The position numbers and the translations under genes were made by a program. This document shows, piece by piece, positions 1 to 64,000 of a stretch of 64,000 nucleotides of DNA; position 1 is the stretch's first letter; every line of letters begins with the position of its first letter. The DNA comes from an uncultured Candidatus Peribacteria bacterium (GTDB taxonomy: Bacteria; Patescibacteriota; Gracilibacteria; Peribacterales; Peribacteraceae): assembly GCA_964448405.1 (NCBI GenBank), contig CAYUVW010000001.1, positions 17,795-81,794 on the forward strand, read 5' to 3'. The notes beneath the pieces were generated by a model. It was not told the origin of the DNA and made no database searches. It saw only the letters and a program-made list of their open reading frames with translations.

Positions 1-1101
1 GAGCTCAGGGCGCTTGTAGGCCACCACGCGGCGCGCACTGGCGATGGTCAGCGTGTTTTCATCCAACGGGATGACCGAGTACTTGTTTGCTTCTTGAATC
101 AAACGGCGCTTGGAAACCCGATGCGCCTCCCACAGCGCTTGATCGGGAATGTCGTGCGAAGCCTTGGAAAGTACCGACGGATTCTCGCGCCACCCTGTGC
201 AGTAACGATCCAGCAGATGACGCATGTCTTCACTTGCCCAGTGTTCGGCGTGCACGCCGTTGGTAATGTGGTCGATATTTTCACCAGGAAACATCGCACG
301 GGATACCATGCCGTGTACGCGTGCCACGCCGCAGGTGTAACGGCTGAGGTGCATGGCGAGCAGCGTCATCGACAAGCTGTCTTCTCCAGCGATCTTGCGG
401 ATGTGCCACGGCAGCATGTCGCCCACCACTTTGTAGGCCATGTCGTAAGGGAATACGTCGTGGCCGGCCTTTACGGGTGTGTGCGTGGTGAATGCGCAGC
501 TTGGACGAACGTTGTCGTCTTTGTAGTCGCGTTCACGCAGCAGCTCGAGCGTAAGGAACGCAGCATGTCCTTCGTTCATGTGGAACGTGCCGACGTTCTG
601 GTAGCCGAGTTTGCGCAACATGCGCACGCCGCCGATGCCCAGCACCACTTCCTGCTTCAGGCGCATGTAGCCGTCGCCGCCGTACAAATACTTGGTGATG
701 TCGCGGTCCCACGGCTGGTTCTCCGGCAGATTCGTATCCAAAAAATAGACCGGCACCGTGTGGCCGCGGCTTTCGAGTTCGAGTACCCACACACCTACTT
801 TCACCTGGCGTCCTTCAATGGTGACTTCCACGGTCTGCGGCAGCTTTTTCAATACCTCGGACGGATTCCAGTTCATTTCGCTGTACTGCTGCGAGCCGTC
901 GGCATTGATCGATTGCTTCATGTAACCGTGCTGCCAACACATCGTCATGGCGGCGGCCTTTACGCCCAAGTCGGTGGCCGAACGCATGATGTCTGCGGCC
1001 AGTACGCCCAACCCACCGGCAAACGTGGGAATTTGGCGCGAGAAGCCGATCTCCATTGTGAAGTATCCGACGGTGAGATCCTTAGCGATGGGTGTCGCCA
1101 T
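1..1101 (-). CDS. glgP: alpha-glucan (glycogen/maltodextrin) phosphorylase, GT35 family, N-terminal part; the gene runs off the window start
   Basis: Absent from the ORF track because it is open at the edge. The reverse complement from 1101 reads MATPIAKDLTVGYFTMEIGFSRQIPTFAGGLGVLAAD. Further on it reads QNVGTFHMNEGHAAFLTLEL and AFTTHTPVKAGHDVFPYD. These are the hallmark N-terminal blocks of alpha-glucan phosphorylases. Confidence 0.85.
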   Translation of the reverse strand, partial: MATPIAKDLTVGYFTMEIGFSRQIPTFAGGLGVLAADIMRSATDLGVKAAAMTMCWQHGYMKQSINADGSQQYSEMNWNPSEVLKKLPQTVEVTIEGRQVKVGVWVLELESRGHTVPVYFLDTNLPENQPWDRDITKYLYGGDGYMRLKQEVVLGIGGVRMLRKLGYQNVGTFHMNEGHAAFLTLELLRERDYKDDNVRPSCAFTTHTPVKAGHDVFPYDMAYKVVGDMLPWHIRKIAGEDSLSMTLLAMHLSRYTCGVARVHGMVSRAMFPGENIDHITNGVHAEHWASEDMRHLLDRYCTGWRENPSVLSKASHDIPDQALWEAHRVSKRRLIQEANKYSVIPLDENTLTIASARRVVAYKRPEL

Positions 1102-1119
1102 GGGACGTATGCGAAAAGA

Positions 1120-1725
1120 TTAATTTTGGTTGATTTGCGGCGCAATCACCTCGCCGAAATTCGCGGGCTTTGCGATAATATCGCCGATACGCTTAATAAT
1201 TTCCTGCTGCGTCGGACGAGCACCTGCAGCGCCGATTTCAAAGCTCTTTGCTACAAAGACGCGTCCGTCGGCCGTGTTGTACATCAGGGTTGCCGTATTA
1301 TCTGCACCCAGAGTGACACGGTAGCTGTTGTTTGCATTCAAGCGACGGAATCCCGGGTCGCTGTTTGCGTTCTTCAGGGCGCTTTTCAATGCGAGGTTCA
1401 ATCGCAACTTGAATGCCTGTTGCTCCGTAGCATTTCGAACGTCGGGGTTTCCACGCAGTGCGTCGGCAACCATCTTGAGCTTTCCTCCTGCACGGTCACT
1501 CGGCGTTTCATTCGATGGCGGAAGTATGAGCTCAGGGTCGTTGTTCGCGGCCAGATCTGCATGGGCCTTATCAACCATTTCCTGCTTCCGGACATTGTCG
1601 GCTCTATTGCTCGCAGTAGCCGAGTCGCCCGTTGGCAGAACAAGCGGAAGTTCTTGCCAAATGCATCGCGCTTCACGCAGTGAAAACTCCTTTCGGGAGT
1701 TCTGGAATAAGGAAAGCTTCTGCAT
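1120..1725 (-). CDS. hypothetical protein (201 aa), directly upstream of glgP on the same strand
   Basis: ORF of ordinary amino-acid composition, 18 nt upstream of the glgP start. No motif recognised. Confidence 0.55.
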   Translation of the reverse strand: MQKLSLFQNSRKEFSLREARCIWQELPLVLPTGDSATASNRADNVRKQEMVDKAHADLAANNDPELILPPSNETPSDRAGGKLKMVADALRGNPDVRNATEQQAFKLRLNLALKSALKNANSDPGFRRLNANNSYRVTLGADNTATLMYNTADGRVFVAKSFEIGAAGARPTQQEIIKRIGDIIAKPANFGEVIAPQINQN

Positions 1726-1829
1726 AAAAGAAATGGGAATGGATATTTTTCTTATTGATATTATAACATATTAATACTTATTTGACAATAACCTGTCTCA
1801 GCCGGAAGGCTTATCGTAGGTGCCAATCC

Positions 1830-3227
1830 ATGGCCATTGATCCGCACATCTTTCGGGCATACGACATCCGCGGCAAGGCGTATACGCAACTGAATGCAGA
1901 AGCATGTTGGTGGATTGCCGCCGCATTCGGATCCATAGTTCGCGAGAACTATGCCAACGATACGAACACTCCCACCGTGGTCGTCGGGCACGATGCGCGA
2001 ACGCACAGCCCCGAATTTATGGAGGAAGTGGTTTCCGGCCTTATGGCTTCCGGTTGCAGTGTAAAGCGCATTGGCCAAACGCCGAGTCCGTTGAATTACT
2101 TTACGGTGTGCAACCGCGGTTTCGATGCGGGCATCCAGATTACGGCCAGTCACAACCCCAAAGAAGACAATGGACTGAAGCTGCACCTGCGGGGCGCCGA
2201 GGCGTATGCAGGCGAAGATTTGCAGCGACTGCGTGAACGCATTGAAGCGAAGAACACGCTTACCGGCACCGGCTCAGTGGAAGATATAGAAGCCGAAATG
2301 ACGTATCTCGAATACCTAGAGCAGTTGTTCCCGGCTGCAGGAGGTCGTCGCCACGTTATCGTCGATGGCGGCAACGGCGTCGCGGGTCCGACCTATGCGT
2401 TGGCGCTCAAGCGAATTAAAGCCAAGGTGACGGGCATGTATCTCAAGCCCGACGGCACGTTCCCAAATCATCCGGCGGATCCCAGTAAATATTCCACGCT
2501 GGTGGATTTGCAGCAGAAAGTCGTGGAGCTGAAAGCCGACTGCGGATTTGCATTCGACGGCGACGGCGACCGTCTGGGCGTGGTGGACGAGAAAGGCCAG
2601 ATCGTGACCGCCGACCAGCTCTTGCTCTTACTCGCGAAGGATCACCTCAGTCGCAATCCAGGAGCTCCGGTTATTTTCACAGTGAGCAATTCAGGGTTGC
2701 TGGAAAGCGAAATAACCAAGTGGGGTGGCAAGCCGGTCATGTGCAAAGTCGGCCATTCGTTCGTGGAACATGCCATGCGTGACCACAACGCCAAGTTGGG
2801 AGGTGAGCAGTCGGGTCACTTTTTCTGCGGCGAGGCATACTACGGCTTCGATGACGCGTTAGTGGCTGCCATGCGCGTGCTGAGCATTTTGAGTGCCAAC
2901 AAGAAGGCCAAGCTGTCCGAACTCATCGCGGAGTTTCCGAAAGTCTTCCAGGCACACGAGTTGCGTCCGCATTGTGACGATACCAAGAAAAAGGACGTGG
3001 TCGACCGCGTGTCGAAGTTCTTTGCAGCAAGTCACCCGGTGAATACGTTGGATGGCGCGAGAATTGATTTCGGTGACGGTGCTTGGGCGGGCGTGCGGTA
3101 CAGCAATACAAGTCCGTGCCTTTCGGTTTGCATTGAGGCCCGGAGCGAGGAGAAATTACAGGCGGTGGAGGCCGAGGTTCTGGGGCATTTGAGAACGTAC
3201 GAAGAGGTCCAGTTGGAGACGAAATAG
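1830..3227 (+). CDS. phosphomannomutase/phosphoglucomutase (alpha-D-phosphohexomutase)
   Basis: Active-site loop ITASHNPKEDNGLK, Mg site FDGDGDRLGVVD and sugar loop GGEQSGHFF. Start moved to ATG 1830 (MAIDPHIFRAYDIRG). Confidence 0.9.
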   Translation: MAIDPHIFRAYDIRGKAYTQLNAEACWWIAAAFGSIVRENYANDTNTPTVVVGHDARTHSPEFMEEVVSGLMASGCSVKRIGQTPSPLNYFTVCNRGFDAGIQITASHNPKEDNGLKLHLRGAEAYAGEDLQRLRERIEAKNTLTGTGSVEDIEAEMTYLEYLEQLFPAAGGRRHVIVDGGNGVAGPTYALALKRIKAKVTGMYLKPDGTFPNHPADPSKYSTLVDLQQKVVELKADCGFAFDGDGDRLGVVDEKGQIVTADQLLLLLAKDHLSRNPGAPVIFTVSNSGLLESEITKWGGKPVMCKVGHSFVEHAMRDHNAKLGGEQSGHFFCGEAYYGFDDALVAAMRVLSILSANKKAKLSELIAEFPKVFQAHELRPHCDDTKKKDVVDRVSKFFAASHPVNTLDGARIDFGDGAWAGVRYSNTSPCLSVCIEARSEEKLQAVEAEVLGHLRTYEEVQLETK

Positions 3228-3233
3228 CGGCAG

Positions 3234-3280
3234 GAGTCCAAGGATTTCAAAGAGTTCAAGGAGTCCAAGGAAGATTCCCT
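3234..3280 (+). repeat. intergenic array of ~9-nt units (GGAGTCCAA GGATTTCAAA GAGTTCAA GGAGTCCAA GGAAGATTCC); family 1, forward orientation
   Basis: Read directly. It starts 7 nt after the PMM stop. Its inverted partner lies at 3654-3698. Confidence 0.85.
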
Positions 3281-3296
3281 CATTTATTCTGAGGGT

Positions 3297-3653
3297 ATGC
3301 ATATTCGTCTTCATGAACGGCTTGTTGTCTGGCAAGAGGCATACAAATTGTGCCTATCGATATACCGGATGACTTCGGATTTTCCCTCCTACGAGAAATT
3401 TGGATTAACCAGTCAGCTTCGGCGTGCAGCTGCCAGCATCGCGCTCAATATCGCCGAGGGAAACGCAAAAAGAACCAAGGGTGATAAATGTAGATTTCTC
3501 GATATTGCGTTTGGATCACTGGAGGAGGTGCATTGTGCAACGCGCCTCAGTCGTGATTTGGAATACATTGATACGGCAAAGTTCGAGCAGGTCGATCGTC
3601 ATGTCCATAGGACAAGCTTTCTTTTGAATCGGCTCCGCAGAACCCTTGCATAA
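3297..3653 (+). CDS. four-helix-bundle protein (23S rRNA intervening-sequence protein family)
   Basis: LVVWQEAYKLCLSIY...FGLTSQLRRAAASIALNIAEGNAKRTKGDKCRFLDIAFGSLEEV matches the family pattern as I recall it. Confidence 0.85.
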   Translation: MHIRLHERLVVWQEAYKLCLSIYRMTSDFPSYEKFGLTSQLRRAAASIALNIAEGNAKRTKGDKCRFLDIAFGSLEEVHCATRLSRDLEYIDTAKFEQVDRHVHRTSFLLNRLRRTLA

Positions 3654-3698
3654 GATTCCTTGGACTCTTTGGAATCCTTGGTTTCTTTGGACTCCTAG
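3654..3698 (-). repeat. family-1 9-mer array, inverted orientation (the reverse complement reads GGAGTCCAAA GAAACCAA GGATTCCAAA GAGTCCAA GGAATC)
   Basis: Read directly. It begins 1 nt after the four-helix-bundle stop. Confidence 0.85.
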
Positions 3699-3727
3699 GC
3701 CACTATGTCCTCATCAGCAACCTACTC

Positions 3728-5365
3728 ATGACCTCCCCGCTCTCCCTCACCGGCCGCCAATGGGTCATGCGCCGCGATGCAGTACCCGATCTTATCGAAA
3801 CACTGGCGAAAGAAAGAGGTTTGGACGATGTGGTAACAGGGAAGCCATTAAAACTTTCCGACCCCCTCAAATTTCCCGAGGCCTCCAAAGCCGTCGAACG
3901 CATCGAGCACGCGATGAAATCCGGAGAAACCATCGGCATTTTCGGCGACTACGACGCCGATGGTATTACCGGCTGCGCCCAGCTCGTACGCTACTTTCGT
4001 CGTCACAATATCGAGCCTGTCGTGCATCTGCCGCACCGCGCCACCGAGGGGTACGGCATGAAAATCAGCAGCTTGAACGCATTGCATGCCAAAGGCGTGA
4101 GGGTGCTCATCACCGTGGACACCGGCATTGCCGCCACCGCCGAAATCGCGCACGCCAAGACACTCGGCATGGACGTCATCGTTACCGATCACCACGCCGC
4201 CCCCCAAGGCCGCCCCGACGCATACGCCGTGCTGCATCCGCTCATCCCAACGCCGTTTCCCAACCAGCATCTTTCAGGGTCCGGCGTAGCACTCATGCTG
4301 GTACGTGCGCTCGAACACGGCAAGCCGTGGCCGGGGATAGAACAAGACATTATCCTGGCCGCCATCGGCACTATCGGGGACCTGGTCCCGCTTACCGGTG
4401 AGAACCGCGGACTTGTCATTCACGCGCTGCGCCTGCTTTCTAAATTGCCAGATTCGCCGCTGAAAGATTTTGCCGATGCCGTGCGCGGCCAGAGCGCCCA
4501 GGCGCTTACCAGCACCGATATCGCATTCCGTATCGTGCCGCGCATTAATGCCAGCGGCCGTATCGATCATCCAATTGTGGCGCTGCAAGCATTGCTCGAC
4601 GGAGGAGACTCGCTCGAAAAATTGCATGCGCTGAATACCGAACGCCAGGGCATCACCGGCAAGATGGTCGAGCTGGCCGTGTCGCTGATCGACCCAACGC
4701 AGCCGTTTTTGTGTGTGGCCAACAGCGAGTTCCACTCCGGTGTCGTGGGCCTCATTTCCGGTGCGCTCACAGAACGCTATGGCCGTCCCAGCCTGGTGGC
4801 CGCCGTCACCGGCGACATCTGCACCGCGTCGCTACGCAGTATCCCCCAGGTGAACGTTGCGGCACTGCTGAATATGCCTGGCGTCCGCGACTTGCTTATC
4901 ACGTACGGCGGACACGCGCAGGCCGCCGGTTGCACGTTCAACATTGCCAACCTTGCCGCAGTGCAGACGGCGTTGAATACATGCATGCGCGAACAAGGTT
5001 TTACCGGCGATGCCATGCGACCGGTCCTGCACATCGACGCAACGCTGCCACTGACAAGCGTCACCATCCCGTTCACCGAATCCATTCAGCGACTGGAGCC
5101 ATTCGGCATGGGCAACGATCAGCCGGTTTTCCTATTGCAAGGCCAGTCCATTGAATGGGTTCGCACCGTCGGTGCCGATGGTAAGCACCTGCAATGCCGC
5201 GTGGGTGGCAAGAAAGCGGTGGGCTTTGGCCTGGGAGCGCATGCGCAGTCGCTCACCGACAAAGAGTGTTGGGACGTTGCGTGTACGCTCAGTATCAGCG
5301 ATTGGAACGATAAGCGCGAAGTGCAGCTCATGATGAAAGATATCCGGCCGCTGAAAAAGAGCTAA
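3728..5365 (+). CDS. recJ: single-stranded-DNA-specific exonuclease RecJ
   Basis: DHH-family motifs GIFGDYDADGITG and VIVTDHH, plus overall RecJ length and architecture. Confidence 0.9.
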   Translation: MTSPLSLTGRQWVMRRDAVPDLIETLAKERGLDDVVTGKPLKLSDPLKFPEASKAVERIEHAMKSGETIGIFGDYDADGITGCAQLVRYFRRHNIEPVVHLPHRATEGYGMKISSLNALHAKGVRVLITVDTGIAATAEIAHAKTLGMDVIVTDHHAAPQGRPDAYAVLHPLIPTPFPNQHLSGSGVALMLVRALEHGKPWPGIEQDIILAAIGTIGDLVPLTGENRGLVIHALRLLSKLPDSPLKDFADAVRGQSAQALTSTDIAFRIVPRINASGRIDHPIVALQALLDGGDSLEKLHALNTERQGITGKMVELAVSLIDPTQPFLCVANSEFHSGVVGLISGALTERYGRPSLVAAVTGDICTASLRSIPQVNVAALLNMPGVRDLLITYGGHAQAAGCTFNIANLAAVQTALNTCMREQGFTGDAMRPVLHIDATLPLTSVTIPFTESIQRLEPFGMGNDQPVFLLQGQSIEWVRTVGADGKHLQCRVGGKKAVGFGLGAHAQSLTDKECWDVACTLSISDWNDKREVQLMMKDIRPLKKS

Positions 5366-5460
5366 CCGCAACTGCGACGCAGCGTCGCAGACGGCCGCAG
5401 GCCGAAATCATATCCCCGGAACGCGGCGTTCCGGCTGCGGGCGTTATTGGATTGGATACA

Positions 5461-5481
5461 AAAAAGACCCCTTTCGGGGTC
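5461..5481 (-). terminator. intrinsic terminator for the XRE gene
   Basis: Hairpin GACCCC-TTTC-GGGGTC (5466-5481). On the minus strand it is followed by a U run (plus-strand AAAAA, 5461-5465). Confidence 0.6.
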
Positions 5482-5509
5482 CTTGGATTCTTAAAGTTGG
5501 GGTCGCGGC

Positions 5510-5734
5510 CTAGACCGGAACCAAGCTTCCCTCGACGGAGAAGACTTCGGTCACCGGAGCATTCAGAGCCATGGAAATCTTGTAGGCAAGCAGCACCGAC
5601 GGGTTCGTAGCACCGCGCTCGATGGACATGATCGTCTGGCGGCTGACACCGACGCGCAGCGCAAGTTCCTCCTGCGTCATCCCGCGCTCGAAGCGCAGGC
5701 GGCGGATGTTGTTCCTGAGGGTTGCGGTCGGCAT
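5510..5734 (-). CDS. XRE-family helix-turn-helix transcriptional regulator (74 aa)
   Basis: [32 protein letters not shown] is a classic Cro/C1-type HTH. Confidence 0.85.
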
Positions 5735-5761
5735 CGTAGGGAAGGGGGAGAAACCGTTCGT

Positions 5762-5785
5762 CTACTCACTACGGTAGTCGAGTAG
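5762..5785. promoter_or_regulatory. candidate operator: near-perfect 11-bp-arm palindrome CTACTCACTAC-G-GTAGT(C)GAGTAG
   Basis: Read directly. It lies 28-51 nt upstream of the XRE start, inside the XRE/hsp20 divergent region. Confidence 0.4.
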
Positions 5786-5985
5786 GCGCGGGAATTGTAC
5801 TCATCTTCTCCTATGCGGCAAGTCTATTTTCCATAGATCTAGCGCCAGAGTCTCACGGCCCTGTCCATGCCCGAATGCCGCATCATTGACGAATTAAAAA
5901 AATAGTATGACTACTTTCTCGTACCAATGAGGGCAGTTTCGAACGCTACCATCTCATAAATAAGAGAATTTGCCATACGGCATTT

Positions 5986-6015
5986 TTGCCGAATACAAGC
6001 GACATTCGCTACATT
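5986..6015 (+). promoter_or_regulatory. sigma70-like promoter of hsp20: TTGCCG-N18-TACATT, with the -10 ending 7 nt before the ATG
   Basis: Hexamers read at 5986-5991 and 6010-6015; ATG at 6023. Confidence 0.45.
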
Positions 6016-6022
6016 GGACGCC

Positions 6023-6496
6023 ATGATCCCCTCTCCGTTCCACGGCATTTTCTCGGCGTCGACCGAGGCCGATGCCGATGGAGCAGTCGAGCGACGCAGT
6101 CCAGTGCATGCGCATGCCAAGTCCCATGCGGTGAAGCCGGTTGCCCCCGTGAACTCCACGCAGCCGCAAACGGGCGGCCAGGTCGCTTTGGATATTTTCG
6201 AATTCGACAATTACTACATTCTGAAAGCGCCGATGGCCGGCGTAAAATTGGCGGATCTGGATATCGAAATCACCGACAACGTCATTACCATTCGCGGCCA
6301 GCGCAAACAGACCGACGACATTCCGCAGAATCAGTATTACCTGCAGGAATGTTTTTGGGGTGAGTTCAGCCGGTCGGTGACGCTGCCGTGCTCCATTGAT
6401 CCAAAGAAAGTGAAGGCCACCTTCAACAAAGACGCCATCTTGAAAATTTTGGTGCCGAAAGAAGAGCGCGTGAAAATCATCCGTATCAGCGAATAA
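6023..6496 (+). CDS. Hsp20/alpha-crystallin small heat-shock protein
   Basis: LDIFEFDNYYILKAPMAGVKLADLDIEITDNVITIRGQR...FSRSVTLPCSIDPKKVKATFNKDAILKILVPK. The track start at 6014 is a TTG, so I prefer ATG 6023. Confidence 0.9.
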   Translation: MIPSPFHGIFSASTEADADGAVERRSPVHAHAKSHAVKPVAPVNSTQPQTGGQVALDIFEFDNYYILKAPMAGVKLADLDIEITDNVITIRGQRKQTDDIPQNQYYLQECFWGEFSRSVTLPCSIDPKKVKATFNKDAILKILVPKEERVKIIRISE

Positions 6497-6584
6497 AGGA
6501 AAGAGTCCGAAGAATCCGCTGAAGAAGTCGTTCATCCTCTTCTTTGGTTTCCTTGGCGGCAGCTGCATCGTGTAGTCTGTCGAC

Positions 6585-7247
6585 ATGAAGCACCCTTTTC
6601 TTGTGACAGGCATTCTCTCGTTGCTGCTGCTCTCTGCTTGCAATGGCGCAAGTGAGGCCGCAACGCAGTACCAACAAGGCCTGAAATACTGGCAGGGAGA
6701 TGGTGTCGTTGCCGACGGAGCGAAGGCGGTGCAATTGTTCACGAGCGCAGCCGATGCCGGAAATGCCGATGCTCAGCTGACTCTTGGCTATCTGTATATG
6801 AAAGGCGAAGGCGTGGAGATGAACGCGGAAAAAGCCACCGAGTTATTCGTGAAGGCAGCCAAGCAGGGTGGACGCGATGCTCAGTACAACGCCGGTCTTG
6901 CCTATGCGCGCGGAACGGGTTCGACGCTGAATTATGTCGAGGCCCTCAAATGGTTCAAGCTTGCTGCCGAACAAGGTGATGTCGGCGCGCAGTACAACGT
7001 TGGTGTCATGCTTGCCAATGGCGAAGGCGCCCCCAAGGATCTCGTAGGATCGTATGTCTGGTTTACGTTGGCCGTTGAAGGAGGCGATGCCGAGGCTTCT
7101 GAAAGCCAAAAGAGCATTGAGTCTGCACTGACGCAGGAGCAAATGAAAGAAGCGGAAACACTCCTGGAGCAACTGCGTGAAAGTGTGCGTCGCGCGTCAC
7201 CTCCGGGATCCAAGCCCACGGTGCAAGTGAAGACGCAGTCGCTGTAA
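6585..7247 (+). CDS. Sel1-repeat (TPR-like) lipoprotein
   Basis: Lipobox LLLLSAC after an N-terminal signal. About 5 Sel1 units (A..LF..AA..G.A.AQ..LG..Y..G.GV). Confidence 0.85.
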   Translation: MKHPFLVTGILSLLLLSACNGASEAATQYQQGLKYWQGDGVVADGAKAVQLFTSAADAGNADAQLTLGYLYMKGEGVEMNAEKATELFVKAAKQGGRDAQYNAGLAYARGTGSTLNYVEALKWFKLAAEQGDVGAQYNVGVMLANGEGAPKDLVGSYVWFTLAVEGGDAEASESQKSIESALTQEQMKEAETLLEQLRESVRRASPPGSKPTVQVKTQSL

Positions 7248-7326
7248 GCGTATCGGACGACGAGGAACTCACTTTCGCGGTCTGCGGGGAGTGCTAGGCT
7301 AATCCATGCCCGCAAGGGCGAATGTC

Positions 7327-7360
7327 CTCCGACGCCCATGGGAAACCACGGGCGTCGGAG
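7327..7360. terminator. 11-bp perfect hairpin between convergent genes
   Basis: CTCCGACGCCC-12 nt loop-GGGCGTCGGAG. There is no clear U run, so it is terminator-like only. Confidence 0.4.
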
Positions 7361-7411
7361 TGATACTGAGAACACTCCTTCCTTGGAGCTGAACGTCGCG
7401 AGCGTCCCGGC

Positions 7412-7519
7412 TCACGACACGTTGGCAACCTTGAGCTTGCGGCGGAGCATCTTGCGCTTCCACTTCTTGAGCGCGCGACGCTTCTTGCGCTGTTCCAGGT
7501 TTGCCTTACGCAGATTCAT
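7412..7519 (-). CDS. 35-aa highly basic protein, possibly bS22 / AURKAIP1-COX24-like
   Basis: MNLRKANLEQRKKRRALKKWKRKMLRRKLKVANVS. It is preceded by GGAGG plus 7 nt (7527-7531). The KKRR..KK..RK.LRR core resembles actinobacterial bS22 as I recall it. Confidence 0.4.
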   Translation of the reverse strand: MNLRKANLEQRKKRRALKKWKRKMLRRKLKVANVS

Positions 7520-7826
7520 GGGACCGACCTCCGAAAGATGTGAGTGTGACCAGATTCCACTTGCCGCTGCCCTCGAGACTACGAGAGCAAACGCGGACGA
7601 AAGCGGATTCCTTGTCGCCGGTGATGCGAATGAACGAGATGTCCGTAACGACCAAGAGCCCCCCGGGTGAGTGAGGGGTGCGTTGTGTGCGAGAGATTCA
7701 TTTCCGTTTACACAACAACACCCCGTCCACGCAGCGTGGCCTGCTTCGACATCGTGGCGGCGCAGGAGGAGTGAGAGAGTGTCATCGGTGACTCCAAACT
7801 TTATCGATCTCCTATCGAGAGTCAAT
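7520..7826 (-). promoter_or_regulatory. putative promoter (TTGACT-N16-TAAAGT at 7825-7798) plus a ~270-nt structured leader of the mini-ORF
   Basis: Hexamers read on the minus strand. Long imperfect hairpin at 7674-7723 (GGGGTGCGTTGTGT / ACACAACAACACCCC), enclosed by GCGTGGACG / CGTCCGCGT. Confidence 0.3.
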
Positions 7827-7852
7827 AATATTCTTGGGAATGTGCGTACAAT

Positions 7853-8449
7853 GTGCGCGTGCGCGTACTCCTCGTCGACAACTACGACTCGTTTACCTAC
7901 AACTTGTACCAGCAGCTCTGCTCGCTGGGCGCCGAGGTGATCGTGGCAAAAAACGACGAGGTCAATGCAGCCGCCATCCACGCGCTGTCGCCGACGCACA
8001 TCGTGCTCTCTCCCGGCCCCGGCACACCCGATGACGCAGGTGCCAGCAACGATGTCATCCGCACGTTTGCAGGTGTAATCCCCTTGCTTGGCGTGTGTCT
8101 TGGGCACCAGTGCATCGGACAGGTATTTTCGCCGTACGGAGCCAAAAACGTTATACATGCGCCCGAACTTCTGCATGGAAAAACCAGTGCTGTCTCGCAC
8201 GAGAGAAAAGGATTGATGCGCGGCGTTCCGTCGCCGTTCACCGCTGCGCGGTATCATTCGCTCATCGTGAAAGAAGTGCCGCCAATGTTCCATGCCATGT
8301 GCTGGACGACCGCAAAAAACGGAACGAAGATTCTCATGGGCCTGATGCACGAATCGCTGCCCGTGTTCGGCGTGCAGTTCCATCCCGAGTCCTTCCTCAC
8401 CAAGCACGGCGATGTGATTCTGAAAAATTTTCTCGCTTGCCGCACATGA
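7853..8449 (+). CDS. pabA: glutamine amidotransferase subunit of aminodeoxychorismate/anthranilate synthase
   Basis: LLVDNYDSFTYNLYQ, the catalytic Cys in LLGVCLGHQ, and VFGVQFHPES. GTG start at 7853 or 7859. Assigned to pabA because of its downstream partner. Confidence 0.8.
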   Translation: MRVRVLLVDNYDSFTYNLYQQLCSLGAEVIVAKNDEVNAAAIHALSPTHIVLSPGPGTPDDAGASNDVIRTFAGVIPLLGVCLGHQCIGQVFSPYGAKNVIHAPELLHGKTSAVSHERKGLMRGVPSPFTAARYHSLIVKEVPPMFHAMCWTTAKNGTKILMGLMHESLPVFGVQFHPESFLTKHGDVILKNFLACRT

Positions 8450-10431
8450 AGACGACGTTGCAGTTTTCCGCCGGCGATCCGCTCGAGTTTTTCGCGCGCA
8501 TGCGTGCGTCCGAACGAAACATCGCGTACGTCACCGACGGCGGTGTCACGATCGTCGCGTGGAATCCGGTCCGTACGGCTTTTCGTCTGGAGGACATCGA
8601 AGGCGAGCACCGCCTTTGCATTGGTTACGTCGGCTATGACGATGGCGCGGCAATGATCGGCGTGCGCACGCATGCGAAGGACGATCAGCGCGTCCGGGGT
8701 ACTTGCTTCCATGTCTATACGAACGCTGTGGCCATTGAAGGCCGGAGCATCAGGGTGATGGGCGACGCGCCTTTTGCCGCGCAAGTCCGCGTCATTCTCA
8801 AGCGTCCGCTCCCCGACCCGTCGCATATTTCCGTCCCGCGCTTCCGCGCCCGCATGACGAAGCAGGCCTACGCCAAAGCATTCGTGCGCGTGCAGCGCTG
8901 CATCCGTGACGGCGAGTTCTATCAGCTCAACCTGGCGCAACGGTTCGATGCCGCGTACGCAGGAGAGAGGCGCGAACTCTTTTCGTTGCTTGCCCGTCGC
9001 AACCCCGCCGCGTGCATGTCGTATTTCGAGGGGAAGGATTGCACGCTGTTGTCGCTGTCGCCCGAGACATTCGTGCGCATCGATGGCCGACGCATCGTCA
9101 CGTGTCCCATTAAAGGCACCCGCCCGCGCGGCGCCACACCGGAACAAGACGCTGCGTTGCGTGAGGAGCTGCTGCAGAGCGACAAGGAACGAGCTGAATT
9201 GGCGATGATCACCGACCTGCTGAGAAACGACGTCGGCCAAATCGCCCGCGTGGGCACCGTACGCGTGGAAGAAGCCCGCGCGATCCAGGCCAACCCGACG
9301 GTATGGCATACGCACTCGGTTGTGTCCGGCGAATTGGAAAGCGGCATGACGCCCGCAGACGTGCTAAGGCAGATGCTGCCCGGCGGCTCGATTACCGGTT
9401 GCCCAAAGAAGCGCGCGGTGCAGGAAATCGACGCATTGGAGCCGCTGAAACGCGGGCCGTACACCGGCGTGCTGTGCATGTTCCATGGTACGTTCCTGCG
9501 TTCCAGCATTCTCATCCGCACGTTGGTTGCGACGAAGAACAAGCTTTCGCTTTCGGTCGGCGGCGGCATCGTGGCCGATTCCACGCCGGAGAGCGAGTAC
9601 CAAGAGACTCTCGATAAAGCCAAAGCGTTTTTCGATCTCGCTCAGCCCAAGGCCATGACGTGGATCAACGGCAAGCCGGCTGATCCGCTGGACCCGCGCC
9701 TCAAGCTGCTCGATCCGCTGCATGCAAAAGGCAAGGCCGTATTCGAGACGCTGCGTACGTACGGCGGTGTGCCGTTTGAACTCGATGCACATCGCAAGCG
9801 CCTGGCCCGATCCGCACGCTTGCTGGGGTTCCATCTGCCGCCGTATTGCAACAATCTCGGCCGTGAAATTCTGGTTGCCGTACAGATCTGCGGCGTCGGA
9901 CCACTGCGCATCAAGATTCTGGCGACGAACAAAGACGTATTGATCCAGTGTGTGCCGCTTGTCATCGATCCGGCCGTCTACAAGGGCGTCTCAGCCATGT
10001 TCATACAGGCAGAGCGTGTTACGCCAATGGCCAAGGCGCTGCCGTACGACGTCTGCGCGCATGCCAATGCCGCCGCCCGCAAGCGCGGTCATGAAGAGGC
10101 ATTGCTGCTCGACTCCGTCGGCCATGTGCCCGAAGGCGCGTATTCGAATCTCTTTTGGGTGAGTCGCGGCGTACTGCACACCGCGGACGAGCGTGTGTTG
10201 CTTGGCATCACCCGCGCCGTGGTTCTGAAACTGGCCAAGCAACTGAAGCTTAAGGTCCGGTTCACCATGCCCGCACAGCGGGACTTACTGGAAGCCGACG
10301 AAGTGTTCATCACCAAGACCACCACCGGTCCGGTGCCGGTAACACGCATCGGGAAGACGAAGATTGGTTCTGGGAAACCGGGCGTCGTCACAAAAAAGAT
10401 CTTGAAGGCATACGCCGGCTACTCGGGTTAA
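8446..10431 (+). CDS. pabB: aminodeoxychorismate synthase component I fused to a class IV aminotransferase-fold ADC lyase (PabB-PabC)
   Basis: ATG 8446 overlaps the pabA TGA (ATGA). Chorismate-binding motifs SPETFVR, PIKGTRPRG, GGSITGCPKKRA, RGPYTGV and GGGIVADSTPESEYQE. The C-terminal ~270 aa have class IV features (EGAYSNLFWV, LLGITR). Confidence 0.8.
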   Translation: MKTTLQFSAGDPLEFFARMRASERNIAYVTDGGVTIVAWNPVRTAFRLEDIEGEHRLCIGYVGYDDGAAMIGVRTHAKDDQRVRGTCFHVYTNAVAIEGRSIRVMGDAPFAAQVRVILKRPLPDPSHISVPRFRARMTKQAYAKAFVRVQRCIRDGEFYQLNLAQRFDAAYAGERRELFSLLARRNPAACMSYFEGKDCTLLSLSPETFVRIDGRRIVTCPIKGTRPRGATPEQDAALREELLQSDKERAELAMITDLLRNDVGQIARVGTVRVEEARAIQANPTVWHTHSVVSGELESGMTPADVLRQMLPGGSITGCPKKRAVQEIDALEPLKRGPYTGVLCMFHGTFLRSSILIRTLVATKNKLSLSVGGGIVADSTPESEYQETLDKAKAFFDLAQPKAMTWINGKPADPLDPRLKLLDPLHAKGKAVFETLRTYGGVPFELDAHRKRLARSARLLGFHLPPYCNNLGREILVAVQICGVGPLRIKILATNKDVLIQCVPLVIDPAVYKGVSAMFIQAERVTPMAKALPYDVCAHANAAARKRGHEEALLLDSVGHVPEGAYSNLFWVSRGVLHTADERVLLGITRAVVLKLAKQLKLKVRFTMPAQRDLLEADEVFITKTTTGPVPVTRIGKTKIGSGKPGVVTKKILKAYAGYSG

Positions 10432-10874
10432 TTTCTGCCCAGCATTGCGCGAGTCAGCTGCCGCAGCGCCACTTCCGGTCCGCCCAAACGGTCGATACGT
10501 TGACGGCTGGCATCAATTTCCAGGGTCACGGCTTCCCGAGCCGCATTTTTCAGGGCTATTAGCGCCAATCGTACGGTTTCGTTCGTATCGCCGATGGCGA
10601 GCAATCCGTCATGCACGAGTTCATCGAATGCGGCCAGCGGCATGGCGGTGGCGCTGCCCCTGGTCACCAATTCCGGCAATACGGTAAGCGCTGTTCCTTC
10701 CGCGGCGGCGGCTTCCAGGAGTTGCGTCGCCCGTCCCACGCAATTTTCAATGATGATCTGCAGCCCAATGGAGCGTTCACGGTCTTCCATGGCGCGGACA
10801 AGATCGCGCGCACGCGAAATGTGCGCGCTGAGGACGGTATCACCACTCGCCCTTGGCTGTTCGGGGATATCCAT
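10428..10874 (-). CDS. hypothetical helical protein (148 aa)
   Basis: ORF with plausible composition. Upstream promoter-like TTGACG-N19-TAGCAT-N9-ATG. Its stop overlaps the pabBC stop (TTAA). Confidence 0.45.
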   Translation of the reverse strand: MDIPEQPRASGDTVLSAHISRARDLVRAMEDRERSIGLQIIIENCVGRATQLLEAAAAEGTALTVLPELVTRGSATAMPLAAFDELVHDGLLAIGDTNETVRLALIALKNAAREAVTLEIDASRQRIDRLGGPEVALRQLTRAMLGRN

Positions 10875-10942
10875 ATAGAGAAGATGCTACACCCAAGGAG
10901 AGTACTTTCGTCAAGAATCCTGCGTGCTATACTCCCGCACCC

Positions 10943-11767
10943 ATGAAGCTCACTCAAGCAATTCTGCCCGTTGCCGGATTCGGCACGCGGTTCCTGCCGT
11001 GGACTAAAGTCGTTCCGAAGGAACTGTTGCCCATCGGCAATGTGCCCATTATCGCGCTGCTCGTCGACGAGTGCTTAAGCGTCGGCATTACCGACATTTG
11101 TTTTGTCATCAGCCGCGGAAAGGAGGCGATTCCAGAGTATTTCGAGCAGCATCGTTCACTGGAGCGCGAACTTGAAAATCGAGGCAAGTTGCACATGCTC
11201 GAAGAGCTGAAGAAGTACGATAACGTGAATTTCCACGTGGTGTACCAAAACGAAATGAAAGGCGACGGCCACGCCATTCTGCAAGCGCACTACTGGGTGA
11301 AGACCGAGCCGGTTGCCGTGCTGTTTGGCGACGACCTTATCATCGGCAAGAAGAACGGTCTCCAGCAGCTGGTCGCCGCCTACGAAGAAGTGAAGTCCAA
11401 GCGCGACAGCGCCTTTCTGTGTTTGCAAAAAGTGCCGGACAAGCTGGTTTCCAAATATGGCATCGTCGCAGTCGACGACGCCAAGTCCAAGGGCCGACTG
11501 AAGAGCATTACGGGCCTTGTGGAAAAGCCGCTGCCCAAGAATGCGCCGTCAAACCTGGGTATCGTCGGCAAGTACCTTATTCCCCGCTCCACAATCGAAG
11601 TGTTGCATCGCACGGAGGCCGGTCACTACGACAAAGAAATCCGCCTTATCGACGCACTGAAGTCGCAACTGGGTACCATGGACGTCTACGGCTACGAATT
11701 CGAAGGCCAGCGCTTGGATACAGGCACGCCGGAAGGCTACCGCGAGGCAGTGAGCGTGCTGTGCTAA
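10943..11767 (+). CDS. galU: UTP--glucose-1-phosphate uridylyltransferase
   Basis: AILPVAGFGTRFLPWTKVVPKELLPI at the N-terminus. Start moved to ATG 10943. Confidence 0.9.
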   Translation: MKLTQAILPVAGFGTRFLPWTKVVPKELLPIGNVPIIALLVDECLSVGITDICFVISRGKEAIPEYFEQHRSLERELENRGKLHMLEELKKYDNVNFHVVYQNEMKGDGHAILQAHYWVKTEPVAVLFGDDLIIGKKNGLQQLVAAYEEVKSKRDSAFLCLQKVPDKLVSKYGIVAVDDAKSKGRLKSITGLVEKPLPKNAPSNLGIVGKYLIPRSTIEVLHRTEAGHYDKEIRLIDALKSQLGTMDVYGYEFEGQRLDTGTPEGYREAVSVLC

Positions 11768-11824
11768 TTTGGCCTCCAGATAGGAGAATCCATTCTTTTG
11801 TGGTATACTGAGGGGTATATTCTT

Positions 11825-13444
11825 ATGTCCAAAAAAAACACACCAGAAACACCCAAAAGCGGACCGCGCCACTTTGGCGAAACACTGCCGGATTTGAAAG
11901 CGGAGCAAGGCAAGAAATTGCCGACCGGTTCCGCGAAGTTGATTGCCATCGAGGCCGCCAAGGAGATTGGAAAACTGGGGTATGACCTGGTGAAATCAGG
12001 CGGTTTACTGACACCGGTAAAGCTCGTGACGATGGCTTGGACTGCCTGGAAGGTCTACAGCACGGCCAAGGCCGAGGCGCTGCGCAAGCTGAATGAAACC
12101 TACCTCACCGGTCGTGACGTGTGGGCCCAGGACATCATGGGCAATGTGGAAGGCGGCGAGTTCAACGTCTCGGGAAACGAGCCTGTGAAGCAGGACATCC
12201 GCGATTACTTGCACGGTACTCCGCCTGCGCCCAGTTCACCGCTCCGTCTGCAGGTACGCACCCAGTATCGTAAGCAAAAAGAGTACGAGGCCGTCGTTGC
12301 ACATCTGGAGCAACTGGAACAAGGTGCAGCTGCCGTTGCCGAGTCTCTGGCAGCCAATCCGCCGGAGCAGTCCGATGTCGCCGCGCGAGCCGAGGAGCTG
12401 AAAGCATCGCTGACACAAGGCGAGCAGGCGTTGACGCGTGTGGCCGAAACAGCCGAAAGCACTGACTCGGCCTCGTCGGACCAGAACACCGGTGAAGACA
12501 AGCAGAAGGAGAATCGTGAAATGTTCCTTCGTCGAATCGCGGACCCCGACCGCAATCTGAGGGACAAGATGACCGAATTGCTGAGCTGGGTCGGTAACGA
12601 CTTCAAGGGATACGGTGTGAGGCTCCCCGGTGTTACACGTACGGCGAATGTGTCGCCGACCTACCGCGGTGACAGTACGCCGAGTAATACGTTTCACCAA
12701 TTCTCCCGTCTCGATGGCACCTTCGAGCGCAATGGAGTGCGCATTGTCTTGGACGGGGTGATTGTCGACCAGCATGGCAGTTGGTATCAAAGCGACAGTG
12801 TTCCCAGCAAAATCACCATAACGACGCCCGATGGGCAGCTTGTCGCCGAGCACCAGTTCGCCCCCGTCCGTATCTTGAAGCAAGGGCAGGAGGCGGTTAC
12901 GAGTGACCATCCGGCGATGCACCGGGAACTTTTGCAGGTGGCACAGGCCGTGGCGCAAGGCGAGCAGCCAGAGCGCCAGACCGACGCCGTCAAACGGCAC
13001 ACGGAAACATTGGAGCATGCACGGGATCGTATTGCAGAGCCGCTCGACCTCACGAAAATCCTCGCCAATCACGCGGCCGATGCGCGCCATACCGTTCCCG
13101 GACTATCTATCAAGACTGCCGAACGCCCTACCTCGATCGACGCCGAATATGCCGATACAAACGGCTATCGTCGGATCGACGGTACGGTCCGGGGTGCCGA
13201 CGGCGTCACCGTTGTCTTCGACGGAGTGATTGTCGATCATTTCGGCGATTGGATGGGCAATACCAAGACTCCCAGCAAGATCACGATTACGACCCCGGGT
13301 GGCGCACTGGAAATCCAGTGCTCGCACGGCCAAAAATATTTCATCGCGAACGAACGGTATTACGATTATCACAGGGACACACCAGAGGCGAACTACTCGG
13401 CGGGCATCATCTTCAAGGCGCTTGAGGCGATGCGTCCTGCGTAG
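11825..13444 (+). CDS. hypothetical protein with an internal ~50-aa duplication
   Basis: No motif recognised. The module R.DGT...GV.(I/V)V(L/F)DGVIVD..G.W......PSKITITTP.G occurs twice (~12700-12850 and ~13165-13315). Confidence 0.6.
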   Translation: MSKKNTPETPKSGPRHFGETLPDLKAEQGKKLPTGSAKLIAIEAAKEIGKLGYDLVKSGGLLTPVKLVTMAWTAWKVYSTAKAEALRKLNETYLTGRDVWAQDIMGNVEGGEFNVSGNEPVKQDIRDYLHGTPPAPSSPLRLQVRTQYRKQKEYEAVVAHLEQLEQGAAAVAESLAANPPEQSDVAARAEELKASLTQGEQALTRVAETAESTDSASSDQNTGEDKQKENREMFLRRIADPDRNLRDKMTELLSWVGNDFKGYGVRLPGVTRTANVSPTYRGDSTPSNTFHQFSRLDGTFERNGVRIVLDGVIVDQHGSWYQSDSVPSKITITTPDGQLVAEHQFAPVRILKQGQEAVTSDHPAMHRELLQVAQAVAQGEQPERQTDAVKRHTETLEHARDRIAEPLDLTKILANHAADARHTVPGLSIKTAERPTSIDAEYADTNGYRRIDGTVRGADGVTVVFDGVIVDHFGDWMGNTKTPSKITITTPGGALEIQCSHGQKYFIANERYYDYHRDTPEANYSAGIIFKALEAMRPA

Positions 13445-13450
13445 CGTGCT

Positions 13451-15526
13451 CTAGAGCTCCCGCTTGAACAGCTCGATTTCATCGCGCAGATCGGCCGCTT
13501 TCTCGAATTCCATGTTCTTGGCGGCCAGGTCCATTTGGGCTTCCAGCTCTTCGATCATGCGCTTCTTTTCGTCCTTGGGGATCTTCACGTGGTCGTACTT
13601 CTTCTTGCTGAGCTTCAGTTTGCTGTGTTCCTCGGCAATATCCTTAATGGCCTTAATAATGGTTTTCGGAGTAATGCCATGCTTCTTGTTGTAGGCCTCT
13701 TGAATGGTGCGACGGCGGTTGGTTTCGCCGATTGCACCCTCCATGGCGGGGGTCATTTTGTCGGCGTACAGCACGACGTGGCCACTGATGTTGCGGGCGG
13801 CGCGGCCGATGGTCTGCAACAGCGCATCTCGTGAGCGCAGGAATCCCTGCTGATCGGCGTCCAAAATGGCGATGTAACTGACCTCCGGAAGGTCCAAACC
13901 TTCGCGCAGCAGGTTGATGCCGACCAGAATGTCGATCTCTCCGCTGCGGAGCTGGCGCAGGATTTCCACGCGTTCCATGGTTTCAATATCGCTGTGCAGC
14001 CAGCGCACTTTGTAATCGGCATTCTGGAAATACGTGGCCAAATCCTCGGCGCTCTTTTTGGTCAACGCCGTAATCAGCACGCGCTCGCCGCGCTTAATGG
14101 TTTCGTTGATTTCCTTGGTGATGTGGTCGATCTGGTGCTTCTTCGGATGAATGGTCACCTGCGGATCGACCAATCCGGTCGGACGGATGATTTGCTCCAC
14201 GATCAGATTCTTCTTGGCCTCGCCCTTGGGCGGCAATGCAGTGTGGCGGAATTCGTACGGACCGGGTGTTGCCGACACGTACACGGCCTGATTGATGCGT
14301 TCTTCAAACTCCTTGAACTTCAGCGGGCGGTTATCGTGCGCGCTTTCCAGGCGGAAGCCGTAGTCGATGAGCGTGGATTTGCGCTGGAAGTTCCCCTCGT
14401 GCATGCCGCCGATTTGCGGAATGGAAATGTGCGACTCGTCCACGAACAGCAGGTAGTCGTCCGGGAAGTAGTCCATGAGCGTTTCCGTCGGCTCGCCTGG
14501 CTCTCGGTTGCCCAAATAACGCACGTAGTTCTCGATACCCGTGCAGTAGCCGGTCTCCTTCAGCATTTCCATGTCGTACTCGGTGCGCTGGCGGATACGC
14601 TCGGCCTTGGCGTGCTCGCCTTTCTCCAAGAAAAACTTCTCGCGAACTTCCATTTCCGCCTTAATCCTTTCTATGGCTCCGTCGATTTTCTCCTTGGTCG
14701 TCACGTTATGGGCGGCTGGGAAAATCTTGATTTCATCCATCTCGCCGATCAATTCCCCGGTGAAACTGTCCACCTCCTGAATGGAATCGATTTCATCGAA
14801 CGGCATCTCGATGCGAATGACGGTGTCGCCGCTCGGCGGGAAGATTTCAATCACGTCGCCGAGAACGTGGAACATACCCTGCTTGAACTGCATGGCGCTG
14901 CGGCGGTACTGAATGTCCGTCAGCAGGCGTAGCAGACGCTGGCGCTGGAACGGCATGCCGCGCTTCAGGGTAATCGCCAAGAGCGAGTAATCCTCCACGC
15001 TGCCAAGGCCGTAGATGCACGATACCGACGCCACGATCAGCACGTCGCGGCGTGTGAGCAAGTTGTGCGTGGCGGCGTGACGGAACTTGGCGATCTCTTC
15101 GTTAATGCTGGCGTCTTTTTCAATGTACGTGTCGGTGGTGGGAAGGTATGCCTCGGGTTGGTAGTAGTCGTAGTACGACACGAAGTAGCTGACTGCGTTC
15201 TCCGGGAAGTACTGTTGAAACTCGCTGCACAGCTGGGCGGCCAGCGTCTTGTTGTGGGCCAACACCAATGTTGGGCGCTGCAGCTGTTGCACGATGTTGG
15301 CCATGGCGAAGGTCTTACCCGTTCCCGTAGCGCCAAGCAGCGTCTGGTGGCGCTCTTTCCCCTTCAGTCCTTTGACCAGCTGCTCAATTGCGGCCGGCTG
15401 GTCGCCGGTCGGTTTATACTGCGACACCAAGTTGAACTTCCGCTGTTCAATGGGCGCCATGGGTTTGCCTTGGCTGGCATCCAACGTTGCTTTCGCCTTT
15501 GGTGGATCTACCGGATTCGTCGCCAT
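13451..15526 (-). CDS. uvrB: excinuclease ABC subunit B
   Basis: YKPTGDQPAAIEQL, Walker A GATGTGKTF, helicase motifs, and a C-terminal UVR domain (EFEKAADLRDEI). Confidence 0.95.
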   Translation of the reverse strand: MATNPVDPPKAKATLDASQGKPMAPIEQRKFNLVSQYKPTGDQPAAIEQLVKGLKGKERHQTLLGATGTGKTFAMANIVQQLQRPTLVLAHNKTLAAQLCSEFQQYFPENAVSYFVSYYDYYQPEAYLPTTDTYIEKDASINEEIAKFRHAATHNLLTRRDVLIVASVSCIYGLGSVEDYSLLAITLKRGMPFQRQRLLRLLTDIQYRRSAMQFKQGMFHVLGDVIEIFPPSGDTVIRIEMPFDEIDSIQEVDSFTGELIGEMDEIKIFPAAHNVTTKEKIDGAIERIKAEMEVREKFFLEKGEHAKAERIRQRTEYDMEMLKETGYCTGIENYVRYLGNREPGEPTETLMDYFPDDYLLFVDESHISIPQIGGMHEGNFQRKSTLIDYGFRLESAHDNRPLKFKEFEERINQAVYVSATPGPYEFRHTALPPKGEAKKNLIVEQIIRPTGLVDPQVTIHPKKHQIDHITKEINETIKRGERVLITALTKKSAEDLATYFQNADYKVRWLHSDIETMERVEILRQLRSGEIDILVGINLLREGLDLPEVSYIAILDADQQGFLRSRDALLQTIGRAARNISGHVVLYADKMTPAMEGAIGETNRRRTIQEAYNKKHGITPKTIIKAIKDIAEEHSKLKLSKKKYDHVKIPKDEKKRMIEELEAQMDLAAKNMEFEKAADLRDEIELFKREL

Positions 15527-15589
15527 GAGCCATGCAGTGTACCGCAGCGCGCCTGCAAAAGGAAGGGTAGCTCCTGCGGCAGAGCCTTT

Positions 15590-16543
15590 TTACGCCGACT
15601 GTTTCGCCATGCCGATCCGGTCGAAGAGCCACAACATCGCCATGAGCATGGCAATGCCAATGAGTCCGTGGAACAAATCCACCGCCACTTCGCGGGAGAA
15701 GATCCCGATGATCATAATCATCGCAATGCGAGCGCCGTTCAGGAAAAACAGCAACAGTGCACCAATGATTGCGGCAACCGCCGCGCGCCACGGCTGGACG
15801 CCGGACCGTTGCCACCACAGCGCTCCGGCCAGCAGGAGAAACAGCATGACGCCATCCAGTGCTGCGCACTGTGGCCCGATGCGCACGGTAAATGCATGGA
15901 ACGTAATCAGCGCATGGTGCGCATCCACCGACACAGCCGATGCATCGACGAGTTGCAGCAGCCAAGCCGCCAGATCCAGCGCCGGGCGAACCAATGGCAA
16001 ATGCCAGACCGACGCGAGAACCCCGGTTGTCACGAAGCCCAATGCCAGCAGTACACAGGCCAGAATCGCCGGGATGCAACGACGCAACGTCGCCCAAGGG
16101 AAGCAGAGTCCGTACGCGGCCGCAGCCGGCAGCAGGAGGCATGCGTATGACAGCGCGGTGAACAGCAGGCCGCGTGTTTGGTCGAGCGCCCTGAGTTGCA
16201 CCAATTGTTCGGTCGAAGGATGCGTGACCACCAGTGCAGCAACGGATGCAATCGCAACCAGCGCTCCGGATACGATGCGCTCGCGACGTGATGGCATTCC
16301 GATCTGCGCCATGCGTTTATCGTTTGCCAGCCACAATCCAAACAAGACTAACAACAATGCGAAATGATGTTGCTGCGGAGGCAGAGGCAAAAATCCCAGC
16401 GCGACAGGTCCGACGTATGCGCGCCCGATCAACGCGCTGAGCCCGGGGCTTTGCAGTAGAACCGGTATGCCAATGGCCACGGCAAAGAGCGTAACCGCTT
16501 TGCGGATCAGCGGAACCGATGGGTCCGCTGCGCGCGAGTGCAT
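15590..16543 (-). CDS. exosortase/archaeosortase-family membrane protein (putative)
   Basis: Polytopic hydrophobic protein. It has the ordered blocks RIGPQCAALDG (Cys), FFLNGARIAM (Asn/Arg) and DLFHGLIG (His), as in exosortase transpeptidases. Confidence 0.55.
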   Translation of the reverse strand: MHSRAADPSVPLIRKAVTLFAVAIGIPVLLQSPGLSALIGRAYVGPVALGFLPLPPQQHHFALLLVLFGLWLANDKRMAQIGMPSRRERIVSGALVAIASVAALVVTHPSTEQLVQLRALDQTRGLLFTALSYACLLLPAAAAYGLCFPWATLRRCIPAILACVLLALGFVTTGVLASVWHLPLVRPALDLAAWLLQLVDASAVSVDAHHALITFHAFTVRIGPQCAALDGVMLFLLLAGALWWQRSGVQPWRAAVAAIIGALLLFFLNGARIAMIMIIGIFSREVAVDLFHGLIGIAMLMAMLWLFDRIGMAKQSA

Positions 16544-16732
16544 TTAGAGGCGGTCGGAATCTTTGCTCTTTTTCTTTTGTAACAGCTTCTGCCCCGCCAC
16601 TGCGACTATGGGTACCGCCAGCCAACCGAAAAACGGCGCATCGGGCGGCGGCGGTGCCTCTATTGCAAACGCAACGGCGGGCATAAGCCAAGATACCGAG
16701 ATCACCAGCGATGCATGCACCAACCGTTTCAT
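16544..16732 (-). CDS. 62-aa secreted mini-protein with a PEP-CTERM-like sorting signal
   Basis: Signal peptide MKRLVHASLVISVSWLMPAVAFA, then IEAPPPPDAP, then helix FFGWLAVPIVAVAG, then QKLLQKKKSK. Its TAA directly abuts the exosortase ATG. A GGTGA motif lies 6 nt upstream of its ATG. Confidence 0.45.
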   Translation of the reverse strand: MKRLVHASLVISVSWLMPAVAFAIEAPPPPDAPFFGWLAVPIVAVAGQKLLQKKKSKDSDRL

Positions 16733-16882
16733 TGGTCGTCACCTTACCATGAAGGCTTTGAACGGACCAAAAATTTCTCAGCGATGTTTTTGCACTACTC
16801 CCAAGTGAGCCGACCTTGGCGCATCTATTTTTTCCCCATGACACTATACTGGTGGCATGGGTCGGTCTGGTACCGTAGCGCT

Positions 16883-17824
16883 ATGGAGCACGCATGGAAT
16901 CCGTCGCAGATGAACGTGCCGTGGACCGAGTCGCCGTTCTTCAGTGATCTATTGGCGGCATCGGAATTGAGCGGAGATCACCGCGATGTTGCCGAGCGTT
17001 TTTCGCGCGACGGCTATGTGGTGCTTACGCCGAACGACACGGCGTTCCCCTCGTTTGTCGAAGCCCTGCGTGCCAGTCCACCTGCGTTCGAGGCCGACCG
17101 TGGTACAGACTTGTGGCGTACCGATGAGCGCGTAAAACGACTCGCTATCCACCCGGAAATTCTGACGACGCTCGCCATGTTGTATCGGCGCGAGCCGATT
17201 GCATTCCAGACGCTCAATTTCGCGCACGGCACCGAGCAGTGCACACACAGCGACGCGGTGCATTTTCATTCCTACCCGCAACGGTTTTTGTGCGGCGTGT
17301 GGACGGCGCTGGAAGATATCGACGATAACAACGGCCCATTGCACGTCTACCCGGGGAGTCATCGGCTGCCCTTGTACGATATGCACGATTTTGGCCTGCC
17401 GTCCTCGCGCGATTGCTATCCGGACTACGAGGAAGCTATCGGCCAATTGGCTGCCAAGCTTGGCCTGCAAAAACACGTCGTGACCGTGAAGGCCGGGCAG
17501 ATCGTAGTGTGGGCCGCCAACTTGCTGCACGGCGGGGACGTGATTCGCGATCGTTCACGAACGCGCATGAGCCAGGTGACGCACTATGTCTTTAAGGACT
17601 GTCTTTACTACGTCCCCATTCTTTCCGACCCGTTCGCCGGTTCGGTTCGACTGCGCAATATCACCGATATTTCCACCGGACTGTCTGTACCGCATGTCTA
17701 CAGAGGCAAGCTACTCAAGGTGTCGCCTGAGCAGGAGTTTTGGCAGCGGCCGTCGTTCGGGAAGTTCCTCCTCGCGGTGCTCGGTCGTTGCCGCGTGGGA
17801 GTCGCGAAGTTTCTGAAGCGTTAA
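16883..17824 (+). CDS. PhyH-family Fe(II)/2-oxoglutarate dioxygenase
   Basis: H-x-D in CTHSDAVHFHS, a distal His in NLLHGG, and overall PhyH-like size. The start is uncertain (16838 or 16883). Confidence 0.6.
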   Translation: MEHAWNPSQMNVPWTESPFFSDLLAASELSGDHRDVAERFSRDGYVVLTPNDTAFPSFVEALRASPPAFEADRGTDLWRTDERVKRLAIHPEILTTLAMLYRREPIAFQTLNFAHGTEQCTHSDAVHFHSYPQRFLCGVWTALEDIDDNNGPLHVYPGSHRLPLYDMHDFGLPSSRDCYPDYEEAIGQLAAKLGLQKHVVTVKAGQIVVWAANLLHGGDVIRDRSRTRMSQVTHYVFKDCLYYVPILSDPFAGSVRLRNITDISTGLSVPHVYRGKLLKVSPEQEFWQRPSFGKFLLAVLGRCRVGVAKFLKR

Positions 17825-17867
17825 GCTGGAAGTGGCGCACAGTGCGCGTTTGGGCTATCGTCGGCGC

Positions 17868-19172
17868 ATGATCGACCTCGCAGATTTCCGCAAGCGCCCC
17901 GAAGCCTACCGCGATGCCGCCAAGAAGAAGCGTGTCAATATCGACATCGACGCCTTCCTGAAGCTGGACGAAGAGCGCCGCGCATTATTGCATGCGGTGG
18001 AAACCAAGCGCGCCGAGAAGAACAAAGTCAGCGCCGAGGTGCCGAAGATGAAAGGTGATGAAAAAGCCAAGGCCGTGGCCGCCATGAAGGAACTGGGCGC
18101 CGAGCTGAAAGCCAGCGAAGAGCGCCTGAAAGAAGTGGAGGTACTCTGGAACGATCAGCAGCTGCGCTTGCCCGGCATTCCGTTGCCGCAGGTTCCGGAA
18201 GGCAAAGACGACACCGAGAATAAGGAGATCCGGAAGTGGGGTGAGTTGCCGAAGTTTGCGTTCGAGCCAAAAGACCACGTCACGCTCGGTGCCGATTTAG
18301 ACATTGTCGATATCCCGCGCGGTGTGAAGGTGGCCGGCAGCCGCAGCTACATTCTGAAAGGCGATGGCGCCCGTCTCGAACTGGCCATCCATTTGTTCGC
18401 ACTCGACTTGCTGTACAAGAAAGGCTTCACTCAGCTCAATCCGCCGGTGCTGGCCAGCTACGACGCCATGATGGGCACCAGTTACTTTCCGGGCGGCGAA
18501 GAGCAGGCGTACGCGGTCGGTGTTCAACAGAAGCGTGCCGAGCCCATTGTCCCAGATGATCTCTACCTCATCGGCACCGCGGAAGTTCCGGTGACCAGTT
18601 ACCACAGCGGCGAGGTATTGAAGCTTTCGGAATTACCCAAGCGCTACGTTGGTTTCTCCAGCGGGTTCCGGCGCGAGGCCGGTACCTACGGCAAGGACAC
18701 CAAGGGTCTGTACCGCGTGCATCAGATTCAGAAAGTCGAACAAGTCATCCTGTGTGAAGGCGATGCCGCAGTCAGCGCGAAGATGCATGCCGAAATTCTC
18801 GCCAATGCCGAAGCAGTCATGCAGGCGCTCAAGCTGCCGTACCGCGTGGTGGATGTCTGCACCGGCGACATGGGCCTGGGTCAGGTCTACAAGAACGATA
18901 TCGAGACCTGGATGCCCAGCCGCAACGGCTACGGCGAAACGCACAGTTGTTCTACTTTCCACGACTTCCAGTCGCGCCGTTTGAACATCAAATACGAGGC
19001 TGCCGACGGCACCAAGAAGTTCGTTCACACCCTTAACAACACTTGCATCGCCACGCCGCGCGTACTTATTCCCATCCTCGAACTCTACCAGAACGCCGAC
19101 GGCTCCGTGACCGTTCCAGAGGTGTTGCGTCCGTACATGGGCGGCCAGGAGAAAATCGCGCGTAAGGGCTAG
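17868..19172 (+). CDS. serS: seryl-tRNA synthetase
   Basis: N-terminal coiled coil plus class II core ([21 protein letters not shown]-type, [11 protein letters not shown]). Start at ATG 17868. Confidence 0.95.
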   Translation: [434 protein letters not shown]

Positions 19173-20389
19173 TCGACCTTCCGCCGCACGTAGTGCCACT
19201 TGCTCACGACGGGCACCGGCATCTCCGTCGCCTGCGACCCGTCGCCGGTGGTGTCGGTCGGTTCTTCGCATGCGCCGTGCTTGCGACAACGCTCCCAGAC
19301 CAGCGCGAAATCCACACCCTTCTTTTCTTGCTCGGTCATGCGCCGGCGCCAGCGCATCACGCGTTTGTCCAAATTCAGCGTGCGTGCCAGCGCGTTCATG
19401 GTTCGCACATAGTTCAAGCCGTTCAGTGTATCGATCACGTCCGCCCGTTCGTTGCCGCCGCTCCGTTCCGATGACAGCCGTATGAGTGCATCCGGCAGAC
19501 GACCGAGGCAGCGCGGAGTCGGGTGGAGGGCATCCAGCAACACCGGCGTGCACTGCTCGCGTCCGTGCACGTTTTTGCGCGTCAGCAGCACGTTGTCTCC
19601 TTCGCCGAGAATATCGATGATTTCATCCGTTTCATCGCTGTACGCAATCGCCCGTTCAATGAAGGTCCGCATCGTCGCGCGCAAGCCGCCGTCGCGCCGC
19701 AGGGCGTTCATCAGGCTCGCAAGCGGCTTCGATTGCTGTGTCTGCAGAAATTCGTCGCGCCCCACCGGGATGTCGTTTTCATCGCCGCAGTCCAGCACGA
19801 GGTGCGTATTGACCCTGGCGTACCGCTGGACGTGGGGGTGCGTGCGCGGCAGAAGTGGCAGTCCGCTGGCATGGGTAGCGGGCTGGCACAACGTGCCGAT
19901 CTCCCGCTGGCTCCAGTCCGTGCGCAGTTCGGCGTATCCGCACGACAGGCGTTGTGCACCTTCCAGCTTCACGGGTTGCTGCACGATGATCAATCGCTGC
20001 CTGCCGTCCGGACTGGCATGCAGCATGGCGTGTTCGTTGGGCATCCAATGCGCATCGCGCATGTACTCGCGCAGCAGTCGCATGCGTGCGCGATGGTCAT
20101 GCAGCGCTTCGTCGGATGCCTCATGCAGTCCGACCTTCAGCACGAACGGCAAATCGTACGGCATGCCTTCCAAAGGAAGGCGCATGCCCGACAGCACGAC
20201 GTTTTCGCCGCCGTGTCCCACCGGGTGAAACAACATGGGTTGCTTTCCGCTCGCGACCGAAACGCGGTCCATCATCCCGGTACGGATCTGCCGAATCAGA
20301 TCATCCAGAAATGCCCGGTGCAAACCGGCGTGTTCCGCCTGTTCTTGCTGCACATCGGGTTGCTCCGTTGGATCAAGCGTTTCCGCCAT
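19169..20389 (-). CDS. hypothetical protein (406 aa), orphan
   Basis: Long ORF with ordinary composition and no signal peptide. No convincing motif. Confidence 0.6.
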   Translation of the reverse strand: MAETLDPTEQPDVQQEQAEHAGLHRAFLDDLIRQIRTGMMDRVSVASGKQPMLFHPVGHGGENVVLSGMRLPLEGMPYDLPFVLKVGLHEASDEALHDHRARMRLLREYMRDAHWMPNEHAMLHASPDGRQRLIIVQQPVKLEGAQRLSCGYAELRTDWSQREIGTLCQPATHASGLPLLPRTHPHVQRYARVNTHLVLDCGDENDIPVGRDEFLQTQQSKPLASLMNALRRDGGLRATMRTFIERAIAYSDETDEIIDILGEGDNVLLTRKNVHGREQCTPVLLDALHPTPRCLGRLPDALIRLSSERSGGNERADVIDTLNGLNYVRTMNALARTLNLDKRVMRWRRRMTEQEKKGVDFALVWERCRKHGACEEPTDTTGDGSQATEMPVPVVSKWHYVRRKVD

Positions 20390-20493
20390 ACTATATTTAT
20401 GACAGAAAAATAAAATCCAGCAACTTCTCGGTGCTACGTCACTGATTGAGAGCGATTGGATGCGAAAAGATCGCGGTGCCGTATACTGCGCTC

Positions 20494-21606
20494 ATGCGAA
20501 TCCTGTTCACTCGTTTCCCGCTGGAGAGCGCGTTCGGCGGCGCCGAAGTGCAAACGCTGTCGCTCATGCGCGAACTACTGAAGCGCGGACATGCGGTGGA
20601 ATTCCTGGGCAGCTGCCCGGTCTTGTTGGCCGAGGCACCCAAGATCGGCGTGCGCGCCACGCGCCTGGACATCGGCCCACCACCCGTCACGCAGGTCGCC
20701 GCGGCAACCTTCGCATGGCGCAGATTCGCCATGCAACGAGCCTTGATTCAGGCCATGGAAAGCATGTCGCAATTACCGGATGCCGTTTGCATGCTCAGCC
20801 TTTCGGAGAAAGTGTTGCTGACCGATTGGCTGGCGCAGCACGACGTGAAAACCTTCTGGATTGAGCACGACCGCGTCGGGCGTTGGCTGCGCTGGAATCC
20901 GTGGTTACCGGCACTCAGGCGTGCTGCCAGGAGTGCGAAAATCATCTGCGTTTCCGAGCTCAGCCGAGCGCTGTACGGTCGCATGGGATTCCGCATCGAG
21001 AACATCGTCGCCATTCCGAACGGTATCGATACCGAACGTCTGCAAGGCACCGTGACGCCCGTCGTTTCCCGCGCCGGACAGATGAGAATCGGTTGCGTCG
21101 CCCGGCTCTCGGAAGAGAAAGGTGTGGATGTGCTCATTCATGCCATGCGCGCAGTGCCGCATGCCACGCTCGACATCGTCGGCACCGGCCCCCAAGAAGG
21201 CTTCCTACACAAAATCATTTTGGAAATTGAGCAAGCAGAGCACCAGACAGGCCGCATTCGTATCGTCTCGCATGTCGAAGATTTGGCTGCCTTCTACCGT
21301 TCGCTCGATGCATTCGTGCTGCCATCCACCGAGAATGATCCGTTCGGGCTGGTCGTGGGTGAAGCCATGGTGCTTGGCATACCGACCGTCGTTACGGATC
21401 AATGCGGTATTGCCGGCTATCTCCACAATGGACGCGATGCACTCGTCGTGCCGGCCGGGTCGGTCGAAGCATTGTCCAAAGCCCTGTGCTCGCTCAGCGA
21501 CCCTGCGCTACATGCATCACTTTCAGCTGCGGGTCCGACGCGCGTGGCTGCCACGCTGTCCATTGCGGCCATGGTCGATTCCTACGAAAAACTCCTGAAA
21601 GCATAG
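20494..21606 (+). CDS. glycosyltransferase family 4
   Basis: MRILFTRFPLESAFGGAEVQTL and the E-x7-E region PSTENDPFGLVVGEAMVLGIPTVVTD. Confidence 0.85.
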   Translation: MRILFTRFPLESAFGGAEVQTLSLMRELLKRGHAVEFLGSCPVLLAEAPKIGVRATRLDIGPPPVTQVAAATFAWRRFAMQRALIQAMESMSQLPDAVCMLSLSEKVLLTDWLAQHDVKTFWIEHDRVGRWLRWNPWLPALRRAARSAKIICVSELSRALYGRMGFRIENIVAIPNGIDTERLQGTVTPVVSRAGQMRIGCVARLSEEKGVDVLIHAMRAVPHATLDIVGTGPQEGFLHKIILEIEQAEHQTGRIRIVSHVEDLAAFYRSLDAFVLPSTENDPFGLVVGEAMVLGIPTVVTDQCGIAGYLHNGRDALVVPAGSVEALSKALCSLSDPALHASLSAAGPTRVAATLSIAAMVDSYEKLLKA

Positions 21607-21643
21607 GGCGTGCTCACCGCGTGAGGTATACTCGCACCCTCAG

Positions 21644-24172
21644 ATGCGACGCCACGCCTTTCTGCTTACGGCGGTCTTCTTGTCGTCGCTCGTTCCGCCG
21701 CTTCCATCCGGAGCTGCAAGCGAGCCGATCGAGCATTTTGCCAATCCCATCGACGCCATCAGCTTTGGGCTTCCTGGAGCCGATATCGACTTGGATGTGA
21801 GTTACAAGAACCACGCCGGACAGTGGAGTGAGTGGCAGACATTGGCGCTGGAAAACGAGCAGGATCCCACGCTGACCGAAACGAATATGATGATGTTTCC
21901 AACATCCGTTTCCGATATCCGCGTGCGCGGCGCCGACCATGGGTACGTTGCTCATCCCATTCGGGTCGCCAAGGGTCCGGCCAAAGTAGAGGTGGCATCC
22001 ACGTCGCCGATGGGCATTCCGAAGATTCTTTCCCGTGGCCAGTGGGGTGCGGATGAATCGCTGTTGTTCGAAAGTCCGGATGCCGCATCACCCGAAACAA
22101 ACGTTTCCGCCGGAGACAACAGCGCCGCCGCGACCACGTCATCGCAACGTATTCGAGATTGCCAGGACGCGCAGAAAAATTATCCCGAGCAATTCGAAAC
22201 ACAGAACACCGTGAAACAAGACGCTTCCGGCAAGAAGTACCACTGGCCGTTGTCGTACAGCAAAGAAGTGCACCTGCTCGTTGTGCACCACACCGCGTTG
22301 TACATTAGCGATGACGACCGCGATCCCGCCGAGCGCATGCGTGCGTTATACCATTACCACGCCGAAAACAGGGGTTGGGGCGACGTTGGGTACAACTATG
22401 TCATCGACGAAAAAGGTCAGATTTACGAAGGGCGCACCGGGGGGCGTTACGTTGTAGCGGGTCATGCGTACTGCAACAACGTCGGTACCATCGGCATCTC
22501 GCTCATGGGCAATTTCGATTTGGAGCAACCCAGCCAGTCGCAGGTGCAAAGTCTGCAATGGCTGCTGAAGGAATTGTCGACCGTCTACAACATTAATCCG
22601 GCAACTGGCGTGGAGCATCATGGCAAAAAGTTCCTTACCCCGTTCGTCGGTCACCGCGATTTGGTTTCCACCGATTGTCCCGGCTACTACATGTACGGTG
22701 CCATGGGTCAGGTGACGGCCAACGTGCGCAGCGGCAACGTCGCCGCCACAGTCAAATTCCTGGGTGCACCAACCAAAGCCGCCGACAAGCCGAAGACCAC
22801 ACCGAGTGTGCCGGTTCCGGTTGCGCGCGGAATCACCAAGGCAGCCGAAGGATTGTCCGCAGTCGGACGCACCGGCTTGGCGCTGGCCCCCGGAGGTAAG
22901 CAGCGCTTCATGCTCACATACGTCGCGCCGCAGACCGGCATTCATGCCAACGGACGCATCGCGCAGGTCGCACTCTCCAGCAACGACATCCAGCTGTTCC
23001 AGGAATCCGGCAAGGAACTCATTCCGGTAAAGACCAGTCTCGCGTCGCAGTACGACGTGCCAGGTGGTGAAGTGCTGCAGATCAATTTGTTGCTGCAGGC
23101 GCCGTGGGACGCAGGCTCGTACTGGTTCGAGATCGGCGGTATTAAGTACGACTTGCAAGCCACCGGCCGTCGTTCACGCGTGGAGTCGTATGCCAACCCG
23201 TTCGAGGGCCGCGCCGCCGTATCGTCTTCCTCTTCGTCGTCCATCGCGCCGGTGCGCCGAATCCGCCCGGTCGTCACGCAGCCAACGCCACCGCGCCCGG
23301 TATCATCCAGCCGCTCGTCATCGGTTCCTGCATACGTGCCGCCTGCCAACGTTTCGGTCGCGCGCATCCGCCTGTCCGCTTCCGCCGCTCCAACCGCCTG
23401 GTTCGAGAACGGCGGCACGGCGAATGGCATGCGGGTCGCGGCCAGCGACAAGGTTCGCTTGAGTGTGAATGGGAACAATTGCCGAGCACAAGCCACCGGT
23501 ATCGACACTTCTGCCGCCACACTCGCACTCGCCCCATCGGCATCGGTTGGCGTGACTTCGGTTGATTCGGTCGCCAACAAACTGCGCCGCTACCGCGGTA
23601 GCATTGAATGCCGTGTGATCGACGGCCAACTCGTGCTTATCAATAGCATTTCGCTGGAAGACTACTTGCGCGGCCTGGCCGAGGAGCCAGACACCGAGCC
23701 GTACCAGAAGCAGCGCGCATTCGCCGTAGCCGCGCGCAGCTACATGGCCTACTGGATGCAGCCGGACAAACGGAAGTTCCCAGGTATGCCGTACGACGGC
23801 ACCGATAGCCCGGCTACGTTCCAAGCCTATGGCGGCTATGATCTGGAGGTTGGTAACCCCATGTGGGTGAAGGCGGTCAATTCCACGAACGGTCAGGTGA
23901 TGACGTACGCCGGTCAAATTGTTCGTGCGCCGTACTTCAGCAGCGATGACGGCATTACTCGTACGCCGGAGCAGGCGGGTTGGAATAATTTTCCATTTTC
24001 ACAGGAGCTCTTCCGCGCCAAAGATGACCCATGGTGCAAGGGATTCCCAATGGCTGGCCATGGCGTGGGCATGTCTGGCTGCGGCTCGGAAGGACAGGCC
24101 AACGAGGGCAAAACCGCCGAGCAAATCTTGCAGTACTACTATCCCGGTGTGGCGTTGCAGTCACTGCGCTAA
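21644..24172 (+). CDS. secreted N-acetylmuramoyl-L-alanine amidase (amidase_2/PGRP) fused to a SpoIID/LytB domain
   Basis: Signal peptide. LVVHHTA, GWGDVGYNYVIDEKGQIYEGR, TIGISLMGNF and DCPG. C-terminus EDYLRGLAEEP...QRAFAVAARSYMAYW...RAPYFSSDDGITR. Confidence 0.85.
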   Translation: MRRHAFLLTAVFLSSLVPPLPSGAASEPIEHFANPIDAISFGLPGADIDLDVSYKNHAGQWSEWQTLALENEQDPTLTETNMMMFPTSVSDIRVRGADHGYVAHPIRVAKGPAKVEVASTSPMGIPKILSRGQWGADESLLFESPDAASPETNVSAGDNSAAATTSSQRIRDCQDAQKNYPEQFETQNTVKQDASGKKYHWPLSYSKEVHLLVVHHTALYISDDDRDPAERMRALYHYHAENRGWGDVGYNYVIDEKGQIYEGRTGGRYVVAGHAYCNNVGTIGISLMGNFDLEQPSQSQVQSLQWLLKELSTVYNINPATGVEHHGKKFLTPFVGHRDLVSTDCPGYYMYGAMGQVTANVRSGNVAATVKFLGAPTKAADKPKTTPSVPVPVARGITKAAEGLSAVGRTGLALAPGGKQRFMLTYVAPQTGIHANGRIAQVALSSNDIQLFQESGKELIPVKTSLASQYDVPGGEVLQINLLLQAPWDAGSYWFEIGGIKYDLQATGRRSRVESYANPFEGRAAVSSSSSSSIAPVRRIRPVVTQPTPPRPVSSSRSSSVPAYVPPANVSVARIRLSASAAPTAWFENGGTANGMRVAASDKVRLSVNGNNCRAQATGIDTSAATLALAPSASVGVTSVDSVANKLRRYRGSIECRVIDGQLVLINSISLEDYLRGLAEEPDTEPYQKQRAFAVAARSYMAYWMQPDKRKFPGMPYDGTDSPATFQAYGGYDLEVGNPMWVKAVNSTNGQVMTYAGQIVRAPYFSSDDGITRTPEQAGWNNFPFSQELFRAKDDPWCKGFPMAGHGVGMSGCGSEGQANEGKTAEQILQYYYPGVALQSLR

Positions 24173-24238
24173 ACGACAACCCAGATATGCATTCTGTCAT
24201 GCCGAACTGACATTTTTGGTGAAAAAAGTGCAGTTCGA

Positions 24239-24559
24239 TTAACTATCGTAGCCCGTTTCGCCCGGACGAGGTCCCACCGCAGGTGGCAGAGCTGGCCCGT
24301 TCGAGCGGTTGGTATCGCTGTCATGGCCCCCGCCGCCTCTTCCAGAGTGCATCTGACGCATCCCCGCCACGTACGCCGGCTGCGCGTCATGCGTGAACAG
24401 GGCGTTGCTGCACAGCATGCGCGTGCGTGCGATCTGCTCGTCGGACATGTAGTGCAATCCCGTGCGCAGAATGGATTCCAGTGTCAGCCGCTGGTTTGCG
24501 TCGGCTCCGTTGGCCAGACGGTCGAGCGCATCGTCGATGTGTTCCGACATGAGCGGCAT
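24239..24559 (-). CDS. hypothetical protein (106 aa)
   Basis: ORF only. The C-terminal third is Gly/Pro-rich. Confidence 0.4.
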   Translation of the reverse strand: MPLMSEHIDDALDRLANGADANQRLTLESILRTGLHYMSDEQIARTRMLCSNALFTHDAQPAYVAGMRQMHSGRGGGGHDSDTNRSNGPALPPAVGPRPGETGYDS

Positions 24560-24732
24560 ACGGAGAGGGGGAAGTATTCATGCATGATAGGCAGATTCGT
24601 CGGCACCGCAAATTCTGCGAGTTGCCGGAACCCGCGTGGACCGCTGCTAGCCCCCATGTCGCCTGCTCTCCATTTGGCACCAGGCATTCTTTTGACACGC
24701 GTCCCCGATCGGCTACCATTCCCCTCCTCCCT

Positions 24733-26712
24733 ATGAACACTCCTGCATCCCTGGAACAGGCTCGCGAAGTACGTACGCAGTACACGGTGCGAGAATTACT
24801 GGATCGAGTGCAGCGCGGACGATTCGTTTTGGATTGTTCGCTGGAAGCTTTCTTAGAGGGATTGAAAGGCGATGCGCAGGCTGCGCATGGCGCGGGTGGC
24901 CTTGGTTTTTTGGAAGGCGAGACCTACGGTGCGTACGAAAAAGCAGGTGTGAACGCAGCCGGATGCATTCCCGGATACAGCACCCTGCGCAAAGGCGATG
25001 TCCAAGTTGACGTTCCTTGGGAAGGCAGCGGCGCGGTTCCGCTCACCGATGACGACGGCCAGGTTGTGCGGTGCGATGTGCCGTTGAACGGACATTCTCT
25101 ACCGGCCGAATTTTGGATTGTGGAAGAAGGGACAACTCCGGTGCTGCTTATTCGGCAGCCGCAGATTTTCCATGTGCGCTACCCCGACGATGCCGCCGAA
25201 AAACTCAAGCAGTACATGTTCTTCGGTCGCGCTGTCGTGGAAATGTGCAAGCGGCTCCGCATCGACCCGTCGGTGATTCGTATCAACGAAGCGCAGCTCG
25301 TACCGGTCATCATGGCGGTGGATCATCACCGTGAGCAGACTCGCGGACAAATCGGCGCATTGCTCGATAGCACGAAATTCGCCTTCACAAACCATACACA
25401 GGAGCGTGCGGCGCTGCCATCGTGGGCCAATCGTCGGTGGGTGGAAGGTGTTGTGGGCCACGATACCGTTCCACGCAATGCTTGGTCGCAACTGCCGCAG
25501 TATCATCCCATGGTGCAGGCAGACGAGCGGCAGGGTTATTTGGGGCCTCCTGCGCGCGAGGGTGAAGGAGGTGTGAAGTACTATGACTACATTGAGCCGT
25601 TGAACTACGGTCTGCACAGAGCAAGTGCGGTCAACATGGTGTCCAAAGAACACGGAACGATCAGTCGTGAAGTCATCTTCCCGACGCAATCGCCGGATCA
25701 GCGTTTGGCTCCGGATATCCAGGCAAAATTGCTCACCATTACCAATGGTTCCGATCGTGAGCGATGGACGAGCCCTGCATTGCGCGCGATTCAGGCGAGC
25801 AAGACATCGTTAGACGATGTGACCGGTGAAGAATTGCTGGAGGCACGCTTGCAGACAAAAGGAGAGCTGAATGCCTACCTTGAGAAAAACGGCCTGCCGG
25901 CACTGAATGCCATCGGCGAAAAACCGCTCATCGCGCTCACGCGCAGACATGTGGAATACAAAGAAATCGGAGCACTCATCCCACTCATTCGCTGGATGTG
26001 CGGAGACCCGACGCAAGAGTATGACGTTCCCGGCGGCCGAAGGGCCGGCCTCGGTGCGAACGTGCTCATCGGCGGTGTTGCAAGCGATACGGTTGGTCGA
26101 TCATGGAAGGATCAATTCAATGAGCTGCAATCCGACCCCGCGCTCAGCGGGCGGTTCGTGTTTGCTCCACGCACCGGTATTGAATTCATGCGCTTGTGCA
26201 CCGGTTCGGCCGACTTCTGGATTCATGGCCCACGCCCTACCCGCGAGGCTTGCGGCACGTCCTACGAGCGTGCGGTGTTCTCCGGCGGCTGGAATATTTG
26301 CACTGCCACGGGAGGCCCCATGGAACACATCCGCGATGACGAGAACGGATCGATTGTGAACCTGTTCCCCGATATGAGCCCCGAGATGGTGACCAGAATC
26401 TTCGACGGCGAACACGGCGAAGATGTGCAGCGACGCCTTGTTGCTCGTTTCCAAGAGCGATGGCAACAGTACCTGCTCAACAAGCTCACCGAACTTACTG
26501 CGCGCCGCGCCGCTCCCGGCGGTGCCGCAGAAATGGCAAAAGAGGTCTACGGCACGTCCGACTCCATGGGTATCGATCGCATGGCCCATACGTACAAATT
26601 GCTGTTCCGTGCCATTATGGACAATGCATTGCAGGACCGCCTGAAAGACGGAACCCTGCAGCCCGCAGAGCCGTTCGAGAAGCATGCAGACGTTGCATCG
26701 CTGTTAGATTAA
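24733..26712 (+). CDS. highly divergent alpha-glucan phosphorylase (GT35)-like protein lacking the PLP lysine
   Basis: It aligns block by block with the glgP in this window and with the family: AGGLGFLEGE (vs GGLGVLAGD), INEAQLVP (vs MNEGHAAF), FAFTNHTQE, ITNGSDRERW and RPTREACGTSYER (vs RP.EASGTSGMK). Confidence 0.7.
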   Translation: MNTPASLEQAREVRTQYTVRELLDRVQRGRFVLDCSLEAFLEGLKGDAQAAHGAGGLGFLEGETYGAYEKAGVNAAGCIPGYSTLRKGDVQVDVPWEGSGAVPLTDDDGQVVRCDVPLNGHSLPAEFWIVEEGTTPVLLIRQPQIFHVRYPDDAAEKLKQYMFFGRAVVEMCKRLRIDPSVIRINEAQLVPVIMAVDHHREQTRGQIGALLDSTKFAFTNHTQERAALPSWANRRWVEGVVGHDTVPRNAWSQLPQYHPMVQADERQGYLGPPAREGEGGVKYYDYIEPLNYGLHRASAVNMVSKEHGTISREVIFPTQSPDQRLAPDIQAKLLTITNGSDRERWTSPALRAIQASKTSLDDVTGEELLEARLQTKGELNAYLEKNGLPALNAIGEKPLIALTRRHVEYKEIGALIPLIRWMCGDPTQEYDVPGGRRAGLGANVLIGGVASDTVGRSWKDQFNELQSDPALSGRFVFAPRTGIEFMRLCTGSADFWIHGPRPTREACGTSYERAVFSGGWNICTATGGPMEHIRDDENGSIVNLFPDMSPEMVTRIFDGEHGEDVQRRLVARFQERWQQYLLNKLTELTARRAAPGGAAEMAKEVYGTSDSMGIDRMAHTYKLLFRAIMDNALQDRLKDGTLQPAEPFEKHADVASLLD

Positions 26713-26715
26713 GCA

Positions 26716-27012
26716 CTATTTCTTGCAGTTCAGTGCTTTACGCCAACCCGCATTGAGCGCGTCTTTCTCCGTGCAGAACCACCGCTCGCCGGCGGCGGTA
26801 TCGATGACGGTCTGCTTATACGAAGCGCACGTTGGCAGGTGGTAAATCTTCTCGTCCTTCTTGGACGAAATATTTCCCTTAATGATGCACGCCGCCGCCG
26901 AACTCGAGCTGGAGGATGCTTTTTTCTTGGCTGCGGCAAAGGCGACGCCACCACTTCCAAACATCAGCGTGGCGATCAATGAAAGATTCAGCAGGGTGCG
27001 CATGGACTCCAC
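26716..27012 (-). CDS. small secreted Cys-containing protein (sunset-type domain as I recall the pattern)
   Basis: Signal peptide, Ser-rich linker, then [27 protein letters not shown]...[18 protein letters not shown]. Confidence 0.55.
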
Positions 27013-27021
27013 TGTACTCCG

Positions 27022-27059
27022 AAAAAACCGCGAGGGAGAAATGGGTCCCCCGCGGTTTT
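27022..27059 (-). terminator. intrinsic terminator after metK
   Basis: Stem CCGCGAGGGA / TCCCCCGCGG (one mismatch) at 27028-27055. On the minus strand it is followed by UUUUUU (plus-strand A run, 27022-27027). Confidence 0.65.
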
Positions 27060-27069
27060 GGACAAAACA

Positions 27070-28224
27070 CTACTTGGCTGCCTTCTTCAGATCCTCGAGG
27101 CGCGTGCACTTCTCCCACGCGACGTCGGTGTCTTCACGGCCCATGTGGCCGTAGGCGGCGATTTTCTGGTACTGCGGCTTCAGCAGGTCCAAGTCCTTAA
27201 TGATGTGCGCCGGGCGCAAATCAAAGGTCTTCTGCACGGCCTCGGCCAGCTTGGCGTCCGAGACGGTGCCGGTGCCGAACGTGTCGACGCGGATGCTCAC
27301 CGGAGCGGCCACGCCGATGGCGTAGGCCACCTGGACTTCACACTTCTTTGCCAAACCTGCCTTCACCACGTGCTTGGCGACCCAGCGTGCGGCATAGGCT
27401 GCCGAGCGGTCTACCTTGCTTGGGTCCTTGCCCGAGAAGGCACCTCCACCGTGGCGGCTGTATCCGCCGTAGGTGTCCACGATGATCTTGCGTCCGGTCA
27501 CGCCGCAGTCGCCCGGAGGACCTCCGATAACGAAGCGTCCGGTCGGGTTGATGTGGTACACGGTCTTGGCGTCGAGCCACTTGCCGCAGACGGGCTCGAT
27601 AATGAATTTCTTCACGTCCTTGCAGATCTGTTCATGCGACACGTCCTCGGCGTGCTGCGTGGAAATAACCACTGCGTGTACACGCTTCGGGAGTCCGTCC
27701 TCGCCGTACTCGACCGTCACCTGGCTCTTGCCGTCCGGACGCAGGTACTTGAGTCCGCCGGCCTTGCGCACCTCCGAGAGCTTGCGCGTGAGCTTGTGGG
27801 CTAATGAAATCGGCAGCGGCATCAACTCCGGAGTCTCGTCGCAGGCGTAACCGAACATCAGACCCTGGTCGCCGGCGCCCTGCTCTTCTTTCTTCTTGCC
27901 TTCGGCCACACCCTGGTCGATGTCGGCGGACTGTTCGCCGACGCAGATCATGACGGCGCAGGCCTTGTGATCGAAGCCGTACACGGCGTCGTCGTAACCG
28001 ATCTGACGGATGGTCTCACGGGCGATGTCGGCCATCGGGATGTAGGTCTTGGTCTTGATTTCGCCGGCCACGACCACCAAACCGGTGGTCACAAGGCACT
28101 CGCAGGCGACGTGCGAAGCGGGGTCCTTGGACAACGCATAGTCCAGGATCGCGTCGCTGATCTGGTCACAGACTTTGTCGGGGTGACCCTCGGTCACCGA
28201 TTCCGACGTGAACAGGGAGGACAT
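27070..28224 (-). CDS. metK: S-adenosylmethionine synthetase
   Basis: [40 protein letters not shown] and the GGGAFSGKD motifs. Start at ATG 28224. Confidence 0.95.
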
Positions 28225-28229
28225 GGGAT

Positions 28230-28410
28230 AAAAAGGGGGAAGAGAGACACACCGCGAAATGGTCACTCTCTTCCGTGGAGAGATGAAGTGAACTGAGTGG
28301 TCACTATCTGTCCCCGGAAGGGGGCTGGATTTCCCACCGTCCTCCGGGCTCGGAGAGGTTGGGGGACATCGTATCGGGCCAGTTCCCACGATGTCACTCG
28401 TGATAGCGGT
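28230..28410 (-). promoter_or_regulatory. SAM-I (S-box) riboswitch with terminator-type expression platform
   Basis: The minus-strand RNA shows these elements. P1: CUAUCA...AGAUAG. P2: GACAUCGU / ACGAUGUC around GGGAACUGGCCCGAU. Then CCAACC. P3: CUCCG-AGCC-CGGAG. Then GGUGGGAAAUCCAGC. P4: CCCC-CUUCC-GGGG. Finally GAAGAGAG...CUCUCUUC followed by CCCCCUUUUUAU just before the metK AUG. Confidence 0.85.
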
Positions 28411-28422
28411 GATGTACGGGTC

Positions 28423-28450
28423 AGACTAGCAGGAACTTTTTCGCGTGCAA
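28423..28450 (-). promoter_or_regulatory. promoter of the riboswitch-metK transcript: TTGCAC-N16-TAGTCT
   Basis: Hexamers read on the minus strand (plus 28445-28450 and 28423-28428), ~15 nt upstream of P1. Confidence 0.45.
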
Positions 28451-28452
28451 GT

Positions 28453-29481
28453 TCAGCCGTGTTTTCGAAACTCCGGCCGAGTCAGGACATCGTCGATGAT
28501 GTCTCGAAATTCTTCGTGATCCAGACGTCCCGGCCAGTAGCCTCCGAGCATACGTACGGGCTGCAGCTCCAGTTCCGCGTAGCGCCTGCGTGCAAAGCGC
28601 CGGCCGAGATTCTCGTCGTCCAGCACATCGCGTTCCACACGTTCGGAAAGCTTGTACACACCGCCGGGCATCACCGAGTGGCGACCCGCCCCGTCGATGA
28701 CGGTGCGCAGCCCCAGCATGCTCGGGTAGCCGTCCCATTTTATGGAACCGACCGGCGTGCCATCGTCGGCTTCCACGATTGTCAGACGTCCGTAGCCGTC
28801 GCCATGATCGGCCAGCGCGCGCTGGTGGAACACCTCCGCGTTGTCACATTCACCTTTGTCGGTCGGATCCAGGTAGCGCCGTGGCGTCACCATGTCGCTC
28901 GCTACGACCCTGGCCGAAGTCGCCTCCTCGATCGGTCCGCGGTCCAGGTAGTCCGGCAGTTCCTCGGGTGCAATAAACGAGAGCACCGGAGGCAGTGCGC
29001 GGTAGCATGCGATGACGTCCCAAATTCGTCGCACTACACGCGTGTTTGCGGGCGAGTCGAAGTGCCGCAGGATTTTGCCGAACTGCTTACCGAATTCCAG
29101 TGCGGTCATCGGGTCGTTTCGCAACCGCTTGGCCGTCGTCAATGCCTCGATCAGACGTGCTTGTATGCCCATATCCGCGTGATCCGCAATGATCTCCAAG
29201 TGCCGCAGCGTCTGGCGCGCGGCGTCGCGCGCGGAGAAAATGACATCCCGCTTCGCGTCGATCAGGCGCAGCAAATGGGCGGGGTCGTGGTCCTCCAGTA
29301 GGGCCGGCAGATAGCGCAACAAGAGGTCGACGCCGTAGCGCGTGTCGTTCGGGTCCATCGCGATGTCCAGCATCAGGTCGCGTTCGGCCATGGTGTACAA
29401 CTCCTCCGAATGCCACTCGGCGAATTCTTCGTCGCAGCCTTCCACGGCCACCAGGTGCCGGCGGTAGTGTTCTTGCTTCAT
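28453..29481 (-). CDS. hypothetical protein (~342 aa), translationally coupled to NAT-like A
   Basis: ATG 29481 overlaps the TGA of the upstream gene (ATGA). No motif recognised. Confidence 0.6.
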   Translation of the reverse strand: MKQEHYRRHLVAVEGCDEEFAEWHSEELYTMAERDLMLDIAMDPNDTRYGVDLLLRYLPALLEDHDPAHLLRLIDAKRDVIFSARDAARQTLRHLEIIADHADMGIQARLIEALTTAKRLRNDPMTALEFGKQFGKILRHFDSPANTRVVRRIWDVIACYRALPPVLSFIAPEELPDYLDRGPIEEATSARVVASDMVTPRRYLDPTDKGECDNAEVFHQRALADHGDGYGRLTIVEADDGTPVGSIKWDGYPSMLGLRTVIDGAGRHSVMPGGVYKLSERVERDVLDDENLGRRFARRRYAELELQPVRMLGGYWPGRLDHEEFRDIIDDVLTRPEFRKHG

Positions 29482-30320
29482 GATTGCGGTTCGTCGTAAT
29501 CCGGGTGCAGTCTTTTGTAATATCCCCAACCTTCCTGGAACAGCTCCATGAGCATGCAGCGGTCGGCGCCAATGAGCCTGGCAACTCGGTTGAATTCGTC
29601 GGCGAATCCCGCCTCGCGCTCGAATCGGGCGTATGTTTGGCCTTCGCCGATCCGTCCGGCTTCCATGGCTCCCGTTGCAGTTTTCAGAGCCACGTACGAT
29701 TTCGATCCATCTGCTCCAAGTGCGTGCAACACCAGTTCGTCCACCGGAGTGCGTGCCATTGTCTCATTGAACGGGTGATCTTCCTCATCGTCGGGCAACG
29801 CTATGGCCCGGCGCATATTCAATATTGCCTGACGTCCGAACCAATCATTGCGCTCACTGACCAGCATGGTGGAAAGCATCCGCCCGTCACCCACCCACTT
29901 GGAAAACAGCAGTCGTCCTTTGCCCGGCATAATCGGAAACGTGCGTACAAGCGCATGCTGCCCCAGTCCCATTGGCAATTGATCCAGTGGCACGGGCTGA
30001 GTCGCAAGCTCGGTGATTTCATGCAGCAGCGTGCCGCGTTCCGAGTACGTTACCGGCATAACGTGGCCGTCGGTACTGACGCCGCTTTGGTTATACAGTC
30101 CTACGATGACCTGCGAATCGCCGTCGCGCAGCATCTGTCGAAAGACGTGTGCTTGGTACAGGCAGTCGCCGCCAAGCGTTCGATAGACGGTTTCACCGTA
30201 GTAGCGAAACAGCCTGGCGATGTTCGTGAACGGTACCGATCGTTGCACCTCCAACAGCGCGTTGGATTCCGGGGTATCCAAGCGTTCCACTCCGCCGAAT
30301 GAACGGGTGCGATGATCCAT
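29478..30320 (-). CDS. arylamine N-acetyltransferase / transglutaminase-fold-like Cys-His protein, paralog A
   Basis: VPFTNIARLF (cf. NAT IPFENLD), LGGDCLYQAHVF (cf. RGGYCFELN, catalytic Cys) and DGHVMPVTY (cf. THLLLLV, catalytic His). About 30% identical by eye to 32165..32947. Confidence 0.55.
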   Translation of the reverse strand: MDHRTRSFGGVERLDTPESNALLEVQRSVPFTNIARLFRYYGETVYRTLGGDCLYQAHVFRQMLRDGDSQVIVGLYNQSGVSTDGHVMPVTYSERGTLLHEITELATQPVPLDQLPMGLGQHALVRTFPIMPGKGRLLFSKWVGDGRMLSTMLVSERNDWFGRQAILNMRRAIALPDDEEDHPFNETMARTPVDELVLHALGADGSKSYVALKTATGAMEAGRIGEGQTYARFEREAGFADEFNRVARLIGADRCMLMELFQEGWGYYKRLHPDYDEPQS

Positions 30321-30331
30321 TTTTAATACGC

Positions 30332-30360
30332 ATTTAAAAACATTTAATTAAATATGTCAA
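30332..30360 (-). promoter_or_regulatory. near-consensus sigma70 promoter TTGACA-N17-TTAAAT, 11 nt before the NAT-like A ATG
   Basis: Read on the minus strand (plus TGTCAA 30355-30360 and ATTTAA 30332-30337), in a local AT-rich island. Confidence 0.55.
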
Positions 30361-30381
30361 GAAACACCCGATTCGGGGGTG
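30361..30381 (-). terminator. terminator of the 134-aa gene
   Basis: Minus-strand CACCC-CCGAAUC-GGGUG followed by UUUCUU. The U tract runs into the -35 of the next promoter. Confidence 0.45.
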
Positions 30382-30407
30382 GCGCGGAAGATCGGCGATG
30401 GCTTTCG

Positions 30408-30812
30408 CTAGGCCGCGCGGCGCTGGTCGCCGGGGCGCTCAATCTGTTCAGTTTTGGGGGTGTCCAGAGCTGCCAGAACCTGGCTCTGCGTAGTTTTGAG
30501 TGCAAGCAGACCTTCCACATCGCCAGCCTCCTTCAGCGTGTCTTGGGCTTTCTTGAACGAGGTCTCCAAGAACAGGCGCACTTTGGCGCCGTTGGCGTTC
30601 ATTAAGAACGTGCGGACGGGGTTGTTCGGGTCATCCAAGTGCGTTTTCAATCCCATGGCGTCCACCACCGTGTCGGCAGCGTCGGACTCGGCAATAAGGT
30701 TCAGCGCTTCTGCCACGCGCTTCTGCTGCTCGGCGTTGTTCTGCAGGCGCAGGGTGTTTGCCTGTTCGCCATCGGGTCCGCGATCGGGTGCGATTTCAAT
30801 GTGATTGACCAT
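30408..30812 (-). CDS. hypothetical protein (134 aa)
   Basis: ORF with ordinary composition. TATACT-type -10 about 40 nt upstream. Confidence 0.5.
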   Translation of the reverse strand: MVNHIEIAPDRGPDGEQANTLRLQNNAEQQKRVAEALNLIAESDAADTVVDAMGLKTHLDDPNNPVRTFLMNANGAKVRLFLETSFKKAQDTLKEAGDVEGLLALKTTQSQVLAALDTPKTEQIERPGDQRRAA

Positions 30813-30875
30813 ACAACGAGTGGGAATTGAGTGTGGGTATTTCTGCTCAGTATAGCATAGAAACGCGTTTTGCCG

Positions 30876-31895
30876 CTACTCTGCCGTTTTGGTGACTTGC
30901 TCGCGGGCAACCTTCACCTTATCGGCATTCTGCGCCAACCATTCCTTGAATTTCGGCAGTGTCTCGGGAGTGGTGACGGGGTCCTTCACCAGCATGTTGC
31001 CGTAGTCTTTTAGCAACACCGCACGCACATTTTTATCGATTCCACTGGCGCCGCTTTCTTCGCAATACGCGAGTGCATCATCGAATTTTTCTGCCAACAC
31101 GTTGAACTTCTTGGCCGCGTTGCGTTCGGCTTCGGTTTTGGGTGGCTCAAGGGTCAGGCGGTCGTAACGCACCTTATCTGGAGTTTCGGCTTTGTAGATG
31201 GCGTTGCGGAATTCACGCATGGAATTTCGTCCACGTGGACCAATAGCTCGATCGCTCGGCGCCCCGCGAACAGTGCGGACCTGCTCCCCGGAAGCTTCGC
31301 GCTTCCCTTGCTCCTCTTCGGGATTTTCTACGCCTTTCTCCTTCAGCGCCTTGACGATGTTCGTCTTCACGATTTGCAGTGACTTGAGCATGGCGCTCTT
31401 CACGAAATCAATCGCCTTGTTGGAGTCGGCGCCCTGCATGCCGCCAACAGTGGCGTCATTGGGTTGCTCAGCTTTGTACTTCTCGAACGCATTCTTCAGT
31501 TCGCGCTGCAAAGCACTGCCCAAACTTTCCGGCGTGTGACTGGAGACATACTTTTCAGAGCCGTTAACGCGCGCCAAATCACTGCGCAGACGGTCGGGCT
31601 CACGTTTTGAAAAATCAGTGTTCACGTTCATGTCCAAGCCCTGTTGCATGCTTGGTTCGAGTTCCTTGATCAAAAGCTCCTCCAGGCGTTCGGAGCCCTC
31701 CTTCTTCTCCTTGCCGTCTTCACCGCCTTCGGCGGCAATCACTTTTTCCAGCTTTTGGTTACGAGCTTTCTCGCTGGCAATCTGCTTGCGCAGCGCATCG
31801 GGGTTGTCCTGGCTCGACTGATCAGCGCTTTCCTTTTTTTCACGCTGCTCAACATTGTCGGGCTCGGCCTGTGGCTGTTCCTGGTCGGGCATCAT
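30876..31895 (-). CDS. hypothetical charged (Glu/Lys-rich) protein (339 aa)
   Basis: Its ATG overlaps the upstream TGA (ATGA at 31892-31895). No motif recognised. Confidence 0.6.
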   Translation of the reverse strand: MMPDQEQPQAEPDNVEQREKKESADQSSQDNPDALRKQIASEKARNQKLEKVIAAEGGEDGKEKKEGSERLEELLIKELEPSMQQGLDMNVNTDFSKREPDRLRSDLARVNGSEKYVSSHTPESLGSALQRELKNAFEKYKAEQPNDATVGGMQGADSNKAIDFVKSAMLKSLQIVKTNIVKALKEKGVENPEEEQGKREASGEQVRTVRGAPSDRAIGPRGRNSMREFRNAIYKAETPDKVRYDRLTLEPPKTEAERNAAKKFNVLAEKFDDALAYCEESGASGIDKNVRAVLLKDYGNMLVKDPVTTPETLPKFKEWLAQNADKVKVAREQVTKTAE

Positions 31896-32122
31896 GCCTT
31901 TGGCTGGGAAGCGGGAAGATCCTCAAGAGTTTCAAGCAATTGCAATGCCGCCGCCGAGTCCTTCTCGGCCTGCGTTTTTTCCACGCGGTGCGCCTTGTCT
32001 ACCAACACGCGGTGGCGGTCTTTTTCCACTTGCAGCTCGGCTTTCAGCCGCGCCACTTCCTCGGAATCGCCGCCAGAAACCTTGGCGCCGAATATGCCGT
32101 CTGCAGCAGGAGAAGTTGCCAT
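31892..32122 (-). CDS. hypothetical coiled-coil protein (76 aa)
   Basis: Heptad-like EEVARLKAELQVEKDRHRVLVDKAHRVEKTQAEKD. Coupled to the next gene. Confidence 0.45.
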   Translation of the reverse strand: MATSPAADGIFGAKVSGGDSEEVARLKAELQVEKDRHRVLVDKAHRVEKTQAEKDSAAALQLLETLEDLPASQPKA

Positions 32123-32164
32123 CTCCTCATTGTACCAGAAAACGACGTTCGAGGCTACTCCTCC

Positions 32165-32947
32165 CTAGAGAAAACCCTGGAGCTCCCGCTCCATTTTCCA
32201 GCCTTCTTGGAAGAATTCCATCAGCTGCGCACGCCGCACGCCAACCGATTGTGCTACATACTCGAACGCCTGTTCAAAGCGCTTGCTGCCGCCATGCGCC
32301 GTCTCGCTTCCCACAATCTGCGCTGTCATCGCACCGTCGATCGGGTCCAGCGTCACCGCCACTTTGCCGAAGTCGGCATCCAGTGCATGCAGGCGCAGCG
32401 GTTTGCGCGGTATGCGGGCCATCATGTCGTCGATGGGGTGCGTGCTGTCCGGCAGCTCGATTGGCGAATCGGTTGCAATGCGGTGGTGCAACAAGCCGCC
32501 GTCGCAGCCGCTGATCATACTGATGTTCAGTTGCTCCAAATGCGGCAACCAAAAGCACGACAGCGCCCGGTCGCCACGCGGTGGCAATGGAAACGTGCGT
32601 ATACGCTTCTCGTTGGCACGTCCGCGAATATCGGCCAGTGAAATCGGTTCAGCTGCCAATTGGGTAATCTCGAAGATCTGGCGTTCATCGCCGTCACCGG
32701 TGATGGGCACGATATGCCCGCTGGTGCCCTCACCTTCGGAATTGTGGAACCGTACCGGTACGCCGGATATCGCCGCGCGAAAACGTTCGCCAAACAAATA
32801 TGCCTGGTACAAACAATCGCCGCCGAAGCGCGGGTTGGGCCGCTCGCCATTCAGTAGATACAGATTCGAAACGTTGTTGTACGGCACGGCCAACTCGGTC
32901 GCATGGAGTACGCGTGTGAAGGTCGGTGGTGCGTGGCGAGTGGCCAT
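32165..32947 (-). CDS. NAT / transglutaminase-fold-like Cys-His protein, paralog B
   Basis: VPYNNVSNLY, FGGDCLYQAYLF, SGHIVPITG, FEITQLA, RTFPLPP and MEFFQEGW. Each block matches paralog A. Confidence 0.55.
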   Translation of the reverse strand: MATRHAPPTFTRVLHATELAVPYNNVSNLYLLNGERPNPRFGGDCLYQAYLFGERFRAAISGVPVRFHNSEGEGTSGHIVPITGDGDERQIFEITQLAAEPISLADIRGRANEKRIRTFPLPPRGDRALSCFWLPHLEQLNISMISGCDGGLLHHRIATDSPIELPDSTHPIDDMMARIPRKPLRLHALDADFGKVAVTLDPIDGAMTAQIVGSETAHGGSKRFEQAFEYVAQSVGVRRAQLMEFFQEGWKMERELQGFL

Positions 32948-32958
32948 GGCCGACGATT

Positions 32959-33474
32959 CTACAGCTCTGTCGCGGCGGGTTCCACCGCTCTCTGTGGGAT
33001 CGTACGTACCGTGAATGCGTGGCCTGTGTGCTTGGTGAATGCCTCGAAGCCGGCACGATCGACAATGAGCGTCGCGGTGTTGATGAGCGGGTGAAAGCGG
33101 AACTGCCCGACGTTCCAGGCGTCTTCATCCACGATCACTTCCACGGTGTGGCTCTTGTCGAACATCAGTCCGAACGGCGTTACCGATCCGGGTTCCACGC
33201 CAAGCAATTCCTTCAACAATTCCGGTGACGCAAAACTGAAGCTCTGCACACCGTACTCTTTCGCCAGCGCACGCGTGTCCACGCGCTTGTCATGCATCAC
33301 GATCGCAAGTACGTGTTTGTCGCGTTTCTTGCTCCGCAGCAGCAGTTGTTTGGTGTGGGCGCCCGGCATCGGCTGGCAGATCTTGTCGGATTCCTCGCAG
33401 GTGAAGACCGCCGGGTGGTCGAAGCGCTGGAACGGTATTGAAAGTTTAGCGAGAAGCTGCAGAAGGGTATCCAT
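32959..33474 (-). CDS. YbaK/ProX-type aminoacyl-tRNA deacylase domain protein
   Basis: HPAVFTCEES...AHTKQLLLRSKK...LAIVMHDKRVD...LGVEPGSVTPFGL. Start at ATG 33474. Confidence 0.75.
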   Translation of the reverse strand: MDTLLQLLAKLSIPFQRFDHPAVFTCEESDKICQPMPGAHTKQLLLRSKKRDKHVLAIVMHDKRVDTRALAKEYGVQSFSFASPELLKELLGVEPGSVTPFGLMFDKSHTVEVIVDEDAWNVGQFRFHPLINTATLIVDRAGFEAFTKHTGHAFTVRTIPQRAVEPAATEL

Positions 33475-33477
33475 GGG

Positions 33478-33582
33478 GCAGTAGTCAGTAGGCAGAGCGC
33501 ACTGATGAGTAGACAGTACGTCTCGGAAAGTTGAAAGAGAAAAGCAATCAATCACGCACTGTTTACTGCCTACTGACTACTG
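33478..33582. repeat. 17-bp perfect inverted repeat built from CAGTAGK heptamers (family 2)
   Basis: GCAGTAGTCAGTAGGCAG (33478-33495) pairs with CTGCCTACTGACTACTG (33566-33582). The right arm fills the spacer of the zwf promoter. Confidence 0.8.
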
Positions 33583-33595
33583 ATACACTTCGCGC

Positions 33596-35056
33596 ATGTT
33601 ACGTGCCGAGCGTCCGTTCTCGCTCATCCTCTTCGGCGCTTCGGGTCACCTGGCCAAGATCAAAATCTTTCCGGCGCTCTATTTTCTGGCGCTGAAGAAG
33701 CGGCTCCCGGAGCAGTATTCCATCGTTGGGTATGCACGCACCGCCATGTCCGATGACGTCTTTCGTGCAGACTTTGCCGATGCTGTTCGCGCGAATGTCT
33801 TGGAAGTGAACGAGAAGGTGTTGTCCGAATTGCTTACCCATGTCACGTACCAGGCCGGACAGTACGACAAGGTTGCCGATTTCAAGACGTTGGCTGCCAA
33901 ACTGCAAACGCTCGAAGGAGGCGAAAAGCGCGTGCGCTTGGCCTATTTCTCCATTCCGCCGGCCGTCTTCGGCGCCGTTATCGATAACCTGTGCGCGGGT
34001 GGATTGCATCGCCACGCCGACGGGGAACAGAGCGATTTCCGCTGCATTGTGGAAAAGCCGGTCGGTCACGATGCCAAGAGTTTTCAGGAGCTTCGCGACA
34101 AACTGTATTCCTGTTTCGACCCCAACGAGGTCTACATCTTGGATCACTACCTGGGCAAAGAGGCCGTGCGCAATATCTACTATTTGCGTTACGCGAATCC
34201 GGTCATCGAGGCGCTGCTCAAAAACACGCTCATTACCAACGTGCAAATCACCGCATCCGAAAGCGCAGGTTTGGAAGGTCGCGCCGGATACTTCGATGCC
34301 GTCGGCACGTTTCGCGATATGTTCCAGAGCCACCTCATTCAGATTGCCGCGCTGGTGTGCATGCGCGTGCAGAGTGACGGCGAGGCGCTGAAGGCCGCGC
34401 GCCTAGACGCCATCAGCAAGTTCTATCTGCCACCTGCCGCAAGTTTGGGTGACATCGTTTTGCAAGGGCAGTACGGCAAGGGAACCGCGGGCGGCAAAGA
34501 TGCCCCGGCATACAGCGCCGAAGAAGGTGTGGCCAAGGGGTCGCGCACGCCGACATTCGCCGCCATGAAGCTTGCCAGTCGCAGTTCGCGCTGGGAGGGC
34601 GTGCCGTTCTTCTTCCGTTCCGGCAAACGACTGAAGTCCAAGGAAACGCGCATCAGCGTGGAGTTCCAAGATTCACTCGCCATGCTCGGCAAGACCGGCG
34701 GCGCCAAGCGCAATCGTCTGGATATCATCTTGCAGGGCGAAGCCGGCATGAAGCTCCACCTGCAGACCAAACTTGGTGGCAGCGAGCCGCAATTCCGTCC
34801 GCTGGTCATGGAAGACCCGCTCGTCTGCATGGGTGATTGTATGGTGGAGCACAGCTTGTTGTTGCTCGAAGCGATCAACGGCAACCAGCAATGGTTCTTG
34901 GATCCGGCCGAAGTACAGGCATGCTGGAATCTCATCGATCCCCTGCAGCGTTACTTGGATGACACTTCCACGCCGTTGGCGCTCTATGCATCGGGTTCCG
35001 GCGGCCCCGCCGAAGCGGATGCGTTCATACAGAAGCACGGCTTCCATTGGTTCTAA
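33596..35056 (+). CDS. zwf: glucose-6-phosphate 1-dehydrogenase
   Basis: LILFGASGHLAKIKIFPALY, DHYLGKE, RYANPVIE and RAGYFD. Confidence 0.9.
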   Translation: MLRAERPFSLILFGASGHLAKIKIFPALYFLALKKRLPEQYSIVGYARTAMSDDVFRADFADAVRANVLEVNEKVLSELLTHVTYQAGQYDKVADFKTLAAKLQTLEGGEKRVRLAYFSIPPAVFGAVIDNLCAGGLHRHADGEQSDFRCIVEKPVGHDAKSFQELRDKLYSCFDPNEVYILDHYLGKEAVRNIYYLRYANPVIEALLKNTLITNVQITASESAGLEGRAGYFDAVGTFRDMFQSHLIQIAALVCMRVQSDGEALKAARLDAISKFYLPPAASLGDIVLQGQYGKGTAGGKDAPAYSAEEGVAKGSRTPTFAAMKLASRSSRWEGVPFFFRSGKRLKSKETRISVEFQDSLAMLGKTGGAKRNRLDIILQGEAGMKLHLQTKLGGSEPQFRPLVMEDPLVCMGDCMVEHSLLLLEAINGNQQWFLDPAEVQACWNLIDPLQRYLDDTSTPLALYASGSGGPAEADAFIQKHGFHWF

Positions 35057-35745
35057 TGCGCATTGAAAACGTGACCGCCGGCGAATTTCCGTCCAAAGCC
35101 GCCACCATGTTGGCGGTGCGGATCAAGCGTGCCATCGATCAGCGCGGGCGCTGCGTCATTGGGTTGTCGGGCGGCTCCACGCCGATACCCGTCTACACGC
35201 TGCTCGGTACGGATACGTCCATCGATTGGACCAAGGTCGGTATCTTTCTGTACGACGAACGCTACGTGCCTACCATCGACCCCAACAGCAACCAGCGCCT
35301 TATCCGCGATACTCTGTTAAAGAGCGCCGCCATTCCGCCCGAGGCGTGGGTCTTCCCAGATACCTCGTTGCCTATCGACCAATGTTTGGCCGATTACGCC
35401 GAGCGCGTGAAGGAGCTGTGGGATGATCATTTTCCCGACATTGCCATTCTTGGCATGGGTGATGACGGCCACATTGCGTCGCTGTTTCCACCATTGTCCG
35501 ATGTTGCGCTCTCGGACTCGCTGTTCGCGCTACACACCACAACGAACACGTTCGCGGTACAAGACCGCCTGTCGCTTACGCTCAATGTGGTGGCTGCCGC
35601 ACAATCGCACGTATTCTTGTTCAAGGGCCAGAAGAAGTTCGAGGTGTGGAACGAGATGCTGCAGAGCACCGAAGACGAACGCCGCTGGCCGGCGAAGCGG
35701 GTGATTGATTCCAGTCCGGACTTGACGGTGGTGTTCGGCATGTGA
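35056..35745 (+). CDS. pgl: 6-phosphogluconolactonase
   Basis: GLSGGSTP and GMGDDGHIASLFP. ATG 35056 overlaps the zwf TAA (TAATG). Confidence 0.85.
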   Translation: MRIENVTAGEFPSKAATMLAVRIKRAIDQRGRCVIGLSGGSTPIPVYTLLGTDTSIDWTKVGIFLYDERYVPTIDPNSNQRLIRDTLLKSAAIPPEAWVFPDTSLPIDQCLADYAERVKELWDDHFPDIAILGMGDDGHIASLFPPLSDVALSDSLFALHTTTNTFAVQDRLSLTLNVVAAAQSHVFLFKGQKKFEVWNEMLQSTEDERRWPAKRVIDSSPDLTVVFGM

Positions 35746-35815
35746 GGATTCCAACGAGTTCAGCGAACCCCTGCATTCCTTGGAATCCTTGGTTTCTTTG
35801 GACTCTTTGGAATCC
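35746..35815. repeat. family-1 9-mer array (mostly inverted orientation: CCTTGGAATCCTTGGTTTCTTTGGACTCTTTGGAATCC)
   Basis: Read directly. It starts immediately after the pgl stop. Confidence 0.85.
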
Positions 35816-35818
35816 GCG

Positions 35819-36832
35819 TTATTTCAAGTACAGCGTCGGATTCTTCTTGTTGCCGTTCACGCGGACCTCGAAGTGCAGGTGAATTCCGGTCGGTCCGTGC
35901 ACGCGTCCGGTGTTACCCATGAACGCAATTGCCTGGCCGCGCGTCACGACGTCGCCGTTTTTCACATACATTTCTTTGTTGTGGGCATACAACGTTACCA
36001 GGCCGTTGCCATGGTCGATTTCCACCACGTTTCCATAACCGCCGTTCCAGCCGTATTCGGCACGGATGACCGTTCCCGCCTCGGCTGCGAAAATCGCGCT
36101 GCCGCCTTTATGCTGCATGTCCACACCGAAGTGACTGGAGCCGAAGTACTGGGTGAAGTAACAGTCGCAAGGGTTCTGCAGCACGCCATACGTCGGCTCG
36201 ATGACATAGGTTTTGGGCGGCGTAGTCGGAGTGGCCGGGGGTTTGCTGCCAGGAGTCGTCGGCGGCTTTATGGCAACCACTGGCTTGGGTGCTTCAACAA
36301 TCGGCTTGCCACCCGGAACGATCAATTGTTGTCCGGCCAAAATATAGCCCCCCTTCAGCTTGTTCTGCGTTGAAATTTTCTCGGGGGCAACGGAGTACAA
36401 CTCGGCGATGGCAGACAAGCTCTGGCCGCGCTTTACCGTGTGAATCACGCCGTCGACCGGCAAAATCAGCAGCTTCTGGCCGGGCTGCACCGTTGCACCG
36501 TCGGTTAAGTTGTTGGCCCAACGAATCGTTTCGGGCTTCACGCCTGCGCTCTTGGCGATTGCGCCGATACTCTCGTTCGGCTCGACCGTGTGCAGGATTC
36601 CCTCACTGAAGGCGCTGCGGGTCCCTTGTTCCGTCAGCGACGATGTTTTCATCAGAAAGCCGTCTTCAATGAAAACGATTTGCCCTTCTTCTTGGTCGGT
36701 GAATTCCTGTGGTGCGCTTTGAACGTCGCTCACGTACGGCGGCAGAAACAGCGAGACCACGAACACCACTCCGCAGAGAAGGCGGATGCGCAGGGAGAGC
36801 CAATGCTGAGCGGGGGTGCGTAACGGTCTCAT
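35819..36832 (-). CDS. LysM-LysM-M23 peptidoglycan metalloendopeptidase
   Basis: Two LysM units (HTVEPNESIGAIA..., HTVKRGQSLSAIA...). M23 core HFGVDM...YGNVVEIDHGNGLVTLYAH...GIHLHFEV. Confidence 0.9.
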   Translation of the reverse strand: MRPLRTPAQHWLSLRIRLLCGVVFVVSLFLPPYVSDVQSAPQEFTDQEEGQIVFIEDGFLMKTSSLTEQGTRSAFSEGILHTVEPNESIGAIAKSAGVKPETIRWANNLTDGATVQPGQKLLILPVDGVIHTVKRGQSLSAIAELYSVAPEKISTQNKLKGGYILAGQQLIVPGGKPIVEAPKPVVAIKPPTTPGSKPPATPTTPPKTYVIEPTYGVLQNPCDCYFTQYFGSSHFGVDMQHKGGSAIFAAEAGTVIRAEYGWNGGYGNVVEIDHGNGLVTLYAHNKEMYVKNGDVVTRGQAIAFMGNTGRVHGPTGIHLHFEVRVNGNKKNPTLYLK

Positions 36833-36841
36833 ACGAAGGGC

Positions 36842-37702
36842 CTACAAAGCTTCTTGCACTGCTTGAAGAACATTCAAGGCGTCAGTATACCTGTCCGCCG
36901 ATTTAAGAATCACTAAGAGATACGAGCGCTCTCCTGCAACGAATGCCACAATAAGACATTCACCCGCAGAATCGGTCGTACCGGTCTTCAGACCGAAGAC
37001 GCTGTCGTTGTAGTGCAGCATTTCATTCGTATTCGACAACGCGAATTGCATGCCGTCGCTGCTGGTGATATTCGCAAAACGCATGCCTACCGTCGCACGG
37101 AATGCCGGTTGCCGCAGTGCTGCAACAGAGAGCCAGGCCAAATCTCGCGGCGAGGAATACTGTTGCTGGCTATCCAATCCGGCCGGATTGCCAAAGTGTG
37201 TGTTCGCCATGCCAAGCGCCGTTGCACGCTCATTCATTTCCGCTACGAATTTCGCCACGCTGCGGCTGTGATGCACGGCCAAGGTGTAGGCCGCATCGTT
37301 TGCCGATGGCAGCAGGAGTGCCTTCAGCATGGCGCTCAACTTGAACTGCTGACCTGATTTTGCCTTGAGCGAGCTGCCGCCGATTTCGTCGGCGATTGCC
37401 GGTACGGTCACGGTTTCATCGAGCGAATGATGTTCCAAAACTATCAGGGCGGTCATGATCTTCGTCAGGCTTGCCATGGGTCTGGGTGTATCCGGATTCA
37501 CCGAAAAGAGCTCCTCGCCGCTATCTAAGTCTATGAGCATGACACCCGAAGCACTGAGCGCAGGGACGTTCAGGTGTTCCTGAATCTTTGATGGCGCAGT
37601 TACCTGCACGACTTCGATACTCGGCAACGATGCCAAGTGGACGCTGTCGGCGGTCGGAGGGACCATGCCGAGCAGCAAGAGGGAAGCGATGGCGCGAAGC
37701 AT
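36842..37702 (-). CDS. D-alanyl-D-alanine carboxypeptidase (peptidase S11)
   Basis: SxxK (MASLTKIM), SxN (PSANDAA) and KTG (LKTGTT). Confidence 0.85.
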   Translation of the reverse strand: MLRAIASLLLLGMVPPTADSVHLASLPSIEVVQVTAPSKIQEHLNVPALSASGVMLIDLDSGEELFSVNPDTPRPMASLTKIMTALIVLEHHSLDETVTVPAIADEIGGSSLKAKSGQQFKLSAMLKALLLPSANDAAYTLAVHHSRSVAKFVAEMNERATALGMANTHFGNPAGLDSQQQYSSPRDLAWLSVAALRQPAFRATVGMRFANITSSDGMQFALSNTNEMLHYNDSVFGLKTGTTDSAGECLIVAFVAGERSYLLVILKSADRYTDALNVLQAVQEAL

Positions 37703-37733
37703 GCGTGCGGAAGGGGGAGGGGCGCGTTGGCGC

Positions 37734-38651
37734 TCACTTGTAAATCACTCGATCGGAGATACGCAGGTCGACGTACTCCTTCACCTGATCCAGCGGGACG
37801 GTTTTGAGGAAATCCCGGAAGCGCTGGAATTGTAGTGCCAACGGACTTGTTAGATCAAACCACAAAGAGACCTTATTTGCACGGACGTGGAACTCTTGAG
37901 CGCGGATGAACACCGTAATATCCGTGACCGTAAACCCGAAGTTTTCGGACAGCATGTCCCTGGCTTGGAAAATGGTATGCAGGAATTCCGGTCCGATCAA
38001 AAACGTGCGGTTGGTCGGCTTTACGCCCCAGTCCGTAATGCGTAATTTTGGCAGCGTATCGCCGTCGGTGAGTGCAATGGGGGTGAATATCGCATACCCG
38101 TCTGATGTCACGTATGCATGGCTGCCCGATCCACTCACGGCGCCGCTGCCGACAAAGGGTTCATCCAATTTCAATTCGGCCGCCACCGTATCCAGGTAGG
38201 CGGAAATAATGAGCGTCGAAGGGTATTGCTTAGCAATCTCAATGCGACGAATGTCGGGGTATTGGTCGGCCAGCAGTTCGAATACCTGGTTCTTGGTAAT
38301 GAATGGCAAACGTGTGCGGAACAAGGGCTTGAGCACCTCTTGTACCTCTTCTATATCCAGGCGCGCATCTTGGCGACGGACCTGAATTTGTTTCACGTCG
38401 AAGATCGGCGAAAACATCAAAATGCCGATGACCGCCAGTATCGTGAGCATGAGCGCGATACCCGCCCACACCTTGAACTCCGATCCGATCGCCGATGCGA
38501 CCTTGGTCCACTTGCGGGTGCCGTGAGAAATATTGCGCATGCGACGCCGTACCATCGTCGTGCGATAGTACTTCTTGGCCATGGTGCGCACGAACGGGCT
38601 TGCCGTGCGGTTTAAGTGCTTCGGCAACCTGCTCGGTTTCTTGAGCGGCAT
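37734..38651 (-). CDS. ftsQ: FtsQ/DivIB-like cell-division protein (TM + POTRA)
   Basis: Single TM helix, then FDVKQIQVRRQDARLDIEEVQEVL...YPDIRRIEIAKQYPSTLII. The start may instead be ATG 38582. Confidence 0.7.
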   Translation of the reverse strand: MPLKKPSRLPKHLNRTASPFVRTMAKKYYRTTMVRRRMRNISHGTRKWTKVASAIGSEFKVWAGIALMLTILAVIGILMFSPIFDVKQIQVRRQDARLDIEEVQEVLKPLFRTRLPFITKNQVFELLADQYPDIRRIEIAKQYPSTLIISAYLDTVAAELKLDEPFVGSGAVSGSGSHAYVTSDGYAIFTPIALTDGDTLPKLRITDWGVKPTNRTFLIGPEFLHTIFQARDMLSENFGFTVTDITVFIRAQEFHVRANKVSLWFDLTSPLALQFQRFRDFLKTVPLDQVKEYVDLRISDRVIYK

Positions 38652-38697
38652 GGACGACAGTGTACCAGCAGAGCGGACGGCTGTTTTGGCCTAGAAA

Positions 38698-38786
38698 GGG
38701 ATTCCAAGGAGTCCAAAGAAACCAAAGAGTCCAAGGAAAGTAGGGCATTCTTGGAATCGTCGGAATCCTTGGTTTCTTTGGAATTT
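38698..38786. repeat. family-1 9-mer arrays in both orientations, forming a long imperfect hairpin
   Basis: ATTCCAAGGAGTCCAAAGAAACCAAAGAGTCCAAGGAA ... TTCTTGGAATCGTCGGAATCCTTGGTTTCTTTGGAAT, between the divergent ftsQ and GT4 genes. Confidence 0.85.
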
Positions 38787-38840
38787 CTCAGGTGCAAGAA
38801 CGGCCTTTGGCCAACTCAGTTTCTCTCGTACCATGGGCCC

Positions 38841-39941
38841 ATGCGCCTCGCCCTTGTCGCCGACTGGCTGCCCACGTTCGGCGGCGCCGAACATGTCATT
38901 GCCGCGCTGCACCGCATGTGGCCCGATTCGCCATTGTTCACGACGGTGTACAACAAGAAGAAACTTCCGGCATTGGCAAAAGCCGATGTGCGCACCGTGC
39001 CGCGTTTGCAGTGGCTGTACGGCATCCTTGGACGGCATCAATTCTTGTTGCCGTTGCTGCCGCGCGCAGTGGAGGACATCGATCTCTCCGGCTACGACGT
39101 GGTCTTCAGTTCATCGCATGCGGTCGGCAAAGGTGTGGTCCCGCCGTCGGGCGCCGTTCATGTCTGCTACTGCCACACGCCCATGCGTTACGCCTGGGAA
39201 ATGGAAGCCGAGTATTTAAAGGATTTTCGCATGCGAGGTTGGCTCAAGAAAAAAGTGCAACAGCAACTCAAGCGCCTGCGTCGATGGGATCTGTCCACCG
39301 CACGTCGAGTGGATGTGTTCATTGCCAATTCCACTGAAACCCAGAGTCGTATCGCACGCATTTACGGACGCGACAGCGTCGTTATTCCGCCACCGGTCGA
39401 TGATCGCTTTTTCCAGACTCCACTCGGAGCACAAGGCGGCTATTACCTGGCGCTGGGACGACTGGTCCCCTACAAGCGTTTCGATCTGCTGATTGATCTT
39501 GCCAATGCGCTCAAAATCAATCTCGTTATTGGCGGCACCGGACACGAGGAAGCCCGTCTGCGAGCCATGGCTGGGCCTACAGTGAGGTTCAAGGGCTTCG
39601 TTCCGGATGCCGATCTGCCGCGCCTGTACGCCGACGCGAAAGCGGTGTTGTTTCCGCAGGTCGAAGACGCCGGCATCGTTCCGCTGGAAGCTCAAGCCAG
39701 CGGTGCGCCCGTCATCGCCTTCGGCAAGGGCGGCGTGCTCGACGTGGTGGAGAACGGACGCACCGGTGTACTGGCTACAGCACAAACCGTGGAGTCCTTC
39801 TCGACAGCGGTACTGGAGTGCGAAGCGAAGTCGTGGGACCGCGCTGCCATCCGCGAGAGTGCCCGCAAATTCTCGCAGCAAAAATTCAGCGAGCGCATCG
39901 AGGCCGCCGTCGCCGACGCGGTGAAGAGGTTCGGCAAGTAG
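38841..39941 (+). CDS. glycosyltransferase family 4
   Basis: MRLALVADWLPTFGGAEHV and FPQVEDAGIVPLEAQASGAPVIAFGKGG. The track's N-terminal extension is translated repeat. Confidence 0.85.
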   Translation: MRLALVADWLPTFGGAEHVIAALHRMWPDSPLFTTVYNKKKLPALAKADVRTVPRLQWLYGILGRHQFLLPLLPRAVEDIDLSGYDVVFSSSHAVGKGVVPPSGAVHVCYCHTPMRYAWEMEAEYLKDFRMRGWLKKKVQQQLKRLRRWDLSTARRVDVFIANSTETQSRIARIYGRDSVVIPPPVDDRFFQTPLGAQGGYYLALGRLVPYKRFDLLIDLANALKINLVIGGTGHEEARLRAMAGPTVRFKGFVPDADLPRLYADAKAVLFPQVEDAGIVPLEAQASGAPVIAFGKGGVLDVVENGRTGVLATAQTVESFSTAVLECEAKSWDRAAIRESARKFSQQKFSERIEAAVADAVKRFGK

Positions 39942-39972
39942 GAGTCCAAGGAGTCTTCGGAGTCCCCTCGCA
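39939..39972 (+). repeat. family-1 array, forward (GGAGTCCAAGGAGTCTTCGGAGTCCCC)
   Basis: Overlaps the GT4 stop. Its inverted partner is at 40796-40853. Confidence 0.8.
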
Positions 39973-40003
39973 ATCTACGCAACCGGGGGTATAGACTCTC
40001 TTC

Positions 40004-40792
40004 ATGCAACGCTCAGCCGACTCGCACAAAGGCGATAACGGCAAAGTCGCCGTCATCGGTGGCTCGCTCCATCAGCACGGTGCGCCGCTCTTTTCCGCAC
40101 TCGCGGCAGAAGCGGGCGGAGCGGATTTGGTGTACGTACTGGTGCCGTCCGTCCACGTGGAGGTGACGAAGCAGGCGTCGCCCAATCTGCAAGTCTATTG
40201 GTTCGGTACCGCTACTGCGCCGGATGTCTTCACGCCCAAAGATCACGCTGTGCTTTTGGAATTACTGGCGACCATCGATTGCGCCGTCATCGGTCCCGGC
40301 TTGGCTCGCACGCCTGCCATGCTTTCCGCATTGCAGACCATCTTCGACTCCTCCACCTGCCCGCTCGTAGTAGATGCCACCGGATTGCAGTCATTCACGC
40401 TCTCCGCACTCAAGGGTCGTAACGCGGTGCTCACACCGCACCTGGGCGAACTAGAGCGCATGGAACTGGATCCTGCCCGTGCAGTGGATGCAGCCAAAGA
40501 AGCGAAAGCCACGCTGCTCATCAAAGGCGTTATCGATCGCGTTATTTCCGAGACCGGACTCGAACGCGAGATCCCCGGCGGTAACCCTGGCCTTACCGTT
40601 GGCGGCACCGGTGACGCGCTTGCCGGGCTGACTGCCTCGCTCATCGCTCAAGGCATGCCGCACTTCGACGCGGCCGTCACTGCCAGCACGGTCATCAAAC
40701 GCGCCGGAGCCCTGCTCTTTAACGAATACGGCCATGCCTACGGAACGCGGCGCGTGATCGAATGCATCCCCCGCATCCTGAAGTCGCTCTAA
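40004..40792 (+). CDS. nnrD: ADP-dependent NAD(P)H-hydrate dehydratase (YjeF C-terminal type)
   Basis: HKGDNGKVAVIGGS, AVIGPGL, LTPHLGE and GGTGDALAGL. Confidence 0.85.
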   Translation: MQRSADSHKGDNGKVAVIGGSLHQHGAPLFSALAAEAGGADLVYVLVPSVHVEVTKQASPNLQVYWFGTATAPDVFTPKDHAVLLELLATIDCAVIGPGLARTPAMLSALQTIFDSSTCPLVVDATGLQSFTLSALKGRNAVLTPHLGELERMELDPARAVDAAKEAKATLLIKGVIDRVISETGLEREIPGGNPGLTVGGTGDALAGLTASLIAQGMPHFDAAVTASTVIKRAGALLFNEYGHAYGTRRVIECIPRILKSL

Positions 40793-40795
40793 GCA

Positions 40796-40853
40796 GGGGT
40801 TCTTCGGACTCCTTGGACTCCTTGGATTCTTTGGTTTCTTTGGAATCCTTCCC
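40796..40853 (-). repeat. family-1 array, inverted (GGGGTTCTTCGGACTCCTTGGACTCCTTGGATTCTTTGGTTTCTTTGGAATCC)
   Basis: Starts 4 nt after the nnrD stop. Confidence 0.85.
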
Positions 40854-40867
40854 GCTATGCTTCTCTC

Positions 40868-41539
40868 ATGATCGATCATCCTTTTGCCAACCTCCGGCCG
40901 TTTGCGAAACAGCTGGATGTGTTGTTCTTGGACAGAGCTGACAACGTCGCCTCGGATGCCGACATTAAGCGCGTGACGGCCGTTGACACACTCACGAGCT
41001 TGCACCAGAAGCACGGCAAGAACGTGGTCGTTGTGCGCGAGGAATCCTCGCGAACGCTGCAAGCCGACGGACTCATCACCGATGTCAAAGGCCTGAGTCT
41101 ACTTATTCGTTTTGCCGACTGCCAAAACTTCGTAGTCTACGCGCCCAAGCACAACGTGGTCGGGCTCATTCATGCCGGATGGAAAGGCGTGGTGGCCGGC
41201 GTCATCCCCGAATTCTTTGCCGTGCTCAAACGCGAGTGGGGCATCGGCGCTGCGGACGTCGTCGTTGGTGCTGGGCCGTCGCTGTGCACCGCATGCGCCG
41301 ACTTCACCGATCCAAATACCGAAGTGCCCACGCTGAAGCCGTTCATCGGTGGTCGCTGCGTGGATTTGATTGCCGCTGCCAACAAACAATTTGCCAATGC
41401 CGGTGTGCCCGCAGCCAACATCGAGCGCATGTCCGAATGCACCCGCTGCAACCCCGAAACACTCTGGACCTACCGCGGCGGACATCGTGAAGAGGTGAAG
41501 AACGGCTTCACCAATTGCCTGGTCGCCACACTCCGATAA
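40868..41539 (+). CDS. pgeF: YfiH/PgeF-family (DUF152, laccase-domain) peptidoglycan editing factor
   Basis: LHQKHGKNVVVV, DGLITD, FADCQNFVVY, GLIHAGWKG and GPSLCTACADF. Confidence 0.85.
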   Translation: MIDHPFANLRPFAKQLDVLFLDRADNVASDADIKRVTAVDTLTSLHQKHGKNVVVVREESSRTLQADGLITDVKGLSLLIRFADCQNFVVYAPKHNVVGLIHAGWKGVVAGVIPEFFAVLKREWGIGAADVVVGAGPSLCTACADFTDPNTEVPTLKPFIGGRCVDLIAAANKQFANAGVPAANIERMSECTRCNPETLWTYRGGHREEVKNGFTNCLVATLR

Positions 41540-41619
41540 TTCCGGTCATTTTCCTCGCCCGATATCCGGCCGCGTGGTAGCATTCCCGACTGTCTCGACG
41601 ACCCGTCAGCCCGCGCATA

Positions 41620-41897
41620 CTTTTTCTCTGACTTATCTTACGGGAGACCAAATCACCTCGGCCCGTGGGCCGAGGATGCGGTCACCCACCTGGCGTACCA
41701 GGGATAGAGTCACGCGGAGCAACGGCCGTTTGGACATATCTACACTCACGAAAGGAAACCTCCGGCTCCCAACGACAAGCTCTTGAGCGGAGCGAAAGGC
41801 TTGGCGTGCAGTCCCCTTTGGGGATTCCCTCTCGTGGACTCTCCTTCGGAAAAGGTGCGTCTCCAGGCAGGCAGAGCCTGCCTTCGACGCGTTTTTA
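41620..41897 (+). ncRNA. candidate structured non-coding RNA, class unknown
   Basis: No credible ORF in 427 nt. Nested helices: GGGAGAC (41642) with GUCUCC (41859), and GAGUCACG (41707) with CGUG(G)ACUC (41833). Perfect hairpins at 41656-41675 (8 bp, CGUG loop) and 41689-41702 (UACG-type loop), plus UCCCC-UUU-GGGGA. It ends in a long terminator stem at 41857-41890 followed by GUUUUUAU. Confidence 0.45.
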
Positions 41898-41923
41898 TGA
41901 AAGTTGCCATGGGGCATATATCC

Positions 41924-41954
41924 CCGTAGGCGCGACGCGACGTCGCGCCTACGG
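41924..41954 (-). terminator. 14-bp perfect hairpin 12 nt after the ssb stop
   Basis: CCGTAGGCGCGACG-CGA-CGTCGCGCCTACGG. No strong U tract. Confidence 0.5.
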
Positions 41955-41966
41955 AATAAGAGCTCC

Positions 41967-42368
41967 TTATTTTTGCTCGACTGCCACTTCTTCGGCAGGG
42001 ACTTCGTCGTCCTGCAACTTCGGGGCCTCGGCTTCGGCCTTGGGTCCAATGAGCACCAGGTTTTCCACCACCACTTCGGTGCGGTACTGCTTGGTGCCGT
42101 TCTCGGCCTCCCAGCTGCGGGTGTGCAAATAGCCCTCTACGTAGAGCGGTTTGCCCTTGCGGATGTACTCGGCGCAGAAGCCGGCAAGCTTGCCCCACGC
42201 GACAAGGTTATGGAATTCGGCGACGCTCTGGCGTTCGCCTTGGGCGTCTTTCCACACGCGGTTCGTTGCCAAACCGAACGTGCAGACGTCTCTGCCACTG
42301 GGCAGTTTCTTGTGTTCGGCATCGCGCGTGGCGTTGCCGAGCAGCATGGTCCTGTTGACCGTTTTCAT
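41967..42368 (-). CDS. ssb: single-stranded DNA-binding protein
   Basis: MKTVNRTMLLGNATRDAE...FGLATNRVWKD...EFHNLVAWGKLAGFCAEYIRKGKPLYVEGYLHTRSWE, with an acidic tail. Start at ATG 42368. Confidence 0.9.
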   Translation of the reverse strand: MKTVNRTMLLGNATRDAEHKKLPSGRDVCTFGLATNRVWKDAQGERQSVAEFHNLVAWGKLAGFCAEYIRKGKPLYVEGYLHTRSWEAENGTKQYRTEVVVENLVLIGPKAEAEAPKLQDDEVPAEEVAVEQK

Positions 42369-42574
42369 AGAGAAAAGGGGGAAGAAATACAGGAGGAACA
42401 TGATGAATTCGCGGCCCCTGCCGTCGCTATCCCCTGACGGGGCCATATCCGGTCGCCAGTCGTTCTTTCCTGAAATGTAAGCCAATCATCCGGTTCCGGC
42501 TCGTCGAAGAATCCCAGCCCAGCGACCGGCTTTGTGGTTGCTGCGCAAGAGACGATGTATGCTGCCGTATCCAG

Positions 42575-43681
42575 ATGCTCCCCATCTCCCAGCGCATGTC
42601 ATCGGCCAATACCCTGCTCATGCCGTACGCCGTACCGCACGGCGGCGGGTTGGGACGCATTCACCCCGAACCGGAAGACTCCACGCGCTTCCCGTTTCAA
42701 CGTGACCGCGACCGCATTCTGCATACGCAGTCGTTCCGGCGCCTGAAACATAAGACGCAGGTGTTCGTCACCGGTACCGGCGACCACTACCGCACGCGCA
42801 TTACCCACACGCTGGAGGTCGCCCAGGTCGGCCGGGACATCGCCCGTACCATGGGATTGAACGAAGATTTGGCCGAGTCCATCGCTTTGGCCCACGACCT
42901 TGGTCACACGCCATTCGGACACGCCGGTGAAGAGGCATTGAATGAATGCGTTCAGCCCTTTGGTAAGCGCTTTGAGCACAATCTTCAGTCACTGCGCATC
43001 GTCACGTTCCTCGAGCAGCGCAGCAAGCATTACGACGGACTCAACTTGAATCGCGAAGTGCTGGAAGGACTCATGAAACACCGCACGCCCCACGATATGC
43101 CCGAGGACCTGGTGCTCGAACGCTCTCCATCGCTGGAAGCACAAGTCGTCAACCTGGCCGACGAAATCGCCTACACCGCCCACGATACCGACGACGGCTT
43201 ACGCGCCGGCATCATCACCACCAATGAACTTCGCATGCTCAAATTGGGGGAACTGGCTTCGGAAAGGGCGAAAGAAACCGGTACGGAAATCCGTGGCGCC
43301 ATTGTGCAGGCGTTGATTCATGACCTCTACATCGCCACCGAGCAAGCGATTGCCGATCGAGGCATTCGCACCCTCGCAGATGTGTACGCCGCACACGATG
43401 ACATCGTTCAGTTCACTGCGGGCATGCGAGAGATGATGAAAGAACTTCGCACATTTCTCTGGACTCGGCTCTACATGAATCCCGGCGTGCAGGCCCAGGC
43501 CAATCAGGGCAAGCAGGTCATCCGAGATGTCTTCGCGGCATACCTAGCCCGCCCGCCCGACAAGGTTCTTGCGCTGCAGAAGAAACACGGCGGAGCCCTG
43601 GAGGAAGCCGTAAAAGACTACGTCGCCGGTATGACGGACGTGTTTGCGTTTGAGCAATGGCGAGCGATCACTAAACAGTAA
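42575..43681 (+). CDS. dGTPase-like HD-domain triphosphohydrolase
   Basis: FQRDRDRILHTQSFRRLKHKTQVF, RTRITHTLEVAQVGR and LAHDLGHTPFGHAGE. Confidence 0.85.
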   Translation: MLPISQRMSSANTLLMPYAVPHGGGLGRIHPEPEDSTRFPFQRDRDRILHTQSFRRLKHKTQVFVTGTGDHYRTRITHTLEVAQVGRDIARTMGLNEDLAESIALAHDLGHTPFGHAGEEALNECVQPFGKRFEHNLQSLRIVTFLEQRSKHYDGLNLNREVLEGLMKHRTPHDMPEDLVLERSPSLEAQVVNLADEIAYTAHDTDDGLRAGIITTNELRMLKLGELASERAKETGTEIRGAIVQALIHDLYIATEQAIADRGIRTLADVYAAHDDIVQFTAGMREMMKELRTFLWTRLYMNPGVQAQANQGKQVIRDVFAAYLARPPDKVLALQKKHGGALEEAVKDYVAGMTDVFAFEQWRAITKQ

Positions 43682-43699
43682 ACAGTAGGCAGTAGTCAG
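43674..43699 (+). repeat. family-2 heptamer array (ACAGTAA ACAGTAG GCAGTAG TCAG) spanning the dgt-like stop
   Basis: Read directly. It uses the same words as the inverted repeat at 33478-33582. Confidence 0.7.
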
Positions 43700-43767
43700 C
43701 TGGGTTCCAGCAAGATGCAGAACTACCTTTTTTGCAAAGGCAGACAATGTTGTTCTCCTTCATCCAC

Positions 43768-44616
43768 CTACTCATCTCCGTTCACCATCCTCACCAAATA
43801 CTGCAGCGGGTCAACAAGCACTCCGTCTTGTCGAACGGCGAAATGCAAATGCGGTCCGGTCGTGAGTAAGCCTGCGCCTTCGGAACCCGGACGTCCGCCG
43901 GAAAGACCAATGGGCGAACCCATGCGCACCTTGTCGCCCTCTTGGACGAGCGAACCGCTCACGTGGCCGTAAATCGTCTGTACGCCGTCGGCATGATCAA
44001 TGGCGATATAGCTGTAGCCGAGGCCATTGAGCGATACCTTCGCCACCGTGCCATCTGCCGGTGCAAGAATGACCGTTCCCTGTTCAACGGGAATGTCCAC
44101 GGCGTGGTGCGGCATGCCGAACTTTGCTTCGTATCCGTCATCTTCGAAGTGCGCCGAAATGCCGTACGTCGGTTCCACCGGCCAGCGAAGAATCAGCGGC
44201 TTCTCCGGAGCGTTTTTACTGAAGGTCGTTCCTTGTGCATCCCAGAGCTCGGACAACGATGACGCAAGCAATTGTTCCGATGCTTTTCGCTGACTCAGAA
44301 TACTGATCAGTACTTTCCGATTCTCCGTCAGTTGAGCCATTTTCTTCGGGTCCTGTGTGCGCTGCGCCTCATCCTCCAATACTTGCACTTGGTAGCGCAA
44401 AATCTCTTCGCGCTGTGCAAGAACTGCCTGCGTAATCCGTTCACGCTCCACGCTTTGCTGTGCACGCGCAATTTCCACGCCGCTGTGTACGCCGCCCACT
44501 CCGTCGTTCGATGCATTCGCCCAGTGCGGACCGAATGGACCCGTGATCCAGAAGAACACGAGCAGGAGTCCAAACAGGGTTTGCCAGGGCCGCGGAATAT
44601 GGACGTGAATTTCCAT
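43768..44616 (-). CDS. coiled-coil + M23 peptidase (EnvC-like)
   Basis: Signal/TM segment and a coiled coil. PHHAVDIP...YIAIDHADGVQTIYGH...GPHLHFAV. Confidence 0.85.
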   Translation of the reverse strand: MEIHVHIPRPWQTLFGLLLVFFWITGPFGPHWANASNDGVGGVHSGVEIARAQQSVERERITQAVLAQREEILRYQVQVLEDEAQRTQDPKKMAQLTENRKVLISILSQRKASEQLLASSLSELWDAQGTTFSKNAPEKPLILRWPVEPTYGISAHFEDDGYEAKFGMPHHAVDIPVEQGTVILAPADGTVAKVSLNGLGYSYIAIDHADGVQTIYGHVSGSLVQEGDKVRMGSPIGLSGGRPGSEGAGLLTTGPHLHFAVRQDGVLVDPLQYLVRMVNGDE

Positions 44617-44852
44617 GAAATCCGTTCAGTATACCTCATTTCAGTTTTTCTGGCTTGTTCGCGAGATTGACTGCATTACAAGAGTATTTTCTTTTATTAA
44701 TATTCGATTGCTCGAACATTCCAAAAGATTACTTCACGTCATTTAATAGATATTTGCAAATATAAAGCCCGGTCAAAACACTCGTTTTCTGGTATACTTA
44801 TAGGATTTTGTTCTCCCACAAACACCAATATCGGCACGCACATGGTATTGCG

Positions 44853-46880
44853 ATGAGTATCGCGAGCGTTCTGTTGTTCCTTGCGATGCGCGTACCTGCA
44901 TACGCAGCGAGTGCGTGGAACCCCACGTTGCTGGTGAACACCGAGGCGTTCCAGATCATCGATAATTCCGATACAGCGGCAACGCAATTAGAAATTCGTT
45001 TCGGCGACGTCGTAGGCCAGCGTCTGTTCTACGACCGCACCAACCTCCGCTTCCAGTTCACGCGTAACATCTTCGTTGCGGGTGATGTGACTGCCACCGG
45101 TTCCATTACCGCAATGCGCGTGTTGTCGGGCCAGTCTCTGCGCGTAAGCGATGGCGGCGCAGCTATCCATGGGCCCCTTGCCGTTACGGGCGCAATCCGC
45201 ACAGACAACAACCTGGTATTGAACGATGATGCCGACAGTAGCAATGTTGTACTGACGTTTGGTAGCGATGCTGTCAACGAATCGCTGACGTGGTTGAACA
45301 CCGCGGACAAATTCTATTTTTCAGATGATGTAGATGTGGGAGGCACGCTATCCGGTGCGTCCATCCACGCGGCTGGAGGGAATGTGCAGATCGCTGAAAA
45401 CGGCGGTAGCGTGTTCAATATTTACCGCAATCCAGACGCCGACTTCCAGGTCGACGCGCCTGCGACGCCGAAATTATTCTTCGTCAATTCTGGCACGCAG
45501 CGTGTGGGTGTTTTAAGTACAGTAACCGATCCAGAATACAAGTTTGACGTGTGGTGGAGCGGCGCGAGTGATTGGGTGGCAAAATTCGGAGGAACAGACG
45601 CCTCAGGCGATGCACAGACAAGGATTGGCCTCGGGAAAATCGGTGCATTTACCACTGGCGCACCGTCTCAGTTGTTGCTGAACCCTGACGGCGGAAACGT
45701 AGGGATTGGAGTGACGACACCGAAAGCCACGCTTGCAGTTCAAGGGATTATGTCCGGTGTCACTCTCTATTCCACCCGCTCATTCTCCGGTGCCGGTCTT
45801 ACAGATTGTGACATTGGCGCTTCCAATAAGCTTCTCTGGGATGCCACGACCGGCCGCTTCTCCTGTGGCACCGATCAAACCGGTGGCGGATCCGGTGGCA
45901 ACTGGTCCAATACGGGCTCATTGCAAGGCTTCTTCGATACCAAGTACGTGAATGTGTCCGGCGATACCATGACCGGCGCATTGGTCATCGACGTGAAAGA
46001 TACGACCACTGGCACCGGTCTTATTTTGCGCGAAAAAGCATACTTCGGCAGCGGCGCGGTCTTGTCTGGAGCCCTATTGCTTCAGGGTAACCAAAATTCC
46101 AGGATGCCGTCGCAAGCACCGGCCGGCATGTTGAAGACGTACTCACAAGATATCGCCAACAGACAAATGTTTTCCGCTCGCAGCCAGTTCGGTTCTGGGT
46201 ACAGCTTGCAGCCGGCGCTCTTTAGCAAAATGGTCATGATGCTTAGCACCGGAGGCGGCACGACGGTGAACGGCTATGGCACGACCGTCACGAACGACAC
46301 TACGGTTTCGCATCCGGCAGCCGACCAGACCTTCGGCTACATGACGAACTTCGCAACTGCTGCAACCCTGAACGATACCGCCGGAACCAGCTCGGTGAAC
46401 ACCACGTTCTTCCGCGGCTCTACCGGCGTTGCCAACGGCTTCTTCTTCCATGCTCGCGTGGGCGTGGTGGATGTTACGTCCATTCGCACGTTCGTCGGTT
46501 TGGCCAACCAAACCATTGCCACCATGGTGGGTAACGATAACCCGGCCGGACACACCATTGGCTTCCAGTTCTCCACCAACCGTGCGGATGCCAACTGGCA
46601 GTTCCAAACCAAAGACAACACCACGCAAAACGTTATCAATACCACCATTCCGTTTACAGCGAACCACGTCTACGATTTGTCGTTCTACTGCAGCAACACC
46701 TGCACGACCGTGTACTGGCAGGTGGATGACGTGACGTTTGGCACTACGGCAGAAGGTTCCACTGCATCCAACCTGCCGGGGGCGTCTACATCCCTGCGCC
46801 AAGTTCTTGGCGTTTCCGCGCTTACGGCGACTGCCAAAAATATTCGCATGCAACACGTCTATACCGAAGCCGACCGCTAA
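44853..46880 (+). CDS. secreted fibre-like surface protein A (shared N-terminal fibre module + C-terminal jelly-roll-like domain)
   Basis: Signal peptide ending AYA/AS. AWNPTLLVNTEAFQIID..., then LSGQSLRVSDGGAAIHGPLAVTGAIRTDNNLVLNDDADSSNVVLTFGSDAVNESLTWLNTADKFYFSDDVDVGGTLSG. This module is also present in 46884.. and 55500.. Confidence 0.75.
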   Translation: MSIASVLLFLAMRVPAYAASAWNPTLLVNTEAFQIIDNSDTAATQLEIRFGDVVGQRLFYDRTNLRFQFTRNIFVAGDVTATGSITAMRVLSGQSLRVSDGGAAIHGPLAVTGAIRTDNNLVLNDDADSSNVVLTFGSDAVNESLTWLNTADKFYFSDDVDVGGTLSGASIHAAGGNVQIAENGGSVFNIYRNPDADFQVDAPATPKLFFVNSGTQRVGVLSTVTDPEYKFDVWWSGASDWVAKFGGTDASGDAQTRIGLGKIGAFTTGAPSQLLLNPDGGNVGIGVTTPKATLAVQGIMSGVTLYSTRSFSGAGLTDCDIGASNKLLWDATTGRFSCGTDQTGGGSGGNWSNTGSLQGFFDTKYVNVSGDTMTGALVIDVKDTTTGTGLILREKAYFGSGAVLSGALLLQGNQNSRMPSQAPAGMLKTYSQDIANRQMFSARSQFGSGYSLQPALFSKMVMMLSTGGGTTVNGYGTTVTNDTTVSHPAADQTFGYMTNFATAATLNDTAGTSSVNTTFFRGSTGVANGFFFHARVGVVDVTSIRTFVGLANQTIATMVGNDNPAGHTIGFQFSTNRADANWQFQTKDNTTQNVINTTIPFTANHVYDLSFYCSNTCTTVYWQVDDVTFGTTAEGSTASNLPGASTSLRQVLGVSALTATAKNIRMQHVYTEADR

Positions 46881-46883
46881 ATC

Positions 46884-49800
46884 ATGCGCACCGCACAACG
46901 CATCATCGGCTCTCTGCTCCTGGTAGCCCTGCTACTGACTAACGTCGAGCCTGTCTTCGCCTCTACCTACGACAGCCTTACGGGTACCGCATTCGAGACG
47001 GTCGACGATGCTGGTCTAGGAGAAACAATTTATGCCCTGCGCTTTGGCAGTACCGTGCAACAGCAGCTCAGTTACAACACCACGCTCAATACGTTTATCT
47101 TTGCAGCGGGTCTAAAAGTCATCGGTACGCTGTCGGGCTCCAACTTGGTCATCGACCGCAATGCCAACCTTGGCGGAGCGCTGACTGCGACCGGCAATAT
47201 TCTCACAAAATCAACGCTTTCCGGACGCACGCTTATTATCTCCGGCGTGGCGTCATTCTCTGGCGCCGCTGTCTTTAAAAACGGCGTTACCCTGAAGAGT
47301 GGAACAGTCCTCTCTGGTCAGACGCTGCGCGTGTCCGGCAACTCCGATGTCCACGGTGCATTGTCTGTCACCGGAGCAGTACGTACAGACAGCAACCTCA
47401 CAATCAACGACGATGCCGATGCCAACAACGCAGTACTGACGTTCGGCAGTGACACCACCAACGAAACACTGACGTGGTTCAACTCGGCCGACCGATTCCA
47501 ATTCAGCGACGACGTCAGCATTGTCGGCAGCATTTCCGGTTCGTCATTGCGCGTAGACGGTGCCACCAGCATCTACGGCGCACTCGGCGCATCCGGCGCC
47601 ATTGTTAAAGGAACTGCTTCCGGACGCACATTACGCGTATCTGGCAATGCCGATATCCACGGCGCACTCGCGGTCACTGGTTCCATTGTTACCGATGGAG
47701 ACCTGACGTTGGGTGGCGACGACGCTGCAGCGAACGTGACGTTGACCTTCATGAATTCTGGTATCGACGAAACACTGACGTGGCTCGACACGACGAATAA
47801 ATTTTCGTTCTCCGATAACCTGGATATTATCGGCACCATCTCGGGTACTACCATTCGCAGCTGGGGCGCAATTGCCAACACCTTCTCCGGCTCGATTATC
47901 ACAGACTCTTCCTTCTCCGGTACCAGCTTCTTTGGCGCTGGTCTTGGGTCGTGCAGCAACGGTACCACCGACAAATTGCTCTATAACCCCTCCACAGGCA
48001 GATTCAGCTGTGGAACGGACCAGTCCGGCGGCTCGACCGGCGGAGGCGGCATTAGCTATGCGGCTGCCGAAGGCATGTTCGTCAACCAGGGCGGCGACAC
48101 CATGACCGGTGCGCTGAACGTAAACGTTACGAGCGCCGACGTCGTAAAAACGACCACTGGCGTCGCTAACGCTACGGATTTTTCCATTGCCGGCTCGACG
48201 TTGCTGAACGTGACGTCGGTCAACGACTCCCTTGTTATTAGCGATGGCACGGTGCCCAGTTCCGGACAAGGCACCATGGCCACATCCACTACCGTTACGT
48301 CCGCAAATGCCGGAGCCGGTGCGCATACCATTATTCGCGACGATGGAAAGTACGTCATTTTCCTTGGCAACAGCACGACGACGGTGAACATTTGGGATGG
48401 TATTGCCGGTGGAACTATGACCGCCGGAACCGCAACCAATGCCGCGCTTGGTGCTGGCGCTATTTCTCTGCGACGTTCGGACGGCAGGTACCTGGTGGTC
48501 CATGGCGGCGCAGCCACCACATCCACGCTGTACGATCCCTTTAACATCACCACTGTTGCCGGACCCACGCTGACCAGCTGTACTGCAACTACCGGAACCA
48601 ATGCATTCCTTGCGGCATCCGGTTCGTACGTCATCATGTGCGGAGGCTCCGGTAACTGGGGTTTGTATAACGGCACCACAAACATCTACAGCGCACAGGC
48701 TGCTGTGGGCGGTACATTCGCTGCTGGCGCACATGCCATTCAGCGCGACGACGGCAGCTTCCTTGTATTTGCCGGTGGCAACACCACAACGCACTGGCTG
48801 TACACACCGTACAACAACCAGTGGCAGCTGAACCCCATCACCACCAATGCTCCCACGATTACGACTGGAGCTTTTTCCATTCGTCGTCCGGACGGCATGT
48901 TCTTGGTAGTTCCGGGTGCTCAAAACAGCTCGTATATTTATGACCCGCGTCCCACAGCTGCGGATCGCGGAGCCGGTAGCATGACACAACAGTCCGGAGC
49001 GGGTTTTGGTCCAACCGTCGCACTTGCAGACGGTGCTCAGGCAATCTGGCGCCAGGACGGTAAGTATTTGGTGATGATCGGCGGCTCTACCACTACGAAC
49101 ATCCTGGATACCACGCGTACCGATGCCAACCAGTTCACGACCGGTCCAGCTATTCAAGGTGGTGCGCTCGGTGCCGGTGCGCACTCTTTCATCCGCACCG
49201 ATGGTAAAGTGCAAATTATCCGCGGAGGCGTCACCACAACTACAAGCACTTACGATATGGGTTACGTCGTCGGTGGGCCGTCTACCTCCACCGGCGCTAT
49301 TTACGAAAGCGAATGCATCACTTCTCCTTTGCTCGGTACGGGCTCGCGCATGGAATGGAACGTGAATGCCGAAGCCGGTTTAATGACCTTCCAAGTACGC
49401 ACTGGCAACGGCAGCTGTTCCGGTAACTACCGGGACATTCAAACGAACGGTGAGCTCGTCCGTCCCACTCCAGGCCATAACAGCGTCCAAATGCGGGTTA
49501 TTTTTAAGCGGACACTGCCGAAGTTCGTCGACCAAGAATGGGGTCTGCGCCGTGGCTTAAGCCAAACCCGCTACCGCCGTACGAACAAAGATCCCACGCT
49601 CTACGATATTGCCATTCGCAATACTGTGCTGCTGCACCGCACGCAGTTTGAATTCGGCGGATCAACAGATCCGTCGGGTCCGATTGCGGTGAATATCCAG
49701 AATGACCGCAATAAGAACCTGCAAATCGCGCTGGCGAACCAGGTGACGTACGGCACCACGTACAATACATCCCAGCAAGGTTACTATAACGGTGCGTTTA

Positions 49801-51740
49801 CCACACATCCGGTGCTGCCCACGGCCGCCAGTATTGGCACCATTGTGCTGAAGCGCCCGGATCGTAAATACATCATTCTGCCCGGTTCCGTAGCTTCCGG
49901 AGGAGCGGGTGTAGCCATGCTCTACGACGCCAACACCTATACGATCAACACCCAGGCAACAGCGCCCGCAACACGTACCTCCACCGGTGCGTTGGCATTC
50001 AAGCGTCCGGACGGGAAGTTCTTCATTGTCCATGGCGGCACCACTAAAACCACCACTATTTACGACCCCGTGGCAAATACCTACACGCCGGGTCCGCTGA
50101 TGACCCAGAACGTAGGAGAAGGTTCGCAGCCCATTCCGCTGCCGAACGGCAACGTGCTTATTCTGCATGGCGGCTTCCGTCGTACCACCACCATTTACAA
50201 CCCGTTCCAGAATACGACCATGACCGGTGCTCTTGCAACGAACATCATCGGTCGCGGTTCCATCGTCATCCCGCGTCCGAACGGCCAATATTTCATTGCT
50301 CCCGGCACCACGACGCATCTCTGTGCACCGCAAACGCCGACCATGCTTTACGATACGTATACGGGCATGTTCGTGAACAACAGTGCCGCGGCCATGGTGA
50401 CGGGTACCGGGCCCGGTGCGCTGACATTTGAGCGTAGCGACGGACAGTGGGTCATCATCAAGGGTGGAGGAACAACGAGCACGTGTGCCGGTCTGGCGAC
50501 TACGAACATCTATAACCCGTTCACCAATCAAATGGTCGTCGGTCCTGTGCCGACCGGTACCCGCTTTGGTACGCAGGCATTGCCTAGACCCGATGGCTCC
50601 TGGCTGATTGTGAACGGCAACGGTACGACTGCGTCCCAAATTTACTACGAGAAAACGGGTTTGTATTCCACCGGTCTTGCCGGACCCAACGGTATCGGTG
50701 CCTTCGTTGCAGGCCCCACGTTGCCCACCGCTACTGGTACGGGTTCAGTGGCGTTCCAGCGCGAAGATGGAAAGTTCGTCGTGCTTGCGGGCAGCAACAC
50801 GCCGGGCTCTGCCGGAACTACCACCGTCATGCAGTACGACGCCGGTTGGGTGACCAGCGGTTTCTATCGCAGCGAACACATCAATATTCCCAACTTAGAC
50901 AGTACGGCCACGCTCTCGTGGAAAGCATCACCAAGTTATGCCGGTATTTCTGCTGCTGTGCGGACCGGCACGTCGTCGTTGTCGTTGCAGGCAAACGACG
51001 AGCGTGAAATCAATCGTCCGGGCGACGCCATCAACCCGGGCGCCGGCCATACCTGGCTGCAGGTGACGTTCAACCTTGCACGCACCATTCCTACCTATAC
51101 GGGCATTGCTCAAGACGTCTGGTGGAACGGAGGAAGCACGAACCTCGTGACACAGCGCACCATCACCACGCCCACCATAACCGAGTTCTGGGTCGGCAAA
51201 GATGCCAATATGATTGACCTGAAAGCAGATAATCTTTCACTGTTCCGCGTGAACAGCAACGGCGATATTTACACCGGTAACAAAGGCTCGGTAAATACCG
51301 GAGGCGCCGACTTAGCAGAGCGCTATTCCTCGCCGGACGATCTGCAACCTGGCGAAGTGGTGACAATCGACTTCACCGACAGTCATGGCGTTCGTCGTTC
51401 TACCTCTGCGTATCAGCCTGAAGTGCTGGGTGTAGTCTCCACCAATCCCGGTTTCGTCGCCGGTGCGTTCACCAAGGGCTCGTACCCCATCGCTCTTGTC
51501 GGACGTGTTCCGGTAAAAGTAAGCCTGGAGAACGGCCCGATTCTTACGGGTGACCGCCTTATTGCCAGCAGTCTGCCCGGCTATGCAGCCAAGGCTCTGC
51601 GTGCAGGCCGCACGGTGGGCATGGCACTGGAGAGCGTAGACATTGCCAAAACAGAGCCCTGCGCCGCAGATAAACGCAAGCAGTGCGGCAGCGTGATGAT
51701 GTTCGTGAACCTGAGCGATTACGCCGGACCCGCAAAATAG
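46884..51740 (+). CDS. giant secreted protein (1618 aa): fibre modules, two Kelch-like propeller arrays, C-terminal fibre-end domain
   Basis: Starts 3 nt after gene A. Three copies of the fibre module, then ~8 plus ~7 repeats of the type GA.A..R.DGK.L...GG.T.TT..YDP..N. C-terminus GGADLAERY...VLGVVS.NPG...ALVGRVPVKV...GDRLIAS. Confidence 0.75.
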   Translation: MRTAQRIIGSLLLVALLLTNVEPVFASTYDSLTGTAFETVDDAGLGETIYALRFGSTVQQQLSYNTTLNTFIFAAGLKVIGTLSGSNLVIDRNANLGGALTATGNILTKSTLSGRTLIISGVASFSGAAVFKNGVTLKSGTVLSGQTLRVSGNSDVHGALSVTGAVRTDSNLTINDDADANNAVLTFGSDTTNETLTWFNSADRFQFSDDVSIVGSISGSSLRVDGATSIYGALGASGAIVKGTASGRTLRVSGNADIHGALAVTGSIVTDGDLTLGGDDAAANVTLTFMNSGIDETLTWLDTTNKFSFSDNLDIIGTISGTTIRSWGAIANTFSGSIITDSSFSGTSFFGAGLGSCSNGTTDKLLYNPSTGRFSCGTDQSGGSTGGGGISYAAAEGMFVNQGGDTMTGALNVNVTSADVVKTTTGVANATDFSIAGSTLLNVTSVNDSLVISDGTVPSSGQGTMATSTTVTSANAGAGAHTIIRDDGKYVIFLGNSTTTVNIWDGIAGGTMTAGTATNAALGAGAISLRRSDGRYLVVHGGAATTSTLYDPFNITTVAGPTLTSCTATTGTNAFLAASGSYVIMCGGSGNWGLYNGTTNIYSAQAAVGGTFAAGAHAIQRDDGSFLVFAGGNTTTHWLYTPYNNQWQLNPITTNAPTITTGAFSIRRPDGMFLVVPGAQNSSYIYDPRPTAADRGAGSMTQQSGAGFGPTVALADGAQAIWRQDGKYLVMIGGSTTTNILDTTRTDANQFTTGPAIQGGALGAGAHSFIRTDGKVQIIRGGVTTTTSTYDMGYVVGGPSTSTGAIYESECITSPLLGTGSRMEWNVNAEAGLMTFQVRTGNGSCSGNYRDIQTNGELVRPTPGHNSVQMRVIFKRTLPKFVDQEWGLRRGLSQTRYRRTNKDPTLYDIAIRNTVLLHRTQFEFGGSTDPSGPIAVNIQNDRNKNLQIALANQVTYGTTYNTSQQGYYNGAFTTHPVLPTAASIGTIVLKRPDRKYIILPGSVASGGAGVAMLYDANTYTINTQATAPATRTSTGALAFKRPDGKFFIVHGGTTKTTTIYDPVANTYTPGPLMTQNVGEGSQPIPLPNGNVLILHGGFRRTTTIYNPFQNTTMTGALATNIIGRGSIVIPRPNGQYFIAPGTTTHLCAPQTPTMLYDTYTGMFVNNSAAAMVTGTGPGALTFERSDGQWVIIKGGGTTSTCAGLATTNIYNPFTNQMVVGPVPTGTRFGTQALPRPDGSWLIVNGNGTTASQIYYEKTGLYSTGLAGPNGIGAFVAGPTLPTATGTGSVAFQREDGKFVVLAGSNTPGSAGTTTVMQYDAGWVTSGFYRSEHINIPNLDSTATLSWKASPSYAGISAAVRTGTSSLSLQANDEREINRPGDAINPGAGHTWLQVTFNLARTIPTYTGIAQDVWWNGGSTNLVTQRTITTPTITEFWVGKDANMIDLKADNLSLFRVNSNGDIYTGNKGSVNTGGADLAERYSSPDDLQPGEVVTIDFTDSHGVRRSTSAYQPEVLGVVSTNPGFVAGAFTKGSYPIALVGRVPVKVSLENGPILTGDRLIASSLPGYAAKALRAGRTVGMALESVDIAKTEPCAADKRKQCGSVMMFVNLSDYAGPAK

Positions 51741-51771
51741 CCCCCCATTTCCACGAAGCGGAAATGAGGGG
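51741..51771. terminator. hairpin between convergent giant genes
   Basis: CCCCCCATTTCC-ACGAAGC-GGAAATGAGGGG (one mismatch). Confidence 0.45.
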
Positions 51772-51783
51772 CGTGACGTGGTT

Positions 51784-54216
51784 CTAGTTTTCAAATTCCA
51801 AGATCAACTTCGGCGCCAGCGACAAATCGCCGACAGCGCCTTCCTTGGAATAGAATTTAATGTTTCCCGAGTGATTCTCGTGTGTTTTTTGGATCAGCCA
51901 TCCATTGTTTGCGCCTGCCAACACATCCTGCGTGACATCAAACGACACTTCACCGCTCATGCCATTGGTAATGGTCATCGTCGGCGCAGTGCGCGGCGCT
52001 ACAGAGGCATCGCCGCCATCCCAGTTGCCATTGCAATCTTTCTCGGTATTGGCAATCTCCGAATCCGTTGCGCATTTCCATGTCACACCGGGTCCGTTGC
52101 CGCGCGTGGAGTCGGCTTCCGGTACGTCCAGGTCTTTGCCATTACCTTCGGACCAACTCGAAAGCAATCGGCGCACCTCAATCGGACTGCCGCCGTTCTT
52201 CCAGTTCGACGGGGGCATGGAGCCAATGGTCAACACCAGCGTCGCCTTCTGCAGACCCGATAAATTTTGTCCGGCCAAATCGAATCCGACAAGCGAGCGA
52301 ATGTCGCCTTTTTTCCGTACGAGCAGCATGGGATTTATACCCTCATTCGTGTTCGACTTTCCCTCTCGCAAGAAGGCGTCTTGGGTCAGTGTGATCAGCC
52401 GGATGGTCCGACCGGGGCCAATGACCTGCTCCGTCGAACCGATATTCACCGTAATTTCATCGGGATTCGCTTCAGCGGCGGTGAATGCCGAGTAGCCGTC
52501 GAAGGCAAGAGTATTGCCCACATCGTAGCTGGTTGTGGTGGTGATGCCGTCGGGTGCTACGAAGGTGGTGTCGACGCTGCCACTTTTCACGCCGATGTGC
52601 GCGCTGCCGCACAGCACTTCAATCGCATCGCCGGATTCCAGCTGACTTTCGGCGAGTCCGTTGCACATGCTCACGTCGGCGGGCTCTTCCGCATCACCCA
52701 GCTTTGCCTCTATCACGATGCCGGCTGCAGATTCCTCCTCATCACTATCGACAATAATCAAGTTTTGATCAGCTCGATCCACGACCGTTCCGATGGTTGT
52801 GCCCTCATGCAGCATTGCATCACTGAATTCATTGGTGAAATCATCCGGAGCAATATCCACTTCGTTGTAAATACCGTCGCCGTCATTGTCTTGTTTGTAT
52901 TTCACAACGAACGCATCCGAACCGCCGCTGTTGGTTTGCCCTGGTAATGCGCCTAGGGTTTCTCCCATGGCGAAAATATGATGCAGCGTCGGGTCCAGAC
53001 CAACGGCACGCGCAGCGTCATCGAACGCGGTACCGAATTGCGTATACCAGCGCAACTGGCCATCGTAACTGTAGTACTGCAATAAAAAGGCATCGGTCCC
53101 GCCCGCGTTTGTATAGTTGGGCAAAGCGCCGGTAGTTGTACCGCTGACGTACGTCAGGCGATTCCCGGCAAACGCGGCACCACTGACGATGTCATCGCCG
53201 CTGGTGCCGAACTGCGTCAGCCATTCAGGCGAGGCGCCGATATTAATTGGGAAGCCGCGCAGAAAGGTGTCTGCGCCGCCGGCATTCGTAAAGCCCGGCA
53301 TGCTGCCATAGGTGGTTCCTGCAACCACGGCATCTTCTTCCAGGCTGTTCGCCGCCGCATTCGCTTCATCGTACTGCGCGGTGCCGAATTGTACAGTAAG
53401 GTTTTCATTGCCGGTCGTCACGTCGATGCGGCGCATGAATGCATCTGTGCCTCCCGCACTGACCTGGTCTGGCAAAGTACCTGCTGTGGCGCCCGAGACA
53501 ACCACCTCCGTTGAGGCACCGAAATCCACTCCGGTGGCCCAGTCGTCAGCATCCGACCCCCACTGATCGATCCAGCGGATGCTCAGATCCGACCCCAGTC
53601 GTGCCGTGAATGCGTCGAAGCCACCGATGTTCGTTTTCCCAGGAAACGCGCCGCTCGTTTTGCCGGCAATCAACGATCCCGCCTGTTCTCCGTCCGCGCC
53701 CAGCGCATAGTCGTCGCCATCGGTACCGAATTGCAACATGCTCGTGTGCTGCGGCTCCAGGCCCGGGTCGTATTTTCGTACAAAAATATCCACGCCGCCG
53801 GCGCTCGTTTGTCCTGCGAAGGTTGCGTTTGTGTAGCCGACGACGTGAATTCCCGTCTGCTCAATGGCAACGCCGGTCACCACGTCATCTCCGCTGGTGC
53901 CGAATTGCTCAACAAACAGAAGGTTGCCGTGGCGGTCGTATTTTCGGATCCAGCCATCGGTTCCACCTGCACTGCTCTGCCCCGAAAGCACCCCGTCCGT
54001 TGTACCGGCAACGAAAGTGTTGCCGTCGTCATCTACGGCACGGGCTGCCTCGTTGCTCGCCGTGGCGGTTCCGAACTGGCGTATCCAGGAGAGCTCTGGT
54101 GTTCCTGCTGCAAAGACATTCCCGGCTGGCAGCAGCATGCTCAGCGCGAGCGAGGCGGCGACAAGAACGCGCGAAGTGCGCTTTCTTGCCGTAACGACAT
54201 TTTTACTAGAAAACAT
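51784..54216 (-). CDS. secreted SBBP-type beta-propeller repeat protein with C-terminal carbohydrate-binding-like domains
   Basis: Signal peptide. About 8 repeats of FGT.GDD.(A/V).G.A......(V/I)(V/A)G.T.G.(L/F)PG....GG.D.F(V/L)(R/K). The tail contains AFLREG..NTNEG (the DNRLRE-type pattern as I recall it). Confidence 0.75.
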   Translation of the reverse strand: MFSSKNVVTARKRTSRVLVAASLALSMLLPAGNVFAAGTPELSWIRQFGTATASNEAARAVDDDGNTFVAGTTDGVLSGQSSAGGTDGWIRKYDRHGNLLFVEQFGTSGDDVVTGVAIEQTGIHVVGYTNATFAGQTSAGGVDIFVRKYDPGLEPQHTSMLQFGTDGDDYALGADGEQAGSLIAGKTSGAFPGKTNIGGFDAFTARLGSDLSIRWIDQWGSDADDWATGVDFGASTEVVVSGATAGTLPDQVSAGGTDAFMRRIDVTTGNENLTVQFGTAQYDEANAAANSLEEDAVVAGTTYGSMPGFTNAGGADTFLRGFPINIGASPEWLTQFGTSGDDIVSGAAFAGNRLTYVSGTTTGALPNYTNAGGTDAFLLQYYSYDGQLRWYTQFGTAFDDAARAVGLDPTLHHIFAMGETLGALPGQTNSGGSDAFVVKYKQDNDGDGIYNEVDIAPDDFTNEFSDAMLHEGTTIGTVVDRADQNLIIVDSDEEESAAGIVIEAKLGDAEEPADVSMCNGLAESQLESGDAIEVLCGSAHIGVKSGSVDTTFVAPDGITTTTSYDVGNTLAFDGYSAFTAAEANPDEITVNIGSTEQVIGPGRTIRLITLTQDAFLREGKSNTNEGINPMLLVRKKGDIRSLVGFDLAGQNLSGLQKATLVLTIGSMPPSNWKNGGSPIEVRRLLSSWSEGNGKDLDVPEADSTRGNGPGVTWKCATDSEIANTEKDCNGNWDGGDASVAPRTAPTMTITNGMSGEVSFDVTQDVLAGANNGWLIQKTHENHSGNIKFYSKEGAVGDLSLAPKLILEFEN

Positions 54217-54385
54217 AAAAGAAAAAAGTAAAAAAATAAAAAAGCAAAGTTAAACAGACAATACTAAGCTTTTTCTTTTAAAATAAACAAATGACGAACG
54301 ACATAAAAAGTATAATACGCAAATTCTACTTAACATTTTTGTTGCCTCAATGCGCTACTTGCGCAAGCGCTCCCTCTGGAGGATC

Positions 54386-55417
54386 ATGGGCGGTAACCTC
54401 CGTATGAACCGCCTCTTTTCGTCTCGCATTTTCATCGCCTGCGCTGCCGCACTTCTGGCGGGCTCCATCAGCGGGTTTGCGGTACTAAAATTGCACGGGC
54501 ATTTCGATGTGCGCTGCCTCCAGCGATTTCCATTACTCAGTCCGTTTGTTCCATGTGAATCGCAGGAGCCACTCGTGTTCATGCCTGAGTACGAAGAGTT
54601 TCAGGCCAACCTGAGCGATTGGATCGATACACAAAAACAGGCCGGCCTCATTACAGAGGGCGCCGTGTATTTCCGTGACCTTGTTGGCGGACCGTGGTTC
54701 GGTATTCGCGAAACAGCGGAATTCGTTCCTGCCAGCTTGTTTAAGGTACCGGTAATGATCGCCATCCTTCGTGCCTCGCAAGATGTCCCCGGACTTCTTG
54801 AACAGCAGGTGGTCATGTCCGGCTCCTATACCGGACTCATGAATGTCGAGCATCCCAGTGAGTCGCTGGAGTCGGGAGTTCCGTATACCGTCAATCAACT
54901 TCTGGAAAAGATGATCGTGTATTCGGACAATGCCTCGTCCGATTTACTGAAAGACGTGCTGCGTTCCATTGATGAAACAGGCAAGTCCGTCGAAACCATT
55001 TATCGCCAGCTTGGTATGTATTCCGCGGCCACTGAACATCGTTTGTCCGTGAAGAACTATTCATCACTGTTCCGCGTGTTGTTTAACGGCAGGTATTTGA
55101 GCTACGAAATGTCCGAGAAGGCGTTGGAATTACTCAGTCGCTCAGCCTTTACCGATGCGCTGGTTGCAGGAATTCCTAAGGGGACAAAAGTCGCACATAA
55201 ATTCGGCATTCGCGATGTTCCAGGCGAAGATATAAAGCAATTCCACGATTGCGGGATTGTGTACTATCCCAAGCGTCCGTACCTCTTGTGTATTATGACT
55301 CGAGCATCGGATACGGAGAGTGCCATTATGTTCATTCGCGAGGTGTCGCGACGCGTGTATAAGCAAGTCGATGACCGCATGAGTGCGAATGAAGAGTCAT
55401 TGTACGACATGCGGTAA
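54386..55417 (+). CDS. class A beta-lactamase-like serine hydrolase
   Basis: SxxK (ASLFKVP), SDN (YSDNASS) and a KTG-position HKFG. N-terminal TM/signal. Start at 54386 (GGAGG upstream) or 54404. Confidence 0.7.
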   Translation: MGGNLRMNRLFSSRIFIACAAALLAGSISGFAVLKLHGHFDVRCLQRFPLLSPFVPCESQEPLVFMPEYEEFQANLSDWIDTQKQAGLITEGAVYFRDLVGGPWFGIRETAEFVPASLFKVPVMIAILRASQDVPGLLEQQVVMSGSYTGLMNVEHPSESLESGVPYTVNQLLEKMIVYSDNASSDLLKDVLRSIDETGKSVETIYRQLGMYSAATEHRLSVKNYSSLFRVLFNGRYLSYEMSEKALELLSRSAFTDALVAGIPKGTKVAHKFGIRDVPGEDIKQFHDCGIVYYPKRPYLLCIMTRASDTESAIMFIREVSRRVYKQVDDRMSANEESLYDMR

Positions 55418-55435
55418 ACAACACGTAAAAGAAAA

Positions 55436-55457
55436 ACCCCTCTTGGTGCAGAGGGGT
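55436..55457. terminator. bidirectional intrinsic terminator
   Basis: ACCCCTCT-TGGTGC-AGAGGGGT, with an A run upstream and a T-rich tract downstream, between convergent genes. Confidence 0.65.
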
Positions 55458-55499
55458 TGTTCTCGTTTGAAGAAAGTGTTCGCGAGTGTTCGGTCAGGC

Positions 55500-57152
55500 T
55501 TACGGGAGCGTCGATTCGAAGTTCAGGTTAATGAATCCGGCTGCGGCATAGGCGTTGGCGGTGTTGTTTGCGGCCAGCTTCACGTAGAGGGTGACGTAGC
55601 CCTTGGGCGTCCAGGTGCCTCCGGTTTCAGGTCCTTTGATACTTGCGGTGGTAAAGGAGGTGCTGGCGAGGTTATCTGCGCCTGTCAGGTCGCGCATGAC
55701 TCCTGCGGTGTCGCGGATACGAAGGGTCACGTGGTTGTTGGCGGTAGAGGCGACACCGGTCTTGTAGCGCAGTTCAATCGGCTTGGTCACGTCCCATGTG
55801 CTGAAGTTGTCCGGCAGGCGGACGCGGACGGAGATCCAGTAGTCGTTCAAGGCGGCCTTGGTGGAGGTCCACTTGAAGGTGTTGTCCAGGCCGGTCGTGC
55901 CACCCGACAAGGACATTTGGCCTACGAACACGGCACCGCTGGCGAAGTAGATTGCGCCTGGGTATTCGGGGTGCAGCGAGAGAATCTGTCCGCTACCGTT
56001 GCTGCCTGCACCAGTCTGGTCCGTAGCACATTCGAACTTACCGGTTGCCGAGTTGTAGACGACCTTCTGGTTCGTTCCGTTACACGTTGCCAGTCCAAAG
56101 CCCTGGATCGTGGAGCCGGACAAGGCGCCTTCGATCGTGAGCGAGCCGGACATAGTGTGCGTACCGTTGCCGGAAATCTTGAGCGTGGTGCCCGAAATGG
56201 TGCCGTTCACGTCCAAGTCATCGGACAGGTAGAACTTATCGGTGGTATCGAGCCAGGTGAATGTTTCGTCGGTACCCGAATTCATGAAGGTCAATGACAC
56301 GTCCGCTGCAGCGTCATCGCCACCCAACGTGATGTTGCCCTCCGTAAGGATGGAACCCGTCACGGCAAGTGAGCCATTGATGTCTGCGTTACCAGACACA
56401 CGCAATGTGGTGCCGGACAAGACCGTCTTGGCGGTAATGGTCGATACACCAACTATGGCGCCAGTGACGGTAAGCGTTCCGCCCACAGTGGCGTTACGAT
56501 CCACGTTCAGAGCCGAGCCGGAAATGGTTCCCAGCACGGAAATACCCCTGCTGAACTGGAACTTTTGAGCGGAGTTCAAGAAGGTGATGCTTTGGTTGCC
56601 CGAGGTGTTACCGAACGTCAACACGGCGTTGTTCGAGTCGGCATCATCATTAATAGTAATATTTCCATCCGTGCGGATCGCTCCAGAAGCAGTCAGCGCT
56701 CCCTGGACGTCTGCATTACCGGACACACGCAACGTGGTACCGGACAACACCGTCTTCGCAGTAATAGTCGACATACCCAGCACGGCGCCGGTGACAGTCA
56801 ACCTTCCACCCACGGTGGCGTTGCGATCAACGTTCAAGTTGGAACCCGACAGTGTGCCAAGAACACTCAAGCCCGCGGAGAATTGGAATTTTCCGTTGGT
56901 CAGGTATTTCAAGGTGATACCGCTGCTTCCGAAGCGCAGCTCGATGTCGGTGCTGCCGTCTCCACCATCAATTTGCTGGAACGATTCCGTGTTCACCAGC
57001 AATGTTGGTGCCCAGCTGCCCGCGGCCGACGCCAGTGGCGCCAGTGCAGCGAAAGCAATCGAACCAAACGCGATTCCAGCAATGAATTTGCTGGCCCGTG
57101 CGTAGCTGCGGGGAAGTGTGTATGTGAACATAAATATTTGTTGGTATCGCAT
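55500..57152 (-). CDS. secreted fibre-like surface protein C (paralog of A)
   Basis: SWAPTLLVNTESFQQIDGGDG and three fibre modules (LSGTTLRVSGNADVQGALTASGAIRTDGNITINDDADSNNAVLTFG...). The C-terminal beta-sandwich-like domain is shared with 57341..59647. Confidence 0.75.
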   Translation of the reverse strand: MRYQQIFMFTYTLPRSYARASKFIAGIAFGSIAFAALAPLASAAGSWAPTLLVNTESFQQIDGGDGSTDIELRFGSSGITLKYLTNGKFQFSAGLSVLGTLSGSNLNVDRNATVGGRLTVTGAVLGMSTITAKTVLSGTTLRVSGNADVQGALTASGAIRTDGNITINDDADSNNAVLTFGNTSGNQSITFLNSAQKFQFSRGISVLGTISGSALNVDRNATVGGTLTVTGAIVGVSTITAKTVLSGTTLRVSGNADINGSLAVTGSILTEGNITLGGDDAAADVSLTFMNSGTDETFTWLDTTDKFYLSDDLDVNGTISGTTLKISGNGTHTMSGSLTIEGALSGSTIQGFGLATCNGTNQKVVYNSATGKFECATDQTGAGSNGSGQILSLHPEYPGAIYFASGAVFVGQMSLSGGTTGLDNTFKWTSTKAALNDYWISVRVRLPDNFSTWDVTKPIELRYKTGVASTANNHVTLRIRDTAGVMRDLTGADNLASTSFTTASIKGPETGGTWTPKGYVTLYVKLAANNTANAYAAAGFINLNFESTLP

Positions 57153-57340
57153 TACTATAGCACACAGAGAGAAGAAGGTGTAGAGCGTTCATCTTGACCA
57201 TTATGTATTTTGTGGCGTGATATATTCGCTCAGAAAAGTGGTTTGAAGTGGATCTTTGCTTATATAAATGCCAAAAAGTCGACCGCGGCAAAAATTGGAC
57301 AAAATAGAATAATGTATTCCTTATAGTATAAAGGAAGCGC

Positions 57341-59647
57341 TTACTCTCGTCGGAGCTCCACGTACTGCATTTTCAGGCTGCCGATATGCACCTGGAAGTT
57401 GTCTTTTGCGGACGCGCGGATGCGGATCAAGAAGTCTTGTCCCGGAGTCCATGTTCCACCGCTGCCGATGTCGATACCGCTGGTGGTCCAGCTGGTATTC
57501 GCAAGGTTGGAAACAGAGCCGGACAAGGTGACCGGTACGCCGTTGGTATCGTAGACTTGAATGTCCACTTTGTTCGCGGCATTGCTGGCATTGGTCGTGC
57601 GGTAATCCAGGCTCAGCGGATTTTCGGCACCACCCGCCTTCCAGCGGACGAAGTTCGGCGACAGATGTGCCTTCAACAAGATGTCGTAGTCCTGCAGCAC
57701 TGGGCGCGTGCTCGACCAATCATAGAAGTTTATCTTTGTTGTATTGTCGTGACTGACCTGCAACTGACCGATGTTATCGGTACCGTCGCCCTGGTAGCTG
57801 GCATGTTCGAACTCCGGATTGAAGACGGTTTGCACCGTGGTTTCACGGTCGTCACTATTCAGGATGCGACGATCGGTGATGGTCAGCACGTTCGAGCCGT
57901 TGGTCGTTACTTCGGCAACCGGAATGTACGACTCGTCGGTCGGGTAGCCGAGCGTAGTCACAGTCAGTCCTCCGGAGCCGAAGAACACGTAGCTGGAGGT
58001 GCTGGCGGGAACAGCCACGCCGCTGGCGCCTGCATAGTTGGTGACGACTCCATTCAAGCGGTAGCTTCCACCGGAAACCATAATCGTCAGTCCGGCACCG
58101 GCGTATGCTTTCAGTGCGCCGGTGGAACTCTGCAGCGAACCCAGGTTGACGCCGTTCACCAGACCGGTGACGGTCAAGTCTCCTTGAATGCGCACATCGT
58201 CATTGAAGTTGAACCAGCCGTTCACGCTGTCGTAGCTCAGTTGCTTGGACAGCGCGTTACCGAATTGCAGCACGACTTCGGTGGCGGCGCTGTCGTCGTT
58301 GTTCAGTACGAAGGTGTTTGCATTCGTGCCGCCGGGGATGGTGCTCTTGGGCAGCAAGCCGCTCAGGTCCAACACCGGAATATTGAAGCTGCCGGTTCCA
58401 GTGTCGTGCTGGTCGAGCAACTCGGCGTTGTTTGCAAACGGTACGGTGGTCACGCGCGAGCGATCCAACGCAGTATCGCTCGGGTTGGTGTCCAGCAACT
58501 CATACGAGGTATCCGGATCGCCGGCCATCTTCACCTCTACTTGCAGGTGGAGGTTCTTCAGGGTGTCCACCGGCAGCGTGCTGAAGTCGATGAGCGGCGT
58601 GACTTTGCCGAGTTCAACCGAGAAGTAACCCTGTGCGGTCGGCGTGACGGTTTGTACTTCGTTCCAGCTGACATAGTTGGTGGCACTCGTATTGATTGCG
58701 CCGCCGCCCGTAAGATCCGAAGTCACGAAGTCGGAGCTCTTCCAGTAGCTGAAGCGAATGGTGACCGCCGTCGTAATAGGTGTGCCGCTGGCGTTCAAGA
58801 GGTTGCCCTTATAGGTGCTCAAGAGCGGAGTGGTCGTGTTGGCGGCGTGTGCGGTGAACGGCATGCCGAGGAGCAGCAGTCCCAGCGCAAGCGAGAACAG
58901 TGCCAGCAACACGCTCATGGCAACCGTGCGATTGCGCTTCTTTTTCAAGAACGTGCGGATGCGCTTGTGCAGCACGTACGTCATGGCGCTGCTGCCGGCA
59001 ATCGCAATGCAGAACAGTGAGATCCACATCCAGACCCATGTGGCGGTTTCCGTTGCTGCACCGTGCAGCGTTTCTGCAGGAGGACAGAGCGGATCAACCG
59101 CACCGAAGTACCGCAGATTCAGTGCCGTACCGTCGATCGACGACGTATCGTATGTCGTTTCCGTCCATGCCGAGCTCGACAGATCGGTCGTTGTTTCTTC
59201 GGCCGATGCGCTGCTTGCCGAACTTGCAATCGGATACGTCTGCGGTACACGCGGGCCACGAGAACTCGTGCTGCTCGAATGCGTGCTTGCACTTGCACTG
59301 CTTGCCGCAGGATGCGGTCGGGAACCGCCGCCGCTCGTACCGGCATTACCTCCGGTGCTTCCGCCGCCGGTCGTGCCACCCGCGCCGGTCGACGAACTGC
59401 TGCTTGTGCCGGCAGTCGTTGCGGGTCCGGTCGTCAGGATGAAGTTGTTTCCAGTGAGGACCGAATCGTTCCACGTCACGCCGTTGTTCATGTGCTGGAA
59501 CGACGTGCTTACGCCCGGATCTCCGGTAGCGTTGTCGCCCATGCTTTCTTGCAGCTGGAACGACGTGCTCACCTGAGCCATGGCGACCGGTGCGCTCAGA
59601 GTGAGCGCCAGGAGTGCCAAGCCGATGCTGGTGACGAAGCGTCGCAT
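57341..59647 (-). CDS. surface protein D: signal peptide, Ser/Thr/Gly-rich domain, internal TM hairpin, fibre module, shared C-terminal domain
   Basis: See finding at 58844-59038. The C-terminal ~170 aa parallel those of protein C (..GGTWTP(G/K)..). Confidence 0.7.
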   Translation of the reverse strand: MRRFVTSIGLALLALTLSAPVAMAQVSTSFQLQESMGDNATGDPGVSTSFQHMNNGVTWNDSVLTGNNFILTTGPATTAGTSSSSSTGAGGTTGGGSTGGNAGTSGGGSRPHPAASSASASTHSSSTSSRGPRVPQTYPIASSASSASAEETTTDLSSSAWTETTYDTSSIDGTALNLRYFGAVDPLCPPAETLHGAATETATWVWMWISLFCIAIAGSSAMTYVLHKRIRTFLKKKRNRTVAMSVLLALFSLALGLLLLGMPFTAHAANTTTPLLSTYKGNLLNASGTPITTAVTIRFSYWKSSDFVTSDLTGGGAINTSATNYVSWNEVQTVTPTAQGYFSVELGKVTPLIDFSTLPVDTLKNLHLQVEVKMAGDPDTSYELLDTNPSDTALDRSRVTTVPFANNAELLDQHDTGTGSFNIPVLDLSGLLPKSTIPGGTNANTFVLNNDDSAATEVVLQFGNALSKQLSYDSVNGWFNFNDDVRIQGDLTVTGLVNGVNLGSLQSSTGALKAYAGAGLTIMVSGGSYRLNGVVTNYAGASGVAVPASTSSYVFFGSGGLTVTTLGYPTDESYIPVAEVTTNGSNVLTITDRRILNSDDRETTVQTVFNPEFEHASYQGDGTDNIGQLQVSHDNTTKINFYDWSSTRPVLQDYDILLKAHLSPNFVRWKAGGAENPLSLDYRTTNASNAANKVDIQVYDTNGVPVTLSGSVSNLANTSWTTSGIDIGSGGTWTPGQDFLIRIRASAKDNFQVHIGSLKMQYVELRRE

Positions 59648-59651
59648 GGGG

Positions 59652-60239
59652 CTACGCGGTCGGCAGGGGAGGAAGTGGGAGCATGGAGAGCGGGTCCTCG
59701 TCAGTTTCCGAAGCAGACGCAGGAGTGAGCTGCGTCGTGTTGATTGCCGTGGTGGTGTCCTGCTCCGTGCTCGTTACGATTTCCGTTTCGCCACGCTTCT
59801 GCATGTGCGATGCCTTTTCACCGAAGAACAATTTGTGACGAGCGATAACGCGGCCGACGGTCGACACAGACACTTCGATGCCGTAGATCTCGCGCAGCAT
59901 GGCGTGAATGCCGACCTTGCCCGTGGTCGGGTGAGCCATGCGCAGTTCGCGAATGGCGGCTACCGTTCGGGCATCGGTTTCGGGCGCGCGTACGGCATGC
60001 GGCCGACGCGACGTTTCCTCCAGGCTCGACACGTTCTGCGCGTCGAAGCGATTCCACCAACGCATGAACGTCGAGCGTGCAATGCCGAAGTGTCGGCATG
60101 CCAAGCTGACGTTGTTGTCATGTTCGAGTGTGTACAAAAACCACTTCAAACGCTGCACCGCTCCGGCACTCAATTCCAACTCGACGGCCTGCTTCAGCAG
60201 GCGTCGTACATCGGCCAATCGTGTATCGCGGGCGGACAT
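59652..60239 (-). CDS. transposase-derived helix-turn-helix protein (IS481-type N-terminus, no catalytic core)
   Basis: CRHFGIARSTFMRWWNRF...LEETSRRPH...IRELR...VSVSTVGRVIARH matches the N-terminal DNA-binding region of IS481-type transposases. The ORF ends after 195 aa without a DDE domain. Its stop is 4 nt before the start of protein D. Confidence 0.7.
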   Translation of the reverse strand: MSARDTRLADVRRLLKQAVELELSAGAVQRLKWFLYTLEHDNNVSLACRHFGIARSTFMRWWNRFDAQNVSSLEETSRRPHAVRAPETDARTVAAIRELRMAHPTTGKVGIHAMLREIYGIEVSVSTVGRVIARHKLFFGEKASHMQKRGETEIVTSTEQDTTTAINTTQLTPASASETDEDPLSMLPLPPLPTA

Positions 60240-60409
60240 GAATTTTGATTTTTGTTTTTGGTGCGCGTTAGTGCGTACCTTGTTCTTGTAACTTTACTAT
60301 GCTTAATTTTAGCAGAGTTGGCACAAAATGTCTATGTGCTGCAGTGTAAGTTTCTGAGCTTCCGTTTCACAGTGCCAAAAAGCCCGATTTTGCTGCTTGC
60401 AGAATGGCT

Positions 60410-61400
60410 TTCGCATCTGTTTGAACTTTGCCCTAGTCACGGCCAATCGTTTTCAAGACCACAATCGCGAATGGGCTGACGTTGCTTTGGCTTCAAAAAT
60501 CGCATCTGTCTGATCTTCTCCCATCCCGCATTGTCGCCGCCGTGGAGGGAGGAATTTGGCGCTGCATGGTACCGAAAACCGTATGCAGATCTGCCTGAAC
60601 TTTCGTCAGGAATCCAGGTCCTGTGATCACCTTCCGCTGCTTGAAAACCGCATTGCGATCGACAGGGGTGAGCGCGCATCTGTTCGAGCTTCTGCCTGTT
60701 TTGGCTGTGGACATCATCGAATGACGGCTTCAGCGCGAAACAAAGTCTTCTGCGTAGCGCATGTATTCGAGCTTGTGACGTGCTGTCAGTATTTTGTTTT
60801 TTAAAAATTATTTATAGTTTTTGTCAATGAAGCATGTGCATATGAACTTTGGCCTGTTCGTCGGCTTTTGTTCAAAAAATCACACTGCATTCTGAGTCGT
60901 AGCGATTGCCTGTGATCTTCTCGCAATCCACCAAGAGCATTCTTGCCTTTTTCGCTGCAGCAAGGGCTCGGCATCTCTTTGAACTTGGGCCTGCACAAGC
61001 CGTAGGAGCGGCGCTTCATCGGGCTTCAGGGACGAGGGTATTGCAGCGTTCTGCTTGGCATTGTTTCAGATGTGTGTGAGCTTCTTTTTCCCGCAGCGAG
61101 ACGGATGCTTTTTTGCTATTGTTTCGCCAGTCGACTGCAGCGCATGCATCGGAACTGAGGGCTTGAGCATTGACTGAAATGTAAAAAATACTTGTCGTAA
61201 CAAAAATGACGGAAACTCTGTGCATCGGAGAGCAGAGGTGTTGCAGAAGTGTTCGAACTTACGACGTCTGCATGGGCTCTTTTCCAGACCATGCAAATTA
61301 TTGACGCATGCAGCACGTGAACGAGAGCCCTTTCTGAAGCCAAAAATAGCAATTGATGTCGCATGCGTGCATGGTTGTACGCATGTGATTGAACTTATGG
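60410..61400 (+). repeat. degenerate ~85-bp direct repeat tract (>=11 units) with the 19-nt core GCATCTGTTYGARCTTNNG
   Basis: Cores read at 60423, 60512, 60597, 60686, 60769, 60844, 60914, 60981, 61078, 61255 and 61391, all in the same orientation. The region is visibly lower in GC and has no credible ORF. Confidence 0.75.
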
Positions 61401-61475
61401 CATACAGATGCGATTCGCTTGTGGTTCGATCACGGATTTTGTACCATTGCGAATACTCGTTTCCTACGTTTACAC

Positions 61476-62540
61476 ATGTCTAAAACTCCCCTCTCCAGGT
61501 TTGCCAGCGCATGGTTGGTAGTTTCACTCCTGGTCGGCTCCGTTCCATTTGCAGCGGCACAGAGCCAGCCGCAATCGTTCACCGATGTGCCGCCGTCACA
61601 CGCTGCGTTCTCTGCGGTGGAGTATCTGAAGAGCAAGGGCATGGTGCAGGGCAATGCCGGTGGAACGTTCGGTCCCAACGACAAACTGACACGCGCTGCA
61701 GCAATTAAAATTCTGGTCTCCGGTTTGCTGAGTGCGGGCGAGACAATCGATGCCGGTGCAACCAGTTCATTCAACGACATGGCCGGCACGCCGTGGGCGA
61801 TTCCGTACGTCGAGTTGGCGCTCAAGAAATACAAACTGATCGATGGTCCGCCGGCAAAGCCGTCGTTCAATCCGGGTGTCGTGGTGAAGAAGGCGGAGTT
61901 CATCAAAATGGCTCTTGCCTCCAAGCAGATCGATGCCAAGTCCGCGTTCAGCGAAATCAATTCGCCGCTTGCTACGGACGTTGCCAAAACCGACGACTGG
62001 TTCTACCCGTTCATGCGCTATTCGCTCACGTCGTCCATGACCAGCGTGAGCACCGACGGCACGCTGAATCCGGCCAAGGAAATCACCCGCGCTGAAATGG
62101 CACTGTTGCTCTACCGCCTGGATATGTACCGCGCAGGACGCCGAACGCAAGCCCTGCTCTCGCAGACCGAAGGTGACATCGTCAACTTGCTGAAAATGCT
62201 GGATGCCAAAGACATCAACCAGGCCAAGTACGCTTCGGCACGTGCGATTCTTACATCGCGCGGAGCGCTTGCCAGCAAGCCGAACGAAGCAGTGGTGAAA
62301 GGTGCCGTGAAGACAGCCGAAGGATTCGGATTGTTGGTGCAGGCCTACGAAGCAGGTACGGCCGGGCAGTACGACACCGTCATTGCCTTGGCAAAAGAGG
62401 CTTATGCCGCCGCCGACAAAGCTCGCGCATTCAGCCCGAATTTGGAATCCATCGCCGCGCAGATGCAGTCCATTGCCAAGAAGATGGCCGACGACGCACG
62501 CACGCTGAAGGCCGGAGGCACGCCTGCACCCGTTCAGTAA
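61476..62540 (+). CDS. S-layer-homology (3x SLH) domain protein with helical C-terminal half
   Basis: Signal peptide. FTDVPPSHAAFSAVEYLKSKGMVQGNAGGTFGPNDKLTRAAAIKILV plus two further SLH-like units. Start at ATG 61476. Confidence 0.8.
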   Translation: MSKTPLSRFASAWLVVSLLVGSVPFAAAQSQPQSFTDVPPSHAAFSAVEYLKSKGMVQGNAGGTFGPNDKLTRAAAIKILVSGLLSAGETIDAGATSSFNDMAGTPWAIPYVELALKKYKLIDGPPAKPSFNPGVVVKKAEFIKMALASKQIDAKSAFSEINSPLATDVAKTDDWFYPFMRYSLTSSMTSVSTDGTLNPAKEITRAEMALLLYRLDMYRAGRRTQALLSQTEGDIVNLLKMLDAKDINQAKYASARAILTSRGALASKPNEAVVKGAVKTAEGFGLLVQAYEAGTAGQYDTVIALAKEAYAAADKARAFSPNLESIAAQMQSIAKKMADDARTLKAGGTPAPVQ

Positions 62541-62544
62541 TCGC

Positions 62545-64000
62545 TTACAAGCTCAGCATCGCCTCTACCGGCGCGTAGTCGTCGGTGAGTGCGGCGACCT
62601 GCGGCATGGTTGCGGTATTGATACGATTGGCAAGCATTGCAGCCAGAGCGGTGTCTTGCGAATGGCTGAGCGCCTCTTCGGAAAGGAGTTTTTTACTGGC
62701 GACCAGCGTGATGTTCGACAGTGATTGCGGATCTGCAAACCCATTGTCCATACCAACGCGAAATGCGAAGACACTCGGAAAGACTGCGCGCAACGTCGCC
62801 AATTCTGCCCTGAGAATTTGGCTGCGCTTTCCTTCCTCGGAGGCAATAATGTTCAACACATACACGCCGTCGTCATCCAGCAGTGCGGCAATGCGCTGCA
62901 CTGCCTCCAATGAGGCTAAATGAAACGGGATGTTGTACTCCGAACGAAAGGCATCGCCGTAGACGACGTGGTACGAACCTTCGCGACTGCCGGGCGCACC
63001 TTCAGGACCGCCGCGATTTAAAAAACGACGGGCATCTTCATGCGTAATGGACAGCCGGGGGTCATCCTGCAAATCGAAGTACTGCCTTGCCAACGCGGTT
63101 ACTGCAGGGTCTATTTCCACGACGTCGATTGCCCCCTTGGGGTGCCGCGATAAGAAGTCTCGGGCCACGGTATAACCGCCGCCGCCCATCAGTAGCGCTC
63201 GTGTTGCATCGGGTCGGAAGACGTCGGATAACTGGTAATACCGCGTGTAGGCAAAGACATGGTTGTCGGGTTGAGCTGGAGTGTATGCGGAATGGTTTCC
63301 GTGATCGATCTGCAGGAAGAGCGTTTCCAAATGACTGATCGCATTTTCGGCGGGAATGCGGCGTACGCGAAGAGTGCTGTATGGCGAATCTATTTCCGCC
63401 ACGATGCCATGGCGAGCCATCCTGCGGTCACGCAGAAAGTGTTCAGCTTTGCTGAAGACAAGCAGGAGGAAAAAAAATGCCGCACATGCAACGACCGACC
63501 GCATCGTTGGGCGTGCCAATGCAACGAAACCCAGAACTGCGGCACAGCCGAACAGAATGCCGTTTGTACCGAGTGCCGGAATCAAAATGAGACCGGCGGC
63601 AAACGTGCCGAGAATCGACCCCGCAGTAGAGATTGCCGACAGGTTGCCTGCAACGCGACCAACATGTTCCACATCGTTCGAAACCAGGCGTACCGCATAC
63701 GGAGTCACGCTTCCCAAGACAATGCTCGGTACGAGCAGGAGGCTGACTGTCGCCACGATGGACAGTGTGATTCGCGATGGAACGACGGATGCATAGGCGC
63801 CGATCATCGGCTCATGCAGTACGGCCAACAGCCCGATCCACAGTGCTGCCGCAAAGACCAAGAGTCGCAATTGCGACAACGAGCGCCACTTGTCGCCAAG
63901 CATGCCACCAAGGACATAGCCGGCACTCAGTCCGGTCATAATGACGCCGATGACACTGGTCCATACCGCAATGGACGTACCGATGTACGGCGCGAAAAAT
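62545..64000 (-). CDS. fused polytopic membrane domain + spermidine synthase-like methyltransferase-fold protein; N-terminus beyond the window end
   Basis: LMGGGGYTVARDFL, IDVVEIDPAVTALARQYF and VVYGDAF. The N-terminal half is hydrophobic helices. The reading frame stays open to 64000. Confidence 0.75.
   Translation of the reverse strand, partial: FFAPYIGTSIAVWTSVIGVIMTGLSAGYVLGGMLGDKWRSLSQLRLLVFAAALWIGLLAVLHEPMIGAYASVVPSRITLSIVATVSLLLVPSIVLGSVTPYAVRLVSNDVEHVGRVAGNLSAISTAGSILGTFAAGLILIPALGTNGILFGCAAVLGFVALARPTMRSVVACAAFFFLLLVFSKAEHFLRDRRMARHGIVAEIDSPYSTLRVRRIPAENAISHLETLFLQIDHGNHSAYTPAQPDNHVFAYTRYYQLSDVFRPDATRALLMGGGGYTVARDFLSRHPKGAIDVVEIDPAVTALARQYFDLQDDPRLSITHEDARRFLNRGGPEGAPGSREGSYHVVYGDAFRSEYNIPFHLASLEAVQRIAALLDDDGVYVLNIIASEEGKRSQILRAELATLRAVFPSVFAFRVGMDNGFADPQSLSNITLVASKKLLSEEALSHSQDTALAAMLANRINTATMPQVAALTDDYAPVEAMLSL

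Follow-up and report, generated by a model that had tools for sequence, protein, structure and literature searches.

What occupies the 1.2 kb between an SLH-domain gene and the divergently oriented gene of an HTH protein in this Peribacteria genome, and what could it be for? The preliminary description of this DNA reported a low-GC gap free of credible ORFs, and this was confirmed: within the 64,000-nucleotide stretch analysed (the window), positions 60240-61475 have a GC content of 0.47 compared with 0.56-0.64 in the flanks, no ORF exceeds 87 aa, and none is retained across the orthologous regions. The region is most likely a cis-acting DNA element, and neither a gene, a duplication nor an RNA. 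It contains 13 bipartite boxes of ~25 nt, arranged head-to-tail in the same direction, which in the window take the form tcGCATCTGTyTGArCTT (Table 1).

The 16-mer GCATCTGTTYGARCTT, with up to three mismatches allowed, was matched six times in the 64 kb, always on the + strand and always inside 60240-61475, and a check for enrichment over shuffled sequence reached six matches in 0 of 100 shuffles. A 28-nt box matrix, for which the arrays from 35 species' loci were the source, the close relatives of the window (L021, L008 and L022) included, gave 13 matches of 9.7-27.9 bits in the window, all on the + strand and all within 60340-61402; the top score in the rest of the 64 kb was 11.4 bits. All 11 positions previously described as copies in the same orientation were recovered, and the count rose to 13 with the addition of a strong copy (G at 60357) and a weak one (G at 61153). 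The latter, box 10, is included in the 13 at a score below that of the best off-array match. At -2.0 bits, the stretch 44710-44720 does not qualify as the extra copy it was supposed to be. The restriction of the box to this locus holds for the 64 kb of genome scanned, and further boxes, and with them a different binder, may lie beyond it.

Repetition is confined to these boxes. Box-to-box identity within the window is 0.54, and the spacers inside the array are as alike (mutual identity 0.457) as shuffled spacers (0.454). The sole repeated part is the ~25-nt box at intervals, and the direct repeats of ~85 bp that had been proposed are otherwise no more alike than shuffled DNA. Tandem Repeats Finder was run on the region and did not detect the array, and on this result and the spacer identities a tandem repeat, VNTR or MIRU-type array was rejected. 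The 'second block' said to recur between the cores is present as one exact copy and two with two mismatches, and is weak overall. Box-to-box spacings of 67-136 bp do not represent a constant number of helical turns, contrary to the suggested ~8 turns, and no W-dinucleotide periodicity was seen in the spacers.

Table 1. Features of the array locus, in window coordinates. Scores in bits are those of the 28-nt box matrix.
Feature	Position	Strand	Details
768-aa secreted or membrane protein gene	57341..59647	-	second gene of the HTH operon, after a 4-nt gap; no Pfam match
Two-HTH protein gene, 195 aa	59652..60239	-	N-terminal DNA-binding part of an IS481-type transposase, without catalytic domain; presumed box binder
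SLH-HTH intergenic control region	60240..61475	.	1236 nt, GC 0.47
Hairpin in presumed 5' UTR of HTH mRNA, conserved	60260..60279	-	terminator-like on the + strand in the scan; 95-100% identity among window, L008 and L009
HTH-operon promoter, sigma-70-type	60306..60334	-	TAGACA-17-TAAAAT, TG before the -10
Box 0 (TGCAGTGTAAGTTTCTGAGCTTCCGTTT)	60340..60367	+	21.3 bits; about -41 to -68 of the HTH promoter
Box 1	60407..60434	+	25.5 bits; kept in L008 and L009
Box 2 (GATCTT variant)	60496..60523	+	25.9 bits; variant also in L008, L022 and L021
Box 3	60581..60608	+	22.9 bits
Box 4	60670..60697	+	18.5 bits
Box 5 (ATGTATTCGAGCTT variant)	60753..60780	+	19.5 bits; orthologues retain the variant
AT-rich island inside the array, conserved	60790..60830	.	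read from the alignment
Box 6	60828..60855	+	20.8 bits
Box 7 (GATCTT variant)	60898..60925	+	20.1 bits
Box 8	60965..60992	+	18.1 bits
Box 9	61062..61089	+	27.9 bits, highest-scoring box
Box 10	61136..61163	+	weak in the window, 9.7 bits; 17.4 bits in L022
Box 11	61239..61266	+	15.6 bits
Box 12	61375..61402	+	20.1 bits; about -52 to -79 of the putative SLH promoter; 95-100% identity with L008 and L009
Inverted half-box, reverse complement of AATCGCATCTGTATG	61401..61415	-	immediately 3' of box 12; from inverted-repeat search; kept in L008, L009 and L012
Putative SLH promoter	61419..61447	+	TTGTGG-17-TACCAT; 8/12 matches, under the tool's threshold; read by eye
SLH-domain protein gene	61476..62540	+	three SLH domains, E 1e-25; divergent partner of the array

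Comparison with related genomes placed a long intergenic region (360-1800 nt) at the same position in about 31 Peribacteria species, with a conserved array and no intact repeat gene, and about 31 of 35 species share the gene order SLH / array / HTH-p768-p550. In the closed genome CAVZXD010000001.1 (1,385,808 bp) the array lies near 454 kb. Across the 35 loci the matrix detected 233 boxes in one orientation and a single box in the opposite one. The class-wide consensus is TG-a-CRCATGTG-TCTGANCTTT, and its logo consists of two conserved blocks (positions -16..-10 and -8..+1) with centres about 9.5 bp apart, roughly one helical turn. At the N of GANCTT, A (0.35), T (0.40) and G (0.23) are all used, and C makes up only 2%. 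Orthologous boxes are 73-78% identical, compared with 53-54% for non-orthologous boxes and 45-51% for spacers, and each box retains its own variant across species. The distances are interval-specific (67-70, 75, 97-98, ~101 and ~135 bp) and held to within 1-3 bp. The window and L008 agree exactly in nine of 11 intervals despite a dS of 0.4-0.8 in the flanking genes, the series 75-70-67-97-75-101 of the window reads 76-72-67-98-75-100 in L023, and part-series such as 69-97/98-75 were found in L036, L037 and L030, the HTH proteins of which are only 50-70% identical to that of the window. Individual species have between about 3 and 13 boxes. A de novo repeat search in those with few matrix matches found diverged box variants in L029 and L038 (e.g. 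GGATGTGTCGGAACGTTC) and did not find the array in L048, L052 and L054; the intergenic regions of L048 and L052 are short, at about 440-460 nt.

These comparisons bear on the earlier suggestion of a decayed coding repeat, that is a pseudogene of a protein with ~29-residue repeats and the motif x-H-L-F-E-L-x-P, which they reject as very improbable. Each copy of the box does have a frame that reads H-[LVM]-x-[ED]-L, in which the two variable bases take a first and a third codon position, but the middle codon is freely variable (F, S, P, I, C) and the way the N of GAN shuns C is not predicted by codon degeneracy. In the window, L008 and L009 every one of the six frames is interrupted by stops, which lie at differing places and leave no open frame in any of these three orthologous arrays, and the intervals (67, 89, 85, 83, 70, 97) are not multiples of 3. 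The array is found without an intact gene in about 31 species, with flanking proteins down to about 50% identity, a divergence under which a pseudogene would keep neither boxes nor spacing.

Spacer sequence behaves differently from spacer length. In the closest pair, the window and L021, the spacers show about 0.12-0.23 differences per site compared with a flanking third-codon-position divergence of 0.11-0.17, and the changes are 149 scattered point substitutions (84 transitions, 65 transversions) with almost no indels. Judged from these alignments, the spacers probably drift at about the neutral rate. Those of L008 and L009 differ by about 0.5-0.55, which is above the prediction from flanking dS (0.23-0.52). 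Hypervariable spacers, or targeted diversification of a CRISPR- or DGR-like kind, were considered and dropped because the substitutions between the window and L021 are ordinary and occur at about the third-codon-position rate. A degenerate CRISPR-like array, in which the repeats would separate acquired spacers of fixed length, is hardly credible. It would account for a short repeat with unique spacers, for units of 67-75 nt, which fall in the CRISPR size range, and for spacers that are unrelated between moderately distant strains; the repeats are however only about 54% identical to one another with each variant species-stable, the window and L021 show no gain or loss of spacers, and the series of interval lengths does not change across the class. 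The 38 of ~44 window genes scanned contained no cas domain, and Ca. P. riflensis is reported to be without CRISPR-Cas (PMC4736985).

That the array acts as RNA is unlikely. Here the + strand would form a long leader of the SLH mRNA or a separate RNA, and the boxes would be sites for an RNA-binding protein or RNase, as in a sponge or a multi-unit processed RNA. All boxes are oriented as the SLH gene, S-layer mRNAs are known to carry long leaders, and no strong sigma-70 promoter was predicted near the SLH start. RNAalifold energies, however, equalled those of column-shuffled controls on both strands in 9 of 9 units tested, there was no Rfam match even at E <= 1, and upstream of the array there is no conserved + strand promoter. 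The spacers do not have the strand asymmetry that heavy transcription might give (AT skew 0.009 and GC skew -0.014 over 13 kb of spacers), and exact length combined with free sequence is unusual for RNA elements. No tRNAs were found.

It is quite improbable that the boxes are tandem or activator-dependent promoters for an alternative sigma factor, driving very high SLH expression. S-layer genes are known to be preceded by several promoters in tandem, an RNA polymerase footprint is about as long as the common spacing of 67-75 bp, and the TGAACTT of the box resembles GGAACTT, which ECF sigma promoters have as their -35 element. In the ECF 'AAC', however, the second A is invariant, whereas the box has its freely variable N at this place. 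Nor is there a -10-like element at 16-18 nt downstream, a weak G preference of 0.16-0.37 bits at +14 to +16 being all that was seen. This reading also gives no account of the strongly conserved block CRCATGTG further upstream, and promoters need no conserved distances between them. An array of sigma-70 promoters is disfavoured, since a sigma-70 scan of all arrays detected none at the boxes.

The sole conserved promoter in that scan is the one proximal to the HTH gene. The conserved form T[AG]GACA-17-TAnAAT lies 5-10 nt from box 0, about 25 of 28 species have this promoter at 55-105 nt before the start codon, and in nearly all species a box is present at the same promoter offset as box 0. The promoter-proximal 130 nt on the HTH side are also the best-conserved part of a five-species alignment. 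At the SLH end, L023 has TTGCCA-16-TACCAT right behind its last box. As had been proposed, the HTH gene heads the downstream operon, being followed closely by the gene of the 768-aa protein. Other neighbours of the array encode surface proteins, a beta-lactamase-like protein and an MFS/spermidine synthase. The surface-protein genes on the HTH side are S/T-rich and have skewed codon usage.

The 195-aa protein carries the Pfam domains HTH_28 and HTH_32 and matches positions 1-112 of 284 of the NCBIfam IS481 transposase model (E 1e-21), while its residues 95-137 match the RED subdomain of the Sleeping Beauty transposase (5UNK, E 0.007). The AlphaFold model consists of two three-helix units and a linker, for which the top fold-search matches, all weak, were Pax paired domains and TnsB end-binding domains; CENP-B was returned only at E 3.8. 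The protein is a stand-alone two-HTH ('paired-like') end-binding domain of an IS481-type transposase. An active IS481-family insertion sequence was rejected, given the partial model match, the lack of a DDE domain and the single syntenic locus. Acidobacteria IS481 elements, by contrast, are multi-copy with TIRs. These are the nearest definable true IS481 elements (about 41% identity in the HTH region), and their terminal inverted repeats share only CACATG or TCAGA..ATG with the box, which is not significant. Species with GATCTT boxes and species with GA[AG]CTT boxes are not told apart by any HTH residue; residue 54 shows a loose A/S trend with box type, in which phylogeny is not controlled for. 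No relatives of the HTH protein were found in viral contigs.

The reading that we favour, with roughly even confidence, is that the array offers docking sites, at the level of DNA, to the 195-aa protein encoded beside it, which would bind it in a nucleoprotein complex of fixed geometry over two divergent promoters. The motif recurs beside the regulator gene and promoter in orthologous loci, and the two HTH units match the two box blocks ~9.5 bp apart, which is a fit only. Each box would dock one molecule of the protein, with one HTH unit reading each block, and the loaded boxes would build a higher-order complex of defined geometry, similar to a transpososome but without catalysis. This complex would span the DNA between the divergent promoters and set the activity of both, with transcription predicted to start near 60299 (minus strand) and 61454 (plus strand) and little RNA expected across the array. 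Box 0 adjoins the -35 of the HTH/surface-protein operon promoter, and box 12, with the inverted half-box, the putative SLH promoter. The regulator gene next to the array is likely autoregulated. We infer the 195-aa protein as binder, the formation of a higher-order complex and the transcriptional output. Among the alternatives listed in the preliminary description, phased binding sites for the HTH protein fit best as far as binding sites are concerned, but there is no helical-turn phasing, the distances not being multiples of 10.5 bp. A plain operator array would not need exact interval-specific spacing.

Comparisons among enterobacteria have made conserved boxes, with spacers fixed in length but free in sequence, the classical mark of oriC, and in oriC, plasmid iterons and sopC/parC the boxes and a DNA-binding protein form a defined nucleoprotein complex. 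The array has boxes separated in this oriC-like manner, and the 'iteron or centromere-like array' mentioned earlier stays as a minority possibility: a structural chromosome element instead of a gene regulator, which could organise the chromosome, act like a centromere or be an origin of the iteron or a non-canonical type, and at which boxes and DNA-binding protein would build a complex. A conserved AT-rich island, as might be expected of an unwinding element, does lie inside the array, and an AT-rich stretch follows the third or fourth box in most species. In L008 and L009 the island can also be read as a promoter on the minus strand (TTGACA-17-TATAAA; TTGACA-17-TTAAAA in the window), and it was not called as a promoter in the consensus scan of the window. 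In L019, jag/khpB, HU and topA are within 5 kb on the SLH side, and the 4-fold GC skew puts an origin somewhere on that side of the window. This replication-related skew nevertheless has the same sign on both flanks, being -0.056 on the window + strand on the HTH side (60 kb) and keeping its polarity on the SLH side (29 loci pooled in locus orientation, +0.054; a per-gene average of about +0.11 in five species with proper gene calls), in an indirect test made from the window and the locus flanks. A skew switch at the array, apparent in the per-gene data, was discounted because the codon usage of the HTH-side surface-protein genes is skewed, and the 60-kb window estimate overrides it. The DnaA box TTATCCACA, with up to one mismatch, has three matches in the 64 kb and none in the array region, and no dnaA, rep, parA/parB or SMC-type gene was found among the 38 of ~44 window genes scanned. 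The variable number of boxes between species and the absence of HTH-protein relatives from the viral contigs also count against such an element. A chromosomal replication origin is disfavoured, less firmly than the other excluded readings.

The Ca. Peribacter riflensis report (PMC4736985) notes, but does not characterise, an undefined replication origin region of a non-DnaA-box kind. In a less probable version of events, the array and its transposase-derived binder would be a fixed-geometry nucleoprotein machine whose role is chromosomal and not purely regulatory, either a centre near the origin for organising or segregating the chromosome (comparable, in bacteria, to CENP-B on satellite DNA) or the undefined non-DnaA-box origin of Ca. 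Peribacter riflensis. If true, this would explain why interval lengths are constant class-wide despite free spacer sequence.

The array, which we prefer to read as docking sites for the 195-aa protein, has features in common with several known systems. The transposon ends of Tn7/CAST (TnsB), Mu (L1-L3/R1-R3) and Sleeping Beauty (IR/DR) likewise carry several asymmetric direct sites of ~20-30 bp, each read by a bipartite HTH domain, with spacing that matters and intervening sequence that does not, and the 195-aa protein is homologous to such a domain (IS481 N-terminus, SB RED, weakly TnsB/Pax). The array differs in having neither a catalytic domain nor a second, inverted end, and in having 13 sites over 1.1 kb compared with 2-7 sites over 50-250 bp; IS481 ends have definable terminal repeats without significant similarity to the box. 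The array locus is also single-copy with fixed synteny across the class, and is therefore not mobile. OriC and iteron arrays (R6K, P1 incA) share the direct boxes, the fixed-length free spacers, the AT-rich island and the neighbouring gene for a DNA-binding protein, but the array is without a GC-skew switch and DnaA boxes, its protein is not of the Rep/DnaA family, and iterons are usually ~22 bp apart as opposed to 67-136 bp. Plasmid centromeres (F sopC with 12 x 43 bp, R1 parC, tubC) similarly have about 10-13 direct repeats, and their small DNA-binding protein and higher-order complex can be likened to what would assemble on the array; their repeats, however, are near-identical and evenly spaced and adjoin a partition NTPase gene, none being found near the array among the 38 of ~44 window genes scanned.

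With CENP-B and the CENP-B box of alpha-satellite the array shares a domesticated-transposase DNA-binding domain that reads, or here would read, a short box once per unit. CENP-B is however eukaryotic and pogo-derived and its satellite units are homogeneous, whereas in the array the box alone is conserved, and the analogy is mechanistic only. Bacterial operator arrays and enhancer-like regions also lie between divergent promoters, with boxes abutting both -35 regions and an adjacent regulator gene. The array differs from these in its size of 1.2 kb, its 13 sites, its strictly single orientation and its class-wide interval-specific spacing, and we know of no described bacterial operator region with such size, site number, orientation and conservation of spacing. 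A search of the full-text literature found no description of the array element.

The box array provides a sequence marker for the locus in metagenomes; the strain itself is carried by the samples SRR12487046, ERZ4216102, SRR35566580 and JGI 3300045333. One small protein with one DNA fragment makes a tractable in-vitro system for an unculturable organism. Spacers that drift neutrally and yet, across about 1 kb, have exact interval-specific lengths kept class-wide point to a defined three-dimensional DNA-protein architecture, of a type so far known mainly from origins, intasomes and transposon ends and not from bacterial promoter regions. If the docking reading is true, the locus would be a clear bacterial case of 'molecular domestication', in which the host has retained, as a protein of its own, the transposase domain that recognises transposon ends, along with a large array of docking sites for it, and this domesticated system would control cell-surface genes of a major uncultured lineage (CPR / Peribacteria).

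The intergenic region between the divergent SLH-domain and HTH genes has a GC content of 0.47, against 0.56-0.64 in both flanks, and carries a motif of about 25 nt (the box) repeated in a single orientation. The 16-mer GCATCTGTTYGARCTT of the preliminary description, with up to three mismatches allowed, has six matches in the 64-kb window, all on the plus strand and all within this region, a number attained by none of 100 shuffles. Scanning with a 28-nt weight matrix, derived from arrays at the loci of 35 species that include the window's close relatives, identified 13 box copies scoring 9.7-27.9 bits, every one on the plus strand and within 60340-61402; the top score outside the array in the same window was 11.4 bits. 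Boxes are numbered from 0 at the HTH end to 12 at the SLH end, and they include all 11 core positions of the preliminary description, to which two more are added. The ~85-bp tandem repeat proposed there was not borne out, as Tandem Repeats Finder detects no array and the spacers (the DNA between neighbouring boxes) are as unlike one another as shuffled sequence (pairwise likeness 0.457 versus 0.454). The repeated unit is the ~25-nt box only. A second block said to recur between cores is marginal, and the stretch 44710-44720, taken there for an extra copy, scores -2.0 bits.

Features of the SLH-HTH intergenic region and its flanking genes (window positions)
Feature	Position	Strand	Description
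SLH-HTH intergenic region	60240-61475		1236 nt, between HTH gene (minus) and SLH gene (plus)
195-aa HTH protein gene	59652-60239	minus	
C-terminal ~50 residues of HTH protein	59652-59800		acidic disordered linker, then conserved peptide
SLH-domain protein gene	61476-62540	plus	
G of GANCTT in the 13 boxes	60357, 60423, 60512, 60597, 60686, 60769, 60844, 60914, 60981, 61078, 61153 (weak), 61255, 61391	plus	
Inverted half-box	61401-61415		CATACAGATGCGATT, directly after box 12
Conserved non-box island 1	60790-60830		AT-rich
Conserved non-box island 2	61167-61179		GCATTGACTGAAA
Predicted sigma-70-type promoter of HTH operon	60334-60306	minus	TAGACA-17-TAAAAT
Candidate SLH promoter (weaker)	61419-61447	plus	TTGTGG-17-TACCAT

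About 86 proteins of equally short length are related to the HTH protein, the named ones belonging to Candidatus Peribacteria of the CPR phylum Peregrinibacteria. Looking up identical proteins and scanning species-representative genomes once yielded approximately 35 Peribacteria loci, and about 31 share a common gene order: the divergent SLH gene, an intergenic region of ~360-1800 nt, the HTH gene and genes for a ~760-aa and a ~550-650-aa protein. The last is followed by a class-A beta-lactamase-like gene in all eight loci with gene calls reaching that far (L001, which is the same strain as the window, L002, L003, L012, L013, L016, L018 and L019). In L019, jag/khpB, HU and topA are found within 5 kb on the SLH side. 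In the 1.5 kb preceding the HTH gene, the 35 loci contain 233 boxes in the orientation of the window's plus strand and one in the opposite orientation; members of the class have between ~3 and 13 boxes. The logo for the whole class, TG-a-CRCATGTG-TCTGANCTTt, has information-rich blocks at -16..-10 and -8..+1 whose centres are ~9.5 bp apart; several species have GATCTT, others GA[AG]CTT, and locus L029 has GGAACGTT.

Other genes of the neighbourhood were also inspected. The window encodes a run of large proteins (44808-57152 and 57341-59647) with no or weak Pfam matches, several predicted to be secreted and Ser/Thr/Gly-rich (768, 550, 810, 1618 and 690 aa), and their genes have a strongly C-rich coding-strand 4-fold skew. 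Orthologues of the 550-aa protein have faint bactofilin matches and are possibly beta-helical. Immediately upstream of metK, at 28301-28409 on the minus strand, is a SAM riboswitch (RF00162, 44.6 bits); the mechanically called ORF 27070-28389 begins at a GTG within it, which places the real metK start further downstream. Another HTH_32 paralogue (248 aa) lies outside the window at 2846-3592 of L001, ~5 kb past the SLH gene and within a minus-strand gene run; upstream of it there is neither a long intergenic region nor a box array.

The coding trace H-[LV]-x-[ED]-L of the preliminary description is a by-product of CATNTG...GANCTT. A coding repeat was rejected, as stops occur in all six frames and at non-conserved places in three orthologues, and C is rare (2%) at the N of GANCTT, a bias not expected of codons. 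In a CRISPR-like array the repeats would not be so dissimilar nor the spacers orthologous, and no cas domain was detected in 38 scanned of the window's ~44 genes. Structured RNA was discounted because nine units, folded on both strands with RNAalifold, gave the same energies as column-shuffled controls, and an Rfam search returned no match. An array of sigma-70 promoters is contradicted by the conservation of just one such promoter, that of HTH, and for ECF-type promoters the supposed invariant A is the free N of the box and the -10 element is absent. The HTH operon promoter is conserved in ~25 of 28 species; 5 nt separate its -35 hexamer from box 0, which is upstream of it at ~-41 to -68, and a box occupies this offset in almost every species. 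At the SLH end, box 12 and the inverted half-box, which is kept in related loci L008, L009 and L012, form a dyad immediately upstream of the putative SLH promoter; L023 has TTGCCA-16-TACCAT at the matching site.

Alignment of the window with L008 and L009 (HTH proteins 88-90% identical) resolves ~12 conserved islands: besides the boxes, these are the 130 nt nearest the HTH gene, the 70 nt nearest the SLH gene and two AT-rich islands. The DNA between boxes is 20-50% identical. Island 1 reads TTGACA-17-TATAAA on the minus strand in L008 and L009, more weakly in the window; either non-box island might be an internal promoter or an unwinding element. Orthologous boxes are 73-78% identical, compared with 53-54% for non-orthologous ones, indicating that individual boxes retain distinct departures from the consensus, without concerted evolution. 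The window and L008 agree exactly in nine of the 11 intervals (box-to-box distances in bp) and are off by 1 nt in the remaining two, despite a flanking-gene dS of 0.4-0.8. The series is recognisable well past the window's close relatives: ...75-70-67-97-75-101-136 in the window, 76-72-67-98-75-100 in L023, 69-148-69-97-75-101-133 in L036 and L012, 69-146-71-98-75-142-135 in L037 and 69-75-70-167-74-142-135 in L026, with 68-71 throughout in small arrays such as L049 and L051. Four extra units of the window lineage (60423-60769; intervals 89-85-89-83), missing in most other Peribacteria, are a lineage-specific expansion. Intervals are multiples of neither 3 nor 10.5.

The closest informative comparison is with L021 (HTH 97% identical), where the spacers differ by 149 scattered point substitutions (84 transitions, 65 transversions) and almost no indels. 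Their divergence, ~0.12-0.23 per site, is similar to the 0.11-0.17 at third-codon positions of the flanking genes, and neither strand skew nor A/T periodicity was seen in the spacers. Selection therefore acts strongly on the length of the spacers, whereas their sequence evolves at about the neutral rate. Unlike these spacers, which fit the neutral rate, those of L008 versus L009/L022 are ~50% identical, more diverged than flanking dS (0.23-0.52) predicts. They look mosaic, with some 20-nt windows common to different pairs.

The 195-aa HTH protein matches Pfam HTH_28 and HTH_32 and the first 112 of the 284 positions in the NCBIfam model for IS481 transposases (E 1e-21); it is without the catalytic part, and the next gene begins 4 nt past its stop. 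Searching with a profile of the family picks up the RED subdomain of Sleeping Beauty transposase (5UNK, E 0.007). Modelling with AlphaFold (mean pLDDT 73; 86-94 across most of both HTH units) gives two three-helix units and a linker, then a disordered acidic tail, and the fold matches are weak (E > 0.2), with the paired domains of Pax proteins and the end-binding domains of TnsB on top. The protein is thus a domesticated bipartite end-recognition domain, a kind of module that reads an asymmetric ~25-bp site as two blocks one helical turn apart. Residue 54, at the start of the first recognition helix (FGI[A/S]RST), is Ser in seven of eight species with GATCTT boxes and Ala in 10 of 13 with GA[AG]CTT boxes and may be a specificity determinant, although these counts ignore phylogeny. 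The conserved C-terminal peptide, D-P-[LF]-x-[LF]-P-x-P-[GP]-[ILV]-[TA]-S (DPLSMLPLPPLPTA in the window), looks like a docking peptide for a partner. The nearest full transposases (L056-L100, from Acidobacteria and others) belong to multi-copy IS481-family elements of ~1.07 kb with terminal repeats TGT[TA]CTCGT[TC]CA...ATGATTAGTGACACTC; full elements in Acidobacteria have N-termini ~41% identical, terminal inverted repeats and many copies.

We consider with good confidence that the region is a DNA-level array of docking sites. If so, the adjacent two-HTH protein is likely, with slightly less confidence, to be the binder, given its constant linkage, a fold that fits the box and the framing of its own promoter by the array. 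The docking model leaves unaccounted for the exact length of each interval, which is unrelated to helical phase, and these lengths lend themselves to a reading of the array as an organising centre of the chromosome or an origin of an unconventional kind. Conserved boxes with fixed-length, free-sequence spacers are the classical oriC signature, which the array displays. Short repeats have also been reported near the origin of Ca. Peribacter riflensis, an origin not revealed by gene content (PMC4736985). However, no DnaA boxes were found in the array region, and GC skew at 4-fold sites, with the coding-strand effect removed, has equal polarity on both sides of the array (-0.056 for the window plus strand across 60 kb of the HTH side, matched in polarity on the SLH side both by a pool of 29 loci and by five species that have proper gene calls). 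By this skew, measured in window 1-60000 and in L012, L013, L016, L018 and L019, the window's plus strand is the C-rich (lagging) one, and the replication origin therefore seems to lie further out, beyond the SLH side. As the skew test is indirect, a replication origin or centromere is kept as the main rival to the docking array.

A full-text literature search found no description of this element. Taken singly, its components are of known kinds, one a transposase domain that has been domesticated and the other an array of repeated binding sites; their combination, in array scale, single orientation and class-wide interval lengths with neutral spacers, was matched to no described bacterial system. 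In the full docking model, which we adopt as the best explanation at about even odds, 13 HTH monomers would load head-to-tail on the boxes, the kept deviations of individual boxes giving a graded order of occupancy. Once loaded, the monomers would form a complex whose geometry is fixed, much like the assemblies at transposon ends or in intasomes but carrying out no chemistry, and this complex would set the output of two divergent surface-protein promoters.
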